The notes under the pieces were generated by a model. The model did not search any database and was not told where the DNA came from. It worked only from the letters and a program-made list of their open reading frames with translations. A DNA stretch of 64,000 bases from Callorhinchus milii. Its lineage: Eukaryota. Where the stretch lies: assembly GCF_018977255.1 (NCBI RefSeq), contig NW_024704742.1:71674001-71738000 (forward strand), read 5' to 3'. The translations under genes were made by a program, and so were the position numbers. Shown here piece after piece: positions 1 through 64,000 of the stretch (position 1 is its first letter; each line of letters starts with the position of its first letter).

Positions 1-378
1 GTGTGCAGTTTTGGTCTCCTTATTGAAGGAAGGATGTACTTGCCTTGGAGGGAGTGCAGCATAGATTTACTAGGTCAGTACCAGGGATGAAGGGGATGAG
101 TTACGAGGATAGGCTGACCAATTTGGGCCTATATTCTCTCGAACATAGAAGAATTAGAGGGGATCTTATAAAAACCTATAAGATCATCAAAGGGTATGAT
201 AGAGTAGATAGTGGGAGATTGTTTCCCCTGGTTGGAGAAACTAAAACCAGGGGTCAGAACCTTAAAATCAGAGGTCATTAGCTGGAGTTAGATTAGAAGA
301 TCAGCCATGATTGAATGGCGGGGCAGGGTCGAAGGGCCAAATGGCCTACTCCTGCTCCTACATGTTATGTTATGTGAC
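1..378 (+). mobile_element. CR1 LINE 3' end (ORF2 C-terminus plus 3' UTR), internally deleted
   Basis: EGVQHRFTRSVPGMKGMSYEDRL..LGLYSLEHRRIRGDLIKTYKI..KTRG is the CR1 ORF2 C-terminus; ends with gggccaaatggcctactcct and a short tandem tail. Confidence 0.85.
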
Positions 379-908
379 TTGGATTCCTCCCGTTCAGACA
401 TGTCGCACTTTAGCTGCAACGCCATGAGGCAGGGTGTCTTTCCTGGCTGGATTGCGACAATTCCGATTCCTGGCAGGGAATTCCCAGTCCCTTGCAGGAA
501 AGATGGGGGGTTTCCTGCCCCCTCCCCATGACAACATCTAGAGTAACGTCACTCTCTGCAGGTGGCATGAGTCACTCCATTTCTGGGATCTGAGCAGAAC
601 ACAGCTGAGCAGGCAAATCAAGGCTTGTCTCTGACTCTCGCTTGCACTTAGTTCAGATTGAATCATTTCCCAGTTTTCCCCTGGGAGTGAATCCCAGAAA
701 ATTTCACTCCTCTAATGCCATTCTCCTGCTCTCTCTCTCACTCTGTGTCTATCATGTGTGTGTATTGGTGCTTGCTCTGTCACTGGAGCTCTCTATTAAT
801 AGTAATAATAATAATGCTTGCATTTGATATAGAGTCTTATCACATTGTTGCAATGTCTCAAAGCACTTCACAGAATAAGTGGATTGACCACATTTTTGGG
901 GGGAGTGA

Positions 909-1284
909 GTGGAGTCCTGTAGTGTAGTGGTTAGCACGCTCGCATCGCAAGCGAGAGGTTCTGGGCTTGATCCCGGGTGGGGTGAAACTTTAGGTAAGTT
1001 TCCTTAATCCACACGCCTCTGTTTACCTAGCAGTAAGTAGGAACTTGGTTGTTAGTCAATTGGTAGATTGCTTTTCTAGAGGTAATAATTCCTTTTTAAA
1101 AAAAATAATAATTTGGTCACTCAACCCACAACTGTTTGTGGGAAACTGCTGTGCACAATTGGCTGCTGCCATTTGCCCACAAAATATACAGTCAATTCAC
1201 TTTACAGTATATTATGTGAAGCGCTTTGAGATGACTGGAAGACGTGATAAAGCGTTATATCAAATGCAAGGATTATTATTATTA
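909..1284 (+). mobile_element. tRNA-derived SINE with CORE-like centre and L2-type tail (dominant family, dozens of copies in window)
   Basis: A-box/B-box-like head (tagtggttag...gatccc), central ggcaagtttccttactccacacgcctctgtttacctagcag block, tail aagcgctttgaga...aaatgcaagga(tta)n. Other copies at ~3449-3815 (+), 13575-13850 (+), 38910-39260 (+), 58691-58974 (+). Confidence 0.88.
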
Positions 1285-3290
1285 ACTGCTGAAAGCGATC
1301 TGCAAATCTGTCAACCGGGCTCCTACTTACTGGTGGGTAAACAGAAGGCTGTGGAGTGCGGAAATTTGCCTAAGATTTTGCCCTGTGCTGGAATCGAACT
1401 ACATTCCTCTCACTTGCAAGGCCAGTGCTCTAACCAATATGCTACAGGCCTCAAGATCTTAAGTGATTTAACAATCTAGCCCAGCATCTTGTTTGCCTTG
1501 TTAAATATGGACCTCTCTATGAGATGTTTATAAGATAGATAGACAGAGACTTGGGTGGTGGACATGTCAAGGGGTGCGGCAAAAGGACAGAGCATTGGGT
1601 GTAAAAGAACGGCTGAGATATAATAAACCGGCACAACAGGCTGGATGGAGCGGATAACCTCTATCAGTCCCTGTTTACCTCTCAATAAAAGCCTGATTGT
1701 TCTTCAATAACAAAACATTTTTTGTTAAGACATCTGTTAAGAAATGCATCAAAATAGCATTCTGAAACAACGTGAACTAAAGGACTGTTTCAGGGGGTGT
1801 TTTGCGGGGGTGTTTTTTTGTGTGGGGATGGGGCGAGTGTTGAGGAGAATGGGCAGGGATCTGGGGGTTTGGACAGTTGGCCTCTTGGAGGAGCAAACAT
1901 TGACTGAGAATTATTACAGTTCGTAAATTTGATTCAGCACCTCATCACGTCATCAAAACATCTCTGTCGGAAATGCTGTCCTTTTTGGATGAGGCGTTAA
2001 ACCAAGCTCCAGTCTGTGCCCTTTTCAGGTGGATGTTAAAGATCCCACGGCACTGTTGGAAAAGAGAAGGGAGTTTCTCTCTCCTGGTGTCCTGGCCAAC
2101 AATCCTCCAGATACAATCAGTCATTCATTTAACGGCATTGTTGTGTGCAAATTGGCTGCCACCCTCATACAAAAAATACACTGTAAAATGTTACTGTATA
2201 GTGCACTATAGGGCAAAATGCGGCAGCCAATTATGTACAGCAGTGTCCAACAAATAGTCGTGGATTGAGCGACCAAATTGTTATCCTTATTTTTTGCAAG
2301 GGATTATTATCCCCGGAAAAGTGATCCGCCAATCGACTAACAACTGGGTTCCTACTTACCGCTAGGTAAACAGAGGCGTGTGGAGTTAGAAAACTTAACT
2401 AAGGTTTTGCACTGCCCGGGAATCGATTCGGGTCCTCTCCCTTGCGAAGCAAATGCACCAGCCACGAATCCACAGGACTCCACAAAATCCTGTGAAGCGC
2501 TTTGAGGCGTCATCCTTACTTGAAAGGCGCTGTGTCAGATGTGAGGAGCGAGCGGGGTGCAGTTGGAATTATTTGGGAGACTGGATTCCTACCATTCCAC
2601 AGGAGATGGTACAAAACCCAGCTGGAGAATCCAGGTTGCAGTTCAGAATTAGCTAAATTCTGGGAAGTTCTGAAACACTGAGAAAAGAGAGGAAGCTGTC
2701 ATCCCCACCCCTCATGCCCTTGTTGGCAGCAAGCAGGGCGTTGGGATGTTCTTCGAATGACGGGGTGGGGGGGGGGAATTTTGCGATTCTGCAAAGATAT
2801 CCTTAATGATTTGGCAGCTGCTTTTGCAGACACATGGTTCAGAGTGAGGTCAGGCGGAACTTGTTCTCTAGTAAAATTCTGGTTCGTGCAGTCACCGTAT
2901 TTGGGGGGGGGGTGTTGGTGAGGTTAGGAAGGGGGCGGGAAACGACCGCAGTGGATGGTGTGTCAGACGCCTCCCCATCTCCTCATTAGCACGGCTATTT
3001 CCATTCCCACAGAAGCCAGGGTTTTCCGGAAAAGAGGATTCGGCATAAACGCGTGTGAATGTTTCCTGATAAATTTACGAGGGCAAGTGCGGCATCAGGG
3101 CGAGGGCGGGGCCACACCATGGCCGGGGCCACTGTGTGGGCAGGGCCACAGAGTGGACAAGGTCACAACGTGGGTGGGGTCACTTTGCAAGGGCGGGTTT
3201 GGGGTTACGGCCAGGTTCGGGATCAGGGCAGGGGTGAGGTCGGGGCGATCACGACGGGGGTTCACGGTCACCCACCGGCACCCCGAGAGC

Positions 3291-3304
3291 AGGTCAGAGG
3301 GTCA
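3291..3304 (+). promoter_or_regulatory. Candidate DR2 retinoic acid response element in a half-site cluster
   Basis: AGGTCA-ga-GGGTCA, with further half-sites at 3160, 3177 and 3259 in a CpG-rich unique stretch. Confidence 0.45.
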
Positions 3305-6300
3305 ATGGGTGTAAGTATGTGAGAGTGAGTGTGTGGGAGAGAGCAAGAGAGTCCATCTGTGTGTCTATCCAATGCTGGTTCAAAGACCGGCGATCAGCCT
3401 TATCGCTCTCCTCTGTCTCTAACACTGGGATCAGGACAAAGTTAGAGCGTGGAGTCCTGTAGCGTATTGCTTAGAGCACTTGTCTCACAAGTGAGAGGAC
3501 CTGGGTTCGATTCCCGGGCGGGGCGAAACCTTAGGCAAGTTTCCTTACTCCACACATCTGTTTCCCGAGCAGTAAGTAGGACCCCAGTTGTTATTTGATT
3601 GGCGGATCGCTTTCCCTCCAAAAAATATGATAACAATAATTTGGTCACTCAATCTATGGGACATTGCTGTGTGCGATTGGCTGCAGTGTTTCGCCCACAA
3701 AAATGTACGAATCAATTCACTTTACAGTATATTCTGTGAAGCGCTTTGAGACGCCTCGAAGACGTGATAAGGGGCTATATCAAATGCAACAATTATTATT
3801 GTTATTATTATTATTGCAACATTGGGAATCAGCCTCGTTGCTCTCCTCTGACTCTACCCCCGGGGTTAAGCCTGTGTTCGATGGCTGTGTTTTTGCCTGG
3901 TGTGAGCAATTGGTGTGAGTTGAAAGTGTAAGAGGTTGTGTGATGGCTGCTGGTTTTGGCCAGGCTCCAACAATTGGCAATTTAGCGTGGAAACCTACAG
4001 GAAATAGAGCTGTGAGACATCTGCACAACACATTCCCAGTTCAGGGGATTTTACGTCCTAGTTCCTCCCCCTCCCACCTACGCTGCAATGCCCTTTCACA
4101 CATTGGCACCAACACAAGTTTACAGGCGTGTTTACTGAGAACGAGCGAACGAGCGAGACCGAGCAGCGTTCCGGCTAACTTTGGGTTTTCCAACTCCCAA
4201 TTCCCACTGATGTCTTGATTAAAGTGCAATAAGATGCCATTCCCCATCCATGCTGGTACTCGCTCCCCTATTGGAGCTCTTTACTCTAATCCCATTCCCT
4301 GCTCTCTCCCCATCGTTTCTGTCCTGGTGCTCGCTCCTCCACTGGGACTCTCTACTCTAATCCCATTCCCTGCCCTTTCCCTGGAACCTTTTATATGTTT
4401 ACTCTATAAATCCTTTAAAATATTCTGCATTCAGCCTCAACAATCTCTTTTGGAAAACAATCCAAATTCTAAGAAGCCTCCATAAAAATCTTCCCACCTC
4501 CCCTTTAACTCTTCCGGTGTCAATCCAGAGTTTATGAACCCTGATATTTCTTTCGTGAGAAAGCTTGACACCGATATCCACACCAGTCCTAACATAAACC
4601 AGCCCAGGCTGACACTCCAGTGCAGTACTGAGGGGAGTGCTGCATTTTTGGAGATGGCGTCCTTCAGATAAGACATTAAAGCTAAGTTCCGTCTGTGCCT
4701 GTTCAAGTGGGTGTTAAAGATCCTGCATCGCTGTAGGAAAAGAAAAGGAAGTTTCTTTCTCCCGGTGTCCTGACCAACAATCCCCCAGATAAAACCGATC
4801 GTTCACATCACGGCTGTTTGTGGGGGGTTGCAGTGGTCAAAATGTCCATCACATAAGCATACAAAAAAAAAGCCTACAATAACTGCAGCGACAACTTGCA
4901 TTTATATAGCGCCCTCAATCAGGGTGGATTGAGCGCTTGACAGAGGCAGAGCACGATGCCAAGCAGGGGAGATGGGGGAGGTGACTGTACACACGGTCGA
5001 AGAGGAAGATCTTCAGGTGTGACCTGAAGTTGGGGAAGGAGGGGGCAAGGCGGAGGGATTGAGGGAGAGTGTTCCAGAGTTTTGGGGCATAGTGTTTGAC
5101 AGCTCAGTCGCTGATGGCACAAGAGGGCACAAAGGACAAGCAGGAGGACGGAGCCAGTCGAGTTGCGGCAGTGGGTAGTGGAGTGGGGAGCAATCAGGTC
5201 AGAGAGGTAGGGAGGTGCCAGGGCATGAAGGGATTTGAAGACAAGTGTGAAGATGTTGAAATCAAAAGTACACTGGATCGTGAGTGCTGTTAGGAATTCT
5301 CTGCGACGTGGGAGCAAAGGCTGAGTGCAATTGTGCCACGTTGTGTGTCACACTCCTTCCCTTCCCTCCTCCTCTTTCTTTCTCTCCCTCTCTCTCTTAC
5401 TCTCTTTCTCTCGCTCCTTCCCACTCTCCATGCCAGCTCTCTCTCTCGCTCGCTCTTTCTCTCTCTGCCAAAGACAGCAAACCCGAGCTCAGCTCCGAAT
5501 GAAACCTCTCAGGAAAGAATCAAGACTGGGGTCTTATTCCAAAGAGGAAAAAAATAGTTATAGTTATATATATATACATAGTGTGTAAATACAAAAAGTA
5601 AAATTAGGTTTTTTGGAACGTTGTGACTTTGGAACGAGAAGTTTAACAGGAGCCCATGAAACAGCCACAGATATTTCCTCTACTCCAAGTGGAAACGCTC
5701 CCCCCCTCCTCCCCCCTCCCCCCCCCCCCCCACCACTCACCACAGACGGCCCTAATCACAACCATAACACTCAGGGAGACTGCGGTCTGTACTGGCACAG
5801 TGCAACGCACCCTGGGTTGTGTTTCGCTCCTTAACCCTTCCAGTGCCAAACAAACTCAGTTTCCCCACCCTCAGGTGCGAACAACAACAAACAAAATGTA
5901 TATTTTGTTCTGCCCACAAAATGCAGTCCATTCATTTTACAGTATATTCTGGGCAGTGTAGTGTTTTGTAGGCAACTGTGGCATTCAATAAGCACACAGC
6001 AATGTTCCGCAAGCAGCCATGAAGTGAGCGAGTGATTTTATCTGGGGATTGTCGGTCAGGACACTGGGAGAGAGATTCTCCCTTTTCTTTTCCCACAGCG
6101 CCACTAGATCTTGAACATCCACCTGAACAGGGCACAGGCGGAAGCTTAGTTTAACATCTCATCTGAAGGATGACGCCTCCAACAATACAGAGCTCCCCCC
6201 AGGACTGCATTGGTACTGTTAGCCGGGACTGTGAGCTCAGAGTCCCAGACTTGAGAGGGTTGAACCCATGACCTCCTGACCAGAGATGAGAGGGTGAGTG

Positions 6301-6324
6301 GCTGAACCCGGCTGACGCTGTGCA

Positions 6325-6552
6325 TGTGTGTGTTTATGTCACGCACATGTGTGTGTGTGTGTGTGTGCGCGTGTGTGTGCATGTGAGTGTGTGTGTCTGT
6401 GAGTGTGTGTGTGAGTGTGTGTAAGTGAATGTGTGTGCAAATGAGAGTGTGTGTGTCAGTGTGTGTGTGAGTGCATGTGTATGAGTGTGTGTGTGTGAGT
6501 GTATGTGTGGGGGGGGGTGTGTGTCAATACGTGTGTGAGTGTGTGTGTGTGT
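6325..6552 (+). repeat. Imperfect (GT)n microsatellite
   Basis: Direct inspection; similar tracts at ~12890-13070, 17470-17870 (CA), 60515-60792, 62420-62690. Confidence 0.95.
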
Positions 6553-6593
6553 CAGTACACTGCTCCTCGGCTTGCGCTTGGCTTACAGTGAAC

Positions 6594-6610
6594 TGACCTT
6601 GGGGTGAACC
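6594..6610 (-). promoter_or_regulatory. Candidate DR5 retinoic acid response element
   Basis: GGTTCA-cccca-AGGTCA on the minus strand, a perfect RGKTCA-n5-RGKTCA in non-repeat sequence, with an overlapping extra AGTTCA half-site. Confidence 0.55.
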
Positions 6611-6924
6611 CAGCTGCAGATCGGGGCGAAGATTGAGTCACAGGCTGTGCACATGTGGTAACCTGGCACGTCGCCAGGACATTGCTGCCTATACAGTTCT
6701 TCTTGTTCAACAGAAAATTCAACTGAGATTCCTCCAAAACTCCCAGCGCGCCAGAGCCGCCAACTCCAACTAGCCCTGACCCTGACCTGACCCGCTTAAC
6801 ACCAGCAGGTCAGGAGGACAGTTAGTTGGCGTTCAAGGGTGACTCCTACTCACAGGTGGGGTAACCTTAAAGACACCAGTCAGTGGGCAGGTATCTCCCA
6901 CCAGTCAGAAACTCATCAAAATGG

Positions 6925-7335
6925 GGGAAGGTATTGTGGGTGCCTCAGGGGGTCCGTACTGGGGCCCCTCCTGCACTTGGTATATGTGAATGACCTGGAT
7001 TCACTGACCCAGTGTAAGACAGTTACACTTGCAGATGACACCAAGTCGGGGGGTTACAGTGGAATCAGAGGAGGCAGCAAAGGCCCTACAAAGAGAGCCT
7101 GATAGGGTGTGTGCACATGGGCTGATAACTGGCAAATGAAGTTTAATACTAATAAATGTAAGGCACTACGTATAGGATCCAAGAATAGGAAACACAAATA
7201 CTCCACGAATGGGACAGAACTTGCCAAGGAGGAGCTGAGAGAGATCGCGAGGTGTTAGTTGACTCGTCCCTCACTATGTCACACAGTGTGAGGCAGCAAT
7301 AAACAAGGCAAACAGGACGCTAGATTGTCAATCAT
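6925..7335 (+). mobile_element. CR1 LINE reverse transcriptase fragment (degenerate)
   Basis: [20 protein letters not shown]...WQMKFN..KC motifs with frameshifts. Confidence 0.8.
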
Positions 7336-7472
7336 GTGAGTTCAGATCCCCAGACGTCACACTGGACAGGGCTCGGGTCAGACCCCACCTTGAACACTGC
7401 AGACAGTCCTGGTCACTGTGACATAAGGGGCTGCTCAGGCCCTAGAGACAGTGCAGAGGAGAGCAACGAGGC

Positions 7473-7559
<87 letters not shown>
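7473..7559 (+). repeat. (AAT)n microsatellite
   Basis: About 28-29 perfect AAT units. Confidence 0.98.
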
Positions 7560-7560
<1 letters not shown>

Positions 7561-7561
<1 letters not shown>

Positions 7562-8160
7562 TAATCATTGGAACAACTGGGATTGTTAATAAAACAATTT
7601 AATGGTGGCTTGACAAAATACCTGGTGAACAAAATACCAACGTCCTGCAAAAAGCAGCTATATTAGGAATAATAATATATAATAATAATCCTTGCATTTG
7701 ATATAGCACCTTATCACGTGTTCGAGACGTCGCAAAGCACTTCACAGAATATACCATCAAGTGAACTGACTGTATATTTTATGGGTGAAACGCGGCAGCC
7801 AAATGCACACAGCAGTGTCCCACAAACAGTCGTGGATTGAGTGACCAAATTAATATTTTTTTTGTTTGAAGGGATTATTATGCCTACAAAAGTGATCAGC
7901 CAATCGACAAACAACTAGGTGCCTACTTACTGATGGGTAAACAGAGGCGTGTGGATTAAGGAAACTTGCTCAACGTTTCGCCCTGCCAGGAAATCAAACC
8001 CAGGTCCTCTCATTTGCGAGGCGAGTGCTCTAACCACTGAGCTACACGACGCTACATAATGAAATATAATCAAATATATTAAGAAAAGTAAGCTGCATTA
8101 ATATGTAACATGGCAGTGATATTGGTCTGGCTGCCCATCACTGAAAAACACTTAGAAACG
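7561..8160 (+). mobile_element. Dong/R4-clade non-LTR retrotransposon 3' fragment (RLE endonuclease C-terminus), split by a SINE
   Basis: 7561-7668 reads LIIGTTGIVNKTI*WWLDKIPGEQNTNVLQKAAILG. After the SINE, 8070 onward reads SNILRKV. This matches the IIG.G...IPG...LQK.A.LGT..ILRKV C-terminal pattern of R4/Dong elements; it abuts a long (AAT)n tract. Confidence 0.65.
7669..8055 (-). mobile_element. tRNA-derived SINE, full length, inserted into a Dong/R4-like fragment
   Basis: Same head, body and (TTA)n tail as the dominant family, reverse orientation. Confidence 0.85.
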
Positions 8161-9074
8161 TTGGACAAGTTTCCTTACTCCACACACCTCTGTTTACCTA
8201 GCAGTAAGTAGGAACCCGGTTGTTAGTCGATTGGCTGATCGCTTTTCTTGGAGTAAAAATCTCTTCAAAAAAAATAATAATTTGGTCAGTTAATCCACTA
8301 CTGTTTGTGGAACACTGCTGTGCACAATTGGCTGCTGCGATTCACCCACAACAACAACCACAATAACAACTTGGATTTATATAGCGCCCTCCACCCGGAT
8401 GGCGTCTCAGAGCACTTAAAGCGCCACAGAATATACAGTCAATTTACTTTACCCTATATTCTCTTTAGCACTTTGCTATATCTCGAAGACATGTTAAGGC
8501 GCTATATCAAATGCAAGGATTATTATTATATGATAGAAATTACCTTTGCAGAGTGATTTAAACTGTAATAACTTAATAATAATAAAAATAACAATCCTTG
8601 CATTTGAGCCAGGGTCTTATCACTTCATTGAGACTTCTCAAAGCGCTTTATAGGATATACTGTAGAGTGATTTGACTATATATTTTGTGGGTTAAATTGA
8701 TCCCCAGAGGAATGATAATAATAATCCTGGCATTTGATATAGCACTTTTCACGTCTTCTCGATGTCTCAAAGCGCTTCACAGAATAGACTGAAAAGTGAA
8801 GTATATTTGTGGAACGCGGCAGCCAATTGCACACAGCAGTGCCCCACAAACAGTCGTGGATTGAAAATGACCAATTTATTATTGTTTTGTTTTGGAGGGA
8901 TTATTATTAGGCGTGTGGAGTAAGGATACTTGCCCAAGGTTTCGCCCTGCCTGGAATGAGCTCTGAGCAATGAGTAGACAAGATCGGGCTCTTCAGTCTT
9001 GAGACAAGATAACTCAGAGGGGCCTTATAGAAGTGTGTAATACTATAAATGAGATTGAAAAAGTAAACCCAGAT

Positions 9075-10228
9075 CAACAACGACAACCTGCTCTTATATA
9101 GCACCCTCCACACAGGGTAGCGTCTCAGAGCGCTTAACAGTGTCGGAGCCTGACTCTGACCCGGGGGGGAGTGGGAGTGGCCGTAAGCATGGTCGAAGAG
9201 GAAGTTATTCAGGCGGGACTTAAAATAGGGGAGAGAGGGGGCAAGGCAGAGGGTTTGAGGAAGAGGGTTCCAGAGTTTTGGGGCGTAGTGGTGAAAGCAC
9301 GACCGCGGATGGTGGGGCGGAGGGTGCGAGGGATGAAGAGGTGCCAGTCGAGCGGAGGCACCGGGTGGTGGATTGGGGAGTGAGGAGAGGTAGGGAGGTG
9401 CCAAGGAGTGAAGTGATTTGAACACAAGTGTGAGGATCTTGAAGTTGATCCGTTTGGTGATGGGGAGCCAGTGGAGCCTGGCCAGAACTGGTGATGTGAG
9501 TACGGAGTTTGGTCCGGGCGAGTATGCGGGTGGCAGAGTTTTGAATGAGCTGGATCTTTTGAATAGTGGAACTGAGGAGACCCACGAGGAGTATGTTTGA
9601 GTAATCCAGGGGGTGGTGAAAAACGCACACACAAGGGTTTCGGCTGCATTTGGGGTAAGGGACAGTCGGATACGGGCAATATAGCTGAGGTAGAAGAAGG
9701 CAATGCCGGTCAGGGACCGGATGTAGGGGAGGAAGGACAGCTGGGGGTTGAATTGGATGCCTAGGTTGTGCACTGGTTCGGTGAGTCTGAGGGAGAGCCC
9801 AGGGAGGTTGAGGAGTTTAGATCCACAGGAGTGAAGACATTGATGGGAGCCAAAGAGTATGGCTTCTGTCTTGTCCATATTCAACTGCAAGAAGTTTGCC
9901 CTCATCAAGGCCTTGACATCTGCCAGACAAGCTGATAGGTCATTGGTGGACCTAGAGTTGGTACTGGAGGAGGCAAAGTAGATTTGTGTGTCATCTACAT
10001 ACATGTGGAAGTTTGAGGGCCAAAGATGGAGGAAAAGATGAGGGCCAAAGATGGAGCCCTGGGGTATCCCGCAGGTAACCAGGCAGGGGCAGGAGGAGAA
10101 ACCATTTGCCGAGATGAAATGGAGGCAGTTGGTTGAGTAGAATTCAAACCATGCGAGTGTGGTCCCACTAAGGTGGATGAGGGAGGAGAGGCGGTGGAGG
10201 ATGGCCTGGTCGACTGTGTCAATAAAGG
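9075..10228 (-). mobile_element. L2-clade LINE, 5'-truncated (RT domain to 3' tail)
   Basis: ORF 8907-10232: FIDTVDQAILHRL..GIPQGSIFGP..HMYVDDTQIY..NFLQLNMDKTE..LHWLPITKRINFKIL..; tail stem-loop and (GTT)n. Confidence 0.9.
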
Positions 10229-11829
10229 ACAATAATAATAATAATCCTCACATTTGATATAGTGCTTTTCACATCTTCTAAACATCTCAAATCACTTCAC
10301 AGAATAGACTGTAAAGTAAATTGACTGTATATCTGTGGACGAAACGCGGCAGCCAATTGCACACAGCAGTGTCCCACAAACAGTCGTGGATTGAAGTGAC
10401 CAATTTTATTATTGTTTTTTTTTCTTGAGGGATTATTATCAGGCATGTGGAATAAGGAAACTTGCCCATGGTTTCACCTCACCAGGAATCGAACCCAGTG
10501 GAATGGAACAATGGAACAAGAGGACACAGGTTTAGAGATGCAAAGGGGAAATTTCAGGACAGACACCAGGAAGTGTTTCTTTAACCAGTGGGTAATTAAC
10601 GACTGGAACAGGGTTACCAGTAAGTGGGGGTTGAGGCCAGGACACTGGGACTCGTTTACAAAGCAGCTCAATGCTGTGATGGGAAACAGTAGGTGGGTGT
10701 CCTAGAAGAAGATCAGATAAGCAGAAATGCTCTTGTCAACTGAACTTGTAATCTTGTGTGCAGATATTTCACAAAGGGTTAGGATAACTGGGAGACACCA
10801 ATCAGTATGATTCATTGCTCTCCTCTATCTCTAACACTGGGATCAGCCTCGCTGCTCTCCTCTGTCTCTAACACTGTTCAGCCTCATCTCTGTCCTGGGA
10901 CCAGTGTAATCATTGTGTTTCTGCTTGTGCTGGGCTAAGGAAGATAGACACAGACGGTCTGTATTTTGTGGTGATACAATCTGTGTTGAGTTACCAGTGA
11001 TTGATGGAGAAGTCAGTTAATGAAAGAGGATGAGGCTGGAGACCAGAATCTGCTGGTACACGCCGATCCTTCTCTGTATCATCAAAGAAAGGCCTTGAGT
11101 TCCGTGTCAGCCCCGCTCAGTTGCTCCTGCTCTCGCCTCCAAGTCAGGAGGTCATGGGTTCGAGCCCCTCACGTTTTGATTTTACAATCCAGGTTGACAC
11201 CCCAGAATTATTATAATAATAATAATCCTTGCATTTGATACAGAGCCTTATCATATTATTGAGACATCTCAAAGCGCTTCACAGAATATACTGTAAAGTG
11301 AAATGACTGTGTATTTTATCGGTGAAATGCGGCAGTCAGTTGAGCACAGCAGTGTCCCACAAACAGTCGTGGGTTGAGCTTCTGAGTGACATAAGAGGTT
11401 GCTCAAGCCCTGGAGACCATGCAGAGGAGAGCAATAAGGCTGATCCCAGTGTTAGAGGCACGAGCTGTGAGCAACGATTAGACAAACTCAGGCTCTTCAA
11501 TCTGGAGAGAAGTGCAGCAGTGAAATAAAATTTTTAATGGGATTGAAAAACTAAACGCAGATCAATATTTTCAAATGCCTGATGACAGTAGAGCAAGAGG
11601 ACACAGGTTTATAGGTGTGAAGGGCAATTTCAGGACAGACACCAGGAAATGTTTCTTTGCCCAGAGGGTAATTAATGACTTGAACAGGAAGGATGGTTGA
11701 GGCCAGGGACTCATCTAATAAGAATCGCGATACTGTGATGGTGGAAGGTTAAGGGTGGGTGTTCTGGAGGGAGGAGATCAGATAGGTTGAAGGGTCTTCT
11801 TCATCCAACCCAACTTTATGATCAAGCCC

Positions 11830-12215
11830 AACTTCGGGAATTTTGAGCTCACACTCTAGGCTCACACTACATTTCATTGCTGGGTGGAGCGCTGCGTTGT
11901 CAGAGATGATATCCTTCGGATGAGAAGTTAAACCGAGGTCCTGTCTGCCCTGTCCAGTTGGGTGTTAAAGATCCCGCAGCGCTGTTGGAAAAGAGAAGGG
12001 AGTTTCTGTCTCCCGGTGTCCTGGCCAACAATTCCCCAGATAAAATCGGTCATTCAAGTCACGGCTGTTTGTGGGATATCACTTTGTGCAAATTGGCTGC
12101 TACATTTGTGTACGAAACGCACAGTCACTACACTATACAGTAAAATCCTGTGAAGCATTTTGCGATGTCCTCCCAAATGAAAGGTGTGGTGTCAGATATA
12201 AGGGTTGTTATTATT
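11830..12215 (+). mobile_element. DeuSINE-type SINE (second family)
   Basis: Deu-domain-like core ccttcggatgag..ttaaaccgaggtcc...ttaaagatccc...ggtgtcctggccaa, as in AmnSINE1/SacSINE1. Other copies at ~1960-2175, 4600-4850, 5990-6290 (-), 13850-14185 (-), 32760-32985 (-), 36900-37330 (-), 53195-53560, 57590-57960 (-). Confidence 0.8.
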
Positions 12216-15214
12216 ATAATAATAATACTTGCATTTGATATAACGTCATATCACATTCTTGTGACGTCTCAAAGCGCTTTGCAGGATATACTGTAAATTG
12301 AATTGACTATATATTTTTTTGTGGGCGAAATGCGGCAGCCAATTGCGCACAGCAGTTTCCCACAAACGGTGGTGGGTTGAGTGACCAAATTATTTGTATT
12401 ATTTTTTTTGAATGGATTATTAACCCCAGAAAGCGATCTGCCAAACGACTAACAACTTACAGCTAGGTCAACAGAGGCGTGTGGAGTAAGGAAACTTCCC
12501 TAAGGTTTCACCCGGGAATCGAACCCAGGTCTTCTGGCTTGCGAAGCGAGCACGCTAACCGCTCTACGTGACACCCTGACCTGTCCTCCTGGTTCCCACC
12601 ATGTGCTATTGTGCTCCCAGTGCCTGTGAGTAAGTCAGAGCACCCAGCTCTGCGCTGGTGCTTGTGCCAGCCCCAAGGAATGTGTTGAGAAAACAGTGCA
12701 GGCAGCCAGAGAGCCAGGCTTTTCTCCTATCCCTTTCCCCCACTTGGATATTTCTGGAAACGGAAAATAAAAAACTGACGTGGGAAAGAGCGAGATCTTG
12801 GTTCATTCTTGTTTTGCAGTGGGTTCGAGGGGAAGTCAGCCGGAGGTCACTGAAATTAGGTTTCTTTTCAATGGGAAACGTTGTAGGATATGTGTGTGTG
12901 ACGGTGTGTGTTTGTGAGAGGGTGTGTGTGTGTGTGTGCCATAGTGTGTGTGGGTGGAGGGATATGTGTGCATGTGTGTGAGGGTAGGTGTGCGTGTGTG
13001 AGGGTATGTGTGCGAGGGTGTGTGTGTGTCAGAGGGATGCGTGTGTGTGCGAGAGGGTATGTTTGTGGGGGGGCGAGGCATGTAGGAGCTGGGCAGGGGC
13101 ACAGTGCCATGTGGAATGGTTTATGGATTGGGATTTTTTTCAAAGGGATTATTATCCCCGGAAAACAATCAACTAACAACCAGGGGTCCTACTTACTACT
13201 GGGTAAACAGGCGTGTGGAGTAAGAAAACTTGCCTAAGGTTTTGCCCTGCCCGGGAATCGAACCCGGGTCCTCTCGCTTGCGAGGTGAGTGCTCTAACCA
13301 CTGAGCTACAGGATTGCAGTAATACTGTTTGGGCTGACTTGAGCACTGGCCTGAGTGTACAGCAAGATCTTTGGCTGATGTTCACAGGCTGGTGTTTTCG
13401 TGTGTTCCCAGCCAGCCAGATGTTCACCCACTTCCCAAACCACAACTGAAGTATCCTGGGAAACCACAGGGAGAGAGGAGTAGGAGTGAGGATCTGCAAG
13501 TCCCTCTGACATTTGGTTCCGCTCCCTGACCAAGTCTTCCTCCTTCCCTCTCCACATCCTCTCTGGGTTCATCCCTAGTGTAGTGGTTAGCACGCTCGCC
13601 TTGCAAGCAAGAGGACCCCGGGTTCGATTCCCGGCGGGGCAAAACCTTAGGCAAGTTTTCTTACTCCATATGCCTCTGTTTATCTAACAGTAAATAGGAA
13701 CCCGATTGTTAGTCAATTGGCGGAACACTTTCCAGGGGTAAAAAAAATTCGGTCACTTAATCCACAATTGTTTGTGGCACACTGCTGTGTGCAATTGGCA
13801 GCCACGTTTTACCCACAAAATACAGTTAATTCACAAAGCACCTTTCACAATGCGAGGACTTCAAGAGATTCACAGGATTTACTGTAATGTGTAGTGACTG
13901 TGTGTTTGTAGTCAATTTGTGCAGGGCAACGTCCCACAAACATCCATGAAATTATTTTTATCTGGGGGATTGTTGGCCAGGATACCAGGAGAGGGAAACA
14001 CCCTCCTCTTTTCAAGTATCACCACAGGATCTTTAACATCCACCTGAACAGAGCACAGACGGGACTCGATTTAAGGTCTCACCCAAAGGATGGCATCCGA
14101 CAATGCAATGCTCCCCCCAGCACTGTACTGGAGCATCAGCCTGGACTGTAAGCTCAAAGGGTCAATGTGGGTCTTGAACCCACAAACCTCTATCTTACAC
14201 TCCTTCCCCAGGACAGCTGTTCCACACCCTTGCCATCTGCAAACTATACTTCTCTCTCTCTCTCTCCTCACCCATCACTCCCATCCTCTTCTCACCAGTC
14301 TCCAGTGTACTTTCCGGCCTGCTCCACGTCCCCAGCCTGGCCCGCCCCACCACTGGCGGTCTGGCCTTCAGCCTTTCTGCCCCCAACCTTTGGAACTCCA
14401 TCCCACAGTCCCTTTGCCTTACTCCCTCCTTTGCCTTCTTCAAGGCATCTCATCACATCTCAAGACCCTCCTTTTCAACCGTGCCATCCTCCTACCCTCC
14501 CGGTCCTCCACTATCCCTATTCTCAACCCCCAGCTCGGGTCCAAATCCCTGACTGTTCAGCGTCTTGGGACATCCTCCCGACGTGAAAGGCCTGTGGAAA
14601 TCTAATGTATAGTTGTGTTTCTATTGATGCTCCTCCAGCTCTCTCGCTCTGTCGCGCTCAGTCACTTTCCCCAGCCAGCGAAAGGAACTGAACTGAAATG
14701 TCAACAAATTCCAAAACTCTATCTATCCGATGGTGGGGGGGGGGGGGGTGGAATTGCTTGGTGAGATGGGAGAGTGGAATTTTGGAAGCGTGTGAGTTTG
14801 AGCGTGAAGTCAGAGGGTGCTATGCAGGCTTGCACATCTTGGAAACACATGCAGGTCATAGGAATGGGTAAACATCTCAGGAACTAACAGCAAGCAACAA
14901 ACAATTAGATGTACTAAGACGTCGCCCAGAGAGCAAGGGTGAGGGTGAGTTCAGCCAGCACTGGGACATCAGCTTCACTGGGATCCAAGTTAACTCTTTT
15001 GAGTCAGTGCAGTGAGGTCCCGGGAGAGAGGTCAAAATGCTCACATTCATCTTCAGATCATTTCACACCCTGGCACCTCCCTACCTCTCAGACATACTTA
15101 CTCCCCAACTCACTATCCGCTGCCTCGGCATAGCTGCTCCAGCCTTCTGTGTGTCCCCAGTGCCCTCTGTTCCACCATTGGTGGCCACACTTCCAGCCAT
15201 TACGCCCTGAAACT

Positions 15215-15587
15215 ATAATAATAATAATAATCCTTGCATTTGATATAGCACTTTTCATGTCTTCTAGACGTCTCAAAGCGCTTCAAAGAATATACTTTAA
15301 AGTGAATTGACTGTATATTTGTGGGCGAAACGCAGCAGCCAATTGCGTGCAGCAGCGTCCCACAAACAGTCATGACTGAGTGACTAAATTCTTGTTTTTT
15401 TGAGGGATTATTTTTCCTGGAAAAGCGATCTGCCAATCGACTAACAACCGGGTTCCTACTTACTGCCAAGTAAACAGAGGTGTGTGGAGTAAGGAAACTT
15501 GCCCAACATTTCGGCCTGCCTGGGAATCGAACCCAGGTCTCTCGCTTGCGAGGCAAATGCTCGAACCACTGAGCTACAAGATTCCAC
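15215..15587 (-). mobile_element. tRNA-derived SINE, full length
   Basis: Head gtggaatcttgtagctcagtggttcgagcatttgcctCGCaagcgagagacctgggttcgattccc (tRNA-Ala-like anticodon loop), family body and (TTA)n tail. Similar minus copies at ~12215-12570, 19075-19635, 20131-20442, 42185-42515, 43410-43785, 59470-59780. Confidence 0.88.
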
Positions 15588-16276
15588 AATGTCTTGTGAG
15601 AGCAATGTGTTTCTGTGTTTTGCGCACTGGGTGACAGGACACCCCTTTTGGCGAGTACTTTCTATCTTATTCCAGATCAGTGGTGGCCATTTTCTTTATT
15701 TTGAAACAAGCAATTTCTTTATTTTAAATTCCAGGCCCCAGAGTGGCTTCTGTGTTATTATTTTGGTTTAACATTGATTTATTTTCCAATGTCGATCTGC
15801 CTGGGGGTCAGTGGGGGGTGGAGCGAAATCCAGCTTCTCTTCGGACAAACATTTATCTTTTAATCGATCGACCGAGAGAGAAGCCTTGGCACCATCTCAA
15901 AATGTCTGTGTTTACTCACAAAATCAGTCACTACACTTGGCAGACAAAGCGCTGGGAGATGGTTCAATGTTATATGCATTGGGGGAATGTTCTCCTGACA
16001 CGAAAGGCACTATACAAATGTAATTTGTTGTTGGCAGGATTCAAGTTTGTTTGTTAACAGTCACCTCACATAACAACAATTTGTTGAGCAATTAAGAGAG
16101 AGTGACTGAAGCCATGGTCAATAATAATAATAATAATCTCTGCATTTGATATAACACCTCATCACGTTGTTGAGATGTCTCAAAGCGCTTCACAAAATAT
16201 ACTGTAGAGTGAAGTGACTGTATTTTGTGGGCGAAATAGAAAGGGTTTAAGACGGGCTTTAAAGTTGAGAAGGGAG

Positions 16277-16650
16277 GGGGCGAGGTCGGGGAGGGGCAGA
16301 GATGAGAGAGGGGGTCAGGTGAGGGAGTGGGTGAGGTGAGGGGGGGCGAGAGGGTGAGGGAGGGGGCGAGGTGAGGGGGGGCGAGATAGTGAAGGGGGCA
16401 AGAGGGTGAGGGAGGGACCGAGAGGGTGAGGGAGTGGGCGAAGTGAGAGAGGGGTTGAGGTGAGGGGGTAGGTGAGGTGAGTGAGGGGGCGAGAGGGTGA
16501 GGTGAGGGAGCGGGTGAGGGAGCGGGCGAGGGAGCGGGCGAGGTGAGAGACGGGGGGGAAGAGATGAGATGGGGGGTGGGTGGGGGGTGGGCGAAGGGGT
16601 GAGGAAGGAGTCCCAGAGAGCGGATGGGGTGGGGTGGGGGGAGTGGGTGG
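16277..16650 (+). repeat. G/A-rich low-complexity repeat (GGTGAGGGAG-like units)
   Basis: Strong purine and G strand asymmetry. Confidence 0.9.
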
Positions 16651-19600
16651 CAGAGTAGCTGCTTCAAATGCCACCAGCCACCATCTTCTGCCTCGAATTT
16701 CCTGCCCGTATCGGAGCAACCATTTTGCCCCTTGCTTCACAGGTCACAAGTTTCTGGCAAAAGCACTGTGAAAACGGGACACTTTTTTGCAATCTTGTGT
16801 GTGCGTGTGTGTGCGTGTGTGTGCGTGTGTGTGCGCGCGTGTGTGTGTGTGCGCTTGTGTGTGAGGGAGGAAGGAAGGGGGGTTAGTGGTGGTTGGGAGG
16901 TGGGGGAAGGTGTTTAAAAAGAGACTTTCTTTTCGCATTTCTTTGAAAAAAAACATGACTCCAAGCCAACACAAACTATGCAGGCAAATGGCTTCCATCT
17001 GTGGAGTCACTGGCGGCCGTTTGGCTTTGCGTTCCCTGTGTCGCTTTTCTCTCCTCCCCCATTCTCTCTCTCTCTCTCCTTCCACAATTCTCCCACCCTC
17101 CGCCTCCACCCCCCAGGAGCCAGAGAGACCCTGTGTGAACACCACCCCCCCCCACCTCCAACCTCCACCCCTGCCCCGCTCTAACTAGGCTGAAGCCTGA
17201 CTAGACCTGAGAGGTTGCGACCGGTCAAGCTCACGGTGAGAGTTCACAGTCTGCCTGCCCTGGCTGGCTTGTTTGGGTTGAATCGTAACGACTGTTGTCA
17301 TTCCAGAACTCTGTGATTATATCTCTGGCTGATCGAGCTATTGTTTTCTTTCTATTTTTCCTTAACAATAATAATGTGATTTGTGCATCGCAGTGCTCGC
17401 TACGCTTGACCTGGGCTCGATACGGTTCAGGAGCGAGCTGGCTGGAGGGTTTGTTATGTTCCTTTTCTGTACACACACCACACACACGCATGGACACGCA
17501 CGGACATGCACACATACACACAAAGACACACGTACAGACACACACTCACAAACGGGTTACATCACACAGACACAGACACAGACTCGCACATGGTTACATA
17601 CACGCACATTGGTACATACAGAGTCACATACACATGCGCAGATGCAAACTTACACAGACACACACACACAGATAAGCACACATGCAGATATACACATTCA
17701 CGCACACACATATATAAATGCACACACCCAAACACATCCACACATACATACGTAAATATACAGACCACATGCAAACACGTACATTCGCAAAAGTGTACCA
17801 AATACTTACACACATGCAAGCATTCACACACATAAACATACACAAATTCATATACACACAGACACACACATGAAAACATTTGTATCTAATAATTATCAAG
17901 GTGGATTACAGGGTGATTTACCAGCAATACAATCACCAGATCACACACTCTGCACCTTCACTGTGATGGACTGGCTCAGCCGCTCACATTCTCACCTCCA
18001 GATTGTAGGATCAAGCCCCACATTAGTCACTCTGAGCTCACAATCCAGGCTCACACCCTTTATTTTGATCAGCCGGGTTTCTGACACATGAAGAAACCCA
18101 CCACCATGCTTAAACCTCTCCTAACCAAACTGAGATTTCCATGTATCCCACCTACACATGGAAAGCCCAGAGGTAAATTGTTGGAATGGAATGTGCGCTC
18201 TCTCCCTGGAGGGACACATCCTGTTTACCTAATTCCGGAGAGTATTAGGTGCAGGTTGACAAGAGCCAAGGCTTGGGGACCCCAGAGTGTGCATTGGGGT
18301 AACTGCTGGAGTCTAACCAGCTGAAACCACATAGCTTAGTAATATAATAATCTTTACATTTGATTTAGCGCTTTTCACATCTTCTAGACATCTCAAAGCG
18401 CTTCACAAAATATGCTGTAAAGTGAATTAACCGTATATTTGTGGGCGAAACGCGGCAGCCAATTGCGCATAGCTTGTCATTGAGAGCACTGTCTGGCAAG
18501 CTTTCCTGCTGCTTATCCAACTAAGACCATGTTACCCCATTAGGGCTTTGGTTTGCAGGGTTAACAGGAGCTAAGTGGGAGGATTCCCTGCCCCCAGTGA
18601 CTGGTCTGCTCTTCCAAAGCCTGCCAGTGAGCCAGGATGGGCTGTGCTGTCATCAGCAGGCTGATACTCCAGTGCAACGTCAGAGAGATGCGATGTTAAA
18701 CCCCATCTGTGCCTGTTCAGGTGGATGTTAAAGATCCCATGGCGCTTTTGGAAAAGAGAAGGGAGTTTCTCTCTCTCGGTGTCCTGGCTGACAATACTCC
18801 AGATACAATCAGTCACTCACTTCTCAGCTGTCAGTGGCAAGTCACTGTGTGAAAATTGGGCTGCTGCATTCACCCCACAAATCACAGTCACAACAGTAAC
18901 AACAGCAACTTTCAAGTAAAAAATTGGTCACTCAAGGCACAATTGTTTGTGGGGCAAAACTGTGTGCAACTGGCTGTCACATTTTTCCTACAAAATACAC
19001 AGTCACGGCACTTTACAATATATATCCTGTGAAGCGTCTTATCAGATCTTCGATACATTTAAGCGCTTCACAAATTATAATAATAATAATAATCTTTGCA
19101 TTTGATATAGCATTTTTCACGTCTTCTAGACGTCTCAAAGCGCTTCACAGAATATACTATAAAGTGAATTGAGTGTATATTTGTGGGCGAAACGCGGCAG
19201 CCAATTGCGCACCTCAGTGTCCCACGAACAGTCATAGCAAAATTATTATTTTTTTCCTTGTGGGATTATTGTTAGGCATGTGGAGTAAGGGAACTTGCCC
19301 AAGGTTTCGCCTTGGGGGAACCAAACCCAGGTCTCTCGCTTGTGAGGCGAATGCTCCAACCACAAAGTGAATTGACTGTATATTTCGTGGACGAAACTCA
19401 ACAGCCAATTCCGCGGTGTCCTCAAACAGTCGTGGATTGAGTGACCAAATTATTAGTTTTTTTGTGTGAGGGATTATTACCCCTGGAAAAACAATCCGAC
19501 AATCGGCTAGCAACCAGGTTCCTACTTACTGCTAGGTAGACAGAGGTGTGTGGAGTAAGGAAACTTGCCTAAGGTTTTGCCCTAACCAGGAATTAAAACC

Positions 19601-19827
19601 GGGTTCTCTCACTTGTGAGGCGAGTGCTCTAACCACTACACCACAGGACTCCACATTGCAAATATATGAGCTCCATTTACTGTAATTAATTGGAAAATAA
19701 TCCCTCCCCCGGGATATGTATTAAAATTACTTCTGGATTGTGGACAGGTATGGTTTTGTTTTGGAATCCATTGCTGGGAAGCCAGGCAGCCAATCATTCA
19801 ATGGAGCGTGTCAGTACATCAACACAA

Positions 19828-19936
19828 GCAGGGGAATGAGATTAGAGTAGAGAGCTCCAGTGGGGGAGCGAGCACCAGCACAGACACGATGGGGAGAGAG
19901 CAGGGAACAGAGTTAGAGTAGAGAGCTCCAGTGGAG
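19828..19936 (+). repeat. 71-bp-period repeat unit related to the CR1 3' UTR
   Basis: ttagagtagagagctccagtgg recurs at 19842 and 19913; other arrays at 35610-35742 (+), 4239-4380 (-), 716-795 (-), 21113-21192 (-). Confidence 0.8.
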
Positions 19937-20760
19937 GTGTGATGGGCAGCCAATTTGGATACTGAAATGTCCCACAACAGCCATGAAGCAAATGACCAAT
20001 TTTATCTGGGGGGGTTGGTTGGCCAGGACACCCCAAAAAGAGAAACTCCCTTCTCTTTTCCAATAACAATGTGGGATCTTTAGCATTGACCTGAATAGGC
20101 ACATACAGGACATCGGTGTAACATCTAAGAAATAATAATAATCCTTGCATTTGATATAGCGTTTTTCACATCTTCGAGACGCCTTAAAGCGACTCACAGA
20201 ATATACTGTAAGTGAATTGACTGTATATTTGTGGGCGAAACGCGGCAGCCAATTGCACACTGCAATGTCCCACAAACAATCGTTGATTGAAGTGACCAAT
20301 TTATTATTCTTTCTTTTTCTTGAGGGATTATTATCAGGCGTGTGGAATAAGGAAACTTACCTAAGGTTTCACCCTGCTGGGAATCGAACCCAGGTCTCTC
20401 GCTTGCGAGGCGAATGCTCTAACCACTGAGCTACAGGACTCCATACATCTCATCCACTGTAAGTTGCCTCTGACAATGCAGTGCTCTCCCCAGCACTGCA
20501 GTGGAGCGTCAGCCTGGACTGTGAGCTCAGAGACTTAGACTTGGGGGCTTGAACCTACAACCTTCTGGCTCGCAGGCGAAAGTAAAGTTGAACTCATCCC
20601 TGAGAGCGTTTGCTGCCTGCTCTGGAGAAACATTCCCCATTTTCTCATTCTGGATTGGGTTGGCAATGGGAACTTCTCAGAGAATTAAACCCTGAACGTT
20701 GACCTGCGCCCCTTCCACTGACCAATGAGTCCAGCAGGTTGGCAACTTGTCATGGCTTTA

Positions 20761-20779
20761 GTGCTCCATCTAGTGGCTG
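20761..20779 (-). promoter_or_regulatory. Candidate CTCF site
   Basis: Minus strand CAGCCACTAGATGGAGCAC resembles the CTCF core consensus; motif only. Confidence 0.4.
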
Positions 20780-23700
20780 AGCCGGGGGATCACATGCACA
20801 CAGGCTGCTAACTCAAGGCTGGTGGAGCTGGTTGGGAGGACAATTGCTGACCACCACTCTGGCTTCTCAGACAGAACAACTCTCCATGATTTTACTCATT
20901 TATCCACATGTCCGTTTATCCGCATCAACGATTAGTCACATGTCACTTTATTCTATGTGTCCCATTAGCCACATGTCCTGTTACCTGTTTGCAATACGAT
21001 GCAACTTTACATTTAAACGACACCTTTCACATCACAAGGATGACCCAAGACTCTTCACAATACTGGCTTGGCATCCGAGATGGGGGTGTGTAGTGTATCT
21101 GTGCTGGCACTTGTTTCCCCCACTGGAGCTCTCTACTCTAACCCATTCCCTGCTATCTCCCCATCGTGTCTGTGCTGGTGCTCGCTCCCCCATGATACAG
21201 TTTCTCTTTGACCGTGCCTTCAGCTCCCCTCTCGACTCTCTTCCCCCTCCTCGCTCCCTCCCTTCCCTCCCCTCACCCTGACCATTTCCCCCCTGCTCGG
21301 GTCCTGACCTAACTGTGCAGCGCCTTGGGATGTCCTCCTGACGTGAAAGGCGTTTTATAAATGGAATCTTGTTGTTGTTGTTGCTATCCTTAGTTTTAAG
21401 ATGGGTTAAGACTGGGGGGAATGTCAGGCCTTGGTACTTGATTGGCAGAATGCCACTGGTTCCGCCCTGTGCCCCGAGAGCAGGTGAGGGATGCAATGAT
21501 ACAACAAGGGCCTGGAGCTAATTGGAGGGAGATTGTTCAGATTGATAGCTGTCAGGTCCTTCCTGGTATATATCCCCTACAGCGCTCAGCGACTGCCACA
21601 TGCTTCACAGACATGTTCGTTCCTTCACGCTATCAGTTCGTGCCAACAAATCACTGGCTTAATTAATCACTCACCTTACCAGGGTGGGAAGGGATTGTGA
21701 GCGTTACATTGTCGGAGACACCTCGTTCTTACAAGAGATATTAAACCCAAGGCTGACTGACCTTAAACTCCCCCAATGGAATGGTAGAGGGAGAAGGGAA
21801 CAAAAACAGAAGTCGCTGGGAACACTCAGCAGGTCAGGCAGCATCTATGGATTCGTCAGAACTGGGGCATGTTGGGAAGGAGAGGCTTTTGAGGGTTAAC
21901 AGAGAGGGGAGAGGCAGTGGCAAGGAAGACAAGGGAGAAAATGGGGTAGAGGACAGGGGATGATGGGTTAAAGAGGTGTTAATGATGCAAAACAGAGTGG
22001 GGGTTGCAACAACAACAACAACAACAACAAGATTCCATTTATAGAGCGCCTTTCACGTCGGGAGGACAAAGCAGGGAAATAGAGGTGTTAATAATTCAAA
22101 ACAAATGGGGGGAAAAATTGCAACAAAATAGGCAGACCAGAGAGAGAAAAGGTATGTCTGGGACCCAGACGATGTGGTAATGGTCACAGAAGAGGGGGAA
22201 AGCTGTTATGGTCTGAAATTGTTGAAATCAATATTGAGGCCAGAGAGCTGTAAGGTCCCTAGCAGATAAATGAGGTGCTGTTCCTTGAGCTTGCTCGAGG
22301 GAAAAGGGAAGTTTAATTCCTGGCGGGGAGAAATGTTAGGCAAGTTTTTTTTACTTCACATTCCTGTTTACTGAGCAGTAAGTAGGAACCTGGTTGTTAG
22401 TTGATTGGTGGATCGCTTTCCGGGGGTAAAAATCCCTAAAACAAATTAATAATTTGGTCACTGAATCCATGACTGTTTATGGGACACTGCCGTGTGTATT
22501 TGGCTGCCATGTTTCGCCCACACAATACAGTCAATCCACTTTACAGTATATTCTGTGAAATGCTTTGAGACAATTCACTGACATGATAAGATGATATATC
22601 AAATGCAAGGGTTATTATTATTATAGATTGGAAGCGAGGGAGGTTCATGAGGAATATAAACATCGGCACGGGCTTGTTGGGCCAAATGGCCTACTTTTGT
22701 ACTATCTGCAAAATATATCTCCCAGTGTCCTGGCTGACATCCCCACAAACAACAACATACAGTTATACAGCACCTTTCACACAGGATATTGTCTCAAAAC
22801 GTTGAAATCAGTCACTATTTGCAGGATGTTGCTGTGCGCAAAATCAACTGCCGCTTTTTGTCCACAAAACACACAAGATGTGGTCCCAACATAAAGAACA
22901 GTGGGTAATAATCCCTTCCAAAAATATACAGTATATTTTACAGCACACAAAATAAAAAGTCACTCCACTTTACAGTTTATCCTGTGAAGCCCTTTGAGAT
23001 GTCTCAACGATGTGAGAAGGCATTATATCAAATGCAAGGATTATTATTATTATTATTTAGGAACCTGTTTAGGATGTAAGGATTATTATAAGTATCTGAG
23101 CAGTAAAGATATTCAGCAAAGTGAGGGAAGAAGAGAGGTAGGAGGGAGGGAGAGGTGGGGAGTGGGATGAATCAAAACAATGAGTCAGACAAACAGGGAA
23201 GAGGCACGAGGCAGGAATGACCTCGGGTGATTTGCTTCATTCCAGGAACGGTCGTGTCTTTCGTTCCAATTATCATCTCCACCCACATGCTCTGTCTGGA
23301 AACCACAGAATTTCAACTATTTTCAGCCTCATACACCAACCTGCATGCACTGCACCTGACTTGGGAGTGAGGTCGGACAGTGCAGAAGAGCTTTACTCTT
23401 TGTTTAACCCGTACTGTTGCCGATGTGGGAGTGCGTTTGGTGCACCGTTGATAGTGTGGAGAACATCTTAGAGTTGGTGTTAGAGTGTGGTGACTGTGGT
23501 TCTTCCCCATCCTCTCCACTCCCCTGCCCCCCACCCCCTTGTGGCCCCAGGACAGGTGTACGAAAAAGAGGAGGCGAAGGGGTTAAGCAATCAGTGAAGT
23601 TGTGTAAACATTTGGTGAATGATGACAGCAGAGCGTGAAATAGCTGTGATTTCCCTGGGGGAGTGAGGACACACCCACAGTGCAGCACAAGTTCATCGGA

Positions 23701-25909
23701 AGCTCGTGGTCTGGCCACTCGAGCCAAGAGACAGACTCAAACATTCTCAGTGAAACACCCCAACCCTAACACCCCACCCCATCACTCACCTGACTCAGCA
23801 GGTCATACAATACTGCACACGTATAATAATAATTCTTGCATTTGATATGGCGCTTTTTATGTATTCGAGTCTCAAAGTGCTTCACGGAATATACTATAAA
23901 GTGAATTGACTGTCTATTTTGTGGGCGAAATGCAGCAGCCAATTGCACACAGCAGTGTCCCACAAACAGTTGTGGAATGAAGTTACCAATTGTATTATTG
24001 GGGGGTTTTTCTTGAAGGCGTGTGGAGTAAGGAAATTTGCCCAAGCTTTCACCCTGCCGGGAATCAAACCCAGGTCTCTCTCTTGCAAGGCGACTGCTCT
24101 AGCCACTGAGCTACAGGACGTATACGTCTTTTCGCCTAGTCATGGTGGTTTTTCTGCACATGAACAGCTCAGTCTAACCCCACTCTCTGCTCGCTCCTCC
24201 ACACATTCACACAGTCAGACAGACACACGCACACACGAGCACGACCGCACACACAAACACACTCCCCTTTCCGCCTCTGTCCCATTCTCCTTTTATACAA
24301 AACCAACGGACTTGGCCTCTGCTCTGGTTTGTGACAGAGAATCCCATGTGCACCCACCACGCCCCCCTCCCCTCGCCACCCCCGCCCGTGGACACACAGT
24401 GGTTTCTAACCTCTCCTTTAAGCCCCTTTGCATCTGACACTGCACCTTATCCCACCATCAAAACACCTCATAGTATTGACTGTAAAGTGCAGTGACTGTG
24501 TGTTTTGTGGATGAACGAACCAGTCAATTTTGCACACAGCAACGTACCGCAAACCATGAAGTGAGTGACTGATTTTATCTGGGGGATTGTTGGCCAGGAA
24601 ACCAGGACAGAGAAACTCCCTTCTCGATTCCAACAGCACCCGAGCTAGGGTTGGAAGCGAGGTGAGCAAGATGTGGTTGGGCAAAGATGACAGTGATGCG
24701 GTCAAAGAGGAATGTCTTGATGAGACGGACCTTGAAGGAGGCGAGGGAAGGGGTGAGCCTTAGGGGCTCCGGGATGGAGGCAGTGAGTGGGGGCAGATAG
24801 GCTGTAACCAGACGTGACCCTCGAGTCAGGAGGTTCAAGACCCATGTCGGGACTTTGAGCTCCCAAACCTCCGCGTAGCTAACTCAGGCATGCAGCGTGT
24901 CCCACCTTCTCCGTGCCACTATGGTTGCCCGAACCTTCAGTTCCTGTGTACTAACCTCCATCTCATCCCCTCCTGTTTTGTCCTTAAGTCCAAATAAAAT
25001 CCTGTCTCTTCAACTGTGCTTATTGTCACCTTCCTTGCTTTGCGTCTGACCCCATCCCATGCGCAGCTCTCAGAGATGTTACCCCATGTGATGGGCAGTG
25101 CATAAATGCACGTTGTTGTTGGTGGTGATTGGTTTGGGATACTCATAAGCATGATGATGTGTCAGATAACCAGCTGACCAAAAAAAAGCCTCAGTATTGA
25201 AAGCTGCTGCTGAGCTTGGTGGAGGAGAGATCTTACAGCATTAGGACCCAGAAGAAATTCTCAAATCTTATTCTTGCCCGAGGTGAAGAATGATTATCTA
25301 ACTCCATTCAGAATCCCACGCACACACGCATGTTGCCAGCAAAGCACAAGCTTATAGACGAAGGAATAGATCTGAGTGAAGAGCAGTGTTAACTCTTTGA
25401 GTCCCGAGTTTGGAAGAAAGAACTTTTGCTTCACGGCAGTCTGACTCAGTCGCTCAAACTCAAGTCTGTCTGGTACTGTTTGTCTTTACCGACGTGATAG
25501 CTGCTACTGTATATTAATGCAATTTGTTGTTGTTGTTGATGATGCTCCAGTGCAGTGCTGGGGGAGCATTGCTTTGTCGGAGGTGCTGTCCTTCGGATGA
25601 AACTCCCCGGTGTCCTTCGGATGAAACTTTAGAAATCCCGTGTTACTGTTGGAAAACAAGAACAACAACATTCAGAATTTGTTGTTGGCCGACAATCCCC
25701 AGTTACATCACTCATTCACTTAATGGCTGTTTGTGGGACATTGCTCTGTGAAAAATTGACTGCCACGTTCTCCTTACACATTTCACTCAAAGGACGGTAT
25801 CACCAAAAGTGCAGTGATCCTCCATCACTGTACTGGAGCGTCAACAACAACAAATCATCAACAACAACAAAATTACATTCACGTCGGGAGGACGTCCCAA
25901 GGCACTGGA

Positions 25910-27131
25910 CAGTCAGTGCCGCCTTCGACACTGTCAACTCCATCCTCATACACTTCCTCTCCTCCTTACTTAATCTTCGCGACCTGCCCTTGCCTGGTTC
26001 GATTCCTATCTCTCTCACAGTCTCCACTTTGTTAGCTCTAGCGGTTTCTCCTCCAGCCCCCGCATTGTCACGTCTGGCATCCCTCTGGGCTCTGTCCTTG
26101 GCCCTCTCCTCTTTAATATCTACATGCTCCCCCCTTGGTGACATCATCCGCAGACATGGGGTCAACTTCCACATGTATGCGGATGACACCCAACTCTATC
26201 TTTCTGCTTCCACCCTCAACTCCAGGACCTCTGCTGTCCTGACAGACTGCCTGTCGGACATCAAGTCCTGGATGAGAGCAAACTTCCTACAGTTGAATGT
26301 GAACAAGACTGAGGCCCTCCTGATTGGCTCACTCCAGCGCCTCAGCACCTCAGGCTCCGGCAGCATCAACCTCCATGGTTGCACACTTCAACTCACCGCC
26401 AGTCAGGAACCTCGGTGTCTTGTTCGACCCTCAACTGTCTTTTCTTCCCCAAATCCAAGCCATGATCCACTTTGCCTTCTCTCACCTCCGCAACATTGCC
26501 CGACTCCACCATTACCTTACCCCTCAGGCCGCTGAAACTCTTGTTCATGCCTTCATCACCTCCAGGCTCGGCTATGCAAATGCCCTGCTTGTCGGCCTTC
26601 CCAACTCCTCCCTCCACAGGCTGCAGATAATCCAGAACTCTGCAGCCCGTGTCCTCTCCAGCACCAAACTTCGTGACCCCATCTCCCCCATTCTCGCCTG
26701 ACTCCATTGGCTCCTTATCTTTCAGAGGATCCAGTTCAAAATCTTGGTCCTCACCTACAAAGCCCTCAATGGTCTCGCCCCACCCTATGTCTGTGACTTC
26801 CTAACCCCCTACCAACCCGCCCACTCCTTCCACTCAGCCGGCTCTGGCCTGCTCCACATTCCCCGACCCACCCGCCCCACCATTGGCGGGAGAGCCTTCA
26901 GCCACTCTGCTCCCAACCTCTGGATCTCCATCCCCCAATCACTCCGTCTCGACCCCTCCTTAGCCTTTCTCAAGTCCTGCCTCAAAACCCTCCTCTTTGA
27001 CCATGCCATCGGTCACCCCCCCTTCCCCTCCCCTCCCTTCTCCCCCCTGACCCCAGCTTGGATCTGAAATGCTGTACACTGTCCAACGTGAAAGACACTA
27101 TACAAATGTAATCCTGTTGTTGTTGTTGTTT
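25910..27131 (+). mobile_element. L2-clade LINE, 5'-truncated RT region to tail
   Basis: SAAFDTVN..FHMYADDTQLY..WMRANFLQLNVNKTE..AAETLVHAFITSRL..IIQNSAAR; (TTG)n tail. Confidence 0.9.
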
Positions 27132-27269
27132 TGGACCTGAGCTGGGGGTCAGGATTGGGGAGGGTGGAGGGCAGCGGGGAAGCAGGGTGATCAAAAACAC
27201 AGTCAAAGGGGAGGGTCTTGAGATGGGTGTTTAAAACAAGTAGCTTTTATATAGTGCCTTTCAACACCA

Positions 27270-30190
27270 ATAACAACAACAACTTGCATTTATATAGCGC
27301 CCTCCAAGCCGGGGGGAGGAAGACAGTGACCATAGGCAAGATTGAAGTGGAAGGCACAACTTGAAAATGGGGAAGGAGGGGGCAAGGCAAAGGGATTGAG
27401 GGAGAGAGTTCCGTAGGTTCAGCGCGTAGTGGCTGAATGAATGAAGGCTGATGGTGGAGGGGAGGATTCGATGAACAAGGAGGAGGCCGGAGCCAGTAGA
27501 GCGGAGATGGTGGGTAGTGCTGGGAGGAGAGAGGAGGTTGGAGGAATGGAGAGGGAGCCAAGGCATGGAGGGATTTAAACACTAGAGTGAGGATTTTGAG
27601 GTTGATCTGCTCTGTGACGGGAGCCAGTGGAATTTGACAAGAGCTGGTGTAATCGGGGTGTGGAGTTTAGTGCGGGTGAGAATGGGGACGGCGGAGTTCT
27701 GGATAAGTTGAATTTTGTGAATAGTGGAGGAGGGGAGACCAGCGAGGAGGGTGTTAGAGGAGTCCAGCCAAGAGGTGACGAATGCGTGGACAAGGGTTTC
27801 AACAGCTTGTGGAGTGAGGTATTTTCAGAGCTGGCAAAGTGGTGGAGGTGGAGACCAGATTTGGGGGAGGAAGAATAACTGGGGATCTAACCCGATGCCT
27901 AAGTTGCGCACGGTTCAGAAAGTTTTAAGGACAGATCGGGTAGGTTGAGGAGGTCCGAACTGCAGGACAGAAGACAAAGAGAATGGCTTTCATCTTGTTA
28001 ACGTTTAACTGCAAGAAGTTCATGCTCATCCAGGCCTTAATGTCTGTCAGACAAACTGTCAGAACATCATAGGACTGGGGGTCGCAGCTGGTGGAGGAGA
28101 CGTAGGATGAGGAGACAGAGGGAGCCCTGGCACAGATAGAGAGGACATCATTTGTGACTTTCACGAGCGCTGTCTCGGTAGTCTATTAGTAGGGTGCAAA
28201 CTGGACTAGAGGGGTTCAAGTAGGGAGTGGAGGGAGAGGTGTGCGTGAAGTTGGTTGGCAACAACACATTCCAAAGCTTTGGCCAGGAAGGGCAGGTTTG
28301 AGATAGGGTGGTAGTGGCCAAGGTTGGAGGGATCAAGGGTAGGTTTTTTAAGGAGGGGGGCTGATGACAACGGTTTTCAGGGGGAGTGGGACTGTTACTG
28401 AGGAGAGGGAATGATTAATGGTGTCTGCCAGCAGTGGGCAAAGGTGGGGGAGTTGGATGATTAGCGGTTGGGTGGGGAGGGGGTTGAGGCAGCAGGCGAT
28501 GGGTTTCATTAGGGTGATGGAGGATGAGAGGAAGGAAGAAGAGATGGGGGCAAAGGAACGCAGGATGGGGTCCGGGGGTAGGAGCTGAGGGGCAGGTGGG
28601 TGAAGGAGATGGAATGCGATAGGTGGGGGTGGTAGGGGACATGGGGCAGAAGGATGAGGCTGCCAGGTGGATGTTTTCTATTTTAGAGATAAGGAGGTCC
28701 ATGCCTTTTTCACACTTGGTGTTTGATGTGATGAGTGATGGTGCTTGAGGGTATACGTGGAGGAGGTGGTGGGTGGTGGAGAATAGGATTTTGGAGTTAT
28801 TTTTGGCCTCCAGAATGATCTTTGAGTAATACGCAGTTTTTGCTTGCGAGAGGGATGGGGGATAGGTGTGAAGGTGCTCAAACCACTGTTGGTGGTGAAT
28901 CGTGAGGCTGTTTTTCTGACATCAGCGCTCGAGCAACTGGGTTTGTGATTTTAGGGAGCGGCGATGCCTCTTGTACCAGGGGGAGCCGGTAGGTTTGGAG
29001 ACGGTCCTGGATTTCAGGGGGACAAGGGAGTTGAAGGTGGAGGAGAGGCAATCATGGAGCCGCTTGACAGTTGCAACAGGGTCGCTGTGGGTGGAAGGCC
29101 AGAGGGAGAGGAGGTCTGAGGATGAGAGGGCATATGTGAGGGTCTTGGGGGGATGCCTTTTCCATGGATGGAAAAAGATGGTGGCGGACTTGATGGAGGA
29201 GAGAGGAATGCGAGAGGAGAGGAAGATGAGGAAATGGTCTGAGGTGGCCTTGTCTGTGATGGACAGACATCTAAACCATGGGTGATAACAAGGTCCAGGG
29301 GATGGCCATGGCTTGGGGATGGGGAGTTTATATGGAGGGCGAGATTTAGGGTGGAGAGTAGTGTAGTGAGGTCAGAGGAAGTGGGGCAGGAGGAGTTGAG
29401 ATGAAGGTTGAAATCGCCCATGATAAGCAGGTGTTCAGGGCAGGGGGACAGGGATGAAAGGAGAGAGGAGATGGAGTGAGAAAGGAGCCAGGAGGTTTGA
29501 GGGGACGGTACACAAGGAGGATTTTGAAGGAGAAAGAGGAGGGATGGTAGAGGGTGAGGTGCCGCAAAGACGGAAAACAGCCAGAGGAATAGGGGATTGG
29601 TTAAGGGTGGTTTGGGAGAGAGGGCCACCCCACCGCCGCAACGATTGGGCCGGGGTGTGTGGTGGATTGTATAGCCAGGGGCGGGAGGCTTTGATGAGGG
29701 GGATGGGTTTGCCGGGTGACAGCCAGGTTTCCGTGAGCCCTAGGATGTCAATTTGCTCATCCAGGATCAGGTCGTGGATGGCGAGGGCTTTGTTTGAGAG
29801 GGAGCGGACATTTTGGAGGGCGATGCGGATGGGGGCGCTGATGGGATTGGATGCTGGGAGAGGGTTTTGGGGGGAGGGTTGTAGATTGTGGGGGGAGATT
29901 AACCTTGGGGTTTGAGGGGAGAGGAGAGTTGTGAAGGGTGTGGATGTGGATGAGGGAAGGGTTTGGCTTATGGATGCGTGGGAGGGTCTTGCGTAATGAG
30001 TGGGTGATGGGCAATCAGTGTGGTTGCTCTGCGACAACCAACACATGCCGCAACGAGCATGGTGGAGGATGCCTAAATTGGAGCAGAGGGAGGTAGTGGA
30101 TGAGTTCAAGAGAGAGAGAAGCCGAGGAGGGCGATAGGAGAGGAGAACAGAGGTCACAAAGCGAGGGGCGGGGAGTAGAGTTTGGGGCAT
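27270..30190 (-). mobile_element. Long degenerate L2-clade LINE (APE endonuclease, partial RT, tail)
   Basis: IALQNVRSLSNKALAIHDLILDEQIDILGLTETWL and LLIMGDFNLHLN..GHPLDLVIT endonuclease motifs; downstream KVTNDVL..WMSMNFLQLNVNK RT pieces; frameshifts and deletions. Confidence 0.88.
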
Positions 30191-33100
30191 TTGTGGGGTG
30201 GGGGGGCAACTCTGGGGGACATGTCACGTTAGGAGGACATCCCAAATTTGTTTTCGTACAAAATATACAGTCACTGCACTTTGCAGTGAACTCAGTGAAG
30301 CATGAAAGGTGGTGTGCTAAATGTAAGGAATAGTGTTATTGCTGTGTTATTATTTTCAGAAGAGATCTTATGTCAGCTAGAGCTGACAGCTAGAGGCAAG
30401 TTCCAGTCATTTCTCACTCATTGTTTGAGGAAACAATAGTAATTACTAGGTGTTGTGAGTTCCAGGAAACTCCCCACTCACCTATGTGTTATTAGACGGA
30501 CGGTATTTGCTGGCATTTATCAAATGCCTCCACTGCTGAAATGCATTGTCCTTTACCCCTTGGTGTGTCTCACTCCAGGGAGGTGGTGCATTTCTCACCT
30601 GTTTTCTCGCTTGCACTGTTCAGCGATACGATTGTGACAAGAGCTCGTTCAAGTAGGCATCTACCCTTTTTACCGTACCCGTAATGTCTTGAAGGCTGGC
30701 TCAGAGAATTGTTGTCAAGTGTAGTGACTGTATTTCTAAAAGGACACAGCAGACAATTTACACAAAACAAGGTGCAGGCAGCTAACCAAACAATTCTCTC
30801 CGGTCTGGTGTTGTAAGGCTAATAATAGTACAAAAATAATAAGCCTTCCATTTGATATACCACATAATATACAGTTAATTCACTTTGCAGTAAATTCTGT
30901 GAAGTGCTTTGAGACGTCTTGAAGATATGATAAAGCGCTATATCAAATGCAAGGATTATTATTATTGGGCCTTATCACGTCATCGAGACATCACAGGATA
31001 TATTATAAAGTGGATTGACTGTGTATTTTGTGGACAATATATGAGGGAGAGGGGAAAAGAAAGGTGTAGGAGAGGGTAATAGAGGGGTGTAGGAAAGGGG
31101 AATAGAGGGGTGTAGGAGAGGGGAATAGAGGGATGTAGGCTCATGCAGAGTACGAATACCAGCACAGACAAATTTGGTTGAAAGGCCTTATGCTGTATCA
31201 GTCTATGTGACTCTGTGTGACCTCGACCACCCTTCCTGGTCATCTCATTCCCAGCCTTCAATTCCCCCTATGTATAAAAGAATACTTCCTGGTTTCTGTC
31301 TTGAAATTACCCCTCACACCCCAAACCCTGTGTCCTCTTGTGCCACTGCCCTGGCGTATCTGAGAGCATTGCTCTGTATTTATTCTCTCAATCCCATTTA
31401 ACATTTTATATAAACCTCTATTAGGTCTCCTCTGAAACATCTCCTTTCTAGACTGAAGAGACTGAGCTTGTCTCATTGTTTCTCACAGCTCATCCCTCAA
31501 ACATTATAATCAGCCTCGTCGATCTCTGTCTCTAACATTGTGATCAGCTTCGCTACTCTCTTCTGTCTCTAATACTGGGAATCAGACTCGCTGCTCTCCT
31601 CTGTCTCTAACAACAACAACAACAAAATTACATTTGTAAAGCCCATTTCACACGTCCCAAGGCGCTGGACAGACAGAGTTACGGACCCGAACGTGGGTCG
31701 GGGTGGGGGAGGATGGAGGGCAGGGGGAGAAGCAGGGAGATTGAAAGCATGGTCGATAAGGAGGGTCTTGAGATGGGTCTTGAAATTGGCAAGGGAGGGA
31801 CGTGTGGCGGAGGAACTGAGGGATGGAGTTCCAAAGGGTGGGGGCAGAGTGGCAGAAGGCCTGCCCACCAATAGTAATAACAATAATAATAATCCTTGCA
31901 TTTGATATAGCGCTTTTCATGTCTTCTTGACGTCTCAAAGCGCTTCACAGAATAAACTGTAAAGTGAATTGACTGTATATTTTGTGGGCAAAACATGGCA
32001 ACCAATTGCGCACAGCAGTGTCCCACAAATAGTCATGGATTGAAGTGACAAATTTTTTTTTGAAGGATTATCAGGCATGTGAAGTAAGGAAACTTGCCCA
32101 AGGTTTTGCTGGGAATCGAACCCAGGTCTCTCACTCACAAGGTGAGTGCTCTAACCACTGGGATGAGCAAGGCAGGGGACGTGAAGCAGGCCAGAGCCCG
32201 CTGAGCGGAGGGAGCGAGCAGGATGGTAGGGGGTTAGGAGATCGCAGAAGTAGAGGGAGCAAGACTGTAGAGAGCTTTGAAGGTCAGGACCAGGATCTTG
32301 AACTACATCCGCTGTGTGAAGAGAAGCCAGTGGAGTTCAGCGAGGATGGGGCTGATAGGGTCATGGAGCCTGGTGTCGGAGAGGAAATGGGCTGCAGAGT
32401 TCTGGATGATCTGCAGCCTATGGAGGGAGGAGTTGGGGAGGCCGACAAGCAACGAGATAGAATGTGAGAGAGAGAGTGAGCGAAATAGAGAGATATAGAA
32501 AGTGTATATAAGAGAGAGAAACAGAGAGAGAGAGATGGAGAGCACATGCAAGAAACAGAGAGAGAGGGAGTGTGTGATAGAGAAAGAGGGAAAAAAAAGA
32601 AAGAGAGAGAAACATAGAGTGAGAGAGTGAATGAGATAGAGAGGACTGATATTTTTACAGTACACGGAGTTACTATCTAGTGACTATTCCGGCAGACAAT
32701 GAGCATATAACAAGATGTCACAAACAGGTGTGAAGTGAACAAATGATTTTATAATTTCAGAGTTGATCTGGGGATGGTTGGCCAGGAGACCGGGAGAGAG
32801 AAAGGGGATGTTTAACGTCCACCTGCACGGAGCACAAACTGGGACCTCGGTTTAATGTCTCACCCAAAGGACGACGCCTCCGACAATGCCACAGCCCCCC
32901 AGCACTGCACTGGAGCGTCAGCCTAGACTGTGAGCTCAGCGTCTCCGATCTGGGGCTCAAACTCTAACCTCCTGACCTGGAGGTCGGGCGTTGTGAATCA
33001 GGCTGTGTTAGGCTGCATGTGACTCACTGTCCACTATGGAGGTTGATCTCTAGGTGTTGGTGACACACTTAACCACAGGCTACCCCGTCTCCGCCCTTCC

Positions 33101-34344
33101 CTAACACAGCGAGGTGTGGCCCACCTGCCTTGGGTGCTGTGAGACATTTGTGGTTTTAGCTTTGTCTGTTCACATGATGATGGCACGCTTTGCAGATTGC
33201 TAGTCTATTCCAGGGGACAGCGAAAACAGCCCAGAAATCAGGAGCTCGAATCCCTGCTACACCGCATTGTGGGAGGCACCATTATTCAGATGAGATGTTA
33301 AAGCGACGTTAAAGATGTTAAATGCTGCAATTTACAGTAAATCAGTCCCTCGCCTAAGTTTGATTCCCGGGTAGGGCAATTGCCTCTGTTTACTTAGCAG
33401 TAAGTAGGAACCCAGTTGTTAGTCGATTGACGAATCACTTTCTGGCTTCAATGCTTCAAAAAAATTGGTCACTCAATTCACGACTGTTTGTAGAATACTG
33501 CTGTGCACTTTGGCTGCCGCATTTCATCACAAAATATACAGTCACTACACTTTACAATATATTCTGTGAAGCACTTTCAGACGACAACAACTTGCATTTA
33601 TATACAGGGTAGCGTCCCAGAGAGCTTGATCGTGGCAGAGAACGAAACTGAGCTTGGGGTAGTGGAGAGGTAGTCATAAGCACGGTTGAAGAGGAAGGTC
33701 TTCAGGCGCGACCTGAAAATGGGTAAGAAGAGGGTAAGGCGGAGGGATAGAGGAAGAGAGTGATAAGGCGCTATATCATATGCAGGGATTATTATTATTA
33801 ATATTAAACCCTGTGAAGTGCTTTGAGATGTCCTCCCAGTGTGAGAAGGGTTGTATCAGGTGTAAGGAAGATTGGTGTTTGTTATGTAACGAGTCTCTGG
33901 CTGTGTGTGTGATATTGCTTGCCTCGCCACGGGTTACTGGTGTCTAAATTGGGCCCGGGTGAAAAGGCCGTCCCACCGAGTGTCAGCTCCATCCAGACGT
34001 GTTGCTAGAAATCTCCATAAGCAACTCACGCACGCTGACTGTTGATGTCTCACAGAGCAATCTCTCAGTATGGCTTCTGTTTACGTTTCCTGTCTACAGT
34101 TTCCAGTTCAGAATCAGCCTGGTTCAGCCGCTTGTGATCAACCCTCGAGGTCAGGAGTTTGTGGGTTTCAAGCCCCCCCCCCCCCCCTCCGCATACACAC
34201 GCACATCAAGCCTTATCATGTCGTTGAGATATCTCAAAGCGCTTCACAGATTATACTGTTAAATGGATTGACTGTATTTTGTGGGTGAAACACAGCAGCC
34301 AATTGCTCACAAACAGTCGTGGATTGAGTGCCCAAATTTTTTAA

Positions 34345-35262
34345 AAAACAACAAAAACTTGCACTTATATAGCACCCTCCATGCAGGGTAGCGTCTCAGA
34401 GCACTTAACACTGGCGGAGCCTGACTCCGAGCCGGTGGGTGGCGGGGGGTGGGAGAGGTGGCCGTAAACACGGTTGAAGAGGCAAGTTTTCAGGTGGGTG
34501 TTGAAAGAGGGGAGAGAGGGGGCAAGGCAGAGGAATTGAGGGAGAATGTTCCAGAGTTTTGGGGCGTAGTGGCTGACCTCTGGTGGTGGAGCAGATGGTG
34601 CGAGGGACGAGCAGGAGGCCAGTCCCAGTTGAGTGGAGGCGCCAGGTAGTGGATTGGGGAGTGAGGAGGTCGGAGAGGTAGGGAGATACCAGGGAGTGAA
34701 TGGATTTAAATGTGAGTGTGAGGATCATCAACCCATTTGGTGATGGAGCCAGTGGAGCCTGGCCGAAACTGGTGAGATGTGGGTACGGAGTTTGGTCCAG
34801 GTCAGTATGCGGGCAACAGAGTTTGAATGAGCTGGATTTTGTGAATAGTGGACCTGGGGAGACCGGTGAAGAGTGCATTTGAGTAATCCAGGCGGGATTT
34901 ACAAATGTGTGCACGAGGGTTTTGGCTGCATTTAGGGAAAGGTACGGTCGGAGGCAGGCAATGTGGCGGGGGTGAAGGACAGCGGTCCTGGTCAGGGACC
35001 GGATGTGGGGAGGAAGGACAACTGGGGGTCGAACTGGATGCCTAGATTGCTCACTTGTTCAGGGAGGTTGAGGCGTTTAGATCTGCAGAAGTGAAGTTTA
35101 CAGGAAGTTTGCCCTCATCCAGGCCTTGATGTCTGCCAGATGAGCTGATAGAACATTAGTGAACCTGGAGTCAGTACTGGAGGAGGCAAAGTAGATTTGT
35201 GTGATATCTGCATACATGTGGAACTTTACCCCATGTCCGTGGATGACATCGTCCAGAGGGAG
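34345..35262 (-). mobile_element. L2-clade LINE 3' fragment
   Basis: HGVKFHMYADITQIYF..WMRANFL; same subfamily as 9075-10228. Confidence 0.82.
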
Positions 35263-38200
35263 CATTTTTTTTAAGGGGTTATTACCCTGGAAAGTGAGCC
35301 ACCAATCAACTAACACGAGTTCCTACTTAGTGCTACGCAAGCGGAGGCATGTGGAGTAAAGAAACTTGCCTATGGTTTTGCCCTGCCCTGGAATTGAACC
35401 CGGGTTCTCTTGCTTGTGCGTCAAGCGCTCTTAGCACTACACTACAGGATGCCACAAATAGCGCTGCATTGTTAAAGGTGCCATCATTTCGATGAGATTT
35501 TAAACTGAGCTCGCGTCTGTGCCTCTTTAGGTGGATGTTAAAGATCCCGCGGTGCTATTGGAAAAGAGAAGGAAGTCTCCCCAGGTGGGCTAGGGTCATT
35601 CCGAACAGCAGGAATGGGATTAGAGTAGAGAGCCCCAGTGGAGGAGTGAGCAGCAGCACAGACACCTTGGGGAAAGAGCAGGGAATGGGATTAGAGTAGA
35701 GAGCTTCAGTGGGTGAGCGAGCATCAGCACAGACACGATGGACAGAGTCTGTAAGGCTGTGTGTGACTCACTGAGGAATGCCAGGTTGTGTAACAGGAGC
35801 TGGTCACCAGGAAGGGAAGCCCAAGAAGACAGATGTTTTTTGGCCAATGGTGTGAGTCGGTGTAGGCAGTGAGATTCTTCTGAGAAAGAGCTGGGGAATG
35901 TTTGCGTGGGGAGCTTAACTGAGAGACTCAGAATGTGGCTGTACACACACGCCTCTGGCTAATTATGTGCTCTCCTTCTTTCGTGTGAAGTGAGAGCGGC
36001 TGAGCCGGGCTGGTGAGGGAGCGGGCAGGATGACAGCAAGCCACAGGTATGTGAGCTATGAGGAAAGCCTCAGGAAGCCGGGTTTGTTGTGTTTGGCAGG
36101 AACCTCAGGGTTAGGGTTGACCTGGCTGAGAAATTCACCAAACCTACCTGCACTCATGTGCTCAACGCCCAGGCTTAGTGAGGGCAGAGCGAGGCATGCA
36201 AGGCTCCGTCCCCCATGAGGAGAGCCAGAGCAGACTGATGCCTCCTTCCCTCAGAGTAGAGAGGGAGGGCCTCCCACCCAGAGAGAGGCAGGCTTCAGGG
36301 TGACAAAGGTCCTTTGGCCATCAATTCACTTTACAGTAAATTTTATGAAGCACTTTGCGATGTCCCAACAGCATGATAAGGTGCTACATCAAATGCAAGG
36401 ATTATTTTTATTATTTATACAGCATGTTTCACAACGGGAGGACTTCCCTAGGCAATGGACAATGAGGTATTTGCACCCGAGCTGGGGGGTTGGGAACAGA
36501 GAGGGATGGAGGGCAGTGAGAGTTGGGGTAGAGGGGCGACTGAAGGCCCAGTCGAAAAGGAAGGTCTTGAAATGAGTCAGGAGGCAAGAGAGGGGGGGGT
36601 GAAACGGAGGGGCTCCGAGATGGAGTTCAAGAAGGTGGAGGCAGAGAGGCTCAAGGTCCAAACACGATAGTGGAGCAGGCAGGGTGGGGGTCGTGGAGCA
36701 GGCCTGCAGAACGGAGGGAGTGGACGGGTTAGTGAAGGAGGATTCAGCCCACCAGCCTGCTCCACAGGTAAAATCTGTTAATCCCATTTCCCTGCCTTTT
36801 CCTAGGCTCCTAAATCCTGCTTTACTGCCCAAATTTTTACACAGAAAACAACTCGATCTATTCTGCTGAGAAAGCGGAAGGGAGGAATCAGACAGGTGCA
36901 TAATAATAAGCCTTCCATTTGATACAGTGCCTTATCACATTGTTGAGTCGTCTCAATGCACCTCACAGGATGTACTGTAAAGTGGAGTGACCGTATATCT
37001 TGTGGGCGAAACACGGCAGCCGGTTGCGCACAATGTCCCACAAACAGCCATGGCGTGAGTGACCTATTTTATTTGGAGGAATTGTTGGCCAGGACACCAA
37101 GAGAGAGAAACTCCCTTCTTTTTTCAAATACTGCTGCGGGATCTTCAATGTCCACCTGAACAGGCAGACGGCGAGTTTAAAGTCTCATCTGAATGATGGC
37201 GCCTCTGACAATGCAACAACCCTCAGCACTGCATTGAGGCGTCAGCTTAGACTGTGTGTCATTCCAAGTCCCAATGTGGGGCTTGGAGCCACAACCTTCT
37301 GACTCAGAGGCTAGCGTGCTACCACTGCGCCAGGCTGACACAATGACTGAATGAGAAAAAGTGAAGTAGAGAGTTCAGGACAGGTTCAAACCTATAGCAT
37401 TGGCTGGCTGTGTGAGTGACACACGGGGCTTGTTGCAGACAGGAAGGAACTTCCCCATGTCTGAGTAACTGAGGAACTGGCATTCCAACAGGGCTGAGTA
37501 ACCAGGTAACCAGGGGCTTCCTATGAGCTATGGACGGCCAAGACATTTCCCGTCCACATATGCAGCCTGACACCTAATGTGACCCACCCATCCACTCAGC
37601 TGTGTTTGCACAGAACAAGGCGAACCTGGTACACAATCTTCATTCACCTCACTTCCCATCAAATCCCACAATGTCTTCCCGACATGAACAGGCACTGTGC
37701 CAAACGTAAGGCTTAATGCTGTTACAATATTAATCCTTAAACTTGATACAGCACCTTTTCACGTCATCGAAATGTCTTAAAGCACTTCGCAGGATTTGCT
37801 GTAAAGTGTAGCTACTGTGTGTTTTGTAAGTGAACGCATCAGCAAATTATGCACAGAAATATCCCACAAACAGGATCTCTGATCTGCCAATCACCTAACA
37901 ACTGAATTCCTACTTACTGCTAGGTAATCAGAGGTGTGTGGAGAAGGAAACTTGCCTAAGGTTTTGTCCCACCCAGGTCCTCTCGCTTGCGAGGCAAGCA
38001 CACTAACCACTATGGTACGGAACTCTACATTTGTCACGTTATCGAAACGTCTCAAACCCCTTCACAGGATTCATGTAGCGACTGTGTGTTTTATAGGCAA
38101 ATGCAGCAGCCAATTTGCTCACAGGGACATCCCACAAACAGTCATGGAGTGAATGACTGATTTTATCCTGGGGGAATTTAGCTAGGACTCCGGGAGAGAG

Positions 38201-39384
38201 AACCCCCCGCTCCCCCACTTCTCTTTTCAAATAACACCGTGGGATCTTTAACATCCACCTGAACAGGCACAGATGGGAGCTTAACAGCATCTCCAACAGT
38301 GCAGCGCTCTCTCCAGCACTGCACTGGAGCGTCAGCCAAACCTGTATGCTTCAAGTCCTGACGTGGGACAACACAGTGTGGTTTGACGCTGAGCTGGGAA
38401 GTGAGGGGAGGTGACTGAAAGCACATTCAATGAGTTAAGTCTTCAGGTGTTATTTGAAGATGGGAAAAGAGGGGACAAGACAGGGGCAAAGAGTTTCAGA
38501 GTGAAGTGGCTGAGAGCACGGCCGCTAATGGTGGAGCAGAGGGAACGAGGGATGTGCAGGAGGCCGGAGCCAGCCGAGCGGAGGCTGCTCAAATCACCTG
38601 CTTATTCCGCATGCCACCACCCACCACCTCCACTCGACTGGCTCCAGCCTCCTACCTGCCCTCATCCCCTCCATTCCACCATCGGTGGCCGTGCTTTCAG
38701 CTACTACACCCTGAAACTCCGGAACTTTCTCCCTCAATCCCTCTGCCTTGTCCTCTCCTTCCCCATTTTCAGATCGTGCCTGAAGACTTTCCTCTTCGAT
38801 CCTGCCGATGGTCCCCTCCTCCCTCCCATCCATCTCGGTGTCAGACTCCGCCTCTGTTAAGCGCTACCTTGCATGAAGGGCACCCTATAAATGCAAGTTG
38901 TTGTTATTGTGGAGTCCCCTAGCTCAGTGGTTAGCCCATTCACTTCGCAAGTGAGAGGACCTGGGTTCAATTCCTGGGGAGGACAAAACCTTAGGCAAGT
39001 TTCCTTACTCCACACACCTCTGTTTACCTTGCTGTAGTAGATTGACGGATGACTTTCTGGGGGTAATAATCCCTCAAGAAACAATTGATCACTCACTTCA
39101 TGGCTGTTTGTGGGACACTGTGCACAATTGGCTGTCGCATTTCTCCCACAAATTACACAGTCAATTAATTCACTTTACAATATATTCTTTGAAGTGCTTT
39201 GAGGCATCTCAGCGATGTGATAAGGCACTATTACAATTGCAAGGAGTATTATTGTTATTATTATCACGCCTTAAGATGTTCCTCTTTGACCGTGCTTCCA
39301 GTCACCTCCACCCCGGCACAGTGTCAGGCTCTGTCACTGTTAAGTGCTCAAAGACACTACCCTGTGTGAAGGGCGCTGTGTAAA

Positions 39385-40071
39385 CAACAACAACAACAAC
39401 AACAAGATTCCATTTATAAAGCACCTTTCACGTCAGGAGGACGTCCCAAGGCGCTGCACAGTTGGGTCAGGACCCGAGCAGGGGAAATGGTCAGGGTGAG
39501 GGGAGGGAAGGGAGGGAGCGAGGAGGGGGAAGAGAGTCGAGAGGGGAGCTGAAGGCTCGGTCAAAGAGAAAGGTTTTGAGACCGGCCTTGCAGGAGGAGA
39601 GGGAGGAAGCGGCGAAGGCACTGGGGGATGGAGTTCCAGAGCCTCGGGGCTGAGAGACTGAAGGCCCGGCCACCTTGATTAGGGCGGGGGACGTGGAGCA
39701 GACCGGAGCCGGAGGAACGGAGGGTATGGGCAGGTAGGTAGGGGGATAGTAGGTCAGAGAGGTAGGAGGGAGCAAGGCCGTGGATGGCCTTATAGGTGAG
39801 GATGAGGATCTTGAAATCAATCCTCTGGGGGATGGGGAGCCAGTGGAGGCGAGCGAGGGTGGGAGTGATGTGGTCGCGAAGCCTGGTGCGGGACAGTACA
39901 CGAGCTGCAGAGTTCTGAATGACCTGCAGTGTGGAGGGAGGGGCCGGGATGGCCGGCGAGGAGAGAGTTCCCATAGTCCAGCCTTGAGGTGACGAAGGCG
40001 TGGACCAGGGTTTCAGCAGCGTGAGGGGTGAGGTAGTGGACCAGGGTTTCAGCAGCGTGAGGGGTGAGGTA
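39385..40071 (-). mobile_element. Young 5'-truncated L2 insertion with 36-bp duplication at the 5' junction
   Basis: HYLTPHAAETLV repeated twice (40000-40071); VIQNSAARVL..LHWLPIPQRIDFKIL; (TTG)n tail; GTAAA at both flanks (39380-39384, 40072-40076). Confidence 0.88.
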
Positions 40072-41179
40072 GTAAATGCAAGTTGTTGTTGAATGTGAGG
40101 CAAAACGTGAGCATAGGTCACAGATTAAGGAAGAAGTTAACTTTCTTTCGCAAAATCTAAAAAAAGAGTTTGCAAGGAGTGTTGTGAAGGAGCCTCGGAA
40201 CTTGGCAAGGCTGCTCACAGCTCCCGAGGCTGTTGCTAAAATGTGCTGCGGTGCTAACCACACGCGCTGACACCTCAGCCTCTCACACCACCGCGTCATG
40301 CGGAGGGCCTGCAGCGAGACTTTAACCAGAGTCTGAACCTTGGCAAGACTCCCAGCCCTCTGCTTAAACACAACAACATCCATTTATACAGTGAGCACCC
40401 AAAGTACACAGCCTGGCTCAGTCCCTCGCTCGCTCACTCACTCACACGCTTGCTCTCTCGCCTGTGTGTCACGAGGTCACTGATTCAAACCTTCCCCACC
40501 ATCCCCTCCCATCCCCGCAGAGTTCACAGTCTATGCTGATGCTCCAGCACAGTGCTGTCATGTTTGCCTACAAAACACACAGTCACTACACTTTATTTAT
40601 TGTAAGTGTTACTACTCCATGTGTGTCATTCTGGCTCAGTTGGCAGCAATCTCGCTTTGAGTCAGAAGGATGTGTTTTCAAGCACCAACATTGAGAATTG
40701 GGAGTCAAACAGTCAAGGCTGATGTTTCAGCACAGTGCTCAGGGGAGCTTCACTTTGTCGGAGGGGCTGTCCTTCAGACGAGACATTAAACTGAGGCCAC
40801 GTCAGTGTCTTTTCAGGTGTGGGGTTGTCATACAAGCTGCCGAGAGACAAACTCCCTTCTCTTTTCTGATAGCACCGCGGGATCTTTAACATCCACCTGA
40901 ACAGGGCACAGATGAGGAGCTCTCAAACACCCTGAGCCATTAGCTCGTGTGAAGGTCGCTCTATAAATACAAGGTCTTGCTGTGCACTACTGGCTGCAGT
41001 GATGAAGTAATGCATGTGCAGTACAGTACAATGTATTCCATTGAAACAAGCATGGAAAACATTGTACTTGTTTACTGTATTTGTTATGTGTTAGTCATAT
41101 AAAATCCGACTCATACATAACTTTGCATAAGTTGTAGATAACTTTGCCAATAACTCATACATTGTGTAAGTCACATTAC

Positions 41180-42798
41180 ATGTTATGGACACGACTGACA
41201 GTCAACACGGATTTGTTAAAGTAAAATTGTGTCTGACAAACTTAACTGAGTTCTTTGATGAAATAACGTAGAGGATTAATGAAGGTATTGCAGTTGATGT
41301 AGTGTATTTGGACTTTCAGAAGGTGTTTAATAAGGTGCCATATAATAGACTAGTTAACAAAATTGAAGCCCATGGGATAAAAAGAACAGTGGCAGCATGA
41401 ATACGAAATTGGCCAGGAGACAGAAAGCAGAGGGCAGTGGTGAATGGTTGTTTTTCAGACTGGAGGGAAGTATACAGTGGTGTCCCCCAGGGGTCAGTAT
41501 TAGGACCACTGCTCTTGATATATGTGAATGACTTGGATTTGGGTATAAAGAGCAAAGTTTTAAAGTTGCAGACGACACAAAACGTGGGAACGTAGTAAAC
41601 CATAAGGAGGATGGCGGCAGATTGCAGGAGAACATAGATAGACTGGTGAAATAGGCAGACACATGGCAGATGAAGTTTAATGCTGAGAAGTGTGAGGTGA
41701 TGCATTTGGGGAGGAAGAATGAGGAGAGGCAGTACACAATAAATGGTACAGTTGTAAAGGGGGTCAGGAGCAGAGAGACCTGGCAGTTCACATACACAGG
41801 TCTTTGAAGCTGGCAGTACAGATTGACAGAGCTGTTAAAAGCATATGGGATCTTTCCCTGTATAAACAGAGGCATAGAGTACAAAAACTAGGAAGTTCTG
41901 GTAAACCTTTATAAATCACTGTTTAGGCCTCAGCTGCAGTATTGTGTCCAATTCTGGGCACCACACTATAGGAAGGGTATCAAGGCCTTCGATAGGATAC
42001 AGAGGAGATTTACCAGAATGGCACCAGGGATGAGGGACTTTAGTTATGTGGAGAGACCAGAGAAGCTGGGATTGTTCTCCTTACAGAGGAGAAGGTTAAG
42101 GGGAGATTTAATAGGTGTTGATAGAGAAGATAGGGAGAAACTGTTTCCACTGGCAGGTGGGTTAGTAACCAGAGCCATAAATTTAATAATAATAATAATA
42201 ATAATCCTTGCATTTGATATAGCGCTTTTTCACGTCGGGAGGACGTCCCAAAGCGCTTCACAGAACACACTGTAAAGTGAATTGACTGTATATTTGTGGG
42301 TGAACGCGGCAGCCAATTGCGCACAGCAATGTCCCACAAACAGTCGTAGATTGAAAAATGACCAATTTTATTATTGTTTTTGGTTTTGGAGGGATTATTA
42401 TTAGGCTCTGTGTGGAGTAAGGAAACTTGCCCAAGGTTTCGCCCTCTGCCTGGAATTGAACTCAGGTCTCTCGCTTGCAAAGTGAGTGCTCTAACCACTG
42501 AGCTACAGGACTCCACGATAATTGGCAAAAGAACGAGAGGGGAGATGAGGAGATTTTTTTTTACACAGCGAGTTGTTATGATCTGGAATGCACTGCCTGA
42601 AAGGGTGTTGGAAACAGATTCAATAACAATTTTCAAAAGGGAACTGGATAGGTACTTAAAGAGGAAAAAATTGCAGGGAGATAGGGAAAAAGCTGGGGAG
42701 TGGGACTGATTGGGTAGCTCTTCCAAAGAGCCAGCACAGGCATGATGGGCCGAATGGCCTCCTTCTGTGTTGTAATATTCTATGATTCTATGATTCTA
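41180..42798 (+). mobile_element. CR1 LINE (RT to 3' end) with a nested SINE at ~42185-42515
   Basis: [53 protein letters not shown]; terminal (ATTCTATG)n repeat at ~42777-42798, typical of CR1. Confidence 0.92.
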
Positions 42799-44476
42799 CG
42801 TGATAGGCACTATACAAATGTAATTTTGTTGTTGTTGTATGATTGATATAAATGTAATTTTGTTGTTGTTGTTGTTGATAGACTTATGCGAGTTTCATTG
42901 TGTATCCAGAACCTGCCCAGTGGAGGGGACGGACAGGTTAGTAAAGATTTAATAGGTCGCAGAGCAAGACCGTGGAGCGCTTTAAAGGTGAGGATGAGAA
43001 TCTTGAACTCTATCCTCTGGGGGATGGGGAGCCAGTGGAGCCGGGCGAGGGTGGGGGTGATTTGATCACAAAGCTGAGTGCGGGAGAAGACATGAGAGAA
43101 GACAAAACCTATCCTTGCTGAACCTGTGTTGGTTGTCAAGTATTAGATGATTTTTATATTGGTAATCTCCCATTTCCTTCCTGATGGATTTCCTATTGTT
43201 TTCGAGATGTCCTCGGAGACTGGTTGGGTGCAGGAGGATTGGAGGGTGGCTTAAGAAGGGGTGAAGAATAAAACAAGGAACTCCAGGCCGGTAACTACTC
43301 TGACATCAGTTGTGGGTAAATGCTTGGAGGCAATAATAAGGGACCAAGTTAGTAATGACTGAGATAGTCATGAGTTAAGCAGGGTTTGTGAAGGGCAGAT
43401 CGTGTTTGATAATAATTTAATAATAATAATCCTTGCATTTGATATAATAATAATCCTTCCATTTGATATGGCACCTTATCACGTCTTTGAAACATCTGAA
43501 TTGACTGTATATTTTTGTGGGCGAAAGGTGGCAACGAATTGCGCACAGCAGTGCCCCACAAACAGTTGTGGATTGAGTCACCAAATTTTTTTTTATTTTT
43601 GAAGGGATTTTTACCCCGGAAAAGCAATCCGCCAGTCAATTAACTACCAGGTTCCTACTTACAGTTAGGTAAACAGAGGCGGGTGGAGTAAGGAAACATG
43701 CCCAGCATTTCGCCCTGCGGGAATAGAACCCAGGTCCTCTCGCTTGCAAGATGAGCACACTAATCACTATGCTACAGGAATCCAAATTCAAGTTGTTGTT
43801 TCCTGAATATCCTCTTACTGAAAGAATTTGGGGGTTACGTTTTTGCTGCTAGGTAGCACATGCCTTGCATTTGCTAAGATCTCCTGTTCTGGTTCTTGCT
43901 TATCTACCCTAATCTCTTTCTAAACTCTTTCTGTACTGTACAGTCTTGTATTCAGCCCACTGGTCGCCCTCTCATTTCTCCCTACACGCTTTGAAACCTT
44001 CTTTTTCTTTCTCTCCCCTTTTATTTCCTATTGATCCATTTCGGTGTGTTATGGGTTATTTTGCCACGGGCCATCTGCCATCAGTACATCAGTACATTGC
44101 CTCAGTACATCTGAGTACGTACTTAATCCAGGACTGTTTGTGATTTGCGCAATTGGCTGGCGCGTTTTTTCCACAAAATATACAGTATATTCTGTGAAGC
44201 GCTTTGAAACGTCTTGAAGACGTGATAAGGCGCTATATCTGTAGATCAGTGGTTAGAGCTCTCACCTCGCGAGTGAGAGACTTGGGTTCTATTCCCGGCA
44301 GGTCAAAATGTTGGGCGTATTTCCTTGCTCCACACGCCTCTGTTTACCTACAGTAAGTAGGAACCTGGCTATTAGTGGATTGGCGGATCGCTTTTCCGAG
44401 GATAATTATCCCTCAAGAAAAAAAACAATAATAATTTGATCACTTCAATCCACGACTGTTTGTGGGACACTGCTAC

Positions 44477-45098
44477 AACAACAACAACAACTTGTATTTA
44501 TATAGTGCCCTCCACACCAGACGGCATCTCAGAGCGCTTCACAATAACGGATCCTGGAGCCGAGCCAGGGGGAGGGGGAGGAAGGTGACCAAAGGCGCAG
44601 TCAAAAAGAAATGTCTTCAGCCGAGACCTGAAAATAGGAAGAGAGGAGGCGAGGCGAAGGGAGTGAGGAAGGGAATTCCAGGCCCCCGATGGTGGAGAGG
44701 AGGATTTGGGGGACAAGGAGGAGGCCAGACCCGGTGGAGCGAAGGCAATGGGCACTGTTGTGAGGAGAGAGGAGGTCAGAGAGGTAGGGGGGTGCAGAGG
44801 AGTGGAGGGATTTGAAGACAAGGGTGAGGATCTTGAAGTCGATCCTCTCTGGGACAGGCAGTCCTGGCAAGGACTGGAGTAATCAGGGAGCGGAGTTTGG
44901 TGCGGGTAAGAATGCGGGCGGCAGATTTTTGGATGACCTGGATTTTATGGATGATAGTGGAGGGGAAACCGGCGAGGAGGGCGTTTGAAAAGTCCAGCCA
45001 AGAGGTGACACAGGCATGGACCAGGGTTTCAGTGGCTTTTGGAGTGAGGTACTGGTGGAGACGGGCAATGCATCGGAGGTGGAAGAAAGCTGTGCTGG
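44477..45098 (-). mobile_element. L2-clade LINE 3' fragment
   Basis: AFFHLRCIARL..ATETLVHACVTSWLD..IQKSAAR..RIDFKIL; (GTT)n tail. Confidence 0.85.
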
Positions 45099-45417
45099 TG
45101 AGCACAATTGGCTGCCGCGTTTCGCCCACAAATATACAGTCAATTCACTTTACAGTACATTCTGTGAAGCACTTTGAGACGTCTAGAAGACGTGAAAAGC
45201 GCTATATCAAATGAAGGATTATTATTATTATTGTCCTTTATTCACTGCAGAATGTTCTTTAAGGATGTCCATTTTTCTTCAATTGATCTGTCCTTGAGTA
45301 ATGCCTCCCAGTCTATGTCTCTCAGCTCTGCCCTCACACCACTAAAGTTTACCTGCCAAAGTTGTACACGAGAGTTTGGGTGTTTGCTGGTGGTGTTTCC
45401 CAAATTATACTGAAGTT

Positions 45418-45880
45418 TTTTTTGATCAGCTGGGTGTACATCATACGGAAACCCATCACCATGCTTAAGAGTCTCCAAACCAAGCTGAGATTTCCATGTA
45501 TCCCACCTACACATGGAAATCCCAGAGACAGGTTGTTGGAATGGAATGTGCCTCTCTCCCTGGAGGAACATACCCTGTTTACCTAATTCCAGAGAGTATT
45601 AGGCTCAGGTTGGCAAGAGCCGAGGCTTGGGGACCCCAGAGTGTCCATTGGAGTAAATGCTGGAGTCTAACCAGTTAAAACCCCAAAGCTTGCCATTGAG
45701 AGCACTGAGCACTGGCAAGCTTTCCCGCTGTTTATCCAGCTGGGACCACCCTACCTGTTAGGGCTTTGGTTTGCAGGGTTAACAGGAGCTGAGTGGGAGG
45801 ATTCCCTGCCCCCAGTGACTGGTCTGTCCTTCCAAGTCCTGGTGATGAGCCAGGCTGGGCTGTGCTGTCATCAGCAGTGC
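45418..45880 (-). repeat. Unclassified ~460-bp dispersed repeat, most complete copy
   Basis: Homologous copies at ~18062-18660, 52942-53189, 55510-55775, 55970-56112, 59000-59255. Ends on the minus strand in cacccagctgatc followed by an A-run; internal hairpin tttccatgt...acatggaaa. Confidence 0.8.
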
Positions 45881-46239
45881 CCTTGAATACTGGGGACCCA
45901 CCTGGCTCAGGATCCCGACTAGAGACCGTCACAGAGGGTGGGTTCAATTCTGTCATTCTGTTGCCGAGCATTGGCACATGAGAACCAGTTGAGCGCAGAG
46001 TGCATCAGCTACTTCCACTTCCTGAAGAGTGTCTGGGAAAAGAATCACTCACCTCGGGAGTGAGGTACAGGCTGGAATCTAATTCACGGATTCGGAGTAG
46101 TTATATATAGAATAACAGATCCTGGGGAGTGAGGTTGGAATCGGGTTGTGTACACTGCAACTCTGTGAAATGCATGGCTTCAGTTTGTTCAGTCTCACTG
46201 TCTGTCTCTGTCTCACCGTCTCACACACACACAGAGTGT

Positions 46240-47675
46240 TGAACAAACCACACGTGAAACATCAGGTTGTAAAATAAAAAGAATACTTTTACACTGAGAA
46301 CAATGAATATTTACCAACACACGGAGGAGCCGCATGACCACATACTACACAGCGGAAAATCACAAATAATCCACATCAGAGCTTAAAGCCAGTGCCCCCA
46401 CCCCCACCCCTCCACCCCCCATTAGACGCCACGCTGTCCAAACCCACTCGACACAGGCGGCAAATGGCGTCTCCTCAACATTAAAAGTGCTCAGTCAGCA
46501 AATCCATTGCAGACTGTGTATCAATGAGAGATCTGTTCACACACACTGACCCCAATACAGCCTCACTCGTTGTGTAGAGTACCAGACGTCACACAACTTT
46601 CTTTCTGGGTTCTCTCTGCCTCACTCCCTCCCTTCCCCCCTCCCTCTGTCCCTCCATCATCCTCTCTCTCCTCTCTCTCCCTCCATCTCCCTCCCTCTCT
46701 CCTTCCATCTCCCTCTCTCCTTCTCGCTCTACTCCATATCCCTCTCTCTCCCTCACTCCCCATCTCCCTCTTTCCCCCATCTCCCTCTCTTTCCTTTTCT
46801 CTCTCGCTCACTCAATCCCTCCATCTCCTTTCCTGTCTTCTCATTTCTCTCTATCTCCCCTACAGCCTCCATCTCCCCCTCTCTCTCCTTTTCTCTCTCT
46901 CCCTCACTCTCTTCATCTCCCTCTCTCTATACCCTTTCTCTCCTTCCTTTCCTTCTCTCTGTACCGCTCTCACTCCCCACCTCCATCTCTCTCTCTCACT
47001 ATTCCGGACGGACTTTCTTAAACTGGATACTATTTCACTCCCTCTCTCTATCCCCTCTCTGTCTCCCTCTCTCTGTCTCCCCTTCCTCTCCTCCTCTCCC
47101 CCACCTCTCTCACCCCCGCCTATATTGTGGAGCGGAACACAGCAGACAGTTTGTTCCTAGGGACCGGGAAAGAAAGGATTTTCAACACAACCTTTATTAT
47201 CACCTGATAATTGTCTCTCTGTCAGTCTGTCCCCCAGAGAGAGATAGAGACAGACAGAGAGAGAGAGAGAGAGAGACAGAGAAAGCGAGAGAGACGGACA
47301 AACAGAGAGACAGATAGACAGACAGAAAGAGGTGGGGGACAGAGAGAGGGTTTAGACAGAGACAAACACAGAAAGACAGACAGAGAAAGACAAGCAGAGA
47401 GAGAGAGAGAGACAGAGAGAGAGAGACTGAGCCCATATTCACTGTAGTTCCTGTTGTGTTTTTGTTCTGAGGGAGTGAACGACCAGAGACAGTTGATTTT
47501 TTTGCTTTAAAATAATGTTTCTGTCTCGGTATTAAGTGTTGCCACTCTCCCTCTCTCTCTCCCCTCCCTCCGCCTTTCTGTCCTCCTCCCTTCTACCCCG
47601 CTTTCTCTCTCTCTCTATCGCTCACTCCTTCTCTCTCCCCATCTCTCCCCCTTCCCCCGCCCCCCCACCCCCCCT
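46240..47675 (-). other. Probable 3' UTR of the CYP26 gene with long GA/CT low-complexity blocks
   Basis: Directly follows the stop codon. AATAAA on the minus strand at 47193-47198; a unique, TE-free, U-rich distal block at ~46240-46560. The extent is inferred. Confidence 0.5.
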
Positions 47676-48071
47676 TCACACGGTGGAGCCCAGCAGAGGA
47701 TCAGAACCAGAGGGCCGGATCTGGTTGTGGTTTGAGTCCAGGCCACAGAAGCGGACCCTGAGTCCATCCACGGGATGGACGACGGGGACGGTCTGCATGC
47801 GTGGGGGGGAGCGTGTGGCTAGCTGGAAGCGGCTGGAGATAGCCAACTCCACCCCCAGGACCTTCAGCACCAGCTTGGCCAGCTCCTTGCCCAGGCAGCC
47901 ACGCACCCCACCCCCGAACGGGATGTAATTGAAACGTCCGCCCTTGTTCTCGTCCCTCTCCTCGCCGAAACGATCAGGATCGAAGGCGGCCACGTTCTGG
48001 AACACCTGCGCCGTGTCGTGGGTGTCTCGGATACTGTACAATACGCTCCATCCCTTGGGAATCTGGCAGCC
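47676..48071 (-). CDS. cyp26b1: CYP26B-type cytochrome P450 (retinoic acid hydroxylase), terminal coding exon 6
   Basis: Translates [20 protein letters not shown]...FDPDRF...[18 protein letters not shown]...[22 protein letters not shown]. Contains the heme motif FxxGxRxCxG and the PDRF motif. Acceptor AG at 48072-48073 with pyrimidine tract and CTAAT branch-like site; TGA at 47676-47678; 396 bp. The C-terminus is B1-like, but exact orthology is unproven. Confidence 0.93.
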
Positions 48072-48344
48072 CTGCGGGAGGGAATGTCGGGATTGCGATT
48101 AGCCCAGCCATTCCTCTAATAATAACACTAATACTTGCATTTGATATTGCGCCTTATCACGTTGCTGAGACGTCTCAAAGCGTTTCACAGGATATATTGT
48201 AAAGTGGATTGGCTGGGTAGTTTGTTGCCGAAACACGGCAGCCAATTGCACACAGCAGTGTCCCACAAACAGTCGTGGATTGAGTGACCAAATTATTATT
48301 TTTTTGCAGGTATTATTAACCCCAGAAAATGATCCGTCAATTGT

Positions 48345-49015
48345 TCTTACTTCCACATCTATGCCATGACCCGCTCTGCCTTCGCCCACCTTCGCAACAT
48401 CGCCCGGCTCCGCCACTGTCTCACATCGGAGGCCGCTGAAACCCTCATACTCGCTTTCATTACATTAAGGCTCGACTATGCAAACTTCCTGCTTGTCGGC
48501 CTCCCCATCCCCTCCCTCCATAGGCTGCAGATCATCCAGAACTCTGCAGCTCATTTCCCCTCCCGCACCAGGCTCCTTAACCCTCATCCTCGCTCAACTC
48601 CACTGGCTTTCCATCACACAGAGGATACAGTTCAAGATCCTGGTCCTCACCTTCAAAGCCCTCCATGGTCTTGCTCCCCCTACCTCTGCGACCTCCTAAC
48701 CCCCTACCATCCTGCTCGCTCCCTCCGCTCAGCGGGCTCCGGCCTGCTTCACCTCACCCGCCCCAGCATTGGCGTGCGGCCTTCCGCCACTCTGCACCCA
48801 CCCTCTGGAACTCCATCCCACAGTCCCTCCCTTGCCACCTTCAAGACCCATCTCAAGACCCTCCTCTTCGACCGTGCTTTCGATCACCCTGCTCCCCCCC
48901 CACTACCCTCCACCCTCCCCGATCCCAACCCCGAGCTCGGGTCCGAAGTTCTGACAGTCCAGCGCCATAGGATGTCCTCCCGATGTGAAAAGTGCTATAC
49001 AAATGTAATTTTGTT
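48345..49015 (+). mobile_element. L2-clade LINE 3' fragment in CYP26 intron 5
   Basis: [50 protein letters not shown]. Confidence 0.85.
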
Positions 49016-49587
49016 GATTTTTTTCCTACTAGGTAAACAGAGGCATGTGCATGGAGTAAGGAAACTTGCCTAAGGTTTTGCCTCGCCCGGAAATTGAACA
49101 CGGATCCTCTCGCTTGCAGGGCAAGTGTTCCAACCACTACGCTACAATATGCCACTGTTACATTGTGAATTTGAAGAGGGAATTGGAATATGAGAGAGAG
49201 ATGGAAGGGGTGTGGGGACGGGACGGGGCATGGGATTGGATGGACAGGTTGCTCTGAGAGCCAGTGCAGACTCAATGGGCAGAATGGCCTTCTTCTGCCA
49301 TAGATTCCTGTGATGCTAAGTGTAGTCACTGTGTATTTTGTGGGCGAGCGTGGCAGACAGTTTGTGGCGACTTTTTTAAGCGGTTTGAGACGTTACCCTG
49401 CGTGCAGGGCGCTATATAAGTGTGAGTTGTTGTTGTCTGAATGACAGAGCCAGGCTGACTTTTCGCTCCATCAAAGTGCGCATCGCCCCCCACCCCTCCC
49501 TCCTGATCTTTAATCCTTTCCCGAGCCGGTCGGATGCAATGTCGCGGAGGTCACACAAGGGTGGGGTGGGGAGGGGAAGGGACTCAC

Positions 49588-49869
49588 ATCGAGTTCGAAG
49601 GTCTGCAGTGCTGACCTATAACCCCCGGACACAGGGGGCAGCAGGCGAAGCACCTCTTTAATGACACAGTCCAGGTACTTGAGGCGGGCAATGGTGTCCA
49701 TGCGGAGGGTCTCCTGGCAGCGACAGCCCTCCTGAACCAGCCCCTGATGGCCCAGCTCCTCACGCAGCTTCTCTAACACCCCAGGGTGCTGTAACAGCTG
49801 TAACACCAGAGAGGTACACGCACTGGACGTGGTGGCGAAGGCAGCGAAAATCAGCTCCACTGTCGACTC
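49588..49869 (-). CDS. cyp26b1: CYP26B-type cytochrome P450, exon 5
   Basis: 282 bp, phase 0: [29 protein letters not shown]...[30 protein letters not shown] (I-helix and ExxR motif). Acceptor AG at 49870-49871; donor GTGAGT begins at 49587. Confidence 0.93.
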
Positions 49870-49871
49870 CT

Positions 49872-50725
49872 GTCACAGAGAAAGAGTGTGTGTCAGTCAT
49901 TGAGAGAGAGTGTCACAGAGAGAGAGAGAGAGAGAGAGAGAAAGTGTCATAGAGAGTCAGTAACAGAGTCAAGGAGACTCGCGGAGAGTGAGAGAGTGTG
50001 TCATCAGTCACCGAGGGAGAGTTTCACAGATAGAGAATCAGAGTCACAGAGAGAGAATCATAGAGAGAGAGTCACAGAGAGAGTCACAGAGAGAGAGTCA
50101 CAGAGAGAGAGAGTCACAGAAAGAGTCACAGAGAGAGAGTCACAGAGAGAGAGTCACACAGAGAGAGTCACAGAGAGAGAGTCACACGGAGAGAGCCCTA
50201 GAGACAAAGTCACAGACGAGAGTCACACAGAGAGAGAGAGAGAGAGAGAGTCACAGAGAGAGAGTCTCAGAGAGAGAGTCACAGAGAGAGAGAGAGTGTC
50301 AGTCACTGAGAGAGAGAATCACAAAGAGAGAGGGGGAGAGTCTCAGAGAGAGGGAGACAGTGTCAGTCACACAGAGAGTGTGTCAGTCACAGAGAGTCAC
50401 ACAGAGAGAGTGTCAGGCACAGAGAGTCACACAGCGAAAGACAGTGTCAGTCACTCAGAGTCACAGAGAGAGAGTGTCTCAGTCACATAGAGATAGACAG
50501 TGTCAGTCGCTCAGAGTCACAGAGAGAGAGTATGTCAGTCACTCACAGTCACACACAGAGAGAGTGTGTGTCAGTCACTCAGAGTCACAGAGAGAGAGTG
50601 TGTCAGTCACTCAGAATCACAGAGAGAGAGAGACTGTGTCAGTCACAGAGAGTCACAGAGAGAGAAAGAGCGTGAATCACTGAGGGAGAGAGAGTTAGTC
50701 ACTGAGAGATTCACAGAGAGAGAGT
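49872..50725 (+). repeat. (GAGAGTCACA)n-type minisatellite abutting the exon 5 acceptor
   Basis: About 850 bp of degenerate AGAGAGTCAC / GTGTCAGTCAC units. Confidence 0.95.
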
Positions 50726-51099
50726 AACAACAACAACAAATTGCATTTAAAAAGCGCCTTCCACGTCAGGAGGATGTCCCAAGGCGTTGGACAATGAGGG
50801 GTTTGCCCCCGAGCTGCGGGTTGAGATCAGAAGATGGGTGGAGGGAAAGGGGGATGAGGATAGCAGGGTGACCGCAGGCACAGTCAAAGAGGAGGATCTT
50901 GAGATGGGCCTTGAAGCTGACAAGGCGGTGGGGCTCCAGAATGGCATTCCAGGGGGTGGGAACAGAAAGGCTGAAGGCCTAACCACCTGGAATGGGCAGG
51001 GCGGGGGACATGGAGCAGGCCATAGTAGAGGGAGTGGACAGGTTGGTAGAGTTTGAGATGGTGACAGAGGTAGTCACTCCTCATCTACAGTACTCCCCA

Positions 51100-51855
51100 A
51101 ACCCTCCTCCACATTCCTCTGACATCTCCCTCTGCATCTGTTCTGATTGCCTCGTCATCTTGGGTGACTTTAACCTCCACTTTAACCCTTCTTGCTCCAC
51201 ATCTGCTGACTTCTCCTCACGACCTCTCCCTCATATCAACTCCTCCACTCACATCCATGGCCACCCGTGAGACCTGGTGATCACCTGGGGCCTTACCATC
51301 TCTGATGTTACCATCACTGACAGAGACATCTCAGATCACTATTCCATCTCCCTTAACTCCTCCATCCCCCTCCTGGCACCCACCCCACTGGCATCTCCTA
51401 TCTGCCCCTGGAGAAAAATCCCCCTCCATGCCCTCTCCACTGTCCTGGAAGCATCTGAACTCCTACCCCTCTGGCCCTCCTCCTGCAATGGCCAACGTTC
51501 CTTGGTCACTCTTCTAAACAACTCCCTCTTGGCCATCCTCGACACACTTGTCCCCGTTATCTCCTGCACCGCCTCCTATTCACACAAATCCCCCTGGTAC
51601 ACCAGCCACCTCCGCTCCCTCAAATCTCAGGTGCGATCCTCCAAATGCACCTCATGCAAATCCAAATTAACGGTTCATTGTCAGATCTGGCAGGACAGCA
51701 CCAACTGCTCTGCCCTTGCCTCAGCTAAGTCATCCTTTTATTCCAAAATAATTTTGAAAGCTAAGGACAAGCCCAGACTCCTCTTTTCTACCATAAACCA
51801 ACTCCTCCGTCCCCCCTCCCATGCCTCTGCCATCCTCTCCTCCAACACTAAATGG
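51100..51855 (+). mobile_element. L2-clade endonuclease-region fragment in CYP26 intron 4
   Basis: LVILGDFNLHFN..THIHGHP*DLVIT..ISDHYSI..KSPWYT..PRLLFSTINQLL. Confidence 0.8.
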
Positions 51856-52180
51856 TAATTGAATATAACAGCCAGGGGCCTGAGGGCTCACGCTAATAAT
51901 AATAATAATCCTTGCATTTGATATAGCGCCTTACCACATCGTTGAGAGGTCTCAAATCGCTTCACAGAATATACTGTAAAGTGAATTAACTGCATATTAT
52001 GCAGGCGAAACACGGCAGCCAATTGTGCATAGCTGGGTCCCACAAACAGTCATGGACTGAATGACAAAATAATTTTTTTTTGAAAGAATTATTACTTGCC
52101 TAAGGTTTTTATTCTGCCCGGGGAATCGAACCCAGGTCCTCTGGCTTACGAGGTGAGCGTTGTAACTACTATGCACTCAC

Positions 52181-52336
52181 CTTGAGTTCCTGCATGCTGA
52201 GCTCCTTGCCATGCTCGCGGGCGCTCTCGATCAGGATGTCCAGGGCGTCTGAATACTCCTTGTCCTGCCCGCCCTGCAGCTTCTCGCTGATGGCTTTCTG
52301 CAGGTATGTGTACAGGTTGTCTCTTGCTCGCATTCC
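52181..52336 (-). CDS. cyp26b1: CYP26B-type cytochrome P450, exon 4
   Basis: Hand translation (not in ORF track frame): [52 protein letters not shown]. 156 bp, phase 0, ccag acceptor and GTGAGT donor; matches the vertebrate CYP26B1/C1 exon 4 size and MQELK end. Confidence 0.92.
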
Positions 52337-54112
52337 CTGGGGGTGAGAACCGGCAACAGCGATTAGCAGCCGCGCATTTCATGCTTCAATACTGCAACTT
52401 TGCAATATTACAACATCGTAATACTGCAACATTACAGTGGCAACACCTCAATGCCACCAACGCAATGCCTGAATAGCCATCACAATAGCAACATCGCAGC
52501 TACAGAGTCACAGTCACTACCGCAACACTGCAATCGCAATGTCCTCCGATCTGACCCAGTAGCTTTCTCACTGAGAGTCTGCCACTGGTGTCTAACCTCC
52601 CCTTTAAATCACTTTGCTTCTGATATTGCGCCTCATCACATGGTCAAAGCGCTTCACGGGATTCACTGTAAAGTGTAGTGATCGTGCATTCGTAGGCGAA
52701 CATGGCAGTCGATCTGCTCATCCTATCAAGTTGTTGTCAAACAGCCACGAGGTAAGCGAGTGAGTTGATTTGGCAGATTGTCGGCCAGAACATCGGAACT
52801 CTCTTTTCTTTCCCAACAGCGTCGATGGATCCTTAGCATTCATCTGAACAGGCACAGAAGGGAGCCCGGTTTAACACCTCATCCAGAGTGTAGTGAGTGA
52901 GTGTAGCGACTGTGGCTGAGACATCCAGATTTTTGGGAGGAATCAGCCGGGTGTCTCAAACATACGAAACCCATCACCATGTTTGAGTCTCCAAACCAAG
53001 CTGAGAATTCCATGCATCCCAGCTACACATGGAAATCCCAGAGAGAGATTGTTGGAATGAAATGTGCACTCTATTCTTGGAGGGACACATCCTGTTTACC
53101 TAATTCCGGAGAGTATTAGGCACAGGTTGGCAAGAGCCAAGGCTTGGGGACCCCAGAGTGTGTGTTGGGGTAACTGCTGGAATCTAACCGGCTCAGGCTC
53201 TCGCATTCTCAATCAGAGGGTCGTGGGTTCAAGCCGAAGTCGGGGACTCTGAGCTCACAGTCCAGGCTGACGCTCTAGTGCCGTGATGGGGGTAGAGAGA
53301 GCGCCTCAATGTCAGAGGTGCCGTCTTTCGAATGAGACATTAAACCTCACTCCCTGTTCGTGCAGCAGGCGGTAAAGACCCCGCGGAGCTGTTGGAAAAG
53401 AGAAGGGAGTTTCTCTCTCCTGGTGTCCCGGCCAATAATAAAATTAGTCATTCACTTCACTGCTGCAACAGCGGGATGTTGCTGTGCGCAAGTTGGCTTC
53501 TGCATTCATCCACAAAACAGTCACTACCCTTTACAGCAAATCCTGTGAAGCGCTTTGAGCAGTCTCTATGTTCTAGGTGATTAATCAATCGCAGAACTAT
53601 ACAATAATTAACATGACATTTCCAAACTCCCCCGCTGCTTGACTATTTATCCTATTTATCCCAGAATTCCAGATGAGACGTTAAGCCAAGGTCCCATCCG
53701 ACTGCTCAGGTGGATGTTAACGATCCCGTGGTGCTATTGGAAAAGAGAACAGAGTCTCTCTCTCCCGGTGTTCTGGCCGACAATTCCCCAGATAAAATTG
53801 GTCCCTCATTTCACGACTGTGGCACACTGCTGTGTGCAAACTGGCTGCTGTGTTTCACCCACAAAATACACAGTCACTACAGTTTACAATATATTCTGTG
53901 AAGCGCTTTGACAACTCTCAACAATCATAAATGCAAGGATTATTATTATTATTAGATTATATATTATTTTCCTAATCTATAATAAGACAAATGTAATATC
54001 GTCCACAAAATATACAGTCAATTCACTTTACAGTGTATTCAGTGAAGTGCTTTGCGATGTCTCGAAGATGTGATAATAATATTAATAATCCTTCCATTTC
54101 CTCTCTCCCCAG

Positions 54113-54388
54113 GTCTTTGCTAAACTGTTCAGTCACGACGCATTGCAGAGTTACCTTCCGAAGATCCAGCAGGTAATCCGGGATGGAATCCGAGATTGGA
54201 GCAGCAGTGAGGAGCCCATCGTGGTTTATCAGGAAGCTAAGAAGCTGACGTTCCGGATTGCCGTGCGTGTGCTCCTAGGTTTCCAGGTCTCTGAGGAGGA
54301 CCTCAGCCTCCTCTCCAGCAACTTCGAGCAACTCGTTGCTAATCTCTTCTCCTTACCCCTCAACCTTCCCTTCAGTGGGTACAGGAAG
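54113..54388 (+). CDS. cyp26b1: CYP26B-type cytochrome P450, exon 3, inverted relative to exons 4-6
   Basis: 276 bp open frame [25 protein letters not shown]...[13 protein letters not shown]...[16 protein letters not shown]. Acceptor ctctctccccAG ends at 54112, donor GTACGC starts at 54389, phase 0; same length as vertebrate CYP26B1 exon 3. Confidence 0.9.
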
Positions 54389-54404
54389 GTACGCCGTAAT
54401 CACG

Positions 54405-54810
54405 ATAATAATAATAATAATTACAATAATAAAAGCAGTAAAATTGATAATAATAATAATAAAAGTAATAGTAATAACAATAAGACTTATAATAATAAAA
54501 AATTATAATTGTTATAATTATTAACGGTGATAATGATTAATATAAAATAATTAATAACCCATAATAATGATAATAATTATTATATTCTGTGAAGCGCTTT
54601 GAGACTCTTCGAAGACAGGATAAGGTGCTATATCAAATGTAAGGATTATTATTAAACATTATTATATATTCAATAACATGGGTTATTAAATATTATTATT
54701 ACCATATTATTTATGATTGTAATATTTATAGTGATTTTAATAATATTTATTTTAATCATGATTAATAATTCTAATAGTGATTATAATATAATAATTAATA
54801 ATAATCCTTG
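54405..54810 (+). repeat. AT-rich (AAT/ATT) low-complexity tract directly after exon 3
   Basis: Degenerate AAT repeats interleaved with SINE tails. Confidence 0.85.
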
Positions 54811-55734
54811 TATTTGATATAGTGCATTATCATGTCATTGAGACTTTTCAAAGCGATTCACAGGATATATTGTAAACTGAAGTAACCGTATTTTATGGGA
54901 AAAACATGGCAGCCAATTCTGCACAGCAAACAGTCGTGAATTGAGTGACCGAATATATAAAACATTTTTGGAGGTATTATTACCCCCGGAAAGCGATCCA
55001 CCAATTGGTTAACAACTGGGTTCCTACTTACTGCTGGGTAAACAGAGGCCTGTGGAGTAAGGAAAGTTTAGGGTTTGGTTTGAATGGTTAATATTCACTT
55101 CCCGACTGTTTGCGGGATATTGCTGTGTGTAAATTACATCTGTATGTAGATTTCCTCGGTTTCCTCAGCATTTTCAGAATGTCCAGAGTTTATAACATAA
55201 TAATAATCGTTCCATTGACATAGCGACTTATCATGTCAAAGCGCTTCACAGAATATACTGTATAGTGACTGTGTATTTTGTGGGTGAAACAGGGCAGGCA
55301 ATTGCACACAGCAGTGTCCCACAAACAGTCATGGATTGAGTGACCAAATTATTAATATTATTTTTTTGTTTATTTGGGAAATTCTTGAACATGACCTGAA
55401 TTTTGAAGCATTCCTTTTTAAGAAACGACAGGAAACTGGCCTCAGAGTTAAGAATGAATTCTGTTCGTTTGGCACAAACACTGCGGAGTGCTGAGAGAAT
55501 AAGAGTGAATCTGACTCATATCGGCAGGACTTGGAAGGGCAGATCAGTCACTGGGGGCAGGGAAACCTCCTACTCAGCTCCTGTTAACCCTACAAACGAA
55601 AGCTTGAACGGGCTGCGAGCTGGACAAGCAGCGGGAAAGCTTGCCAGACAGTGGTCTCAATGGCAAGTTACTTGGTTTTAGTTCCATGTGTAAGCGACAA
55701 ACACAGATGAAACTCTGGTTTGGACAATCTTAAG

Positions 55735-55920
55735 CACAGTGATGGGTTTCCGCATGTGTTCGACACCCGGCTGATCACAGTGATGGGTTTCTGTGTATAT
55801 CAGACACCCGGCTGATCACGGTGACAGATTCTGTGTGTGTCAGACACCCGACTGATCTCAATGACAGGTTTCTGTGTGTGTCAGACACCCGGCTGATCAT
55901 AGTGATGAGTTTCTGTGCTG
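55735..55920 (+). repeat. ~41-bp tandem repeat (about 4.5 units) derived from the end of the unclassified repeat
   Basis: Unit cacagtgatgggtttc..gtgt.cagacacccggctgat starting at 55735, 55776, 55817, ~55857, ~55898. Confidence 0.9.
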
Positions 55921-58900
55921 ACCTGATGGATGTCCTCTCGGACGTCAGTCTCAGCTCTGGGCACAACAGAATGAACTTTCACGTCAGGATGTGTTTCAAA
56001 ATACTAATTCTCAGCTGTAGGTGACATACGTTCAACTCTTTGTCTTGTTTGGAGACTCTTAAACAAAGTGATGGATTTCTACTTGTGTCAGACATCCAGC
56101 TGATCCAAAAAATTATTCAGTGTATAAACCCCATTAACTCCAAGGTTAGATTGCAGCTGGTAACTCACTTCCTGGATTCAAAATAATAATAATTTTACAT
56201 TTAATACAGTGCCTTTCACATCGAGAGGATGTCTCAAAGCGCTTCACAGGACTTCATTGTAAAGTGTGTGTTTGTGGGTGAACGCAGCAACTAATTTGTA
56301 CACAGCAACGTCCCACAAACAGCCATGAAGTGACCAATTTTTGGGGGGGATTGTTGGCCTCGACACCAGACAGAGAGAAACTCCCTTCTCTTTTTCCAAT
56401 AGTGCCATGGGATCTTTAACATCCACCTGAACAGGCAGACGGGACCTTGGTTTAACATCTCAGGACATTAGTGTGTGAGAAACATTGCGTCTCTGTGTTC
56501 AAGATGTCTCTGCGTGCGGACCACCCTCTGTGTTGGCGTCCGTGACAACATTCCTCCCATCGCCCACCCCCCCCCACACACACACACATATACACACCAA
56601 CTCATGCACTTCCACGTTCCCGCTACTTATTTTACGCATAAGAAACAGAGACATTTTGTGAATTGATCGTGGGCGGGGGAGTGGGGGGGAAACGGTTATA
56701 AACCAGAACGGGAGACTCGAGAGGTCACTCACAGCGACAAGCCCACACTGCGCAGCGCGGTGGGATGGGGATGGGTGCGGGCGGGCGCGTGGAGTGGGGG
56801 GGGGTGGATTGAAAATCTGACTGCGAACCACATGAAAGGGGAGCGACCAGCTGTAACTTGTTTTTTTTTATCATATTGTGTCGGTAAAAGGAGCAGGCTG
56901 TTCCCCTGTCGAGCGTCAGATAAAAAGGGCGAGAGTGGGAAGCCCATGGGAATACATCTTGGTGGCGACTGTTACAGTTCTTGGCTGTCAGGGCCGGGAA
57001 TTAATGGGGGTTTGATGACAGGATTTTTGACAGCCACACAAAAGAGGTGTCAGCGAGGACGACACAAGACATTAGAAGAATGATTCTCCTCTCCCTTGGT
57101 TTCAGTGTCTGCGCTGTCATCCGTCTGCCAATCTCCCAGTCGCTGCTTATCTAAAGAGCCATTTATCCTCCTCTTTCCCACAGGCTTTGCCAGATCGGGA
57201 CCTGTGCCTGGATTTCGTGACGATACCCTGCAACTGGCCTTCATTAACTTGAGACAAGTATGACTTTGTGGGTTTTTTTTTTTGTCGCTCGAACTGACAT
57301 TCGGACACCGAATGTCCGAATGGTCGGGAGAGGGAGGTGTGTGAGAGTGTGTGAGTGAGTGTGCACGAGTGTGTGTGTGTGTGTATAAGCGTGTGTTCAA
57401 TTGACACTTTTAGGTTTGGTAAGAGGTGTTATTCGGATGAAACGTTAAACCAAGCTCCCATCTGTGCCTGTTGCCCAGGGCTGTTTGCTGTGCTCAAATT
57501 GGCTGCCGTGTTCTCCTACAAAGCACACAGTCACTGCACTTTACAGTACATCCTGTGAAGCGCTTTGGGACATCTTCCCAATGTGAAAGACATAATATCA
57601 AATGCAAGGATTATTTTTATTGTTGTTATGTATCACGATTCACTTTGGCACAGCAAAGTCCCACAACAGCCATGAAGTGAGTGACCAATTTTTTCTGGGG
57701 ATTGTTGGTCAGTCCACAGGGAGAGAGAAACTCCATTCTCTTTTCCAACAGCCCCGCGGGATCTTTAACATCCACCAGAACAGGCACGGACGGGATTTTG
57801 GTTTAACCTCTCATCCAAAGGATGTCTCCACTGACTGTGGTACTCCCCACAGCACTGCAATGGAACGTCAGCCTGGATCGTGAGCTCAGAGTCTCAAAAT
57901 GGGGCTTAAACCCACAGCCTTCTGGCTCAGAAACAAGAGCGCAAGAGACTGAGCCAGGCTGATATCAAAAACCTTAAAAGGGATATACGGAAAAAAACAG
58001 CTTTGAAATCAAGGCCATGTTGAAGAATTTATTAATTGTAAAATGCTGAGAAAATAGAGTAAATGTGGAGCCAGGAGGGGTTTGTGCCCAGGTCAAATTC
58101 TAGCCTGAAATTTAGGCTGGGAATTCAAGACAGCGTCTGCTCACCCTGTGCGAAGGCTTTAGGTTCAAAATAAGGCAGCATAGAATTATGGGATGTTTCT
58201 TAATTTTTAAACCTAGGACAACTTCAACTTGTATTTACACAGCAGCTTAATTCAGGACAGCGTCTCGGAGCATGGGGCAGGGCAGAGTTGGATGGGAAGG
58301 CGGGGGAAAGGGGGAGGTAACTATAGGCACCTGATGATGGAGTATTAACATTTCAAAAACTGGATTGAGGCTGAAGTCTAATAGTTTAAAATAATAATCT
58401 TATGTTTGAAATAACGCCTTTCATGTCTGGAGGACGTCTCAAAAGCGCTTGCTTCACAGGAAATACGGTAAAGTGTAGTGACTGAAGAGAGATTTTCTCC
58501 TGGTGTCCTGGCCGACAAAACCCCAGATAAAATTACCCGCTCACTTCACAACTGTTTGTGGGACACTGCTGTTCACAAATTGGCTGCCACATTCACCCAT
58601 AAAATACACAGTCACTGCACTTTACAGTAAACCGTGTGAAGCCTCCTCCTGACATGAAAGGCGCTGTAGGGAAGGATTATGATTATACTTGTGGAGTCCT
58701 GTAGTGTAGTGGTTAGAGCACTTGCCTCACAAGCAAGAGTAGGTTTGATTCCCAGCCAGGGTGAAATCTTAGATAAATTTCCTTACTTCACACGCTTCAG
58801 TTTATCTAGCAGTAAGTAGGTACCTGGTTAGTTGGTTCCTACAGTAGTGTGGCCCCCGGGGTGTGATTGGCGTATCGCTTTTCTGGGATAATAATCCCTT

Positions 58901-58974
58901 CCAAACAAAAGTTTAATCAATGATCACTCAATTCACGACTGTTTGTGGGACACTGCTGTGCGCAATTGCTGCCG

Positions 58975-58999
58975 NNNNNNNNNNNNNNNNNNNNNNNNN
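58975..58999. other. Assembly gap (25 N)
   Basis: Run of n characters. Confidence 1.
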
Positions 59000-59425
59000 G
59001 GTTAGATTCCAGCAGTTACCCCAACACACACTCTGGGGTCCCCAAGCCTTGGCTCTTGCCAACCTGTGCCTAATACTCTCCGGAATTAGGTAAACAGGAT
59101 GTCCCCTCCAGGGAGACCGCGAGAGAGAGCACAATCCATCCCAACAATCTTTCTCTGGGATTTCCATGTGTAAGCGACAAACACAGATGAAACTCTGGTT
59201 TGGACAATCTTAAGCACAGTGATGGGTTTCCGCATGTGTTAGACACCCGGCTGATTCCTCCCAAAAATCTGGATGTCTCAGCCACAGTCGCTACACTCAC
59301 TCACTACACTCTGGATGAGGTGTTAAACCGGGCTCCCTTCTGTGCCTGTTCAGATGAATGCTAAGGATCCATCGACGCTGTTGGGAAAGAAAAGAGAGTT
59401 CCGATGTTCTGGCCGACAATCTGCC
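59000..59425 (-). repeat. Inverted near-duplicate of 52772-53189 with a mosaic centre
   Basis: 59241-59425 is the exact reverse complement of 52772-52956. 59000-59102 is the exact reverse complement of 53087-53189. 59162-59255 is a direct copy of 55682-55775 with one mismatch. Confidence 0.95.
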
Positions 59426-60794
59426 GCGTTTTGCCCACAAAATACAGTCAGTTCACTTTACAGTATAAGAATAAGAATAATCCTTGCATTTGATATAGTG
59501 CTTTTCACGTTTTCTCGACATCTCAAAGTGCTTCACAGAATATACTGTAAAATGATTGACTGTATATTTGTGGGTGAAGCGTGGCAGCCAATTGCTCACA
59601 GCAGTGTCCCACAAACAGTCGTGGATTGAAGTGACCAATTCATTATTTCTTTTTCTTGAGTGACTATTATCAGGCATGAGGAGTAACGAAACTTGCCCAA
59701 GGTTTCGCCCTGCTGGGAATCGATCCCAGGTCTCTCGCCTGCGAGGCGGCTGCTCTGATCACTGAGCTACAGGACTCCTATGTTCTGTGAAATACTTTGA
59801 GACGATGTGATGAGGTGCTACATCAAATGCTAGGAAGGAAGAAAGAAAGAGCCATAAAATGATTGACCAAATTTCAGTCCCCAGAGGGGATGTCGGAGGT
59901 GGCGAGGGGGCGAGGGCGGCTGGGTGGGGGATAAAGTGCTGATCCCCAGCGTGTTGTAGCCATGTGGCTAGTGTGGCCCCTGGGGTGTGACAGGGAGCAG
60001 GTGTTTCCCGGGCAGGTCAGAGCCCGCCTGCCAGGAGCACCTTTGTTCATGTGGGATAAAGCCCCACAGGGAGCGAGGCAGGGAGGGAGGGTAAAGGAAA
60101 AGAATTCCTGCACATCCCTCCCCCCCCCCCCCCCCCCGTGGGCCAACACTCGCTGTCAAAGACTGAGCTCTGTTGACTGACCTGCTCACACCCCCCCACC
60201 CCCCCACCCCAGGAGGTGCCTATTGTGGCACACTCACAGTCACTCAGACAGGTACTCCACAAGACCTCTCTCTTTCTTTCTCGCTCTCTTCCCCCCCGCT
60301 TGCCAGTGGGGGCGGGGGTGAGTGAATGAGACGGCGTTTCAGGGCAGCTATGTATTGGGGGGGGGGGTTAGCTCTCTCTGGGGGAGGGGCGCGTCCAGGA
60401 CAAAAAGCACCCGCTCAGCGCCTGTCATCTTTTCAGGATGAAGATGGATGGGGCTGGTTCACAGCGCTGAATGGGGCTCGGGCTCACTGACTGCTGATCT
60501 GAGCTCGACACCACACGTGTGTGTGTGTGTGTGTGAGAGAGAGAGTGTATGAGATAATGTGTGTGAGAGAGTGTGACTGTGTGTGCGTTTGAGAGAAAAA
60601 GAGAGAGACAGTGCGTGTGGAGAGAGTGTGTGTGTGAGAGAGACTGTGTGTGTGTGACAGTGTGTGAGAGTGTGTGTGTGACAGAGAGAGTGCATGTGAA
60701 AGAGTATGTGTGTCGGAGTGTGTGAGTGAGACAGTGTGTGTTTGTGTGTGAGAGAGTGTGTGTACGTGTGTGAGAGAGTGTGTGTGTGTGTTTG

Positions 60795-61400
60795 TACTAC
60801 AACTACTACAAATTGCATTAACACAGGTTTTCACGTGAGGGGGTCGTGCCAAGGGGTTGGATAGTCCAGCACTTGCACCCGAGTTGGGGGTGGTGGAGGG
60901 TGGGGAAGGGGGGAAGATGATCAAAGGTGCAGTCAAAGAGGAAGGCCTTGAGATGGACCTTGAAGCAGTCATGGGAGGGGGGATGAGGTGGAGGAGCTTC
61001 GGGATGGAGTTCCCGAAGATGGGGACAGAAAGACTGAAGGCCAGACCACCGATTGTGGTGCGGGCAGGGGACAAGGAGCAGGCCAGTAGCCCGTCGAGTG
61101 GAGGGAGAAGGCAGGTTGGTATCATTTTAGTAGGTCACAGAGGTAAGGAGGAGCAAGTACATGGAGGATTTTGAAAGTTAGGACGAGGATCTTGAACTCG
61201 AACCACTGAGTGATGGGGAGCCAGTAACGCCTGGGCGAAGATGGGGGTGATCGACTCATGGAGCTTAGTACGGTAGAGGACACAAGCTGAATAATCTGCA
61301 GCTTGTGGAGATAAGAGTTGGGAAGTCAAGTGAACAGAAAGTTGTCGTAGTAAAGCCTGGACATGATAAAAGCTTGGGTGAGGGTCTCAGTGGTCTGAAA
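60795..61400 (-). mobile_element. L2-clade LINE 3' fragment
   Basis: Degenerate RTKLHESITP..TTIGGLAFS.. segment plus L2-type tail. Confidence 0.75.
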
Positions 61401-61890
61401 GGACAGTGGGAGTCAAACAAAACCAAAGTTCTCTACTGGCTCCGTGAGGTGGAGAGTGCATCCGTGTAGAGTGATCCTGTCAGTGCATGAAATGAGAAGT
61501 TGTTGACGAGAACCAATAATAATAATCCTTGCATTTCATACAGTGCTTTATCATGTTGTTGAGATGTCTCAAATCGCTTCACAGAATATACTATAAAGTG
61601 GAGTGACTGCGTGTTTAGGGGGCGAAAACAGGAGAAATTCTGTCTTGTATTAGTGAATATCTGTATGTATGAGTGTGTATATCTGTGTGTGTGAATCTCT
61701 CTTGCACATCCGCACACATCCACACCTACAATAAATAATCACTGTGTTTGATAGAGCAGCTACAATGTCAATGTGCTGCACAAGGAATCACAGTTAAGTG
61801 TAGTGACTGCTTATTTTGTAGGTGAACATTGCAGTCATTTTGCACCACTCAACTTGCTTCGACAATGCTGCTCTGATATACACTGATATT

Positions 61891-62009
61891 CACACTGATA
61901 TACTATACACACTGATATACTATACACACTGATATACTATACACACTGATATACTATACACACTGATATACTATACACACTGATATACTATACACACTGA
62001 TATACTATA
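61891..62009 (+). repeat. 17-bp minisatellite, 7 perfect copies
   Basis: Unit CACACTGATATACTATA. Confidence 0.95.
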
Positions 62010-64000
62010 ATAATAATAATACTTGCATTTGATATAGCGCTTTTCACATCTTCTAGACATCTCACCGTGCTTTACAGTTGGGCACAGCAGGTCCCACGAA
62101 CAGTCGTGGATTGAGTGAGCACATTTTTTTTATTGTTTTTTTTTGAAGGGATTATTACCCCCCAAAAAGCGATCTGCCAATCAACTAACAATCGGGTTCC
62201 TCTTACTGCTGGATGAACACAGGCCATAGTTTCACCGTGCCCGGGAGTTGAACTTGGGTCTCTCATTTGCCAGGTGCTGTCAATTGGCTGCCGCATTTCA
62301 CCCACAGTCAATTCACTTTACAGTATATTCTGTGAAACGCTTTGAGATGTCTCAACGATGTGATAAGCCACTATATCAAATGCAAGGATTATTATTATTC
62401 ACTCTCATATACTCTGGTATACCCACACACTTACACACGCACTGTGTCTCACACGGATACGCATATTCTTTCATACTCACATGCTGTCTCACACATACCC
62501 TGTCACACACATATGTTTTCTCACACAAAAACGTTCTCTCCCACGCACCACACACACACACAGACACGTTTTTCTCACACACGTTCTCTCACACACGCAC
62601 ACACGTTCTCACGCAACACACACACATTCTCTCACACAATTTCTCTTTCATGCATACAGTCTCACACATACTTTCTCCCACTTATACTCTCTCAGGTGGT
62701 GACCGGTGTCTCCTCTCAGTGAGGGGAGGGTGTGTATTTGCAGAGAGAGCAGCTCTGTCACACCCTGTATTAAGGATATGAAACAGCCTACAGTGGAAGT
62801 TGTGCTTTGTTTGGGAACCTGTAGGATTACAGGCGGGTTAATCGTGCGGTTTAGAAGCGCTTAGCGACAGTTCAGTTGCTAGAATCGGATAGTTGAGGAA
62901 TAATGAAGTGTTAATCTGATCTGTTTATAGGGACACCCTGCCTCCGAGGCCAGACACCGCATTCCACCCAATCTCAGCCAGTCTGTCTATCCTCCAGTCT
63001 CAACTTCCCCCACGCGCCCCGCCCCCATCTCAGCCAGACTCAGCCTCACCCGTGCAGTCTCTGTCTGTCAGTCTGTCTGTCTCCCAGTCTCAATCCCCTC
63101 ACCCCCCCCTCATAGCCAGTCTCAGTCTCAGTTGCCAGCCCATTCTCAACAACAACAAGTTGCATGTGTACTGTGCCTTTAGGAGTCGAGTATGTGCACC
63201 TGAGCTGGGGGTTAGGATCAGGAGGATGGAGGGCAGGAAGGGTACGGGTAAGAGGGTGACCAAAAGCACTATCGAAGAGAAGGGTCTTGAGACAGGTCTT
63301 GAAGAAGGCAATCGAGGGGGTGAGCAGAGGGGCTCTGGGATGGAGTTCCAAAGAGCAGGGGGCAGAGAGGCTGAAGGCCCGCCCGCCAATGGTGGGGCGG
63401 GTATGGCGGGTGACGTGGAGCAGGCGGCAGGAGCCTGCTGAGCGGAGGGAGAGGACAGGTTGATATGGACTGTCAAAAGTGAATGAGATACATATCTAAA
63501 AAGGAGCAGGCTACAGGGTGTGAGGAAAGGGCAGGGAAATGGAACAGACACCATGGGCCGAATGACCATCTTCCATGCTGTAAATTTCTAGAGTTCTGTC
63601 CTCACTAAACTGTGAGACATTTTTCTATCGAGTATTGATTTAGAAGTTGGTTTTCGTTTTTAGGACTAAGAAAAATGGCTTCCTACATTGGGAACATGTG
63701 CAGCGCAGAGCTGAAAAGTGGGCTTCGTGAGGCATCAATTATCACATAATATCTCTCGCTCGTGATACACAGTCTTTAACTCAATAAACCACAAAATGCT
63801 TCACAGGATTCACTGCAAATTGCAGTGACTGTGTGTTTTGTGGGTGAATGCAGCAGCACAGCAACATCTCACAAACAGCCGTGAAGTGAGACTTATTGTA
63901 TCTGGGGGATTGTCGGCCAGGAAACCTCTTTTCTAACGGCCGCATGGGATCTTTTAACATCTGCCTGGACATGCACAGATGGGGACAGCCTAGCAAGCAC

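Follow-up and report, generated by a model that had tools for sequence, protein, structure and literature searches.

CYP26B1, the vertebrate retinoic-acid 4-hydroxylase, degrades retinoic acid, is developmentally essential and is encoded by a conserved six-exon gene. In an elephant shark (Callorhinchus milii) assembly, its exon 3 is placed on the strand opposite to exons 4 to 6. The closest described counterparts of this arrangement are errors in scaffolded long-read assemblies, polymorphic inversions that arise by non-allelic homologous recombination, and the trans-splicing of opposite-strand exons. Errors in long-read assemblies include contigs flipped in place, misjoins in repeats and leftover contig ends beside gaps. 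Our locus likewise has one or more segments inverted relative to their flanks, candidate break points in dispersed repeats, a duplicated inverted contig end next to a short run of N, missing sequence, and transcripts that contradict the assembly. It differs from a visible scaffold joint in that the exon 3 piece is joined to exon 4 without N, which places the error inside a contig or in a closed gap. With polymorphic inversions the locus shares a segment bounded by inverted sequence that includes blocks of 100% identity. Unlike such inversions, however, one copy of the repeat sits here right at the edge of a gap and splits a SINE; the gene next door is scrambled as well, and some exons are absent. 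In Drosophila mod(mdg4), exons encoded on the opposite strand are trans-spliced, and at both loci an opposite-strand exon appears in the mature mRNA in sense orientation. In contrast to mod(mdg4), the elephant shark exon is internal and constitutive, neither a transcript nor a promoter of its own was seen, and in public models built on genome sequence it shares the strand of its neighbours. To our knowledge, the known cases of opposite-strand trans-splicing concern alternative terminal exons. The passages returned by a full-text search of the literature contain nothing on the CYP26B1 locus or on errors in the C. milii assembly.

We conclude, with a probability of about 0.92, that the plus-strand orientation of exon 3 is an assembly artefact and not biology. 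Assembly error is almost certain because the species' own mRNA joins exon 3 to exon 4 normally, and because the surrounding DNA is visibly mis-assembled. The window, by which we mean the whole analysed stretch of 64,000 nucleotides, contains the following parts of CYP26B1.

47679..48071, minus strand: coding part of exon 6, 131 codons; the stop follows at lower coordinates
49588..49869, minus strand: exon 5, 282 nt, located by tblastn
52181..52336, minus strand: exon 4, 156 nt, phase 0 at both ends, supported by translation, tblastn and the RNA contigs X5 record 17 and X7 record 25
54113..54388, plus strand: exon 3, 276 nt, intact, on the strand opposite to exons 4 to 6

The coding part of exon 6 corresponds to residues 371–501 of P0003 with 100% identity (tblastn). 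Exon 3 consists of 92 codons without a stop, is in phase 0 at both ends, and is flanked on the plus strand by AG at 54111–54112 and GT at 54389–54390, at a distance of 1777 nt from exon 4. An earlier note, made from the sequence, had described exons 4 to 6 on the minus strand and, 1.8 kb from exon 4, a plus-strand exon 3 of 276 bp with an open frame, phase 0 ends and AG/GT sites; translation and tblastn bear out this description. Its statement that the window holds neither a minus-strand exon 3 nor a plus-strand exon 2 or 4 also stands, as tblastn with three CYP26B1 proteins detected in the window neither exon 3 on the minus strand nor exon 4 on the plus strand, and exons 1 and 2 on neither.

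Exon 3 is identical to annotated C. milii CYP26B1 over 92 residues (100% identity, E 4e-50, with tblastn in agreement) and is 80–82% identical to CYP26B1 of sharks and rays; all full-length hits carry PF00067. The exon is present as a single copy in the whole assembly and shows no decay, and when the rest of the assembly was searched for the exon 3 piece, as a haplotig or as another copy, only SINE matches came up. Because the assembly as a whole holds one exon 3, a second, minus-strand copy past position 64000 is absent; the earlier note had allowed for one there, which would make the plus-strand exon an inverted duplicate. The plus-strand exon 3 is the genuine, single and functional CYP26B1 exon 3 of the elephant shark.

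Evidence from RNA comes from contigs of the public runs X5 and X7, two runs guessed to be RNA, which were compared with a 17-kb stretch of the locus. Contigs of the public runs X1 and X2, rather than raw reads, served for the DNA comparison, and its findings hold among the matches listed. The GT..AG joints of introns 4 and 5 are present in both X5 and X7 but absent from the two DNA runs, and the X5 and X7 contigs are therefore spliced RNA. The intron between exons 5 and 6 (48072–49587, minus strand) has GT..AG ends in the spliced contigs of both runs, and the borders of exon 5 follow from two joints of the same RNA contigs, 48070>49587 and 49868>52180. X5 record 17 (1575 letters) spans exons 6, 5 and 4. 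Joints whose shorter side has 19–29 letters lie within SINEs and were excluded from the evidence.

The most informative contig, X7 record 25 (1014 letters), reads through exons 3 to 6 in a single sense; its exon borders are exact, and 0 letters differ.

Letters 79–354: exon 3, 54111–54386, plus strand
Letters 355–513: exon 4, 52338–52180, minus strand
Letters 514–795: exon 5, minus strand
Letters 796–1014: exon 6, minus strand

Its first 78 letters have no match in the 17-kb stretch, as expected for exon 2. Of the RNA junctions that the earlier note had named as a check, that of exons 3 and 4 is thus present in this record, and a contig joining exon 2 to exon 4 is absent among the matches listed. 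The normal exon 3/4 junction (PFSGYRK/GMRARD) is also found in a 512-aa NCBI protein and in three of the four UniRef isoforms from the same species; the fourth isoform continues after exon 3 through 25 codons (75 nt) of plus-strand DNA and then joins exon 4. Since a genome-built model cannot cross strands, gene models with this junction count against exons on opposite strands. The RNA run may come from an animal other than that of the assembly; on its own it therefore leaves room for an inversion that only the sequenced individual carries, or for which that individual is heterozygous.

The neighbouring gene, EXOC6B, is likewise distributed over both strands.

57184..57257, plus strand: third-from-last coding exon, with AG and GT sites, 2.8 kb from CYP26B1 exon 3
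79586–79702 and 81001–81132 (window-equivalent), plus strand: the next EXOC6B exons
119058–118960 (window-equivalent), minus strand: exon 1

The first of these exons matches the C. milii EXOC6B-like protein P0047 at 24 of 25 aligned residues, the mismatch being a residue past the exon end. The last three exons of the gene are therefore on the plus strand and exon 1 on the minus strand, and residues 32–706 have no match on C1. On C7, the paralogous EXOC6 and the two CYP26 genes all share a strand, with EXOC6 first and CYP26 after it. CYP26B1 exons 1 and 2 (residues 1–143) have no match on C1 or elsewhere in the assembly save in paralogues on C7 and C13; they account for 0 of 24 genome matches in one search and 0 of 6 in another, and are also absent from the 60 kb beyond the window.

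The DNA around exon 3 contains a gap, a stretch together with its inverted near-copy, and a SINE that is broken at the gap.

52772..53189: left copy of the duplicate (X_L), 418 nt, beside exon 4
53190..55681, plus strand: segment R, which carries exon 3; candidate borders; single-copy in the assembly apart from SINEs
55682..55775, plus strand: 94-nt fragment of a dispersed repeat, 99% identical to 59162–59255 in direct orientation; candidate break point
58975..58999: run of 25 N, an assembly gap
59000..59426: right copy of the duplicate (X_R), a 427-nt inverted near-copy that begins at the first base after the gap
59427..64000 (start of a block), plus strand: continuation of the SINE that breaks off at 58974

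Within and just beyond X_L, 52772–52942 is specific to the locus and 52943–53193 is a copy of a dispersed repeat of about 250 nt. Nucleotides 1–171 of the 52772–53189 stretch occur at only two sites, X_L and X_R, among 40 scored genome matches. The outer blocks of X_R are 100% identical to the reverse complement of 53087–53189 and 52772–52958, whereas its middle block differs from X_L and instead matches 55682–55775, which makes X_R a mosaic. The repeat part of X_R has 81–85% identity to the eight family copies that were compared, and that of X_L 88–91%. The fragment at 55682–55775 is followed by about four tandem units of 43 nt, up to approximately 55930. The mosaic structure, with outer blocks of 100% identity around a different middle, cannot be fully explained as a plain artefact.

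The gap and X_R together interrupt an otherwise continuous SINE, since the letters before the gap and those from 59427 are colinear. Paired SINE hits elsewhere in the window have an exact 6-letter overlap in 13 of 17 cases and agree within one letter in 16 of 17, with one misfit. By this colinearity, and with the next EXOC6B exons also on the plus strand, 55682–58974 and the stretch from 59427 belong to one plus-oriented block that carries the 3' exons of EXOC6B. The earlier note had pointed to a nearby gap, which is the run of 25 N, and to break points at 53189 and 55683. Both correspond to genuine borders of repeats: the inverted duplicate ends at 53189, and the 94-nt fragment begins at 55682.

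Two DNA contigs, X1 record 3 (0 differences) and X5 record 18 (1 difference), span 52652–53014. They independently confirm that the join between X_L and the exon 4 side is real, and the error thus does not lie at that edge; the idea that the 418-nt stretch is single-copy and the contig chimeric at 52771/52772 was rejected, as DNA contigs of two runs cross this position. The listed DNA contigs of X1 and X2 end at 53014 and restart at 55871. Contigs are short, and none bridges 53014–54113 or 54389–57183 among the matches listed. As no DNA contig was seen across a break point, the true orientation in DNA is deduced and not observed. The orientation or the placement of segment R relative to exon 4 is wrong, and one false join must lie between 53014, where the DNA-verified stretch ends, and 54113, with another between 54389 and 57183. 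N are absent at 53189/53190, at 55681/55682 and from the whole stretch between exon 4 and exon 3, and so false joins at these two positions would have to sit in gap-free sequence.

Several simple rearrangements were considered and rejected. A single flip of 53190–58974 between the two duplicate copies is not the whole story, because this segment holds a plus-strand EXOC6B exon, and such a flip would also leave exons 1 and 2 missing. Flipping the entire plus-oriented block, which runs from 53190 as far as the following gap (window-equivalent 92715), would leave exon 3 upstream of the 3' exons of EXOC6B, and this gene order is wrong. The repeat-bounded flip of 2.5 kb or 5.8 kb envisaged in the earlier note is too simple, as the wrong orientation or placement affects two segments or more and there is missing sequence in addition. 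An attractive alternative is a cross-over of the assembly path inside the shared 94 nt (55682–55775 and 59162–59255), by which intron 3 would come out correctly, at about 2 kb. However, it conflicts with the DNA contigs, which have X_L's own version of the repeat beside the exon 4 side (52943–53014, 0 differences in X1).

Very unlikely, in our view, is a real inversion of the exon 3 segment in the germline of the sequenced animal. It would be private or polymorphic, probably heterozygous, and would have arisen between inverted repeats; its haplotype would be the one assembled, and the normal mRNA would come from the other allele or from another animal. The earlier note had considered a recent or polymorphic inversion and, more speculatively, a recurrently flipping cassette exon, and nothing that we saw supports either. 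An inversion would be consistent with a segment bounded by inverted sequence (52772–53189 and 59000–59425, with two blocks of 100% identity), with the undecayed exon 3 and with the N-free sequence from exon 4 to exon 3. The repeat copy at 52943–53193 and the fragment at 55682–55775, which bound the 2.5-kb piece, also have opposite orientations, but they are only about 80% alike over 60 nt and would be a poor substrate for recombination. Moreover, an inversion would not delete exons 1 and 2 from the assembly, would not set the 3' exons of EXOC6B on the strand opposite to its exon 1, and would not put X_R exactly behind a gap within an otherwise continuous SINE. The absence of an exon 2–exon 4 contig among the matches listed also speaks against it. 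Slightly less likely still is the specific form in which one haplotype of the sequenced elephant shark carries an inversion of a few kilobases that flips exon 3 between inverted repeats, with this haplotype picked by the assembler. If an inversion were true, the animal would carry a natural heterozygous knock-out, or an allele with an in-frame deletion of exon 3, of the developmentally essential CYP26B1.

Another highly improbable reading takes the plus-strand exon for an inverted duplicate of recent origin and places the true exon 3 with exons 1 and 2 in the missing sequence. In its favour, the loss of exons 1 and 2 means that more of the gene could be missing, and an EXOC6B exon is encoded on that strand too, with the plus-strand exon 2.8 kb upstream of it. 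However, the RNA contig matches the plus-strand copy with 0 differences over 276 letters, one public isoform includes 25 codons of that copy's own flanking DNA, and the assembly contains one copy only. An exact duplicate of the exon and its flank is also a more complex assumption than a misplaced piece. A truly opposite-strand exon 3, linked with exons 2 and 4 through the trans-splicing of separate transcripts, has a negligible probability: although the mRNA contig of exons 3-4-5-6 is formally compatible with it and AG and GT are intact on the exon's own strand, an internal constitutive exon needs two trans events per mRNA, genome-built models place exons 2 to 4 together on a single strand (and one such model includes 75 nt from beside exon 3), and the many independent signs of mis-assembly make it unnecessary.

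Assembly artefact, which the earlier note had named as the likeliest explanation, is the reading favoured by the exon 3/4 junction in mRNA, the missing exons 1 and 2, the duplicate at the gap and the conflicting strands of EXOC6B. On this reading, the animal has exon 3 on the strand of exons 4 to 6 and splices it normally. The assembled region is a patchwork from approximately 53 kb to at least 93 kb (window-equivalent), in which a small piece with exon 3 (about 53.2–55.7 kb) and a larger piece with the last three exons of EXOC6B (about 55.7–92.7 kb) are both plus-oriented, between flanks whose genes read on the minus strand. We infer that each piece was flipped in place and that the false joins lie in repeats, with candidate positions at 53014–54113 and near 55682. 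Sequence that belongs at the borders of the pieces is absent, namely CYP26B1 exons 1 and 2 and most of EXOC6B, and the inverted near-copy of exon 4-side DNA, 427 nt long, is left over behind the 25-N gap.

The significance of this finding is one of quality control only. Users of the assembly who turn to CYP26B1 or EXOC6B for gene structure, regulatory landscape, synteny or variant calling would be misled, and gene prediction from the genome alone would yield a truncated or exon-skipped CYP26B1.

Within the window (G000:C1:71674001-71738000, part of contig C1 in the 0.99-Gb assembly G000), tblastn with the C. milii CYP26B1 protein placed the following exons:

54113-54388, plus strand, CYP26B1 exon 3
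52181-52336, minus strand, CYP26B1 exon 4
49588-49869, minus strand, CYP26B1 exon 5
47679-48071, minus strand, CYP26B1 exon 6, coding part

Exon 3 is 1777 nucleotides from exon 4, is flanked by AG (54111-54112) and GT (54389-54390), and has a stop-free reading frame that begins and ends in phase 0. Translated on the plus strand, 54113-54388 gives 92 residues that match the annotated C. milii protein at 100% identity (E 4e-50) and CYP26B1 of sharks and rays at 80-82%. Within the window, tblastn found neither a further exon 3 nor either of exons 1 and 2 of this gene. The earlier note had described an intact exon 3 with AG/GT sites and phase 0 ends on the strand opposite to exons 4-6, and the tblastn placement, splice sites and frame bear this out in all details. 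The plus-strand exon 3 is a genuine feature of the assembly.

Contigs, rather than raw reads, from four public runs with the same organism label were aligned to positions 47001-64000. Spliced contigs are present in two of the four (X5 and X7), both of which contain the joints 48070>49587 and 49868>52180 with GT..AG ends on the minus strand; among the joints listed, these occur in neither of the genome-sized DNA runs, X1 and X2. Record 25 of X7, with 1014 letters and 0 differing letters relative to the window, is placed as follows:

Letters 79-354, 54111-54386, plus strand, exon 3
Letters 355-513, 52338-52180, minus strand, exon 4
Letters 514-795, 49868-49587, exon 5
Letters 796-1014, 48070-47852, exon 6

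The order is exon 3, 4, 5, 6, all in the sense direction, and the exon borders are exact; offsets of 2-3 letters arise where letters match on either side of a joint. A mature mRNA therefore carries an ordinary exon 3/4 junction, which the earlier note had proposed to look for in RNA. The first 78 letters of the record have no placement within 47001-64000, as expected for exon 2. In X5, exons 6, 5 and 4 are covered by record 17; of its 1575 letters, 754 fall outside the pieces listed, and the exon 3 junction is taken from X7 record 25 alone.

The protein cluster of the matching protein comprises a 512-aa NCBI protein (P0042) and four UniRef isoforms. The sequence ...PFSGYRK|GMRARD..., which spans exons 3 and 4, is present in the NCBI protein and in three of the four isoforms. 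The fourth isoform, P0003, includes 25 extra codons from plus-strand DNA 3' of exon 3 (54389-54463, identical by tblastn), reading past the exon 3 donor to A|GT at 54464/54465, within 54389-54466, and resuming at an acceptor, TTCAG|, in the middle of exon 4, within 52250-52260. Such translations are built on one genome strand, so exon 3 and its flank should lie on the strand of exons 4-6 in at least one C. milii assembly. P0003 itself looks like a poor gene model. Asn-rich intron read-through replaces 30 conserved residues in this isoform, and none of the four UniRef isoforms starts with exon 1, all opening in sequence derived from a SINE or an intron. P0042 is placed on a contig with 139,202,109 bases, as many as C1, and contains both exons 1-2, which are encoded nowhere in G000, and exon 3 from the opposite strand; this model appears to have been completed from transcript data.

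Searched against G000, the whole protein gives 24 matches and its N-terminal part six, and CYP26B1 exons 1 and 2 are among neither set; they are also absent from the 60 kb beyond the window. In the G000 search these exons (residues 1-143) gave only paralogue matches, located on contigs C7 and C13. Two tandem CYP26 genes adjoin EXOC6 on C7. The gene on C13 (G000:C13:10516011-10531820, minus strand) is a fourth CYP26 gene, with exons 54-66% identical to CYP26B1, and is probably the known CYP26B2, because a passage in PMC5247814 discussing chondrichthyan CYP26B1/CYP26B2 duplicates names C. milii.

EXOC6B is represented on C1 by only four pieces, identified by a Sec15_C search and with the frog EXOC6B protein (P0153). 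Window-equivalent coordinates carry the same numbering past position 64000 along C1.

57184-57257, plus strand, 3' exon with AG and GT sites, 24 of 25 residues identical to P0047 (a C. milii EXOC6B-like fragment)
Window-equivalent 79586-79702, plus strand, 3' exon, 39 of 39 residues identical to P0047
Window-equivalent 81001-81132, plus strand, last exon, 43 of 44 residues identical to P0047
Window-equivalent 119058-118960, minus strand, exon 1, 82% match to frog P0153

Both mismatches to P0047 are at exon edges. Residues 32-706 of EXOC6B have no match on C1, and the same query finds 18 exons of the paralogue EXOC6 on C7. There, EXOC6 shares its strand with both neighbouring CYP26 genes and comes before them, an arrangement also seen for human EXOC6B and CYP26B1. 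The EXOC6B exon at 57184-57257 is 2.8 kb from CYP26B1 exon 3 in the same gap-free sequence. Thus, two genes within 70 kb have exons on both strands, and their plus-strand pieces are adjacent.

A run of 25 N occupies 58975-58999, and at the first base 3' of this gap begins an inverted copy of 52772-53189, a stretch located 436 nucleotides from exon 4. Runs of 25 N are a type of placeholder left by some gap-closing programs. The outer blocks of the duplicate (52772-52958 and 53087-53189) are 100% identical, and the middle block of about 128 nucleotides differs from the left copy and is 99% identical, in direct orientation, to 55682-55775. Nucleotides 172-418 of this 418-nucleotide stretch are part of a dispersed repeat of about 250 nucleotides, copies or parts of which are located as follows:

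52943-53193, dispersed repeat
59000-59254, dispersed repeat
55682-55930, dispersed repeat

A genome search with the 418-nucleotide stretch returned 6234 first-look candidates, and 38 of the 40 scored matches start at nucleotides 155-197; among these 40, nucleotides 1-171 occur only at the two places. The repeat has thousands of copies, 86-91% alike, and its last unit of about 43 nucleotides (gtgatgggtttc...gacacccggctgat) is present in roughly four tandem copies at 55776-55930. The repeat part of the right copy is 81-85% identical to eight family copies, compared with 88-91% for the left copy; the mosaic make-up of the right copy could stem from local gap filling or from a second haplotype. 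At 52964, contigs of X2 and X5 carry an A>G change absent from X1. The G is also the state in the right copy and in other repeat family copies, and the change is probably an ordinary polymorphism.

One SINE is split here: the part that reaches the gap with ...ctgccg (58974) and the part from 59427 on are consecutive. Among 17 window sites with both parts, 13 have the exact 6-letter overlap, three are within one letter and one is a misfit. Given this colinearity, the gap and the 427-nucleotide inverted copy look like an insertion into continuous sequence, which fits the EXOC6B exons on either side of the gap, as these share orientation and order. A single N at window-equivalent 76063 and a further run of N at window-equivalent 92715-92739, again exactly 25 long and within 34 kb of the first, suggest a series of unresolved joins in the region.

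Several independent faults mark the assembly of this locus: missing exons, a gap and inverted duplicate, a broken SINE, and N runs. Both flanks are minus-strand: to the left lie CYP26B1 exons 4-6, to the right EXOC6B exon 1. The pieces that do not fit are that of exon 3 (about 53.2-55.7 kb) and that of the EXOC6B 3' exons (about 55.7-92.7 kb). Flipping both together yields the wrong gene order. If each were flipped in place, the minus strand would show the expected order, with EXOC6B from exon 1 to the last followed by all six CYP26B1 exons in turn, and the borders of the pieces would coincide exactly with the missing stretches (most of EXOC6B; exons 1-2 of CYP26B1). This is probably the true layout. 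Positions 52652-53014 are confirmed by DNA contigs of X1 and X5, so the left copy of the duplicate truly follows on from the exon 4 side. Therefore, one false join lies within 53014-54113 and another within 54389-57183, for which the repeat fragment at 55682 is a candidate.

It is improbable that the sequenced animal carries a real, private inversion. The RNA may be from another animal, and among the contig pieces listed no DNA read spans a break point. Such an inversion leaves unexplained the missing exons, the EXOC6B conflict and why the duplicate sits at the gap. We consider it less probable still that the plus-strand exon is an inverted exact duplicate whose true counterpart lies in the missing sequence, an arrangement that is possible but requires more assumptions. 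Trans-splicing of exon 3 as an internal constitutive exon is scarcely credible, since every mRNA would need two such events and the genome-built gene models contradict it. The earlier note's speculative flipping cassette exon is unsupported. Its preferred explanation, an assembly artefact, gains support from the ordinary mRNA junction, the missing exons, the gap and duplicate, and the EXOC6B conflict.

Users of this assembly should be aware that CYP26B1 exons 1-2 are missing from it, as is most of EXOC6B, and that pieces at window-equivalent 53-93 kb are wrongly oriented. As biology, the opposite orientation of exon 3 is almost certainly not a real feature.

Follow-up and report, generated by a model that had tools for sequence, protein, structure and literature searches.

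An exon of CYP26B1 on the wrong strand in the Callorhinchus milii genome sequence, probably through an error at two inverted repeat arms

Results

CYP26B1 and its exon 3

The stretch of DNA analysed here, called the window, comprises 64,000 nucleotides of the Callorhinchus milii genome (GCF_018977255.1, NW_024704742.1:71,674,001-71,738,000, forward strand). It holds four exons of CYP26B1, which encodes a retinoic-acid-degrading P450; their places in the protein are given for P0042, a Callorhinchus milii protein of 512 residues whose CYP26B1 name is the one given by its sources.

47676..48071, minus strand: exon 6, coding part; P0042 residues 382-512; Pfam p450
49588..49869, minus strand: exon 5; P0042 residues 288-381; Pfam p450
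52181..52336, minus strand: exon 4; P0042 residues 236-287; joined to exon 3 in record 25 of run X5
54113..54388, plus strand (the wrong strand): exon 3, 276 bases, 92 codons, with intact AG/GT; 100% identical to P0042 residues 144-235

The translation of exons 3-6 agrees with residues 144-512 of P0042 at every letter; in this the locus is like vertebrate CYP26B1, unlike which it carries exon 3 on the opposite strand. Judged by sequence, the gene is CYP26B1, given the 100% match to P0003 and P0042 and the exons that tile the protein with phase-0 AG/GT borders; most of the 39 protein matches are named 26B1, and none 26A1 or 26C1. Exon 3 occurs once in the window, inside which exons 1 and 2 gave no match. 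Taken alone, exon 3 gave no Pfam match, and against the PDB it matched CYP120.

The public gene models that form the protein cluster have exon 3 in line in five of five members; some of these models may have been patched from transcripts. In P0003 the reading continues past exon 3 to intron position 54461 before it enters exon 4, a path that would require a genomic template with exons 3 and 4 on one strand. P0003, P0043, P0044 and P0045 are faulty annotations: in all four, intron- or SINE-like sequence replaces exon 1, and in P0003 part of exon 4 is replaced by the intron read-through.

A repeat family with two outside copies

Both ends of the region around exon 3 carry copies of an unclassified repeat with a unit of about 450 bases, two further copies of which lie elsewhere in the window.

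18062..18660, plus strand: second outside copy, broken by a SINE fragment at about 18338-18469 (self-comparison)
45418..45880, plus strand: outside copy, intact, used as the reference (window self-comparison)

Independent copies are 91-94% alike across the core of the repeat, and the longest identical run between them measures 20-43 bases (six pairs). The head exists in two distinct forms, Y in the left arm and X in the right arm described below, which are 82% alike. A solo LTR was considered and rejected for this repeat; both full copies can be read as TG...CA, but neither has a matching flank of 4-6 bases. Four of five copies, including both full ones, have a T-rich end. When the flanks were checked for a target duplication, those of the 18062 copy gave an 11-base match with 2 differences and those of the 45418 copy nothing clear. 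The repeat is perhaps a tailed retroposon. No Rfam family came near the threshold; two weak matches far below it were taken as chance.

The SINE tail fragment that interrupts the 18062 copy spans 18330-18477, with an 8-base duplication on either side, and sits some 15-20 positions from the point at which the left arm is cut; insertions or breaks may favour the middle of the repeat. Elsewhere in the window, 21201-21383 and 39391-39571 lie in opposite orientation at a distance of 18 kb; the pair, of 183 bases, is 96% alike, has an exact run of 76 bases and looks like LINE fragments.

The cut copy and the flip of 53190-55683

The features on either side of exon 3 are the following.

52942..53189, plus strand: left arm, the first ~250 bases of the ~450-base repeat, made of Y head 52942-53086 and core 53087-53189; 87% to both outside copies
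53087..53189, plus strand: core of 103 bases, repeated letter for letter, reversed, at 59000-59102 (exact match)
53190..55683, no strand assigned: segment of 2,494 bases inverted relative to the working gene, from the gap-free joint after a flip, the exon strand and the spliced contig
53190..53570, plus strand: SINE, its head directly adjoining the left arm (matches to other SINEs of the window)
55525..55683, minus strand: repeat positions 256-424, continuing the left arm in exact register; 84-85% to the outside copies
55682..55775, minus strand: right arm as assembled, X head, positions 6-101 followed by a jump of ~155 positions; 93 of 94 letters identical to 59162-59255
55735..55917, minus strand: four tandem units of 40-41 bases of the repeat head and part of a fifth (self-alignment)

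A preliminary description of this DNA held that the plus-strand repeat stops abruptly at 53189 and that its continuation is read from 55683 downward on the reverse complement, and both statements stand. The left arm corresponds to positions 8-255 of the 45418-45880 copy and ends at 255, whereas the minus-strand piece below 55683 supplies positions 256-424. Within the window, 53189|53190 is spanned by none of 10 non-self matches and 55683|55684 by none of six. The segment was flipped in silico and the junction aligned to the outside copies, as the same description had proposed; among five right ends tried (55681-55685), 55683 was the best and the only one to give a gap-free joint against both copies, with alignment scores of 496 and 494, compared with 328 and 343 as assembled. 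By arithmetic that leaves the exon out of the count, two independent breaks would meet at most 2 bases apart in a 450-base element about once in 100 cases, and the agreement of the two break positions is not chance. The same flip puts exon 3 (54113-54388) on the strand of exons 4-6, again as described. For the assignment of the 256-424 part to arm X or arm Y, the 84-85% against a baseline of 87% is a difference within noise.

The further claim that the flip rebuilds one full repeat held for the left joint, which closes without a gap, and not for the right copy, which stays a stub of about 100 bases with a score of 70; because some 160 bases are missing there, the flip rebuilds only one of the two junctions. 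Likewise, the segment does lie between opposite copies of one family, at 52942-53189 (plus) and 55525-55775 (minus), with inner edges fixed by the cut repeat; the right copy, however, is more than the 55684-55775 first assigned to it. Letters 55682-55683 could belong to either side of the right junction and thus form a 2-base microhomology. The X head appears to be native at the right arm, since the adjoining tandem units of 40-41 bases carry the X variant. In a check for swapped target sites, a 6-base match paired the left flank with the end at 55516; a match of that length or more also turns up in 11% of random pairs and, when different copies are paired in the 16 other ways, in 3 of these. 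A further diverged fragment of the repeat head lies on the minus strand near the right arm, at 56016-56111.

A gap and a mosaic piece

The preliminary description had overlooked a third, mosaic copy of the repeat and the gap that it adjoins.

52772..52956, plus strand: left flank, copied exactly at 59241-59425 (185 of 185 identical)
58915..59470, plus strand: a single SINE, interrupted by the gap and the mosaic piece and in register from 58974 on to 59427
58975..58999, no strand: gap of 25 N, the sole one in the window (letter count)
59000..59425, minus strand: mosaic piece of 426 bases beside the gap (exact-word tiling and pairwise alignments)

Runs of 25 N are a placeholder of gap-filling software. 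The gap lies 3.3 kb from the right junction, and the piece next to it begins exactly at the break that the preliminary description had named: its first 103 bases (59000-59102) are the exact reverse of 53087-53189. They are followed by 59 bases of copy X found only here (59103-59161), by 79 bases equal to 55682-55760 (59162-59240) and by 185 bases that are the exact reverse of 52772-52956 (59241-59425), so that three nearby stretches account, letter for letter, for 367 of the 426 bases. For independent copies of this family, an identity of 103/103 would have a chance of 5e-5 to 1.5e-3.

The bases missing from the right arm are those of 59000-59161, and with them X becomes an arm of about 255 bases; restoring 59000-59255 gives one near-full minus-strand element with a score of 430. 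As 53087-53189 equals 59000-59102 reversed, the left-side strand change can be placed anywhere in the 103-base core; 53189, where it had been placed earlier, is the inner edge of the arm and need not be the point of exchange.

The two flanks of the gap are a single continuous SINE. With the insert omitted, the joint 58974|59427 is spanned by 40 of 51 SINE matches, whereas 59425|59426 as assembled is spanned by none of 80 non-self matches. The label SINE is used here from the tRNA-like head and the copy number alone. Nine tRNA-like calls in the window, eight Ala(cgc) and one Cys (7978-8051, 12503-12575, 13243-13314, 15512-15582, 20369-20440, 24049-24120, 38914-38985, 44234-44307 and 59705-59776), are probably heads of a second SINE family and not tRNA genes.

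Set against the native order that we infer, the assembled order has four strand-change joints within 6.7 kb. The first lies inside the 103-base core; the second is the 2-base overlap at 55682-55683, where about 160 bases are lost; the third falls in 14 bases common to both heads, and the fourth in 5-6 bases common to two SINEs (52772 and 59421-59426).

Contigs from independent runs

Four of 24 listed runs were compared, namely X1-X3, which are three samples of one study, and X5 from a second study; that is, three of the four with the best coverage and one second-study run. Rare variants drop out of such contigs, and the assembled animal may not be among those sequenced in the runs. Record 25 of X5 has 1,575 bases, about the length of the whole coding sequence, and a depth of 635; the six listed X5 intron contigs have depths of 4-6, and contig depth was not read as copy number. 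Its letters 666-821 equal 52180-52335 and its letters 822-1100 equal 54111-54389 on the opposite strand of the window, with no differences, so that exon 3 is spliced directly to exon 4. Because of this spliced contig we take X5 to be RNA, although no listed run is recorded as such. The spliced contig and the five gene models together indicate that the normal exon order is the working state.

The left flank was covered as well. One unbroken contig bridges 52771|52772 in all four runs, a joint that is also spanned by 4 of 13 SINE matches, and 52956 is bridged in three of the four, with continuation into the Y head; the X2 contig ends 28 letters beyond. Contigs of X1, X3 and X5 link the left arm to the left flank as far as 53014. 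Since unbroken contigs bridge both points, the main path in the four runs does not lead through the mosaic joints. On the right, contigs of X1, X2 and X3 cover 55871-55877 through 56237, and the inverted segment itself is accurate, with 0-1 differences in the listed contigs. Among the matches listed, no contig crosses 53189|53190, 55683|55684, 55775, the gap or the rebuilt joints, in either order. These matches comprise 32 pieces, 15 joints and 24 loose ends, with a further 268,110, 5,981 and 10,187 unlisted; with high-copy repeats dominating, the absence of junction-crossing contigs among those listed is no evidence either way.

Single-letter differences in the compared runs occur at 52250, 52259, 52367, 52852 and 52964, two of them within exon 4 in X2 at low depth. 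The repeat-poor stretch 56600-57460, in intron 2 of CYP26B1, has low-depth contigs in all four runs and is a candidate conserved non-coding element.

Discussion

A probable error at two inverted repeat arms

The backwards exon 3 is probably a local misassembly or a library chimera at two inverted repeat arms. The preliminary description had left it at two repeat copies that either mediated an inversion or confused the assembler, and of these the evidence rather favours a confused assembler. In the animal, exon 3 would lie on the gene strand between inverted arms about 2.5 kb apart, of which the left would be a near-full copy and the right a half copy of about 255 bases. The simplest native order would then read left flank, Y head, core, 53190-55683 reversed, core, X head and right flank, with 58974 joined to 59427, and the assembled junctions would be absent from the animal. 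The error may go back to the preparation of the library, to assembly or to the closing of gaps. Two inverted arms, each about 250 bases long, that have an inner stretch in common would create a fork at position 255, where one path leads to the rest of the repeat and the other to the SINE; a build that switched arms inside the 103-base stretch and took the wrong exit would write the intervening segment reversed. The reversed segment would rejoin the right flank through the 2-base overlap, with the loss of about 160 bases, and those bases, now attached to a duplicate of the left flank, would remain beside the 25-N gap within the continuous SINE. Leftover arm sequence would be expected to end at the same fork, as the mosaic piece does.

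A software fault and chimeric molecules would give the same picture. Amplification chimeras leave the same signature as replication template switching in vivo. The base-precise junctions, with microhomologies of 2, 5-6 and 14 bases, count against an error, as they are also what such template switching leaves. According to the part of the literature drawn on here, inversions with a deletion make up more than 85% of amplification chimeras, most being primed at 2-21 complementary bases (PMC1855051), and gaps with redundant, overrunning flanks, a gap being defined as 25 or more N, are suspected marks of inversions and assembly mistakes (PMC3504050).

Alternative explanations

An animal that carried the inverted exon would be one in which a replication template switch between the inverted arms and nearby SINEs had inverted exon 3 on one chromosome, deleted about 160 bases and inserted, at a distance of 3.3 kb, a templated copy of the arm together with the left flank; its second chromosome would be normal, and the gap would mark the place where two haplotypes could not merge. 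The four strand-change joints within 6.7 kb, with homologies of 2, 5-6, 14 and up to 103 bases, would fit such a one-off allele, and the exact duplicates would suit a very recent event. With its 276 bases, exon 3 can be skipped in frame at the cost of 92 residues, which would make the allele a recessive null. Loss of Cyp26b1 kills mice just after birth and gives zebrafish mutants severe skeletal defects, as far as the cited text goes (PMC7151129); a homozygous carrier is unlikely because of the death of the null mice, a heterozygous one is possible, and the observed transcript would fit a null allele in the heterozygous state. We nevertheless consider a real allele of this kind rather unlikely. 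The event ends at an assembly gap, the mosaic joints are absent from the contigs that bridge 52772 (four of four runs) and 52956 (three of four), a private multi-step null in an essential gene would rarely be sampled, and amplification chimeras leave the same signature in the text consulted (PMC1855051).

Through a homogenised core of 103 bases the arms might also recombine repeatedly and keep a simple inversion segregating in the species; the assembly would then have picked up the inverted allele, with the deletion and the stray piece added by error. What speaks for it is that the flip point falls in a duplicated stretch free of differences, while the rest of the arms is only 82% alike, but only the suspect piece next to the gap shows the core a second time, and the two may therefore be one sequence written twice. 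For homologous recombination, 103 bases are short. Moreover, the inverted joint was found in no run among the matches listed, and selection would act against a null allele. Repeat-mediated reversals of exons are nonetheless known in humans, with DOCK3 and USP40 as cases in the portion of the study used here (PMC2603318). On balance a recurrent inversion seems improbable, and it is equally doubtful that exon 3 is a naturally flippable cassette whose inner 103 bases are kept identical by repeated exchange and whose in-frame null recurs or segregates in wild chimaeras.

Two readings that move or remove the breakpoints fare worse. We think it very unlikely that the true breakpoints are the wider 52772 and 58974/59427, with a whole block of 6.2 kb reversed, or that the gap hides a second, correctly oriented exon 3 segment. 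The mosaic piece does join 59426 to 52772 on the opposite strand, and its start coincides with that of the inverted segment; against this, 52771|52772 is bridged in four of four runs and by 4 of 13 SINE matches, 58974|59427 is in SINE register, and the gap-free rejoining at 55683 would be a matter of chance. For the four compared runs, the bridging contigs and the SINE register largely refute a flip of 52772-58974. Next to no credence is due to the case that the preliminary description had named as its own refutation, in which there is no inversion and the minus-strand copy at 55525-55775 came from a separate insertion and has simply lost an internal part. Putting 59000-59255 back does yield a near-full minus-strand element scoring 430, but exon 3, which is single in the window, 100% identical to the protein and intact at its splice sites, would stay on the wrong strand, contrary to the spliced contig and the five gene models; this case fails, as exon 3 has to be turned to give the spliced transcript of X5.

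Comparison with known inversions and artefacts

Inversions mediated by retrotransposon recombination in primates include the exon-reversing cases DOCK3 and USP40; for DOCK3 the authors could not exclude an assembly error, and one locus was dropped as such an error (PMC2603318, excerpt). The present locus is like them in having opposite copies of one family at both ends of a few-kb segment with a reversed exon, and like some of them in a deletion at a breakpoint (same excerpt). It is unlike them in that rebuilding in place succeeds for only one arm, the part that is missing is found next to a gap, and there are two extra strand-change joints; the chimaera repeat, moreover, is unclassified, neither Alu nor L1. 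When the arms were checked as breakpoint chimeras, the left arm may switch from Y to X within the core, and the right arm is whole only with the mosaic piece.

False inversions that stem from assembly errors are a catalogued class (InvFEST; PMC3965118, in part). With these and with overfilled gaps, so far as the excerpts describe them (PMC3965118, PMC3504050), our locus shares an inversion seen only in a reference, redundant sequence by a minimal gap, and another order obtained independently. Unlike those cases, which were settled by experiment or reads, the order here is settled for the transcript and the left flank only. The likeness to amplification chimeras lies in strand changes a few kb apart at 2, 5-6 and 14 common bases, with a deletion at one of them (PMC1855051, excerpt), and the difference in one switch that falls within a 103-base match. 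Among ten papers found on CYP26B1 in the elephant shark, no title or abstract opening mentions an inversion.

Meaning for CYP26B1 and the Callorhinchus milii genome

If the inversion were real, it would be a natural null of a key enzyme of skeletal and limb patterning in a slowly evolving cartilaginous fish, and a small case of repeat-driven exon inversion outside primates. If, as we think probable, it is an error, an essential gene that is in truth intact and expressed appears broken in this sequence, and calls of gene loss, exon inversion or structural variants made from the sequence would mislead. The cut repeat and the leftover piece would in that event give a base-level repair, and the pattern of a flip beside a short gap may recur in the Callorhinchus milii genome.
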